In this document: positions 1 to 29,241 of the stretch, piece by piece | How the letters are laid out: each line of letters begins with the position of its first letter | Position numbering within the stretch: the stretch's first letter is position 1 | Virus record (IMG/VR): IMGVR_UViG_3300006164_001599 | Span: 1 to 29,241 of that record | Strand: one strand, 5' to 3' | Length of the DNA stretch: 29,241 nucleotides | DNA from: a virus | Lineage: Duplodnaviria; Caudoviricetes | The notes under the pieces: model-generated | What the model was told of the DNA's origin: nothing | The model's database searches: none | The model's input: only the letters and a program-made list of their open reading frames with translations | Translations under genes and position numbers: made by a program

Positions 1-513
1 CATATGCTCCCGTTTAGGCATCCTCAAATCTCACTTAGAGTTCATGTTCCTATCTTTGTACTGAGGCAACTAGGAAAACACCAAGTTGGATTCTCCTGGA
101 GTGAAGTTTCACGTAGATATATTTCAACTGATCCTGAATTCTATGAACCTAGCTTAAACACTCCTTGGCGAAAAAGACCTGATGAAAATATTAAGCAAGG
201 ATCAGGAGAAGATTTCCCAATGAATACCCAGATTGAACTAGCAACTCAAAGTGTGATTATAAATAATCAACTTATAAAGAATTATAAATACTATTTAGAG
301 ATTGGAGTAGCACCTGAGCAAGCTAGAATTATGCTACCCCAATCAATGTATACTACTGTGTATGTAACAGGATCATTATTAGGATGGGCTCATATGTACA
401 AAGAACGAACTAGCCAAACTACTCAGTTAGAATCTAGATATTACGCTTACGCAATAGGCGAGATTATGGAAGAACTATATCCAGCATCATGGAAGGCATT
501 AAATGAAGTGTAA
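1..513 (+). CDS. thyX: Flavin-dependent thymidylate synthase ThyX, 5'-truncated by the window edge
   Basis: Frame is open from nt 1 (H-M-L-P-F-R-H...). It shows PIFVLRQLGKHQVGFSWSEVSRRY (variant of the RHRx7S motif), GVAPEQARIMLPQSMYT and ERTSQTTQLE. The ThyX N-terminus is absent, so the true start is probably upstream. Confidence 0.93.
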   Translation, partial: HMLPFRHPQISLRVHVPIFVLRQLGKHQVGFSWSEVSRRYISTDPEFYEPSLNTPWRKRPDENIKQGSGEDFPMNTQIELATQSVIINNQLIKNYKYYLEIGVAPEQARIMLPQSMYTTVYVTGSLLGWAHMYKERTSQTTQLESRYYAYAIGEIMEELYPASWKALNEV

Positions 514-673
514 AGCATGTGGTTATGATGATACTAAAAATACCATTAAATTTAAAATGTATATAGTAGTAGGAGAGGAAGGATACTCGATGACAGGCTG
601 TAAAAGAAGGACAGAGTATTGCTTATATGTTTGCCCTGAAGAAGAATGTGCAACGGTAAAATTATATGACTAA
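503..673 (+). CDS. Small Cys-rich putative zinc-ribbon protein (56 aa), not in the ORF track
   Basis: Hand translation: MKCKACGYDDTKNTIKFKMYIVVGEEGYSMTGCKRRTEYCLYVCPEEECATVKLYD. It has CxxC and CPxxxC motifs and overlaps both neighbours, filling the thyX-nuclease gap exactly. Confidence 0.75.
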   Translation: MKCKACGYDDTKNTIKFKMYIVVGEEGYSMTGCKRRTEYCLYVCPEEECATVKLYD

Positions 674-1691
674 AAGTATTGTAATAGGTGATTTACACCT
701 GAGAGATAAGGGCTATGGTTATATTGAACACCAAGTTAAAACTATTGTGGACACTGTAAACTCAGGAGACTTCTTCGCAGTAGTATTCTTAGGTGATGTG
801 TTTGATAAACGTAAACCAACCCCAACAGAGCTAATAAGATTTAATGATATCCTAAGCTCAGTAAACACGAAGAAGAAATATGTTATCAGAGGCAACCATG
901 AGTCTGAAACTCGTAGTGACAACGGTGTTACCGTGTTATCTCTTTTTCACAACCCGAATAAAGGAGTACATATCTATGAGCATACAGGACGAGCAGACCA
1001 CAAAGGATTTCCCAAAACTACATTCGTTCCTCATTACGAAGATACTGAAACCATTATCGAAAGTTTGGAACATGCTCCTGACGGTGATTTGGTTTTTGGT
1101 CACTTTGGCTACACTACTGGTAGCAATAGTTTTCGCGCTGATTCTGCTTCTATCCCTGTTAGTAATTTTAATAACTTTACTATTTTGGGGCATATACACA
1201 GATATTCTAAACAAGATAACGTTATGACTCTAGGTACTCCTTATCAGGTTAACTTTGGTGAACATAATAAGGATTGCTTCTACGGGGTTATACATCATGA
1301 TGAGCAGAAGTTTACCAAATTCACTAAGCGCAAGGTTAAAGGAGGTCTTAGACATATAGTATGCTCTTATGAAGACCTAGGAATGTATCAAAAATACTAC
1401 GATAACCCTAACTACTATACTTTGGTAAAACTGCTTCTAACCAAGCTGGACGAAAACACCTCCTTCTCGTTTAAGAATGAAATCCTAGAGAAGTACAACA
1501 TAGACAGGTTAGATATGTCATTTGCCCCTATTATCGAACAGGGTAAGAGGTCAGAGGACGTTAGTATGTTCTCGCCTAAACGACACCTATTTAAAATTAA
1601 CGAGGTTATTATCAATGACTATATTGATAATAATATTACTTCTCTAGATAGAGAAGATATTGAAGCAGGATACAAGATACTATCTGAATGA
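666..1691 (+). CDS. sbcD: Mre11/SbcD/gp47-like metallophosphoesterase nuclease
   Basis: Motifs GDLH, LGDVFD, RGNHE, FGH, LGHIH and GTPYQ. Coupled by ATGA to a Rad50-like ATPase. Confidence 0.9.
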   Translation: MTKSIVIGDLHLRDKGYGYIEHQVKTIVDTVNSGDFFAVVFLGDVFDKRKPTPTELIRFNDILSSVNTKKKYVIRGNHESETRSDNGVTVLSLFHNPNKGVHIYEHTGRADHKGFPKTTFVPHYEDTETIIESLEHAPDGDLVFGHFGYTTGSNSFRADSASIPVSNFNNFTILGHIHRYSKQDNVMTLGTPYQVNFGEHNKDCFYGVIHHDEQKFTKFTKRKVKGGLRHIVCSYEDLGMYQKYYDNPNYYTLVKLLLTKLDENTSFSFKNEILEKYNIDRLDMSFAPIIEQGKRSEDVSMFSPKRHLFKINEVIINDYIDNNITSLDREDIEAGYKILSE

Positions 1692-3304
1692 AAATAGATA
1701 AAATAATCATACATAACTTTTACTCCATTAGAGATATGGAGATTACATTTGATGATTACTCAGGCGCAATTTTAATTGACGGTAATAACTTAGATGATGG
1801 TGGTTCAGTAGGAACAGGTAAGTCTGCTATCTTAGAAGCTATCACTTGGGGACTGTTCGGTAAAACCATACGTAAAAGTACAGAGGACTCGTTAGTAAAT
1901 AACATAGCCAAGAAGGATTGTTATATAATTACCCAAGTTAATGGTAACTGCTTTATACACCGATCCCGTAGACCTACTAAGCTAGAGTTTTATATTGACG
2001 ATGATAATGAGACTTTGGACAACGCTATTGCTACACAGAAGCTCATAGAAAAGCACTTAGAAATTAACTATAAGCTATTCTTAGCGTCTACCGTATTTGG
2101 ACAGCATAATTTGGTTGAGTTCCTAGGAGCGACAGCAGAAGATAAGAGAACCATTATCAGGAACTTCCTAAATCTTGATGACGTATTTGATAAGCGCGAG
2201 AAGATCAAAGGTATCAAATCTACTTTGAATGGAGAGGTAAAAGATAATAACGTCCGTATTAAGCAAGGAGAATCCTCTGTCTCCAGATTAACTAAGAAGT
2301 TAGGTGAAATTAAAATAGCCAAGGCTGAAGGTTTAGATACATTAGGAGTTACAGAGAATATTCTTAAATCTAACAATTATGATGATATTAAAACTAAAGA
2401 AGATAGAATTGCTTTAATAGAACAGAAAATGGACTCCTATAGTAAGGATATTAACAGGATTACCGATGAATCTGTAGTTTACGAAAATCTTGTAGGTGAG
2501 GGAGTATATTCAAGAGAAACTACTTGTGATGTTTGTAATAATGGAACTTTACTGGAAGAAGAGACAGAGGGGGATATTACTTACTATAAAAAGACTCTTA
2601 ATAAATTAGTTAAAGATATTGAATCTATTAGAGTTTTAGATGAGGGGTTAAAGGACGAGTACAATAATATTAAGATTACTGTGTCTTCTGAGGTTATCGC
2701 TAGAGCTAACAAGATCTACACTTTAATCTCTGAGCAACAAAACGTAGAAGAAAGTCTAAAGGAAGCTCAAGAAGAAGTAGATAAACTATCTAATGTTAAT
2801 CAGGCTCATATGAAAGAGCTTGAGGTAATGAAGTTCTGGGAAGTAGCATTTTCTGAGAAAGGATTGATTAGATATATTATCAGGAATATCCTAGATTACT
2901 TCAATACTTCTTGTAACTATTTCCTTAACTTCTTATCAGCAGGTAAGTTAGAAGTAACATTCGACGAGAAGCTACAGGAGACGATTTACAATAGTGGTCG
3001 TAAGGTCCACTTCTCAGGTCTTTCTGGTGGAGAACGTAAAAAGCTCAATTTGGCTGTGGCGTTAAGTTTACAGCGACTATTATGTTTCTCTGAGGAGACT
3101 CAGACAAACTTATTATTTCTTGACGAGATTGCTGAAAATTTAGATCCTGAAAGCATTGAAGGACTCTATATATTACTACAAGATCTTAAGAAAACAAAGA
3201 CTTTGTTTATTATTACACATAATAAACACCTTAAATCCTTACTCTCTGGCTGTAGCAAATTAAGCATACTTAAGAGAGACGGTGAAACGAAACTAATCAA
3301 ATAA
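1688..3304 (+). CDS. sbcC: Rad50/SbcC/gp46-like ABC ATPase recombination endonuclease subunit
   Basis: IHNFYS start, Walker A GSVGTGKS, Q-loop FGQ, coiled coil with central CDVC zinc hook, signature LSGGE, Walker B LLFLDE, IITH. Confidence 0.93.
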   Translation: MKIDKIIIHNFYSIRDMEITFDDYSGAILIDGNNLDDGGSVGTGKSAILEAITWGLFGKTIRKSTEDSLVNNIAKKDCYIITQVNGNCFIHRSRRPTKLEFYIDDDNETLDNAIATQKLIEKHLEINYKLFLASTVFGQHNLVEFLGATAEDKRTIIRNFLNLDDVFDKREKIKGIKSTLNGEVKDNNVRIKQGESSVSRLTKKLGEIKIAKAEGLDTLGVTENILKSNNYDDIKTKEDRIALIEQKMDSYSKDINRITDESVVYENLVGEGVYSRETTCDVCNNGTLLEEETEGDITYYKKTLNKLVKDIESIRVLDEGLKDEYNNIKITVSSEVIARANKIYTLISEQQNVEESLKEAQEEVDKLSNVNQAHMKELEVMKFWEVAFSEKGLIRYIIRNILDYFNTSCNYFLNFLSAGKLEVTFDEKLQETIYNSGRKVHFSGLSGGERKKLNLAVALSLQRLLCFSEETQTNLLFLDEIAENLDPESIEGLYILLQDLKKTKTLFIITHNKHLKSLLSGCSKLSILKRDGETKLIK

Positions 3305-5196
3305 TGGCATCTTTTAAACTATCCGGTTACGGACATGAAATTTTTATGGATAAGTACGCTTATCCCGGAGAAACAACTTGGGGAGAAAGATCCAAGGTTA
3401 TCGCAAGAACAGTAGCGAGTGCTGAGTTAGATGATGATAAGATCAAATGGGAGAAGAAGTTTAGAGAGATTTTAGATCCTGCTGACTTCATTCCCGGTGG
3501 TAGAATTATATTCGGAGCAGGTAGGAACGCTAATCAGCAGAATTTACTTAACTGCTTCGGACTATCTCCTGAGGATTCCGTAGAGAGCCTTGGTAAGAAC
3601 CTTAATGATATGTTCACTATTGCTTGTGGTGGCGGTGGAATTGGTTTTAACATGGGCGAAGTCAGACCTAAAGGTGATTCTATTCAAAACCTCTCACACG
3701 CTGCTCCTGGCACTATTTCCAGTCTATTAATGTATGATAAGATTGGAGAGCATATTAAAGCTGGAGGAAACCGAAGAGTAGCTTTACTTGGAATGCTTCC
3801 TGTGACACATCCTGACATTCTTGATTACCTTGATGTTAAACTTAACAAAGGGAAACTTTCAAACTTTAATATCTCCGTAGGTATTACTGATCGTTTTATT
3901 GAAGCATGTGAAGCTGATGAGGACTGGTATTTCTTCTTTAATAGTAAGCAATATTATCGTTATAAGGTTGAAATATTAGTAGATAAAGAGTCTAGTTTAT
4001 GTAGAACAGTATATATTAACGCTTTATCTGTAGAAGATGCATTAGGTAGAGCCAATGCTTTTTCTAAGAATAGTTACGCAGAAGAAGCTATATCAGCGAA
4101 ACTAGCTCCAATGAAAGCTAAAGAACTTTGGAACTACATCTGGACTAACTCACTAAAGTCAGGAGATCCTGGTATTCTTAACATTGATATGATTACTAAG
4201 CATACTAATGTTTCTTACTTTGAGAAGCTAGTAATTACAAATCCTTGTGGCGAAATTCCCCTCCCTGCTTACGGTAATTGTTGTCTAGGTCACATTAACT
4301 TATCTAATATGGTAGTTGATGGTCAAGTAGATTGGAAGAGGTTAGCTAAGACTGTTCGTAGAGGAGTTAGATTCCTTGACAACGTACTTACGATTAATGC
4401 TTATCCTACTCCCGATACTAAGGACGCTGGAGAAAGGTCACGTAGGATTGGACTAGGCGTTACTGGACTTCACTATATGCTTATTAAACTAGGCCTGAGA
4501 TATGGTAGCGAGAAGTCACTTGAGTTCGTAGAGAGACTATTTGATACGATTAGAAACGAATCTTATATTACCTCTGCTTACATCGCTAGAGATAAGACTC
4601 CATTTACTGCATTCGACCGAACCCAATACCTTGAACAACCCTTTGCCAAAACTCTTCCAGCTAGAGTTAGAATGATGATCAAGCAGTATGGTATTCGTAA
4701 TGCTGTATCCTTGACTGTAGCTCCAGTAGGAACCACATCTATTGTGTTCGGAGTGTCCACAGGGCTTGAGCCCATCTTCTCACCAATGTATTACAGAACT
4801 CACATCGTAGACGGTGTACATAAGAAGACTGTTTTAATGGATAAGCTCTTTGAACAATATATTAAAGAAGGTAAGTCAGTAGAACACTTCGTTGGAGCTT
4901 ATGACGTATTACCTGAAGAGCATATGAAAATGCAAGTAGCCATCCAAGCAAGAGTTGATAGTTCTACTTCCAAGACAATTAACTTTGCTGAGGATTTTAA
5001 TGACCCTACTTTTGCAGACAAAGCTCTTGAATATGTAAAGGAGCTTAAAGGCTTGACAATTTATCGAGCAGGAAGTAAGGGAAATGAACCATTAAAGGTA
5101 ATCCCTACCACGCAAGAGAATATTGATAAGTACATTGGGTCTGAAGTAGGAAGTAATAGTGGGGATGTCTGTAGTCTTACTGGTGGAGGTTGCTAA
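3304..5196 (+). CDS. nrdJ: Ribonucleotide reductase, most likely class II (adenosylcobalamin-dependent)
   Basis: Motifs FIPGGRI, LLNC, GGGIG, NFNISV, TNPCGEIPL, CCLGHINL, RRIGLGVTG, TVAPVGTTS, SKTIN, KGLTIYRAGSK and a C-terminal Cys pair CSLTGGGC. There is no ATP cone and no small subunit in the window. The RNR call is secure; the class is inferred. Confidence 0.85.
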   Translation: MASFKLSGYGHEIFMDKYAYPGETTWGERSKVIARTVASAELDDDKIKWEKKFREILDPADFIPGGRIIFGAGRNANQQNLLNCFGLSPEDSVESLGKNLNDMFTIACGGGGIGFNMGEVRPKGDSIQNLSHAAPGTISSLLMYDKIGEHIKAGGNRRVALLGMLPVTHPDILDYLDVKLNKGKLSNFNISVGITDRFIEACEADEDWYFFFNSKQYYRYKVEILVDKESSLCRTVYINALSVEDALGRANAFSKNSYAEEAISAKLAPMKAKELWNYIWTNSLKSGDPGILNIDMITKHTNVSYFEKLVITNPCGEIPLPAYGNCCLGHINLSNMVVDGQVDWKRLAKTVRRGVRFLDNVLTINAYPTPDTKDAGERSRRIGLGVTGLHYMLIKLGLRYGSEKSLEFVERLFDTIRNESYITSAYIARDKTPFTAFDRTQYLEQPFAKTLPARVRMMIKQYGIRNAVSLTVAPVGTTSIVFGVSTGLEPIFSPMYYRTHIVDGVHKKTVLMDKLFEQYIKEGKSVEHFVGAYDVLPEEHMKMQVAIQARVDSSTSKTINFAEDFNDPTFADKALEYVKELKGLTIYRAGSKGNEPLKVIPTTQENIDKYIGSEVGSNSGDVCSLTGGGC

Positions 5197-5633
5197 TGGA
5201 CTATAACTATAAATGTTGGGAATGTGATTTAGAATTAATCATTGAACGTCCTATGGGAAAAGCTCCCAAGAAGACTAAATGCCCTTCATGTAATAAAATG
5301 TCAGAACGTAACTATGAAACAATGACTTTTCAAATGAAAGGTGATTGTCATACCAATAGAGCTAAGATATTTAAGAAGCAGAGATTAGGTTTGGATAAAC
5401 AGGAAGCACATACTTTCTATAATCAATCCATTGATGCATCCAAAGAGAGACAGAAAACTGGGGGTCATCAGTATGCTAGTTATGATTTCACAGAAGAGCA
5501 ATGCGCTGGACTAGGAGCTAGGAAACTAAATCCTGAAGAACAAACAGCTAAGAGAGAAAGAGATAAAATACTCACCACAATGCAGCATGAGAAAGCTGGA
5601 TTAACAATTAATAAGAAACACAAGCAATCATGA
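5196..5633 (+). CDS. FmdB-family zinc-ribbon protein with long C-terminal extension
   Basis: MDYNYKCWEC...KCPSC. Start placed at ATG 5196 (TAATG overlap with the RNR stop) instead of the track's TTG at 5190. Confidence 0.8.
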   Translation: MDYNYKCWECDLELIIERPMGKAPKKTKCPSCNKMSERNYETMTFQMKGDCHTNRAKIFKKQRLGLDKQEAHTFYNQSIDASKERQKTGGHQYASYDFTEEQCAGLGARKLNPEEQTAKRERDKILTTMQHEKAGLTINKKHKQS

Positions 5634-6922
5634 CATTTAACTTCGGAGATTCAATACAGAGATCAATCCTTTACTTAGCTAAAAGCGATCCTGACTTTTA
5701 TAACCAAATCAATAGTATGGTAAGATCTGATTACTTTGAGTCAGATATTCAAGGACAAATATTTAAATGTATTAATGATTACCATGATAAATTTAGTGTA
5801 CTTCCATTAGATTCGGTTATTATGAATGAAGTTTGTACTTCTAAAAATAAACTTACTCTAGAAGATGAGATTGCTTATATTAATAAAGGGGCTGGAGACG
5901 CAGTTGAGCATAAAGAATACTTCCTAGATGAAGTAGAAAAGTTTGCTAAAGAAGAGTCAATGAAGCTTGCTATTACCGATAGTATTGGTCACCTTAAGGA
6001 AGGCAACTATGGTAAAATTGAAGAACTTGTAAAGGGTGCGCTAACAGTAAACAGAAATGTAGATACTGGACACACATATTTCACAGATTACAAGCAACGC
6101 TTCTTAGATGAACTAGATAGAAGTAAAAGGGATATATTCGCTACTACATTCAAATCTCTAAACGATCCTCTTGAGGGAGGAAGTGAACGAGGTGAGATTC
6201 TAATGGTAGCTGCTCCCGGTGGAGTTGGCAAATCTATTGCTATGGTAAATCAAGGTGTAACTTCCTTGATTGAGGGCAGAAAGGTTTTATATATTACATT
6301 GGAAATGAGTGAGTCTAGAGTTGCCAAAAGGTTTGACTCAATGCTAACTCTAGTACCACAAGATAAGCTTAAATCCGAGGTACTTAAAGTAGAAAGACGA
6401 TTGGAAACAGTAGCAGAGAAGTTTGGTCCTAATGCTCTTAGGATTAAAAGGTTCCAACCTTATCAAATAGACGCTAATACGATCAAGGCCTTATTAACCA
6501 ACCTTAAGAATTACGATAACTTTATCCCAGACGTAGTTATCGTGGATTACCTTGAGCTAATGAACTGTACTATTTTAGATCTCCCTGAGTACAAATCACA
6601 GGAACGTATCGTGCATGAATTAAGATCTATTGGTATCGAGTTCAATGCATTTATGTGTACATGTACTCAAACTAACAGAGACGGTAAGAAAGTCAATATT
6701 ATTACTGATGCTGAACTAGCTGACTCCTACGGTAAGATTAGAGCTTGTGATTTAGCTTATAGTCTTAATCAAACTCAAGAAGAGAAGGATCAAGGTAAAA
6801 TGAGGATTTATGCAATGAAGACTAGAAATGGTGCTTCTGGATTTTTGTTTGAGATTAATATTGATTATAAGACTCTTTCGATGAAGGAAAACCCCAAAAC
6901 TAAGGTAACAGATAATGAGTAA
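5630..6922 (+). CDS. Replicative SF4 helicase (DnaB/T4 gp41-like)
   Basis: Walker A APGGVGKS, YITLEMSE, VIVDYLELM, TQTNR, ADSYGK, KTRNG. Confidence 0.93.
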   Translation: MTFNFGDSIQRSILYLAKSDPDFYNQINSMVRSDYFESDIQGQIFKCINDYHDKFSVLPLDSVIMNEVCTSKNKLTLEDEIAYINKGAGDAVEHKEYFLDEVEKFAKEESMKLAITDSIGHLKEGNYGKIEELVKGALTVNRNVDTGHTYFTDYKQRFLDELDRSKRDIFATTFKSLNDPLEGGSERGEILMVAAPGGVGKSIAMVNQGVTSLIEGRKVLYITLEMSESRVAKRFDSMLTLVPQDKLKSEVLKVERRLETVAEKFGPNALRIKRFQPYQIDANTIKALLTNLKNYDNFIPDVVIVDYLELMNCTILDLPEYKSQERIVHELRSIGIEFNAFMCTCTQTNRDGKKVNIITDAELADSYGKIRACDLAYSLNQTQEEKDQGKMRIYAMKTRNGASGFLFEINIDYKTLSMKENPKTKVTDNE

Positions 6923-7241
6923 AATAACTGATATATCAGAGGTTGATATGGGGTGGGCTGTATTTATAGTTAACTTTACTAGTGAAGATTTTTTTTCTGA
7001 GGGGGATAGATGTTATGGTCTTATTGATATGGATGAATATGTAATATCCATCGACAATAGACAACATGAAGCCGCTATTAAGGAAACCTTTCTTCATGAG
7101 TTAACACATGCTATACTTAGGTCAGCAGGACTAGAGGATGAGATTTCTATGGATGAGGAACAACTAGTACATATCCTTACAAGAGGGTATCTCACTATTT
7201 CAAGGTTAAACCCTGAGCTTATAAAGCATCTACTGGTATAA
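6915..7241 (+). CDS. Small HExxH zinc-metallopeptidase-like protein (ImmA/IrrE-like minimal domain)
   Basis: CYGLID...ETFLHELTHAIL...DEEQLV. Confidence 0.7.
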   Translation: MSKITDISEVDMGWAVFIVNFTSEDFFSEGDRCYGLIDMDEYVISIDNRQHEAAIKETFLHELTHAILRSAGLEDEISMDEEQLVHILTRGYLTISRLNPELIKHLLV

Positions 7242-7250
7242 TAAGACATG
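7234..7250 (+). promoter_or_regulatory. Putative extended -10 promoter, 5 nt before ATG (leaderless)
   Basis: TGG-TATAAT(7237-7242)-AAGAC-ATG(7248). No Shine-Dalgarno sequence. Confidence 0.65.
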
Positions 7251-7688
7251 GAGCAGATAACTATTGAAGATTTCGATTGGGACTTATACGCTGAACTTTC
7301 TAAGTCAGTTGTAACTATCGATCAGAATGATATACCTAAAGAGTTAGCAGAACAAGCTTATAGATACTCAATGTATCATGGGTTTCTAATGTCAGCTAAA
7401 CATCTTTATGATTTATCCGTACACCATTTAGATCGTTTCGTAGCAGTAACGACTAAGGAAACCAGAGCAGACTGGATAGTACGAGGTAAGAAAACTACAG
7501 ACAAAGCAACTGAAGCATATGTAACTGCAACTGATGAGTATAATCGGTTACATGAAGATGTAATTAAGTATAATTACAAAGTAGGACTTTTGAAAGGGCT
7601 AGTGTCTTCTTTAGAACAAAGACACAGTATGCTTGTCCAACTCTCATCAAACCAACGTTCTGAAACCAAGCTATACGCACAAAACTAA
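7248..7688 (+). CDS. UvsY-like recombination mediator
   Basis: 146-aa all-helical protein with a KKTTDKATEAYVTATDEY...SLEQRHSMLVQLSS pattern, directly upstream of the gp32-like SSB. A RecA/UvsX is also in the window. Inferred from size, pattern and context. Confidence 0.6.
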   Translation: MEQITIEDFDWDLYAELSKSVVTIDQNDIPKELAEQAYRYSMYHGFLMSAKHLYDLSVHHLDRFVAVTTKETRADWIVRGKKTTDKATEAYVTATDEYNRLHEDVIKYNYKVGLLKGLVSSLEQRHSMLVQLSSNQRSETKLYAQN

Positions 7689-7689
7689 T

Positions 7690-8475
7690 ATGACTAAGAT
7701 TGATCTAGCCGCACTACGCGCAAAACATGAACAACTAATCGCTGCCCAAGGTGGCGGCAACACCAACAAGGACTTCCTTGAAAACTTTCTAACTGTAAAC
7801 ACTAACGAAGAAACCGTAGTACGAGTACTTCCTAGTATTGATGAAGAAGTATCAAGCTTCTTTGCTGAAACAGCTATTCACCGTATTCCTAAGGATTATA
7901 ATAATAAAAAAGGGGGAGTAACTAACTATCACTGTGCAAGACTTAAAGGCGATGCCTGTCCTATCTGTGATGTTTATTATGATCTTTGGAAAACAGGTGT
8001 GAAAACTGATGAAGATCTAGCACGTAAAGTTAAGCCCGGAAAACGTTATTATCTTAACGTTTATGATCGTGCTAACAAAGGTGTAAAGATTTTCTCTACG
8101 GGAATTAAGGTATTTGATAAGATTATCTCATCAATCCTTAACACTGAAGATTACGGTGACTTCCTTGATACTGTTGAGGGACATGATTTCAAAATCGTTA
8201 AAACTCAGCAAGGAACAGACTGGCCTGATTACTCACAATCAATGGCTCGTCCTAAAGCAACTAAACTAGGCACTTCAAAAGAGATCTCTGAAATCATGGA
8301 CAACCTTCATGATATTCATGGTCTTATTAAAGTTAAGCCTTATGATGAACTTAAGAAGGTAGGAATGGAAATTCGTATGCATTCTACTTTAGAGGTACAA
8401 CCCTCTGAACACAAAAATTCTGAACCAGAAGAAGAAGCTTCTGATGAGGATTTCGCTAACAGACTTAAAGGATAA
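7690..8475 (+). CDS. gp32-like single-stranded DNA-binding protein
   Basis: VVRVLP, zinc ligands H...C...CPIC, KRYYLNV, GHDFKIVK, WPDYSQS, acidic tail EPEEEASDED. Start placed at ATG 7690, just after the upstream stop. Confidence 0.88.
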   Translation: MTKIDLAALRAKHEQLIAAQGGGNTNKDFLENFLTVNTNEETVVRVLPSIDEEVSSFFAETAIHRIPKDYNNKKGGVTNYHCARLKGDACPICDVYYDLWKTGVKTDEDLARKVKPGKRYYLNVYDRANKGVKIFSTGIKVFDKIISSILNTEDYGDFLDTVEGHDFKIVKTQQGTDWPDYSQSMARPKATKLGTSKEISEIMDNLHDIHGLIKVKPYDELKKVGMEIRMHSTLEVQPSEHKNSEPEEEASDEDFANRLKG

Positions 8476-9056
8476 TGAATAAATTAACAACAATATTACT
8501 CCTAGTAATCATCCCGTTACTAGGATCGTGTGCAATGATGCAATCTCTCTTTATGGGAGAAGAAGGAACTGAGGCTATGATGGTAACATCACTGTCTAAT
8601 GTAAGGCCTGAAATGGTGCAAGAAGCTGGAGTTATCCCTGAGGGCGTAATTCCAGAAGAAGCTATTAAGGTTTTTGGGGATAGTATTTTTGTACTAACTC
8701 CTGAGAGTTCTTTGATTGATCCTTCTTTAGGATTTGTACTTATTCCCGGTGAAGAAGGCTTTACTAAAGAGGGGATTTGGGACAGTATTATGACTGTGGG
8801 TAAAGTAGCTATTCCAGGCTTTGCGGCTTGGGAAGGTGTACTAGCCCTATTCTCTCCTCGTAAGAGGAAGCATTATGGTACTGTAAAGAAGGCTGTTCTT
8901 CCTTGGAACTCAACTACGGTTGCTGAAGGAATTAAAGCTCTTGGTAAGGCTATAGGTACTATGCACTCAAGCACTGAGAGTGAAAAGGCAGCAAATGACT
9001 CTACTCTTGTAGTTTCTGAAGAAATGCCCAAAAAGACTGAACCAATTAACGGTTAA
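8475..9056 (+). CDS. Putative lipoprotein of unknown function
   Basis: Signal peptide MNKLTTILLLVIIPLLGS-C (lipobox). An internal hydrophobic stretch VAIPGFAAWEGVLALFS is followed by basic PRKRKHY. Confidence 0.72.
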   Translation: MNKLTTILLLVIIPLLGSCAMMQSLFMGEEGTEAMMVTSLSNVRPEMVQEAGVIPEGVIPEEAIKVFGDSIFVLTPESSLIDPSLGFVLIPGEEGFTKEGIWDSIMTVGKVAIPGFAAWEGVLALFSPRKRKHYGTVKKAVLPWNSTTVAEGIKALGKAIGTMHSSTESEKAANDSTLVVSEEMPKKTEPING

Positions 9057-9059
9057 TAT

Positions 9060-9100
9060 AAATCCCTTTGGTATAATAAGATATACCAAAGGGATTTTTT
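9060..9100 (+). terminator. Perfect 16-bp hairpin with T-tract (intrinsic terminator-like) containing a promoter motif
   Basis: AAATCCCTTTGGTATA(9060-9075) / loop ATAAGA / TATACCAAAGGGATTT(9082-9097). The T-run reaches 9100, immediately before ATG 9101. Confidence 0.8.
9069..9082 (+). promoter_or_regulatory. Putative extended -10 promoter inside the hairpin
   Basis: TGG-TATAAT(9072-9077)-AAGAT. The 12-mer GTATAATAAGAT is identical to the one before recA (24979-24990). Confidence 0.65.
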
Positions 9101-10324
9101 ATGCAAACAAATAAGTGGAAGAATAGAGTAGGATTTTTTGAAAACAAACGTAAATTAAATATTCTAGCTATCAAGGCTAATGATGGAGGCTGCGCTCAGT
9201 ACAGACTCATTCAACCACTAAGTAAACTAGCTGAGTTATATCCTGATGTAGTAGAAGTTAAAATTGTAACTAACCCGTTAGATATTGACCTAAAGACAGG
9301 AACTAAAATTCCTGACTTTGATTACGCAGACTTCAAATGGGCTGATGTTGTTATGACCAATAATATTTCAAACTTCGGTGGCCCGTTTACTGCTAGATTA
9401 TGTGGGGTAGCCAAAGAATATGGTTGCCTTTTTCACTTTGATACGGACGATCTTTTGACTGAATTATACTCCGGTCATAGATTAGAGAAGGTTTACGAAG
9501 AGAAGAAACTATCAGAGATTACAGCGTGGATCTATAGCAAATCAGATCTAGTAACTGTAACTCAAAGAAAGTTTGCAAAGAATATACAAGAACATGTGGG
9601 AAGAGTATTAGCGGTAGTTAAAAATTCTATTGACTATAACTTACCTTGCTGGAATAACGATAAAATAATCAAGCCCAAAAAGAATATTACTAGGATCGGA
9701 TGGGTTGGAGGAATTCACCATACCGAAGACCTAAAAGAGTTTTCTGCTGTACCTGCAATGGTAAATCAGAGAGCAGGAAGAGAGAATGCACAATGGGGAT
9801 TCTATGGAAGACCAGGAATGCCTAAGGATGGGGTAAAAGACTGGCAACAAGACACTTGGGATGATTATCAAAACTTACTCCTAAGTGGTTTTAAAGGAGC
9901 TAGAAACTGGAATATTTATCAAGCGTTACCTATTGATATGTACGGTGGAATGTACGCTAATATTGATGTAAGTATTGCCCCTCTCCAGAACAATAAATTT
10001 AACAATTCAAAATCTGATATTAAAGTATCTGAGTGTGGTCGATATGGTGTACCCCTTGTAGCATCTAACGTAGGCTGTTATGACGAGACTATTATCAACG
10101 GGCAGACAGGATACCTGATTGAGCCTGATGCTCCCCGTACAGAGTGGGTGAAAGTGCTTTCTTCACTTGTAAAGAACCCTCAAAAGGTGGCTCGCATGGG
10201 AGCTAACCTCAAGCAGATTACAGACGAACAATTTGACCTAAATAAAGTAGTTTATAAGAGATTGGATCTCTATGAACAAGTATTTAATCAGCTTAAAGAC
10301 GCAACCGATATCGTAGTAAAATGA
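9101..10324 (+). CDS. GT-B fold glycosyltransferase (GT4-like, phage type)
   Basis: GGCAQYRLIQP, FDTDDLL, RIGWVGGIHH, IAPLQNNKFNNSKSDIKVSEC, GVPLVASNVGCY, NGQTGYLI. Confidence 0.88.
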   Translation: MQTNKWKNRVGFFENKRKLNILAIKANDGGCAQYRLIQPLSKLAELYPDVVEVKIVTNPLDIDLKTGTKIPDFDYADFKWADVVMTNNISNFGGPFTARLCGVAKEYGCLFHFDTDDLLTELYSGHRLEKVYEEKKLSEITAWIYSKSDLVTVTQRKFAKNIQEHVGRVLAVVKNSIDYNLPCWNNDKIIKPKKNITRIGWVGGIHHTEDLKEFSAVPAMVNQRAGRENAQWGFYGRPGMPKDGVKDWQQDTWDDYQNLLLSGFKGARNWNIYQALPIDMYGGMYANIDVSIAPLQNNKFNNSKSDIKVSECGRYGVPLVASNVGCYDETIINGQTGYLIEPDAPRTEWVKVLSSLVKNPQKVARMGANLKQITDEQFDLNKVVYKRLDLYEQVFNQLKDATDIVVK

Positions 10325-10965
10325 ACAACGTAACAGTCATAATCAAGACCATTGGAAGACCTACTGTAAAAAATGCTGCTAGATCCTCTATTAGAGAAGG
10401 GTTTAAAACTATTGTAGTATGCGATGGGAGGGAAAACTTTAACTCATATGTTGATTATATGAAGGAGGAGGTTAGTTCTTCCGTAGAAACTATTATCTTA
10501 CCTCACCAATGGGGCGGTTATGGTTTCATGGCAGGTAATGTGGGAGTAGCAATGGCTGATGCTGAGTACGTTGCATTTTTAGATGATGATGATGAGTTTA
10601 TTGAAGGTGCTGGTAATATACTTAGAAAACAATTAGAAAATATTAATGGCCCTGATATTCTTATTCCTGGTATTAGATTCAAAGACCCTATAACTCTTAA
10701 TATTAACGGAGTACAAAGGGTTTCTAATGATTTATGTATGGACGGTACATTAGGAGTAGTTTTAGGTAATGTAGCAATGGCTATTTATAGAAAAGAGTTA
10801 TTTAAACACCGTCCATTCAAAACCGAACCTAATCCTGATTACTCTGACTTTACACATGTATATGATTGCTGGAAAGACGGAGCTTCAGTAACTTGGTTAG
10901 GAGAAGTATTATATCTGGTAAGACCAGAATCAAACGGAAGTAATGGAAGAGGAAAAAATGAATAA
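10321..10965 (+). CDS. GT-A fold glycosyltransferase (GT2-like)
   Basis: VTVIIKTIGRP, IVVCDG, NVGV, YVAFLDDDDE, YSDF. Confidence 0.82.
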   Translation: MNNVTVIIKTIGRPTVKNAARSSIREGFKTIVVCDGRENFNSYVDYMKEEVSSSVETIILPHQWGGYGFMAGNVGVAMADAEYVAFLDDDDEFIEGAGNILRKQLENINGPDILIPGIRFKDPITLNINGVQRVSNDLCMDGTLGVVLGNVAMAIYRKELFKHRPFKTEPNPDYSDFTHVYDCWKDGASVTWLGEVLYLVRPESNGSNGRGKNE

Positions 10966-11668
10966 TAGTAAAATAGCTATAGTACTCCCTACTAGAAATA
11001 GACCTGACCTCTTAGATAGATTTATTTCCTCGGTATATAATACAGTCTCTAATGAGGAAGTTATTAAGTTTTATCTCTATGTAGATGAAGATGATTGCCT
11101 AACACCCACCATAATACCTACTCTAAACGAAAGGTATAAAGATAAGATCTTTGTATACACTGGTCCAAGAATAATCCTATCCGCAACTGTAAACATGCTA
11201 ATACCTTTTATTAAAGAGGATATCATATTTTGTGGTGGAGACGATCTTATTTTTAGAACTGATAATTGGGACCAAATGGTTATCTCTAAGTTTGATGAGA
11301 GTGAAGATAAAATAGTTTTAGCCTATGGGGATGATTTAAATCAAAAAGAGTTAGCTACCCACCCCATACTCCATAGACGATGGATAGAGGCTTTAGGGTA
11401 TATTACACCTCCTTACTTCTCCTCTGATTACTCTGATACTTGGCTAACCGAACTAGCGGACAAGCTAGGAAGAAAGTATAAATTGGATTTTGTAAACGAA
11501 CACATGCATTTTACTATAGGAAAATCTCCTATAGATATAACGTATTTAGAAAATAGAAATAGGTTTAGCAAGGATAAACCTTATGAAATATACCAAAACC
11601 TACTACCAAGACGAGAAGAGGATTTGGAAAAGTTAGAAAAACTAAAAGGAACTATATATGAAAAATAA
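10958..11668 (+). CDS. GT-A fold glycosyltransferase (GT2-like)
   Basis: IAIVLPTRNRP, YVDEDD, GGDDLIF, HPILHRRW, YSDTW, EHMH. Start placed at ATG 10958 after a GAGGA SD. Confidence 0.82.
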   Translation: MNNSKIAIVLPTRNRPDLLDRFISSVYNTVSNEEVIKFYLYVDEDDCLTPTIIPTLNERYKDKIFVYTGPRIILSATVNMLIPFIKEDIIFCGGDDLIFRTDNWDQMVISKFDESEDKIVLAYGDDLNQKELATHPILHRRWIEALGYITPPYFSSDYSDTWLTELADKLGRKYKLDFVNEHMHFTIGKSPIDITYLENRNRFSKDKPYEIYQNLLPRREEDLEKLEKLKGTIYEK

Positions 11669-12077
11669 CACAGATAGAAAGTACTTACCAACATTATCCG
11701 AATTAATTGATAGACTATCCATCGCCCAACTTAAAGAGGTATTCATCACTGAGCATAAGGATGAATATTCACAAGAGATCCAAGATATCTTACATGATAT
11801 ACAGCTAGTAATAGATAACGAGTCTGCTAAAATTACTTCAGAGGTTATTAGGGCTATAGTTGTATTATCACAAATGAATTTACATATTTGGCACAACGAA
11901 TCAAACTATAGAAAGGGTATCGGTGAAGGAAATGACTTAGAGTTAACTCATGGACTAAACGGTATTAGAAATACAGCTAAGAATAAGGTTCAAGAGATTG
12001 TTGGTGGAAGAAAGGACTACAAGATTGATTGCCTTGCTGCTGATTTTAAAGATTGGGAGATTAGTTGGAATGGGTAA
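11658..12077 (+). CDS. Conserved helical hypothetical protein (DUF4254/DUF6165-like)
   Basis: SELIDRLSI.QLKE...NLHIWHNE...NGIRNTAKNKV pattern resembling helical proteins of bacterial glycan loci. The family label is tentative. Confidence 0.5.
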   Translation: MKNNTDRKYLPTLSELIDRLSIAQLKEVFITEHKDEYSQEIQDILHDIQLVIDNESAKITSEVIRAIVVLSQMNLHIWHNESNYRKGIGEGNDLELTHGLNGIRNTAKNKVQEIVGGRKDYKIDCLAADFKDWEISWNG

Positions 12078-12369
12078 GGAAAAGACATTTACAGACTATT
12101 ACCAATATTATTTAACATTACATCAGAATAAGGTAAATAGGTGGCTTCATGTTGTAGGGCAAGCAACTACATTAACGGTACTATGGTATATCATCACAAT
12201 ACAAACGTGGATACTGTTGCCGATTGTGCCTTTTGTTATTTATCCTTTCGCATGGATTGGACACCTGTACTTTGAAAAAAATACTCCCGCAGCTTGGTCG
12301 CATCCTCTTTGGGCTAAAGCTTGTGACTGGGTGATGCTAAAAGATATACTAACGGGCAAGCTAAAGTGA
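12070..12369 (+). CDS. DUF962/Mpo1-like membrane protein
   Basis: YYLTLHQNKVNRWLHVVG, two hydrophobic helices, FAWIGHLYFEKNTPAAW. Start placed at ATG 12070. Confidence 0.85.
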   Translation: MGKEKTFTDYYQYYLTLHQNKVNRWLHVVGQATTLTVLWYIITIQTWILLPIVPFVIYPFAWIGHLYFEKNTPAAWSHPLWAKACDWVMLKDILTGKLK

Positions 12370-12426
12370 GTGTGTTAGTTATATATAATAATATTCCATA
12401 AGGGTTTTATTAAAATAAATAGAAAT

Positions 12427-13083
12427 ATGAAAGAACTTAGTATATTAATCAGCACAAATAGACCATACGAACTTTTTGCAAAAAGAGTTATAGATTCATT
12501 GTTTGAGCAAGATATGACTAATAATGAAATCGTTATTTGCCATACTCCTGACATTGTAATAGAGGATGATAGGGTTGTACTTATAGAGGATAAAATTTGT
12601 ATAAATGGTCCCCAAGGGTATAATCAAGCCGCACAAGAGTGTACTGGAGAATATATTGTTGGACTGACAGATGATGAATACCCACCACTTAATATAAACT
12701 CTATTAAATCTTCATTTAATAACGAGTATTTCAAAGATAAGGAATATAAGGTCGCTACCTTAGCAACAGGTCCATACCCCGCTTACACAGAAGGTCCAAG
12801 GACTCTTATGTGTAGATTCTTTGTTCTAACTAGAGACACTTTAGAAAAATTAAATTATTATGTTTTTCATCCGTCATTTAACTTGAAAACGCCCCATCAT
12901 GCTGATCATTGGTTAAGTATATTCTTGCATCTTAATGGTTGTCCTTGTGTAGAATTGCCATTACATATAAGGCATTGGGAATCAGTGCCATCCGGATACA
13001 AAGTAGATGATTTTGCTGTTGAAACGGGGGAAATTTTAAGAACCCTAGTTACTAACTATAAGATTGGAGATACATTTGTATGA
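12427..13083 (+). CDS. Divergent GT-A (GT2-like) glycosyltransferase
   Basis: LSILISTNRP, EIVIC, GYNQAAQECTGEYIVGLTDDE, HADHWLS. Confidence 0.72.
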   Translation: MKELSILISTNRPYELFAKRVIDSLFEQDMTNNEIVICHTPDIVIEDDRVVLIEDKICINGPQGYNQAAQECTGEYIVGLTDDEYPPLNINSIKSSFNNEYFKDKEYKVATLATGPYPAYTEGPRTLMCRFFVLTRDTLEKLNYYVFHPSFNLKTPHHADHWLSIFLHLNGCPCVELPLHIRHWESVPSGYKVDDFAVETGEILRTLVTNYKIGDTFV

Positions 13084-13820
13084 AAATTTTAGTTATAGGT
13101 GAGACATGCACCGATATTTTTTGCTATGGAACATGCGATAGACTGGAACCATCGGCTCCTGTGCCAGTATTTAAAGAACTTTCTAAGCGTACCTCTAAAG
13201 GCATGGCTCAACTTGTAGCGAATAATATCTCGTCTTTGGGTACTACATGTGATGTAATATCTAACAATAATGAAGACGATATAACAAAAGTAAGGTACGT
13301 TGATAATAGGTCTAATCATATGTTTCTCCGAGTGGATACTAATGATGATAAGTTTACTTCATGTGACTTGAGTAGTATAGAAGGCACTGATTTCTCCCAG
13401 TATGCGGCGGTAGTAATCTCCGATTATAATAAAGGATTTCTGTCCAAAGAGGCTATTGAGTATATTTTAAGTAGGCATTCTATAACATTTCTGGATACAA
13501 AGAAAGTTCTTGGGCCTTGGTCTACTAAGGCTAAGTTTATTAAAATCAACTCTGAAGAGTTTAGAAAGAGTAAAGATTATATAGACGATTCTTATGATGA
13601 TAAAATTATTATAACTTTAGGTAGTATAGGATCTAGTTACAAAGGGATAAACTACTCCGTTGAGAACGTTAGTGTTAAGGATGTTTCTGGAGCAGGAGAT
13701 ACTTTTTTAGCTGCTCTAGTAACTAACTATTTGAAAACTTTCGATATTGTTTCTGCTATTAAGTTTGCTAATGACTGCTCTACTAGAGTTGTACAAGGAA
13801 GAGGAATGACTATACTATGA
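13080..13820 (+). CDS. Stand-alone HldE/RfaE domain I-like PfkB sugar-phosphate kinase (heptose-7-phosphate kinase-like)
   Basis: ILVIGE..D.F.YG..DRL.P.APVPV, ISDYNKGFL, IKINSEE, ITLG..G, DVSGAGDTFLA. Confidence 0.88.
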   Translation: MKILVIGETCTDIFCYGTCDRLEPSAPVPVFKELSKRTSKGMAQLVANNISSLGTTCDVISNNNEDDITKVRYVDNRSNHMFLRVDTNDDKFTSCDLSSIEGTDFSQYAAVVISDYNKGFLSKEAIEYILSRHSITFLDTKKVLGPWSTKAKFIKINSEEFRKSKDYIDDSYDDKIIITLGSIGSSYKGINYSVENVSVKDVSGAGDTFLAALVTNYLKTFDIVSAIKFANDCSTRVVQGRGMTIL

Positions 13821-13939
13821 AAAATAACTTATTAATTATCTTCCCTAACTCTGCGTTACTCTACCAAGACCTAAAAGATAATTTTTCACCCAAAGAGCCT
13901 AATATTTTGGCGGGTATGTTAGAGAATAGAGTATTATAG
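13817..13939 (+). pseudogene. Truncated 5' relic (40 aa) of a second cobalamin-binding radical SAM gene
   Basis: ATGA-coupled ORF MKNNLLIIFPNSALLYQDLKDNFSPKEPNILAGMLENRVL*. It aligns by eye to the N-terminus of the next gene (VLFVEPNSAKQSYQGLADTYAAIETPTWALLL). Confidence 0.7.
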
Positions 13940-13980
13940 TAGGATGGATCAGGCGTGTAAAGTAAAGGAATCACAGTATT

Positions 13981-15510
13981 ATGAAACAAAACAATAAGAT
14001 AGATGTGCTGTTTGTTGAGCCTAATTCTGCAAAGCAATCGTACCAAGGGCTTGCAGATACCTATGCTGCTATAGAAACCCCAACTTGGGCTTTACTCCTA
14101 GCCCAAAGCTGTAGAAGTAAAGGATTTTCTGTGAGCCTCTTGGATGCCAATGCGGAACGACTAACAGACGATGAGGCTCTGGATAGAATTAATGAACTAG
14201 CCCCGAGAATGGTTTGCTTTGTTGTATACGGACAGAATCCAAATTCAGGCACAGTCAATATGACAGGAGCTTACGCTCTTTCTGACAAATGCCATAGGGA
14301 AGGTCACATCACTGTTTTTGTCGGATCCCATAGTTCAGCCCTGCCAAAAGAAGTCGTGTCTAATAGTTGTGTTGATATTGTTCTATTAAATGAGGGGGTA
14401 TATGCTTTGCATAATCTACTCAAATCTAATTTAAAGAGTGATTTGCATAATATAAAGGGAATTGGATTTAAGAACGAAGACTCTTCTATAGTAATAAACG
14501 ACCCAGAAAGAATTGTGCCTCAAAATAGAATGGTTGAGGATTTACCGGGATATGCATGGGACCTCTTACCTTACAATAAGACTCCATTTGATTTATATAG
14601 AGCCCATTTTTGGCATACCAACTATAGCCTAGAAGATAGAAGCCCCTTCGCCGCTATTTATACTTCATTCGGATGTAACTTTAAATGCGATTTTTGTATG
14701 ATTAATATCCTAAACAGAACTAGCAACGAGGACTCCGCTGTATCTTCAGACTTTAATATTATGAGGTATTGGCCCGCCGATTTTATCATAAAAGAGTTTG
14801 ATACCTTGTATAATCAGTATGGAGTAAAAAATATTAGAATAAGCGACGAGATGTTTTTTTTACATAAGAAGCATTACCTTCCTATAATAGAACTCCTGGA
14901 GGACAGAAAGTATCCCCTTAACATGTGGGCTTATAGCAGGGTCGATACTTGCAAACCAGATATGCTTACTAGGTTTAAAGGTGTTGGTATTAATTGGCTT
15001 GGACTAGGTATAGAGTCTGCTAATAAAACTGTTAGGCAGGAGATCACAAAAGGAAAATTTAAGGATGTTCACATTAAATCTGTAGTAAAAGAAATAAAAA
15101 AGGCTGGAATTAATGTTGGAGCAAATTATATATTTGGATTTCCCGGTGAGAATTTAGAAAACTTGCAAGAAACATTAGATCTTGCAAAAGACATTAATGC
15201 TGAGTTTACTAATATGTACTGCGCTGCTGCCTTACCCGGAAGTCCCTTATACAGAGAGGCTGTAGAGAATGGATGGGATCTCCCAGACAGTACTAGTGGG
15301 TACGGGTTTTATTCTTATGACTGCAAACCTTTACCAACTAGGCACTTAACTGCCGAGCAAGTTCTACGGTTTAGAGACGAGGCTTGGCAAGAGGTAGTTT
15401 TAGACGAAAGCTATCTATCACTAATAGAGTCCAAATTTGGGCATCAAGCTAGATTGAACATAGTAAGCCAATCTAGACTTAAACTAAAAAGAAAATTACT
15501 AGGAGACTAA
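13981..15510 (+). CDS. Cobalamin-binding radical SAM enzyme (class B, methyltransferase-like)
   Basis: N-terminal B12-binding domain (LLDANAE, VGSHSSALP, EG), TSFGCNFKCDFC (CxxxCxxC), ISDEMF, LGIESAN, NYIFGFPGE, ALPGSPLY. Confidence 0.92.
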   Translation: MKQNNKIDVLFVEPNSAKQSYQGLADTYAAIETPTWALLLAQSCRSKGFSVSLLDANAERLTDDEALDRINELAPRMVCFVVYGQNPNSGTVNMTGAYALSDKCHREGHITVFVGSHSSALPKEVVSNSCVDIVLLNEGVYALHNLLKSNLKSDLHNIKGIGFKNEDSSIVINDPERIVPQNRMVEDLPGYAWDLLPYNKTPFDLYRAHFWHTNYSLEDRSPFAAIYTSFGCNFKCDFCMINILNRTSNEDSAVSSDFNIMRYWPADFIIKEFDTLYNQYGVKNIRISDEMFFLHKKHYLPIIELLEDRKYPLNMWAYSRVDTCKPDMLTRFKGVGINWLGLGIESANKTVRQEITKGKFKDVHIKSVVKEIKKAGINVGANYIFGFPGENLENLQETLDLAKDINAEFTNMYCAAALPGSPLYREAVENGWDLPDSTSGYGFYSYDCKPLPTRHLTAEQVLRFRDEAWQEVVLDESYLSLIESKFGHQARLNIVSQSRLKLKRKLLGD

Positions 15511-15514
15511 AAAA

Positions 15515-16036
15515 ATGAAAAAAGCACTTATTATTACATGGGACGGGTTCCAAGATCAGGAAGTAATCTATCCTTACTACAGGCTTCAAGAAGCTGGGTT
15601 CCAGGTTACAATCTCTGGGGCTACGGGAAAAGAAGAAGTCATCGGCCTATTTGGGACGAAGTTCAAATGCATTGGGGATAATATGATTTTATCCCCAGAA
15701 AACTATGACTTATTAGTTCTGCCCGGAGGAGTTAAAGCTTTAGAAAAAGTAAGACAGTCTGTTCCAGTGCTAAACTTTATCAAAGCATGGTCTAAGGACA
15801 AGGTGATATCATCAATATGTCACGGAGCGCAGCTTCTTATTTCCTGTGGGAAAGTAAAAGATGAAGAAGTCTCCGGTTATTATAGTATTAAAGATGATAT
15901 AATCAATGCTGGAGGAAGCTACAATCCAAATCCTGTAATATCATCCAACATTGTTTCTGGCGCACATTACAAAGATATGCCTGAATGGATGGAAAAAACT
16001 TTACAGACTTATGACATTTACAATGAAAGACTATAA
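15515..16036 (+). CDS. DJ-1/PfpI family protein (Cys hydrolase/glyoxalase-like)
   Basis: GFQDQEVIYPYYRLQEAG, YDLLVLPGG, nucleophile elbow SICHGAQLL. AGGAG SD upstream. Confidence 0.9.
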   Translation: MKKALIITWDGFQDQEVIYPYYRLQEAGFQVTISGATGKEEVIGLFGTKFKCIGDNMILSPENYDLLVLPGGVKALEKVRQSVPVLNFIKAWSKDKVISSICHGAQLLISCGKVKDEEVSGYYSIKDDIINAGGSYNPNPVISSNIVSGAHYKDMPEWMEKTLQTYDIYNERL

Positions 16037-16643
16037 AAGCGTAGTAATCCCAAAACCTTGGGGTAAAGAGTATCTATTATTTGAAGAAAGTAATGTAGCA
16101 GGATGGGTACTTCATATAAATCGTGGAGAGAAGACCTCTTTACATTGCCACCCAAAAAAGAAGACAAGTTTAATTGTATTAAATGGGGAGGCAAAGATTA
16201 GCTTTCTCACATCTTCTATAGAAGTAAGTCGGGGGAATAAAACTATAATTCGTCAAGGGGTATTTCATTCCACAGAGGCACTATCAGATTTATGCCTACT
16301 TGAAATAGAAACTCCTGTTGATAAAGGAGATCTTATTAGATTGAAAGATTTATATGGAAGAGAGGGTACACCTTATGAAACAACTGAGTATCCCCGAGGA
16401 GATCTTGATTACCTTGAGACTGGTAAGCTTACTGAGACTGAGATTAGTGGAGCCAAACTGTGTTTCAAAGAAGATAATGACATGTCTAAATTTGATTTAG
16501 TTGTATTCTTAGAGCCCGGACTTGTTAATGAGGTAGCAGTAATAGCTGGAGAAGGAGACTGCCTTACTAAGGCTGGGTACAACCTGCTCTCTTCAGAATT
16601 CTCTTCCACGCACAATGCAAAGAGATTAGAGATCAATGTATAG
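16023..16643 (+). CDS. Cupin protein (type II phosphomannose isomerase/sugar isomerase-like)
   Basis: PKPWGKEY, TSLHCHPKKKT, GVFHST, LEIETP, DLIRLKDLYGR. Start placed at ATG 16023. Confidence 0.8.
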   Translation: MKDYKSVVIPKPWGKEYLLFEESNVAGWVLHINRGEKTSLHCHPKKKTSLIVLNGEAKISFLTSSIEVSRGNKTIIRQGVFHSTEALSDLCLLEIETPVDKGDLIRLKDLYGREGTPYETTEYPRGDLDYLETGKLTETEISGAKLCFKEDNDMSKFDLVVFLEPGLVNEVAVIAGEGDCLTKAGYNLLSSEFSSTHNAKRLEINV

Positions 16644-17118
16644 CCTCTGGTTAGATCTGGATAAGACCATATGGAACTGCTACAATGAAGTAGGAGTAGA
16701 AATCTGGGCTAAAGACTTGAAAGGACCTTTTACAGTATCCAAAGATTCTCCTGATAAAATTGTTGCTAGTAATGGTAAGTGTGAATTACAATCTGGGCTT
16801 AGAAAGTTTTTTCTAAAAGCTAAGGATGAAACTCATTCAATCAATACCATCAGTGCTGGGGCAGATTTTATCAATAGATTTGAAGATCAACCTTCTTACC
16901 TACTCTTAATGCTTCTAGGGCTACTAAAGTACCAAGATAATATAGTGTTACAAACAAGAGAGTTTAATAAAGGTAGGTTTTTATCAAAACTAAATAACAA
17001 GAACATAGTGTTTATAGATGATGATCCTATTCAGATAAGAAATTCTAATGATTACAATATATTTTCTATAAACAGGGGGAGTTTTACTTTATGGAATACC
17101 TTAGTAATTGCTCAATGA
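16636..17118 (+). CDS. HAD-superfamily phosphatase (MDP-1-like)
   Basis: Motif I DLDKTIW, motif II S, conserved K, motif IV VFIDDD. Confidence 0.75.
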   Translation: MYSLWLDLDKTIWNCYNEVGVEIWAKDLKGPFTVSKDSPDKIVASNGKCELQSGLRKFFLKAKDETHSINTISAGADFINRFEDQPSYLLLMLLGLLKYQDNIVLQTREFNKGRFLSKLNNKNIVFIDDDPIQIRNSNDYNIFSINRGSFTLWNTLVIAQ

Positions 17119-17906
17119 AAAAGATAAAAGAGAGAGTTTTATACAAAGCATGTTTTTGTAGGGAGTTTGAATTATCAGTTCAAAGGTCTATAATTGAGGG
17201 AGTGATAACATGCCCAGTATACTTATCTATTGGGCAGGAACTTCTTCCCGCTGTTCTTTCCGAGTTTTTCCCTGACTCTTATATTTTCGCTCAACATAGA
17301 GCCCACTCAACCTATTTATGTTTTGGTGGAGATCCTAAAGAGCTAATCACTATGCTAAAAGGTTCTAAACAAGGATCTGCTTCTATAAATATCCCCAATA
17401 AGATGCTAGGGCATAGTGGTTTTATGGGGGACCAAGTTCCTCTATCCGTAGGGTTTACTTTAAGCAATACTATTAAAGGTAAAAATTCTCACACATTATC
17501 TATTATGGGAGACGCTTCCGCAGAGGAGGATTATGTACTAGCATCTTTAGGATTTGCATCAAGCAAGAAGCTTCCAATGTTGTTTGTGGTTGAGGATAAC
17601 AATCTCTCTATCCTTACAGAGAAAAAAGTTAGACGATCTTGGGAAATGTCTGAAGTAGCTAAATCTTTTGGAATCAAGGCATCTTTTGATGTTTGTGATA
17701 GTTTAGATTCTTTACTCTCCGTGGTATCGGAAATAAACCCAAAGGAGACTAGTTTTCTAAATATTAGATCTGAAAGAATCTGCTGGCACGCAGGAAGCGG
17801 AACTAACGAAGGCGTTTATGATCGTCTAAAAGATGAATCCAAAGAGTTCCCAGGTATAATCGAAAGAGCCAAACTAGATAATAAAAAAATATGGGACACA
17901 GTTTAG
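17115..17906 (+). CDS. TPP-dependent dehydrogenase E1 alpha-like subunit
   Basis: PVYLSIGQE, QHRAH, TPP-binding MGDASAEE...VVEDNN, RICWHAG. Start placed at ATG 17115 (ATGA overlap). Confidence 0.88.
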   Translation: MKKIKERVLYKACFCREFELSVQRSIIEGVITCPVYLSIGQELLPAVLSEFFPDSYIFAQHRAHSTYLCFGGDPKELITMLKGSKQGSASINIPNKMLGHSGFMGDQVPLSVGFTLSNTIKGKNSHTLSIMGDASAEEDYVLASLGFASSKKLPMLFVVEDNNLSILTEKKVRRSWEMSEVAKSFGIKASFDVCDSLDSLLSVVSEINPKETSFLNIRSERICWHAGSGTNEGVYDRLKDESKEFPGIIERAKLDNKKIWDTV

Positions 17907-18802
17907 CAAAAACTATAAGTAGGCTTACCTTGGAACATATGCAGAAGGGCAATTTATTGCTAGGGCAATGTCTAAGCGCAGTTGGTTGGGTTGGTGGTAC
18001 TATACCTGAAGTTCCTGATCACCCCAACCTTGTGGAACTGTCAATGTCAGATGTAGCTGGGGGAGGTATCGCTACAGGAGCCGCCTTATTTGGGAGTAAA
18101 CCTATATATGTTGTTAGGTATCAAGGATTCTTATGGTATAACTTGATTTCCGTAGTTAACTACGCTGCTAAAAGCAAGGAGATATGGGGGGTTCCTTGCC
18201 CCATTATAGTTAGAGCTATTTCTATGGAAGGGGGTATAGGTCCAGTAGCTGGGTCCTCACATATCTCTTTAGCTTACAAAATGCCCGGAGTTTCTATATC
18301 ATGCCCTAGGACTCCTAAAGAATATGAGGAAGTGTGGGCTCATGCTGTATTAGGGGACGATCCTTACATTATATCAGAACATAGATCTAGCTTTCTAACT
18401 GAGAAAGAGGAAAATTATAAAGTTTTTGACGATCCAGATGTAGTTTTGTTGCCAATCTCTGTACCTAGAGGAGAAATTAATAAAGCTATAGCTACTATTG
18501 GAAGCAAGCTTAAAGTAAGCGTTAACCCAATAGTATACCTTAAGCCTTTTCTACACTTTGATACCGTTGTAGAGGTAATAAAGAAATCAAAATTTGGAGC
18601 AATTGTTATAGATGATGACTACACTAACGGTATAGCCAAGTCTGTAGCTTACGACTTAATGGTAGAGTCCGGAAAACCTGTCAAGGTCATGGGACTTAAG
18701 GATAGGTCAGCAGGGTTCTCTAAAGATACGGATAACCTGCCCCCAAGTGAGGGGGAGATACTAAAAGAAATAGAGGAAGTAACCTTATGCAAGATTTATT
18801 AA
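17891..18802 (+). CDS. TPP-dependent dehydrogenase E1 beta/transketolase C-like subunit
   Basis: ATGAALFGSKPI, VNYAAK, CPIIVR, GPVAGSSH, DDPYIISEHR. Directly follows the alpha subunit. Confidence 0.85.
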   Translation: MGHSLAKTISRLTLEHMQKGNLLLGQCLSAVGWVGGTIPEVPDHPNLVELSMSDVAGGGIATGAALFGSKPIYVVRYQGFLWYNLISVVNYAAKSKEIWGVPCPIIVRAISMEGGIGPVAGSSHISLAYKMPGVSISCPRTPKEYEEVWAHAVLGDDPYIISEHRSSFLTEKEENYKVFDDPDVVLLPISVPRGEINKAIATIGSKLKVSVNPIVYLKPFLHFDTVVEVIKKSKFGAIVIDDDYTNGIAKSVAYDLMVESGKPVKVMGLKDRSAGFSKDTDNLPPSEGEILKEIEEVTLCKIY

Positions 18803-19701
18803 TAGTTTTCAATACCTATGGAACTAAAGACAACCATACACATTACGAAAGATGTATACAATCTATTCTAGATTGTGATCTCCCAGAGGGCACTAAAATT
18901 GCCGTATCTTCTTGTAACAATTCTAAGATATGCAGAGAGTATCTAAAGTTCATTTTCAAGGACAAAATTATTATTTCTGAGATAAATATTGCTTTGCCTG
19001 TTAATATAACTTTCAACTTAACTGTCAAGAGATGTGTAAAAATGTTCGGTGAGTTTAAGAATTATTTGTATGTAGACTCTGGTGTGGATTTCTTATCGAA
19101 TGAGGGGGCTATTAAAGAGGCTGTTGAGGCTATGAACTCTAACAAGTACGCTATGCTAAGTTTTCAAATTTGCAATGATAACGCATTGTATAATGTAGGA
19201 ATACATAACCCTCCACTACTAGGACAAAACCATGAAGTTCCTGTAGGCACAGCGTGTAATGGACATGCTGAGATGTTTTCTAATGATATTTTCAAGAGGT
19301 TTAATGGGTTGCTAATGCCCGATGTATTTGCAGCGTGTTGTACCGAGTCTACATTCTCTTTTGTATCAGCATCTGTTGGTAAGAGATGGGTTATACTAAA
19401 AGACTACTTACTTAATCATGCTAAAGGTGTTGATGGTGCATCATCCTGTGTACCTCATGTATCCCCTGTACACCACAATACATGGAACAACTTATTATTT
19501 GGCCGTAATGCAGAGGAATTTATTAATGACACTGAAGCTTTAGTAGCCGGGCTTGGATACGAGGAGTGTAATTCTATAATGATCCATGACAATAATGCTT
19601 ATACTGTAGACGGACTTCCTAAAAATAAGGAGAGGTTATCTTTAGTAGTAGAAAAGTACTTCTATTCTACCAAAGAGGAGCTTAATTATGAAAATTTATA
19701 A
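18787..19701 (+). CDS. Hypothetical protein, probable divergent GT-A glycosyltransferase
   Basis: LLIVFNTY start, CIQSIL, TFNLTVK, YLYVDSGVDF at the usual DxD position, and island context. Confidence 0.5.
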   Translation: MQDLLIVFNTYGTKDNHTHYERCIQSILDCDLPEGTKIAVSSCNNSKICREYLKFIFKDKIIISEINIALPVNITFNLTVKRCVKMFGEFKNYLYVDSGVDFLSNEGAIKEAVEAMNSNKYAMLSFQICNDNALYNVGIHNPPLLGQNHEVPVGTACNGHAEMFSNDIFKRFNGLLMPDVFAACCTESTFSFVSASVGKRWVILKDYLLNHAKGVDGASSCVPHVSPVHHNTWNNLLFGRNAEEFINDTEALVAGLGYEECNSIMIHDNNAYTVDGLPKNKERLSLVVEKYFYSTKEELNYENL

Positions 19702-20614
19702 GTATCCAACAGCTATCCCTCATGTTCACGATTCTGATGTAGATTATTACAACGTAATACCTTTCTCTGAGAAAGGTTTAAAGGAGGAGTGTACGTTAGT
19801 TAGTAATCCCGAGGACGCAGATTACTACTATATGGGGCAATGGTCACACGATTATAAACTTTTCAATATAAATGATTTTAAGTATTTTTCTTCCTGTCCG
19901 GAGAAGCATATTATAGATTTAGAGGGTGACGGAGGATTTGATATACCTTCCTTTTTATGGAATTCTATTATAACTGTGAATGGACCTCTTAAGGAGTACG
20001 ACTCCAAAATAAGGAATCTTTTTGTTAGACCCACATTTTCCAAGTTATTTGTAAACATATGTAAAAATAGATTTGAAGATTTGAAATACTGCCTAGACAG
20101 GTCCTTTGGGTTTAGAGGTTATATAAATTGTAATACTAGGTACAATATGTTTAACAACTTGATACAAAAAAACAATGGTACTGTAAAAGTTGACCTTATT
20201 TCTAACAACCATTGGAACGGCCCTTCTTTAGTTGGGTCTAAGATACAAGAAGAGTACTTAGAGGATTTAAAAAAATATGCTTTTTCCTTATGCCCAAGAG
20301 GGTCCGGAACAGATAGTGTACGTCTCCTTGAATCCTGTTACTATGGAAGAGTACCTGTGCTAATATCAGACGTAGATTACTTACTAGTAGACCATAAGTA
20401 CTCAGACTCCTCTTTTATTAGAAGAATTATTTGGGACGGAAAAACTGATTTAGCCCCAATCCTAAAAGAGCTTACTAATATTGAGGATTGCATAATTAAG
20501 GAAGACCAAACAAAGGCAAGGTACTATTTTGATAATACCCTTAGGAAGTATATGGACAACCCAACTAAGTATATGCTAAACTGGATGGAAAAGCAAGGAT
20601 TAGTAAATGAATAA
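19688..20614 (+). CDS. Exostosin-like (GT47) glycosyltransferase
   Basis: NPEDADYYY, FGFRG, FSLCPRGSGTDSVRLLESCYYGRVPVLISD. Confidence 0.82.
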   Translation: MKIYKYPTAIPHVHDSDVDYYNVIPFSEKGLKEECTLVSNPEDADYYYMGQWSHDYKLFNINDFKYFSSCPEKHIIDLEGDGGFDIPSFLWNSIITVNGPLKEYDSKIRNLFVRPTFSKLFVNICKNRFEDLKYCLDRSFGFRGYINCNTRYNMFNNLIQKNNGTVKVDLISNNHWNGPSLVGSKIQEEYLEDLKKYAFSLCPRGSGTDSVRLLESCYYGRVPVLISDVDYLLVDHKYSDSSFIRRIIWDGKTDLAPILKELTNIEDCIIKEDQTKARYYFDNTLRKYMDNPTKYMLNWMEKQGLVNE

Positions 20615-21119
20615 ATTTCCCAATACGATAGAAGTAACAACCCTTCCTAAGTATGAGGATAATAGAGGATTCCTTTCTACTCTCGGAAAAGATGTACCCG
20701 GAAGTTTCAAAGAAGATAGGTACTCAGTATCTACTAAAAATGTTCTTCGTGGACTGCACGGGGACGCAGTTACCAATAAGCTAATTGTTGTTCTCCAGGG
20801 AACAGTTGAATTTTTTGCGACTCCATATTTTAAGGAAAATCCTAATTTTGGAGAAAAGACTTTCCTTACTCTGTCTGGAAAAACGCCCCAAGCTATCTAT
20901 CTACCGAAAGGTTACTTAAACGGACATTTATGTCTTTCTGAAGAATGTGTGTTCTTTTACAAGTGGTCACACTATTATAATGGAGCAGACGCACAAGTTA
21001 GTGTTAGGTACGATGATGAAGATCTAAATATACCTTGGTCTATAGACAACCCTATACTCTCTACTAGAGATAATAAGTATGGGACTACATTTAATGAGCT
21101 AGTTAGCTTTGCCGAATAA
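20607..21119 (+). CDS. rmlC: NDP-4-keto-6-deoxyhexose 3,5-epimerase (RmlC family)
   Basis: YEDNRGF, KNVLRGLH, YLPKGYLNGH, FFYK, YDDEDLNIPW, ILSTRD. Confidence 0.9.
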   Translation: MNKFPNTIEVTTLPKYEDNRGFLSTLGKDVPGSFKEDRYSVSTKNVLRGLHGDAVTNKLIVVLQGTVEFFATPYFKENPNFGEKTFLTLSGKTPQAIYLPKGYLNGHLCLSEECVFFYKWSHYYNGADAQVSVRYDDEDLNIPWSIDNPILSTRDNKYGTTFNELVSFAE

Positions 21120-21120
21120 T

Positions 21121-22302
21121 ATGAGTAAGTTTATTTTACCCCTTATGGAGGATAATATTGACAAGGGGGATATTCAAGAGGTCATTGATTTTCTTAGTCA
21201 GGAAGAGATTCCTAAGTTAACTAATGGACCTAAGGTAGTTGAGTTTGAAGAGAAGTGGTCAGAGTGGGTAGGAGTAAAGCATAGCTTATTTGTAAACTCT
21301 GGATCTGCTGCCAATGAGCTTACTATGTTAGCTTTAGCTTACCTAGAAGGAGAGGGTGAAATAATACTCCCTCCTCTAACTTGGATTTCCGATATAGCAT
21401 CTGTGAAGTTCGCTGGGTTTACCCCAGTATTCTGCGATATCAACCTAAATAATCTTAGTTTTGATATTGATCAACTGAAGACCAAGATTACACCTAAAAC
21501 TAAAGCTATATTTTTAACGCATGTATTAGGGTTTAATGGTATTAGTGACGAGCTATTAGAGCTATGTGATGATAATAATATTATTCTTATTGAAGATGTT
21601 TGTGAGTCTCATGGTGCTACCTTCAAAGGAAAGAAAGCTGGATCCCTTGGCTTTGCCTCTAACTTTAGTTTCTACTACGCACATCATATGACAACTATCG
21701 AGGGCGGCATGATTTGTACTGATGATAACAAGTTCTATCAAGTTTGCAGGGCATTAAGATCTCACGGTATGGTACGGGAAATGACAGACAAGAGATTACA
21801 AGACTCTATATTTAAAGAAAATCCAGAGGTCAACAGTGATTTCTTATTTTTAGCACCCTCCCATAACTTTAGAAGTACTGAGATTAATGCAGTCATTGGA
21901 TTGTCCCAAATAAAGAAACTTGATGCTAATGTTTCTAAAAGAGCGGATAACTTTGAGTACTTTATGAGTAACTTAGACTCAACTCACTACATGACCTCCT
22001 TCGACATGGAAGGACAAAGTAACTATGCCTTCGTAGTTGTCTTAAAAGATGCTAATATGCACAAAAGGGACTTGTTAGAGAGTCTTCTGACAGAGAAGCG
22101 CATTGAGTTCCGTAGAGGCTTGTCAGGCGGGGGAAATCAACTAAAACAGCCCTTTTTTAAAGACACTTACAACGATTCTGATTTCGTAGTTGTGAATTAC
22201 ATTCATGACTATTCTTGGTATATTGGTAACTACCCATCCTTAGAAAGAGACACTTTAGATTTTCTTCTAACCACACTAAACACTGCTTTTGAAGCACAAT
22301 AA
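21121..22302 (+). CDS. DegT/DnrJ/EryC1/StrS-fold PLP enzyme, His-type: ColD-like NDP-4-keto-6-deoxyhexose 3-dehydratase
   Basis: FVNSGSAAN, LTHVLG, IEDVCESHGA, FSFYYAHHMTTIEGGM (His at the catalytic Lys position), RSHG, YIGN. Start placed at ATG 21121. Confidence 0.85.
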   Translation: MSKFILPLMEDNIDKGDIQEVIDFLSQEEIPKLTNGPKVVEFEEKWSEWVGVKHSLFVNSGSAANELTMLALAYLEGEGEIILPPLTWISDIASVKFAGFTPVFCDINLNNLSFDIDQLKTKITPKTKAIFLTHVLGFNGISDELLELCDDNNIILIEDVCESHGATFKGKKAGSLGFASNFSFYYAHHMTTIEGGMICTDDNKFYQVCRALRSHGMVREMTDKRLQDSIFKENPEVNSDFLFLAPSHNFRSTEINAVIGLSQIKKLDANVSKRADNFEYFMSNLDSTHYMTSFDMEGQSNYAFVVVLKDANMHKRDLLESLLTEKRIEFRRGLSGGGNQLKQPFFKDTYNDSDFVVVNYIHDYSWYIGNYPSLERDTLDFLLTTLNTAFEAQ

Positions 22303-22303
22303 T

Positions 22304-23245
22304 ATGAGAAACATTTTAATTACAGGAGGAGCAGGATACCTCGGCTCCGTTTTTGTTAAGAATATCATGGCCCAAGAGTGGGCTAAAGTTACGGTAGTAG
22401 ACATTCTTAAGTTTGGACAAACTCCATTAACAGAATACTGTTGTAGGGATAACTTCAACTTCATTCTAGGGGATGTTACTAATCAAGAACTAATGCTTCC
22501 TCTTATTCAGGAGGCAGATGTTATTGTACCCTTCGCTGCTATAGTAGGATTTCCTGCTTGTGATGCAGATAGAGATGGGGCTACCAAGATTAATTACGAG
22601 CATGTCAAATTTATCTGTGATAACAAAAGAGAAGATACGAAAGTAATTTACCCTAACTCCAATAGTGGTTATGGGGTTGGAGAGAAAGATGTTTTCTGCA
22701 CAGAGGAAACTCCTCTAAACCCTATTAGCCATTATGGGGTTACTAAGTGTTTAGCTGAGAAAGAAGTAATCCGAGCAGGAGGAGTAGTGTTTAGATTAGC
22801 TACAGTTTTTGGAGTGTCTCCTCGTATGAGAATTGATCTCCTAGTAAATGATTTTACTTACAAGGCTTATAACGATGGTTATATCGTACTGTTTGAGCAT
22901 GAGTTCAAGAGGAATTATATTCATGTCCAAGATGTAACTAATGCATTCCTTCATGGTATCGAGAACTATGAGTTAATGGGAGGAGAGCTTTATAATGTTG
23001 GGTTGTCTAATGCTAACTTAAATAAGAAGCAACTCTGCGAGGTTATAAAAACATTAGTTCCTAACTTTTCAATAAACTTTGATGATATCAATACTGATCC
23101 TGATAAAAGGGATTATATAGTTTCTAACGAAAAATTAGAGGCTACGGGTTGGTCCCCTAAGGTTTCTCTTGTAGATGGGGTTAGAGAGCTACTAAAAGCT
23201 TATCCTATTCTTGAAAAGCAGTTAAAAACATACACTAACGTATAA
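22304..23245 (+). CDS. NAD-dependent sugar epimerase/dehydratase/reductase (extended SDR)
   Basis: ITGGAGYLG, AAIVGFPAC, YGVTK (YxxxK), RLATVFGVSPRMRIDLLVN, RNYIHVQD. Start placed at ATG 22304. Confidence 0.9.
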   Translation: MRNILITGGAGYLGSVFVKNIMAQEWAKVTVVDILKFGQTPLTEYCCRDNFNFILGDVTNQELMLPLIQEADVIVPFAAIVGFPACDADRDGATKINYEHVKFICDNKREDTKVIYPNSNSGYGVGEKDVFCTEETPLNPISHYGVTKCLAEKEVIRAGGVVFRLATVFGVSPRMRIDLLVNDFTYKAYNDGYIVLFEHEFKRNYIHVQDVTNAFLHGIENYELMGGELYNVGLSNANLNKKQLCEVIKTLVPNFSINFDDINTDPDKRDYIVSNEKLEATGWSPKVSLVDGVRELLKAYPILEKQLKTYTNV

Positions 23246-23589
23246 TGGAAAATTTAAGTTTAAGTGAGTATCAAAACCAAGCTATGAGAACAGCTATTTA
23301 CCCCTTACCTGATGGTGATGGGTTCCCTGTCTATCCTATTTTAGGTTTAGTGGGTGAAGCTGGAGAAGTAGCTGAAAAGGTAAAGAAGTTAATTCGTGAT
23401 AAAGATGGAAACGCAGACAAAGACGATTTATTTGAAATCGCTAAAGAGCTTGGTGATGTACTTTGGTATGTAGCTGCTATAGCTAGACACACAGGATACG
23501 CCTTAGAAGATATAGCCAAAATGAATTTAAAAAAACTAGCCTCTCGACAAGAAAGAGGTAAGTTAGGTGGGAGTGGGGATAATCGCTAA
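23245..23589 (+). CDS. mazG: MazG-like nucleoside triphosphate pyrophosphohydrolase
   Basis: LGLVGEAGEVAEKVKK, KELGDVLWY, NLKKLASRQERGKLGGSGDNR. Confidence 0.9.
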   Translation: MENLSLSEYQNQAMRTAIYPLPDGDGFPVYPILGLVGEAGEVAEKVKKLIRDKDGNADKDDLFEIAKELGDVLWYVAAIARHTGYALEDIAKMNLKKLASRQERGKLGGSGDNR

Positions 23590-23780
23590 TGCCTACCTAT
23601 ATATATGAATGTAATAAGTGCGAAGAGATTTTTGAATTATTTCAGAGTATGACAGAGAATATGGAAATGCCTCCTACACATTGCCCTACCTGTGATCCTG
23701 AAATGTTAGAAAAGGGTACAATGTCAAAACACTTCGGATACCTAAGACCAGGAATACCTAGACCTAAGCTTCAAGACTGA
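23589..23780 (+). CDS. FmdB-family zinc-ribbon protein
   Basis: MPTYIYECNKCEEIFELFQSM...HCPTC. Confidence 0.85.
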   Translation: MPTYIYECNKCEEIFELFQSMTENMEMPPTHCPTCDPEMLEKGTMSKHFGYLRPGIPRPKLQD

Positions 23781-23835
23781 AGATATAAACACGGATTGTG
23801 GTAGCGGTTTTATTGCTTAAATCCACCCCTTACCA

Positions 23836-23850
23836 GTATCATACGTTATG
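23836..23850 (+). promoter_or_regulatory. Putative -10 element 5 nt before ATG (leaderless)
   Basis: G-TATCAT(23837-23842)-ACGTT-ATG(23848). A -35-like TTGCTT lies at 23813-23818 (18-nt spacer). Confidence 0.55.
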
Positions 23851-24390
23851 AGCAAACTACTACTTTGGTGTGATACTGAAACCACAGGACTAGACCCTGT
23901 AACTGATGATATGTTAGAAGTGGCATTTATTGTTACAGAAGATCTACAAATAGTCGATGAGATTTCATTTGTAATTAAGAAACCTGACATTCAATTCCTT
24001 AAAGATAAGTGTATACCTAAAGTGTACGAAATGCATAATCAAAATAGTTTATGGCTTGATCTTGAGTCTGCTAAATTTCTTATGCCTGAGGTTGAAGAAA
24101 AATGTATCTCTTTTATTGAAAAGTACTTTGATATTTATGTAAATGATAGTTATAATGCTCCTGTACTAGCGGGAAGTAACCCTATCTTTGATAAGAATTT
24201 CCTACGTCAAAATATGCCTACTCTTTATGAACTACTCCATTACCGTACTTTTGATTTAAATGCGGTTTATATGTTCATGGACTTTAAGAAAGATAATACA
24301 ACTCCAAGAAATCATAGGGCACTATCAGATATTTATGCTGATATTTTAGCAGCCAACACTATGAAGGAAAGTGTACTAGTAACTGTGTAA
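23848..24390 (+). CDS. orn: Oligoribonuclease-like DEDDh 3'-5' exonuclease
   Basis: LLWCDTETTGLDP, EVAFIVT, MH, LAGSNPIFDKNFL, MPTL...LHYRTFD, HRALSDI. Confidence 0.82.
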   Translation: MSKLLLWCDTETTGLDPVTDDMLEVAFIVTEDLQIVDEISFVIKKPDIQFLKDKCIPKVYEMHNQNSLWLDLESAKFLMPEVEEKCISFIEKYFDIYVNDSYNAPVLAGSNPIFDKNFLRQNMPTLYELLHYRTFDLNAVYMFMDFKKDNTTPRNHRALSDIYADILAANTMKESVLVTV

Positions 24391-24416
24391 ACTTTATATT
24401 AAACGAGACATTTAAA

Positions 24417-24632
24417 ATGACTAATAAAATAACTTACTCCTATAAGAGTATGGGATATCCCGAACTTCTTACCATATTTTTTATTGGTCTTAAATTAACT
24501 GGATATATTACATGGTCTTGGTGGTGGGTTTTTAGTCCTCTGTGGATTATTTCTTTACTTAGTATAAGTATTATTGCAATTATAGTTCTTTTTGTATGGT
24601 TTGATAAAGCAATGAATTTCTTGGATGACTAG
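24417..24632 (+). CDS. Small Trp-rich phage membrane protein
   Basis: LLTIFFIGLKLTGYITWSWWWVFSPLWI followed by a second hydrophobic helix. Confidence 0.75.
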   Translation: MTNKITYSYKSMGYPELLTIFFIGLKLTGYITWSWWWVFSPLWIISLLSISIIAIIVLFVWFDKAMNFLDD

Positions 24633-24984
24633 TGTGATTAAGACTCCCTCTGAAAATATCATAAAGATAGCAAAGAGGGAGTCAGAAAAAAGTAAAGCGA
24701 AGTTCTGTCATGGCGCAGTAATCTTCCGTGGATCTAAGAGGATCGTGTCAAAAGGATATAATGTCCATAAGACCGATCCTCTCTTTGGTTCAGGCGATTA
24801 CAAAATGTTACACTCCGAGGGTGCGGCTATTAAGGATGCAGTTAGGAGAAGAATATGTCTTAAGGGTGCTTCTATCTACGTTTATAGGAGGTATGGAATG
24901 TACTCTAAACCCTGTGAATGTTGCTCTAAACTAATACAGAAATACGGCATCAAAGAGGTGATGTATAGCGATATTCTAGTATAA
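24625..24984 (+). CDS. Zinc-dependent cytidine/deoxycytidylate deaminase-family protein
   Basis: HGAVI, SKGYN, HSE (HxE), SKPCECC (PCxxC), GIKEVMYS. Confidence 0.85.
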   Translation: MTSVIKTPSENIIKIAKRESEKSKAKFCHGAVIFRGSKRIVSKGYNVHKTDPLFGSGDYKMLHSEGAAIKDAVRRRICLKGASIYVYRRYGMYSKPCECCSKLIQKYGIKEVMYSDILV

Positions 24985-24993
24985 TAAGATATG
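24979..24993 (+). promoter_or_regulatory. Putative -10 element 5 nt before ATG (leaderless)
   Basis: G-TATAAT(24980-24985)-AAGAT-ATG(24991). Confidence 0.65.
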
Positions 24994-25995
24994 AATATTG
25001 ACGTACTAAACAAACTAAAAAACGCTGGATTATTATCCGAACAACCTGCAAATCTTGGATTCGTAGGTACTGGATCTTTCGCGCTAAATAAAATTATTTC
25101 TGGAAACTATACAGATGGAATCCCTATTGGTGGGATCACACAATTCAAAGGTGAGAATAGTTCTGCTAAAACTGTATTCTGTACCCACATCTTAAAGGAT
25201 GCTCAAGCCAAGGGATACTACGCTATACTTATTGATAGTGAAAACTCCTATAGTCCGGAGTTTGCTAAGAGCCTGGGTATTGATCCTGAGAAGCTAGTTT
25301 ACGCTAACCCCGATACTCTTGAAGACTGTTTCCAGACTATTGAAAGCCTTATTAACGATATTCGTGCAGTAGACAAGAAGACTCCTATTGTAGTGGCTTA
25401 TGATAGTATTGCTGTGTCTCCCTCTAAGAAGGAGTTTGAGGCAGTAAATTATGACAGTGATAACATGGTAGGAGCGCACCGCGCTAAGATTACGGGTGCT
25501 GCCCTTAGAAAGATTAACGGGATGCTTAGAGATAATCTAGTAGCGTTTGTTATTGTAAACCAGATCAGAAGCAAGGTGGGAGTAATGTTCGGAAGTCCCG
25601 ATACTATTGCTGCTGGTGGTAAGTCATTAGAGTTTTACTTAAGCGTGGATATGAAAACTATCTCTAATAAGACTGGTGACTTGCTTAAAGATGATAACAA
25701 GAAAGTATATGGTGTAAAAGGTAGACTACGTAATACTAAGAACAAGGTAACACTTCCATACCAAGACTGTGAATTCGAGCTTTTATTCAATAAAGGCTTA
25801 AGCGAGTTTTACGGGTTATGTGATGTAATGATGAAAGAGGGATTAATCGCTACTCCCTCTAAAGGATGGAGACAGGTAGTAGGTACAGAATCCAAGTTCC
25901 GTGAAAAAGAATTTCAAGATATTATAGAGAGTGGTGACAATCCTGATTTTGATGATATCCGAGTTCTCCTAGGCTTGACTGTAAAATCTAAGTAA
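24991..25995 (+). CDS. recA: RecA/UvsX recombinase
   Basis: TGSFALN, GIPIGGITQFKGENSSAKT, LIDSEN, LGIDP, AYDSIA, IVNQIRSKVGVMFGSP, GGKSLEFY, KNKVTLPY. Confidence 0.93.
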   Translation: MNIDVLNKLKNAGLLSEQPANLGFVGTGSFALNKIISGNYTDGIPIGGITQFKGENSSAKTVFCTHILKDAQAKGYYAILIDSENSYSPEFAKSLGIDPEKLVYANPDTLEDCFQTIESLINDIRAVDKKTPIVVAYDSIAVSPSKKEFEAVNYDSDNMVGAHRAKITGAALRKINGMLRDNLVAFVIVNQIRSKVGVMFGSPDTIAAGGKSLEFYLSVDMKTISNKTGDLLKDDNKKVYGVKGRLRNTKNKVTLPYQDCEFELLFNKGLSEFYGLCDVMMKEGLIATPSKGWRQVVGTESKFREKEFQDIIESGDNPDFDDIRVLLGLTVKSK

Positions 25996-26001
25996 GCCCC
26001 T

Positions 26002-26016
26002 GTATAATACACTATG
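26002..26016 (+). promoter_or_regulatory. Putative -10 element 5 nt before ATG (leaderless)
   Basis: G-TATAAT(26003-26008)-ACACT-ATG(26014). Confidence 0.65.
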
Positions 26017-26265
26017 AGCGATTTTAAAGACGAGTTCACTGAAGAACTAACCAACATAATAAAAAATATGAATACTGATAATAATACGTCCACAGAAAGT
26101 GGTACTACAGACTCTAATAACTCCATTCACCTAGAAACAACTACTCTTTGGGAATCAATTTCTGACTATTCTAAACAGACTGGAAAGAGATTTAGAATGA
26201 CTAAAGAACAAAAAGGTCGAGGATTAAGTCGAGAAGAAGCTTTTACAGAACGTTTTACTAGCTAA
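26014..26265 (+). CDS. Hypothetical protein with T/N/S-rich linker and basic C-terminal domain
   Basis: 83-aa ORF preceded by the promoter motif. C-terminus YSKQTGKRFRMTKEQKGRGLSREEAF. Confidence 0.7.
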   Translation: MSDFKDEFTEELTNIIKNMNTDNNTSTESGTTDSNNSIHLETTTLWESISDYSKQTGKRFRMTKEQKGRGLSREEAFTERFTS

Positions 26266-26286
26266 TCCCTTTCTGTATCATAGATA
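26264..26286 (+). promoter_or_regulatory. Putative promoter, near-copy of the 9061-9083 element
   Basis: AATCCCTTTCT-GTATCATA-GATA compared with AATCCCTTTG-GTATAATA-AGATA. Intergenic. Confidence 0.45.
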
Positions 26287-26370
26287 ATATTTCTTACTAA
26301 TATAAATTATAATTTACATGCTCTTATAAAAGAGTATATACTTATAGGAATAAACAACTTCCTATATAAT

Positions 26371-26667
26371 ATGAGTTACAGAAAACGTGTCATACATGAA
26401 AAAACTGATGGGCTTTATATGACTGCTGCCCAGCTAGGTTTTTACTGTAATGATATTAGTGGACTCAAATCCTTTAGAGAAGAGGATGATGATTTCTATA
26501 GTTATTATTGCAGATGTATGACCCATAATGTTTTTTATGATAATAGCGAAATTGAACCCGAAAACTGTCATATGGTTTGGGATCATCATCTTAATGCTAT
26601 ATCTTACCGCGCTAAAAATGGGGCTAAAATATGGGACAAATTAAAAAGATTAGGGATTGAACTATGA
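26371..26667 (+). CDS. Hypothetical protein
   Basis: 98-aa ORF, ATGA-coupled to the next gene. No recognisable motif. Confidence 0.65.
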   Translation: MSYRKRVIHEKTDGLYMTAAQLGFYCNDISGLKSFREEDDDFYSYYCRCMTHNVFYDNSEIEPENCHMVWDHHLNAISYRAKNGAKIWDKLKRLGIEL

Positions 26668-26918
26668 CTTATAGAGAATATTTATGCTACTGCTTTTTAC
26701 TCTTCTTAGAAGGTATTTTCTACTTTGTAGCTTCTTTGGTTAATAAGAAGCTTGATATTACTTGGGCTATGAATTACTTCATGAATCAAAATGAAAGTAT
26801 TAAAAAAGTTTCCCGAGAGAATATTAGTCAACTTACAAAACGATCAACTGCCAAACAAAACCTGAAAGGTGAGTTTGATAATATTCAAGAAAAGTTTACA
26901 GGCGAAAATAATGTTTAG
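26664..26918 (+). CDS. Hypothetical protein with N-terminal membrane anchor
   Basis: Hydrophobic stretch YLCYCFLLFLEGIFYFVASLV; overlaps both neighbours. Confidence 0.6.
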   Translation: MTYREYLCYCFLLFLEGIFYFVASLVNKKLDITWAMNYFMNQNESIKKVSRENISQLTKRSTAKQNLKGEFDNIQEKFTGENNV

Positions 26919-27087
26919 AGCAGACTATATAGATAATGAAGGCGCAGTTTATTTCACAGATGAAATGAAAGATGGAGCTTTTCAACTTACTGGATTTACC
27001 CTTACTGATTATCAGGATGTAATTAATTACTACGTTGGTTATAAGCCTTGGGGAGTCTACATTCATTGTAGTACAGATGGAGATTAA
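26911..27087 (+). CDS. Small hypothetical protein (58 aa)
   Basis: ATG 26911 overlaps the upstream stop region, and the ORF is TAATG-coupled to the next gene. Confidence 0.55.
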   Translation: MFRADYIDNEGAVYFTDEMKDGAFQLTGFTLTDYQDVINYYVGYKPWGVYIHCSTDGD

Positions 27088-27389
27088 TGGGAAACAATTA
27101 CACATTAGAAAACGATCCGCTGGATCCAAACCGCGTAAAGAAGATTATTAAACAATTAGTAACTGAGGCTAAAGCTGACAGAGTTTTAGCTAAGGAAGCT
27201 TTTGATTTTTTTAAAGGGAGGGTAGAAGATAACCCTGAAGATACACAATCTAAAGAATTAATGGCAGAATGCCTAAAGTTAATGCAAACGGCTAGAAATT
27301 CTTCTGTTAAATGTATGGATACTTTGGTAAAATTGGAGGCTGTAATGGCTAAAGGTGGTAGTAGTGGAGAAATGGGATTTATGGGCTAA
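27087..27389 (+). CDS. Hypothetical helical protein
   Basis: 100-aa helical-looking ORF whose stop directly abuts the Clp ATPase start. Confidence 0.7.
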   Translation: MGNNYTLENDPLDPNRVKKIIKQLVTEAKADRVLAKEAFDFFKGRVEDNPEDTQSKELMAECLKLMQTARNSSVKCMDTLVKLEAVMAKGGSSGEMGFMG

Positions 27390-28736
27390 ATGAGTGATTG
27401 CTTTACATATACTTACGATATAGAGAACCTTGGGGAAATTGAAACTGTTCCTCTTAATGACAGTATCCTACGAGGGATAAAAGAACTAGCATATACCATG
27501 TATAATGATTATTATATTATGGGTATTATTACTGAGTATAGGCTAGAGATTATTAGTGTAATCTTCCCTGATGTTATTGAAGAGTTCACCACATCCCAAG
27601 GCTTTCCTGATAAGTTCACAGATTTAATGTATGATGTGTTGACAGAAGATATGCCATTCCTAAAAGAAGATGGAAAAGGAGGGTTTAAGGAAGACAACAC
27701 TCCATCAGGAGATAATATTAATATTATCTTTACTAGGGAACTTTCAGAGGTTTTTGAGGAAGCAACAAAATCAAAAAAGACTGCAAAGATAGAGAAAAAA
27801 TTTACTGTGGAAGATTTACCCAATCTCATTAAGACACTAAATTCCACGGTTATAGGACAAGAAAAGTCAGTACAGAATATTATTAATACTGTAAAGTTAC
27901 AGTTAACTGGATTGTCTAATTATATGACATTATTCTTTGCTGGCCCTACAGGGGTTGGTAAAAGCCTATTAGCTCAAACTCTTGGAAAGAACTATACAGG
28001 AAACTACTATAAGTTTAATTGTGCTGAGTATGCTAAGTCCCATGAATATTCAAAGCTTATTGGTGCGCCAGCAGGTTATGTCGGTTCAGAACGAGGAGGC
28101 ATCCTAACAGAGAAAGCACAGATCTCTAATAAGTGGGTATTCCTTTTCGATGAGGCTGAGAAAGCACATCCTAAGTTCTTTGAGTTCTTACTCTCTTTAT
28201 TGGATACGGGTAAACTGACAGATAATAAAGGGCATATTTTAGACTTCTCACAGAGTATTTTTATCTTCACCTCTAACATTGGTTATAAGCATGAAGAAAA
28301 GGGTTATGATTTAGGGTTTAATGGTAAGCTTAAAACTAGTATTGTAACGAGTGATGTAATATTGGATAAGGTTAAAGCTGAGTTTGCGCCTGAGTTTATT
28401 AACAGACTGAACTATATTACTTGCTTTAACTACCTAACTAAAGAGAGTATCAAGGATATCGTTAAAATTGAGCTTGGGCTATTACCTGTTAAAGTTACTC
28501 CTAAGCTTATTACTCATATACTAAATAAAGGGTACTCTGAGGAGTATGGTGCTAGGGAAGTTAAAAGAACGGTTGACTCTGAGTTAAAACTACTTATTGC
28601 TGAGGCTTTACTTGAAAGTGGAGCTAAATACCGTAAAGGAATGTCTAAGATGTTTACTCCTACTTGGCCTAAAGGTGTTCTTACTTTAAACAAGATACAA
28701 AAGAAAAAGTTAAAAACAATTAAGTCTACTGAGTAG
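27390..28736 (+). CDS. Clp/Hsp100 AAA+ ATPase with only the ClpA/B/C D2 module and a novel acidic N-terminal domain
   Basis: VIGQEK, FAGPTGVGKS, SKLIGAPAGYVG pore loop, LFDEAEKAHP, GKLTDNKG, IFTSNIG, LGF loop, FAPEFINRL, YGAR. Confidence 0.9.
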   Translation: MSDCFTYTYDIENLGEIETVPLNDSILRGIKELAYTMYNDYYIMGIITEYRLEIISVIFPDVIEEFTTSQGFPDKFTDLMYDVLTEDMPFLKEDGKGGFKEDNTPSGDNINIIFTRELSEVFEEATKSKKTAKIEKKFTVEDLPNLIKTLNSTVIGQEKSVQNIINTVKLQLTGLSNYMTLFFAGPTGVGKSLLAQTLGKNYTGNYYKFNCAEYAKSHEYSKLIGAPAGYVGSERGGILTEKAQISNKWVFLFDEAEKAHPKFFEFLLSLLDTGKLTDNKGHILDFSQSIFIFTSNIGYKHEEKGYDLGFNGKLKTSIVTSDVILDKVKAEFAPEFINRLNYITCFNYLTKESIKDIVKIELGLLPVKVTPKLITHILNKGYSEEYGAREVKRTVDSELKLLIAEALLESGAKYRKGMSKMFTPTWPKGVLTLNKIQKKKLKTIKSTE

Positions 28737-28744
28737 ATATTTAC

Positions 28745-28924
28745 ATGAAAGATAAACTAAAACATATACTAGAAACTACGGCAGGATGGAAACGTAAAGC
28801 ATGTCTTAAGAAATTAGGATATACAGAAGCATCTGCTAGAGCATTTTTAATAGAAGAATCGAAGCCTAAGGTTGTAATAAAGCCTAAAGTTACAAGGAAA
28901 GTCCCTAAAAGAGGAAACAAATGA
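28745..28924 (+). CDS. Small basic Lys-rich protein (59 aa), not in the ORF track
   Basis: Hand translation: MKDKLKHILETTAGWKRKACLKKLGYTEASARAFLIEESKPKVVIKPKVTRKVPKRGNK. ATGA-coupled to the next ORF. Confidence 0.65.
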   Translation: MKDKLKHILETTAGWKRKACLKKLGYTEASARAFLIEESKPKVVIKPKVTRKVPKRGNK

Positions 28925-29049
28925 AAGGTTTAGTCGGATCCTTTTTAAGGGATAAGTATAGAATTCCTCCTATGTCACTTGCTGAAATACTTTTTGGCCT
29001 GGGTTTTATAATAAGTGCGACTGTATTACTCACCATCGTTTTACTATAA
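28921..29049 (+). CDS. Small single-pass membrane protein (42 aa), not in the ORF track
   Basis: MKGLVGSFLRDKYRIPPMSLAEILFGLGFIISATVLLTIVLL, with a GAGGA SD and ATGA overlap. Confidence 0.6.
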   Translation: MKGLVGSFLRDKYRIPPMSLAEILFGLGFIISATVLLTIVLL

Positions 29050-29106
29050 TCTTACGCTAACGGGTGCAAAAAGGACATTCAAGTCCTGACTTACCCCCTT
29101 ATCCCC

Positions 29107-29150
29107 AAAAACAGGTATACCTAATAGATGTTAGGTATGCCTGTTTTTTT
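29107..29150 (+). terminator. Intrinsic terminator, potentially bidirectional
   Basis: AAAAACAGGTATACCTAA-TAGATG-TTAGGTATGCCTGTTTTTTT: an 18-bp stem with one U-G pair, followed by a T7 tract. Confidence 0.8.
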
Positions 29151-29241
29151 GCATACCTGCTCTGGTATTATGGGATTCCCCTAGACAGACCCTTTTATAT
29201 CTCGTCTAGCCTAAATAAAAAAAAAAAAACAAGATTCACAA

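Follow-up and report, generated by a model that had tools for sequence, protein, structure and literature searches.

The window, a 29,241-nucleotide stretch of viral DNA, carries an island of sugar-synthesis and glycosyltransferase (GT) genes between positions 9101 and 23245 (Table 1). As the preliminary description had stated, it comprises 18 intact, mostly overlapping ORFs, all on the + strand; 14 of the 17 junctions overlap, and the gaps lie at 12369-12427, at 13820-13981 and, 4 nt wide, at 15510-15515. The estimate of about six GTs was borne out (one GT-B of the GT4 type, two GT2, a weak GT2, one with a GT2-like fold and a GT47). Profile searches likewise upheld the identities of the PfkB/HldE-I kinase, B12-binding radical SAM enzyme (rSAM), DJ-1, cupin, HAD, TPP-dependent E1α/β, RmlC, DegT and SDR proteins, and by alignment the PLP dehydratase has His at the ColD position, replacing the PLP lysine as in ColD-type enzymes. 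Sixteen genes had been named before; the remaining two are a 139-aa helical ORF (ORF139) and an Mpo1-like ORF. Among the flanking labels, gp32, MazG, the RNase T-type exonuclease and RecA/UvsX stood; the ORF labelled UvsY (7248) has no Pfam match and takes its label from its position. A lipoprotein lies between gp32 and the island; from its architecture we take it to be u-spanin-like. It was dropped as a candidate glycan acceptor, since in some loci it is swapped out for a holin-like ORF and two lipoproteins.

Table 1. Features of the island and its borders (positions in the window).
Feature	Position	Strand	Evidence
Lipoprotein, C-terminal hydrophobic helix + RKRK; left anchor, outside the cassette	8475..9056	+	in 69/81 loci; lipobox Cys in alignment
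-10-like [CG]TAT[AT]AT[AG] at 9071, within a 14-bp inverted repeat, then T-run	9057..9100	+	loci comparison
Anchor GT-B, GT4 fold; predicted initiating/core transferase	9101..10324	+	conserved; homologues and fold
GT2, semi-conserved second transferase	10321..10965	+	Pfam; in 32/81 loci
GT2 / phrog_14945	10943..11668	+	Pfam, PHROG
ORF139, four-helix protein, 139 aa	11658..12077	+	Atlas, fold comparison
Mpo1-like (2-hydroxy acid dioxygenase family), small, hydrophobic	likely 12070..12369	+	Pfam E 1e-27
Divergent GT2, missing from related alleles	12427..13083	+	weak Pfam match, E 0.003
HldE-domain-I-type heptose-7-phosphate kinase-like, short, 246 aa	13080..13820	+	TIGR02198 E 1e-30 (below cutoff); 4E84
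B12-binding radical SAM enzyme	13981..15510	+	HpnJ best but far below cutoff; AprD4 E 4e-9
DJ-1, PMI-type cupin, MDP-1-type HAD block	15515..17118	+	Pfam
TPP-dependent E1α/β pair; predicted carbon-branch addition at C4 keto group	17091..18802	+	profile matches
GT2-like GT-A, virus-dominated clade	18787..19701	+	Atlas features and structure
GT47/RXYLT1-like GT	19688..20614	+	Pfam
RmlC-type C3/C5 epimerase	20607..21119	+	Pfam
ColD-like PLP C3-dehydratase, catalytic His	21109..22302	+	best PDB matches ColD/WbdK E 4e-55
Cj1427-like NDP-sugar C4-dehydrogenase (SDR)	22289..23245	+	PDB 6VO6 E 1.5e-106
Right anchor: promoter-like motif + MazG; junction point of other alleles	23240..23589	+	contig comparison

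We confirmed that the island is genuine and intact. That it might instead be an assembly chimera, or a decaying bacterial O-antigen locus captured by the phage, is largely refuted and in our judgement extremely improbable. This idea draws on the occurrence of the same enzyme kit in bacteria and on the right border, which is a branch of the assembly graph: a short node common to another allele, and therefore spanned by no single contig among those listed. The left border is no chimera, being bridged by contigs from two runs (X2 and X1, the latter possibly where the window comes from) and also by L001 (99.9%). Sequencing depth is flat, GC is 33-40% across the whole window with island GC and GC3 equal to those of the flanks, and relatives have the same architecture, repeating the order cassette, MazG/deaminase, RecA. 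The preliminary description had named a high-identity bacterial O-antigen locus or relaxed selection as grounds for rejecting its reading, and we found neither: the best bacterial identity was at most 57% among 13 loci, which lack ORF139, Mpo1 and the GTs of the window, and the 17 genes with a relative are under purifying selection (pN 0.10-0.38 versus pS 0.68-1.05, the latter saturated).

Comparison with 80 related viral loci (counts are out of 81, some being near-duplicates) showed that marine T4-like myoviruses carry a variable cassette at one fixed site; the island is one of its alleles. The slot runs gp32, lipoprotein, promoter/hairpin, GT-B, variable genes, MazG/dUTPase/deaminase, RecA, with gp32 present in 76/81 loci, the lipoprotein in 69/81 and GT-B in 81/81. 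Closed cassettes hold 4-18 genes over 3.5-14.1 kb, and that of G006, which has eight module genes in common with the window, reaches ~15.5 kb. Synteny in related phages, which the preliminary description had proposed to examine, thus shows a backbone and GT-B that are kept and downstream sugar genes that differ. It had called the island the best candidate for an undescribed system. The island is no one-off: it is one allele of a family-wide slot, its sugar-enzyme kit is found again in bacteria and in hundreds of phage contigs unrelated to the family, and similar clusters have been published. Cassettes of relatives encode NeuB, a DAHP/Kdo-type synthase, GT29, GT10/11 and GT-D, together with sulfo- and pyruvyltransferases and FkbM/TylF methyltransferases; these decorations (fucosyl-, sialyl-, Kdo-type, methyl, sulfo, pyruvyl) are surface-antigen chemistry. 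Soluble NDP-sugar enzymes and GTs, conserved flanks and lineage-specific content, which mark virion-glycosylation clusters, are all found here.

At the strain level, X7 and X8 have ~97-98% nucleotide identity to the window in both flanks, yet their contigs turn unlike it before 23238-23240. The loose ends at 23238-23240 may come from a different phage with the same MazG start; in X7 and X8 the island interior is mostly without coverage, and this was not counted as evidence. Contigs in X7 and X9 join 12374 to 13089 and so skip the GT at 12427.

The family is widespread and consists of uncultured T4-like myoviruses of ~110-130 kb with a split PolA. We found no close cultured relative (helicase at most 31%) and, in the literature, no paper on the family or its cassette. 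Family contigs occur in a Prochlorococcus SAG, a Planctomycetales MAG and an Altibacter MAG. None of these yielded a host assignment: the 130.6 kb SAG contig has no photosynthesis-gene matches, the Planctomycetales MAG has three MCP matches and GC of 40-43% versus 56% in its two longest contigs, and MCP was found in 1/301 genomes of the order of G007. We therefore regarded the family contigs as co-binned or co-sorted. To judge from the lipoprotein, the host may be a diderm.

The cassette opens with a conserved cis element that leads into an ATG without a Shine-Dalgarno sequence. Its motif lies 5' of GT-B in 75/81 loci, versus 0/81 control windows, and the hairpin and T-run are visible in most loci. 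We predict that the element serves as terminator for the operon before it and that this terminator overlaps the promoter of the cassette. The same class of promoter-like motif precedes gp32, RecA and UvsW, and differs from the motif before some structural genes; a generic sigma-70 scan of promoters stayed at chance level (51 versus 60.9).

GT-B has 762 homologues and occurs in 562 viral loci, and 19 of the 21 SNPs listed for it are synonymous. When its predicted structure (AF2 pLDDT 91) was compared with known folds using VIA-align, GT4 enzymes matched best (Z 27-30), with T4 alpha-GT at Z 20; the nearest folds are small-molecule or lipid GT4s (SPS, TreT, BshA), not protein-initiating GTs (GtfA, Z 19.5). 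ORF139 is 80-86% identical between unrelated phage sugar modules and occurs in 491 viral loci; its Atlas clusters are viral (DUF6165, 20%). A fold search with ORF139 returned nothing informative (Z at most 7.2) and the annotated phage set gave no match; a MazG-like identity was considered and found unsupported. The Mpo1-like ORF, present in 23 loci, adjoins ORF139 in L120 and L121 and is a member of the module, not a passenger.

The SDR matches PDB 6VO6, which we take to be Cj1427, along its full length and far better than any other structure (next match 2e-18). Cj1427-like SDRs occur in 366 viral loci, and among 123 Cj1427-like loci 91 hold a TPP enzyme, of which there are four types. DJ-1 and cupin accompany E1α/β: of 17 E1α loci, 16 have DJ-1, 16 cupin and four HAD. 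For the rSAM, profile and PDB comparison gave no close characterised relative; the relatives considered are those in the loci compared. The soluble cytoplasmic pathway to a deoxy, branched glycan that had been proposed earlier finds support in homology and co-occurrence, and is kept here as a prediction. From its C4-oxidase, His-ColD, RmlC and E1α/β, this allele is predicted to make a 3-deoxy, C4-branched sugar. Since the island has no nucleotidyltransferase, the starting donor would be taken from the host, as an NDP-manno-sugar, GDP-mannose or GDP-heptose. C4 oxidation by the Cj1427-like enzyme would precede C3 deoxygenation by His-ColD and epimerisation by RmlC, and, with no C4-reductase among the genes, the TPP pair would add a carbon branch at C4, presumably yielding a yersiniose- or caryophyllose-type sugar. 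The rSAM may tailor this sugar further, and the HldE-type kinase and HAD may supply a separate ADP-heptose donor. In work on the C. jejuni capsular heptose pathway, Cj1427 and a C3-dehydratase yield GDP-3-deoxy-4-keto-heptose in vitro (PMC10680097). The island resembles that pathway and GDP-colitose ColD in its C4-dehydrogenase-like SDR, His-type C3-dehydratase and RmlC. Unlike the pathway, it has no C4-reductase, GmhA, HddA, HddC or capsule export, and it adds the TPP pair, B12-rSAM, DJ-1, cupin and HldE-type kinase.

In agreement with the preliminary description, profile searches of the 18 genes matched none of the wzx, wzy, ABC, phosphoglycosyltransferase (PGT) or ligase families; the flippase/polymerase, ABC exporter and initiating PGT of an O-antigen or capsule locus are thus absent among them. 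By a crude hydropathy rule, no cassette protein in 175 clusters (549 proteins) has at least two predicted TM segments, versus 7/37 in the E. coli O16/colanic acid control. These counts bear on the main rival of virion glycosylation, host LPS-core editing, which we consider unlikely. Here the soluble GTs would work at the inner face of the membrane, attaching the new sugar to the lipid A-core of the host or to its lipid-linked repeat units; host transporters would export the product, and competing phages or grazers would be locked out. The missing membrane proteins are compatible with this, as LPS-core GTs are soluble, and among 13 bacterial loci that carry this SDR, eight likewise lack a protein with at least four TM segments within ~10 kb. 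Genes for heptose kinase and RfaE-II within the module, the middle-type promoter, the bacterial enzyme kit and the diderm host suggested by the lipoprotein point the same way, and a host-surface role has been proposed for marine T4-like phages in PMC5332604 and PMC12801897. However, none of the 175 clusters has a Wzy, Wzx, Gtr or acyltransferase-type membrane gene. Pfam and PHROG gave no integrase or repressor match in G001 and G006:C3, so in a lytic cycle any host-surface benefit would last only briefly; the gtrABC and oac type of serotype conversion, known from temperate phages, is likewise not matched, as polytopic protein and integrase match are both lacking. From six GTs and a phage-specific, conserved GT-B we would also expect a complete chain built on a conserved acceptor, and host flippases and polymerases may refuse such a structure.

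The preliminary description had left the acceptor open as unreadable from sequence; the comparative data now speak against DNA. As a DNA hypermodification system, GT-B would glycosylate a base and the other GTs would extend the chain, protecting the genome from restriction. The location among replication genes, the mildly basic GT-B (pI 8.5; family median 7.6), the fold common to GT-B and T4 alpha-GT, and the DUF1599 and 2OG oxygenases near the module in other lineages would fit, and DNA modification has also been proposed for phi92-like phages (PMC7552041). Restriction sites are retained in the window (CCGG 21/24, ACGT 43/59, observed/expected), and neither it nor G003 shows a site purge. However, CCGG, CGCG or ACGT is entirely gone in 4/6 relatives (G001, CCGG 0/114 and CGCG 0/50; G006, CCGG 0/105 and ACGT 0/177; G004 and G005, ACGT 0/83 and 0/74), CCGG stands at 1/41 in a fifth, and the purged ACGT includes all four bases. 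Known DNA-modification systems require a ThyA-type, C5-methylase or TET/JBP handle (Pyle preprint; PMC13326640). The search for a base-hydroxylating or hydroxymethylating enzyme suggested earlier was run on relatives and found no ThyA homologue (PF00303 0/5, in incomplete records, versus 10/14 in the control; the window itself spans only 29 kb) and no C5-methylase on phage contigs, the single PF00145 match being on a non-phage contig of G006. PF12851, for TET/JBP oxygenases, was found in 0/5 relatives, the control likewise giving no match. The window encodes ThyX. DNA as acceptor is thus disfavoured, and we regard it as quite unlikely.

We favour the reading that this allele builds an oligosaccharide on virion proteins, with a probability of about 0.5. 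In the infected-cell cytoplasm the conserved GT-B would prime a phage acceptor that is itself conserved, and the five variable GTs would lengthen the chain; exchange of cassettes by recombination in the conserved flanks would then give serotype-like particle coats, with consequences for adsorption, decoy binding, grazing or stability. The variable S/T/G/N-rich loops of the MCP are a weak pointer to this. Counting against virion glycosylation are the position of the cassette among replication genes with their promoter class, the HldE-type kinase, which points to ADP-heptose, an LPS-core donor, and the similarity of GT-B to small-molecule and lipid GT4s. The last point, with the solubility of all enzymes, would also suit a glycan on a non-virion intracellular target, be it a small molecule or proteins of host or phage, for instance to block a defence system, but strain-level turnover of 3-17 genes and capsule-like decorations would then go unexplained, and we think this improbable. 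More tentatively, virion glycosylation may amount to serotypes of abundant marine tailed phages, in which GT-B primes a capsid or tail glycan and recombination of the cassette gives near-identical strains different coats, much as O-antigens are exchanged among bacteria; the sugar of this allele would be an undescribed 3-deoxy, C4-branched, possibly heptose-derived one, with ORF139 as a virus-enriched cofactor protein.

Mycobacteriophages carry a few GTs; the present slot has 3-17 variable genes, including donor synthesis. Reported for mycobacteriophages (Freeman et al. 2023, as cited in PMC12619734) are phage GTs that act on capsid and tail proteins in the cytoplasm, the mechanism proposed here. 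The virion fibrils of Megavirinae are glycosylated by the products of gene clusters, 6-33 genes in size, that sit within conserved flanks (Notaro et al. 2022, PMC10117803). The cassettes resemble these in virus-encoded NDP-sugar enzymes and GTs, clade-specific content, conserved flanks and rare bacterial-like sugars. Megavirinae, however, are giant viruses of eukaryotes, with late promoters and a virion glycan that has been proven chemically, whereas in this tailed phage the virion acceptor is a prediction, the promoter is of the replication-gene class, and the cassette likely turns over at strain level. The cyanomyophage 'LPS/cell-wall' clusters (P-SSM2, S-SCSM1, S-SCSM2R; PMC12801897) and marine EVG (PMC5332604) also place many GTs and sugar enzymes in marine T4-like myoviruses, and published papers interpret such clusters as host-surface or DNA modification. 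The present family differs in its split PolA, 110-130 kb genomes, single fixed slot, conserved GT-B and cis element, and branched-sugar module. Phage sugar-gene clusters are therefore already known, and the fixed-slot, family-wide cassette is a variant of them.

Sugar clusters of marine phages are usually labelled 'LPS AMGs' or DNA-modifying without a test. This family discriminates between the options by sequence, through its fixed variable slot, lack of membrane machinery and restriction sites purged in most relatives as for unprotected DNA. If the coat model is true, glycan 'serotypes' would add an unseen dimension to phage diversity, with effects on adsorption and decay at sea, and the cassettes would offer rare-sugar enzymes in large number, among them interchangeable TPP branching enzymes, B12-rSAM and ORF139. 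A distant GT-B homologue (24-27%, E ~1e-9) occurs in phi92-like coliphages (Justusliebigvirus, Phapecoctavirus; Bas62), in a small 4-GT cluster adjoining primase and polymerase; these phages also encode dTDP-rhamnose synthesis (PMC7552041). With this Bas62/phi92 homologue, remote and so only a proxy, the question of the acceptor can be taken up in E. coli K-12.

The island is real. It comprises 18 intact ORFs, all on the + strand, and Pfam, NCBIfam and PHROG scans bore out the gene labels of the preliminary description while adding two genes that it had left unnamed, a 139-aa helical ORF (ORF139) and an Mpo1-like ORF. ORF 18787 has no profile match and its structure models as GT2-like, which brings the island to six glycosyltransferases (GTs). 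Island GC and GC3 equal the backbone values, and viral locus L001 repeats positions 5800–12394 at 99.9%. Relaxed selection was not seen: pN lies well under a saturated pS in the 17 island genes that have a relative, and in the first gene, GT-B, 19 of the 21 listed SNPs are synonymous. A chimera is very unlikely. The left border is crossed by contigs of two sequencing runs, X2 and X1, the latter possibly the source, and depth is similar in island and flanks; the right border lies on a ~110-bp node common to another allele. The genome record of the window consists of the window itself.

Coordinates of the island and of features in the window and related records
Feature	Record	Position	Observation
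Island	window	9101–23245	+ strand
GT-B	window	9101–10324	first island gene
ORF139	window	11658–12077	helical
u-spanin-like lipoprotein	window	8475–9056	swapped in L005
Holin-like ORF and two lipoproteins	L005	6200–7135	same position as the u-spanin-like lipoprotein
Promoter-like −10-only motif	window	7236, 9071, 13931, 23240, 24979, 26002	also in G001–G006
Differing base	window	23319	unlike all three covering runs; possible allele mix at MazG node
ClpB-like single-AAA ATPase	window	27390–28736	kept in family, with 100-aa partner upstream
Split PolA	G001 (= L082)	29027–31996 (= 10027–12996)	UDG-like/3′-5′ exonuclease, 160-aa and polymerase ORFs
PanB-like hydroxymethyltransferase	L108	10674–11492	directly ahead of ALS/YerE-like TPP enzyme
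PanB-like hydroxymethyltransferase	L120	13161–14180	directly ahead of ALS/YerE-like TPP enzyme

GT-B has 762 homologues, the best 120 of which share 57–100% identity, and 562 viral loci were confirmed. Eighty were fetched and counted together with the window; of these 81 loci, many are cut short and some nearly duplicate one another. gp32 is present in 76, a UvsY-like ORF in 74, a lipoprotein in 69 and a helicase in 58. Two longer records, G001 (98.5 kb, 87% complete) and G006:C3 (130.6 kb), carry T4-like head, tail and baseplate genes and a PolA split in three; no close cultured phage relative was found. A divergent 116-aa sigma70-region-2 ORF adjoins the split PolA in a T4-like structural genome, an arrangement kept in 6/6 records. 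The 130.6-kb genome (also L101) lies inside a Prochlorococcus single-cell assembly and gave no photosynthesis-gene matches.

Behind GT-B, nearly every locus has its own set of genes. Among the representatives of 163 clusters are GT2, GT8, GT10, GT11, GT25, GT29, GT47 and GT-D glycosyltransferases, NeuB, DAHP/Kdo-type synthase, cytidylyltransferases, Gmd/Fcl-type SDRs, DegT, FdtA, WbqC and formyl-, sulfo-, pyruvyl- and methyltransferases. Ten cassettes closed in fetched DNA, where the 10-kb flank favours short ones, hold 4–18 genes in 3.5–14.1 kb, and that of G006 spans ~15.5 kb. Since both flanks match at ~97–98% in seawater runs X7 and X8 while contigs enter unlike sequence before 23238–23240, and contigs in X7 and X9 skip the divergent GT2 gene at 12427, cassette exchange at strain level is likely, although none of the contigs runs the whole length of an alternative cassette. 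The same design recurs in a second phage lineage, with DUF1599, PD-(D/E)XK, two conserved GT4s, GT2 and ORF139 followed by a variable sugar module (L225, L235, L236, L245, L273). In a third (L129, L132, L171, L174, L180), a Cj1427/RmlC/TPP module accompanies GT7 genes, a LamG protein and radical SAM enzymes, and the GT7 representative scanned also carries a Laminin-G domain.

The motif [CG]TAT[AT]AT[AG] stands ahead of GT-B in 75/81 loci (control, 0/81); in most cases a GC hairpin, a T-run and an SD-less ATG come next. The identical motif often lies ~12 nt ahead of RecA, UvsW and a small sigma-like ORF, and 40–50 nt ahead of gp32. We infer that the upstream operon ends at a terminator, and that this terminator overlaps a −10-only cassette promoter of the replication-gene class. 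The motif occurs family-wide, often at a leaderless-type spacing of ~12 nt from the ATG and frequently in divergent pairs. Some structural operons are preceded by another motif, which is TAAATA/TAGATA-like.

The best solved relative of the island SDR is 6VO6 (E 1.5e-106), which we take to be C. jejuni Cj1427, and the PLP enzyme is ColD-like with its catalytic His present. According to excerpts of PMC10680097, Cj1427 with such a dehydratase yields GDP-3-deoxy-4-keto-heptose, which an epimerase can invert. A C4-reductase is absent from the 18 genes and a TPP E1α/β pair is present. A Cj1427-like gene is present in 123 viral loci; 91 of them encode a TPP enzyme, which belongs to one of four types, and 86 encode RmlC; the 17 loci with E1α also have E1β (17), DJ-1 (16), cupin (16) and ColD (14). 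In G006 and L120 an ALS-like TPP enzyme takes the equivalent place, its best PDB matches being 8RPH and 5AHK, presumably YerE-type. This interchange of TPP enzyme types at one place supports the predicted C4 branching of the sugar. The PanB-like enzyme perhaps supplies an unusual 2-oxo-acid donor.

Of 20 bacterial matches to the SDR, 13 were examined as loci, with GHMP kinase in 10, B12-radical SAM in 9, transketolase-like genes in 9 and DegT in 6; ORF139, Mpo1 and the window's GTs were absent from them. Identity reached at most 57%, and no high-identity bacterial locus was met among the 13. In kind the enzyme set is bacterial, yet it is no recent copy of any sampled locus.

The rapid turnover of capsule-like decorations behind one invariant GT agrees with a glycan that is exposed on a conserved acceptor encoded by the phage, and we therefore put virion proteins at a probability of about 0.5. 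The GT-B model (pLDDT 91) adopts a GT4 fold nearest to SPS, TreT, BshA and HepE (Z 27.8–30.4), whereas T4 alpha-GT scores Z 20 and GtfA Z 19.5; these modelled matches do not name an acceptor. None of 175 cassette clusters was polytopic (control, 7/37), which removes Wzx/Wzy, ABC and Gtr-type routes; the bacterial module loci encode a protein with at least four TM segments in only 5/13. The host surface is a possible but less likely acceptor, with LPS-core editing by soluble GTs compatible with this lack of polytopic proteins. Phage DNA glycosylation as known requires a ThyA-type or TET-type handle, according to parts of the Pyle preprint and PMC13326640. ThyA was not found in the five relatives searched, the C5-methylase match lies off the phage contig, and an uncontrolled TET search of relatives gave no match. 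Moreover, a 4-base palindrome with 50–177 expected copies is fully missing in 4/6 relatives, and at least one is nearly absent in 25/36 loci of at least 10 kb. Such site loss is the look of unprotected DNA under restriction pressure and makes DNA an improbable acceptor, although the window and G003 keep these sites, so that for these two DNA stays a candidate. Some other acceptor is about as improbable as DNA. The missing or nearly missing palindromes differ in combination (CCGG and CGCG in G001, CCGG in G002, ACGT in G004 and G005, CCGG and ACGT in G006) and could fingerprint host restriction systems.

The cassette is of a kind already known, and the present family is a new version of it; our literature search found no paper on this family. 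Its architecture resembles that of Megavirinae glyco-clusters, which are flanked by conserved genes and serve to glycosylate fibrils (PMC10117803, in part). Large GT clusters of cyanomyophages and marine EVGs are read as host-surface or DNA modification in sections of PMC12801897 and PMC5332604, and an extract of PMC12619734 cites virion glycosylation in mycobacteriophages. Coliphage Bas62, which carries a remote GT-B homologue within a cluster of four GTs (cf. portions of PMC7552041), offers a bench proxy for the acceptor question.
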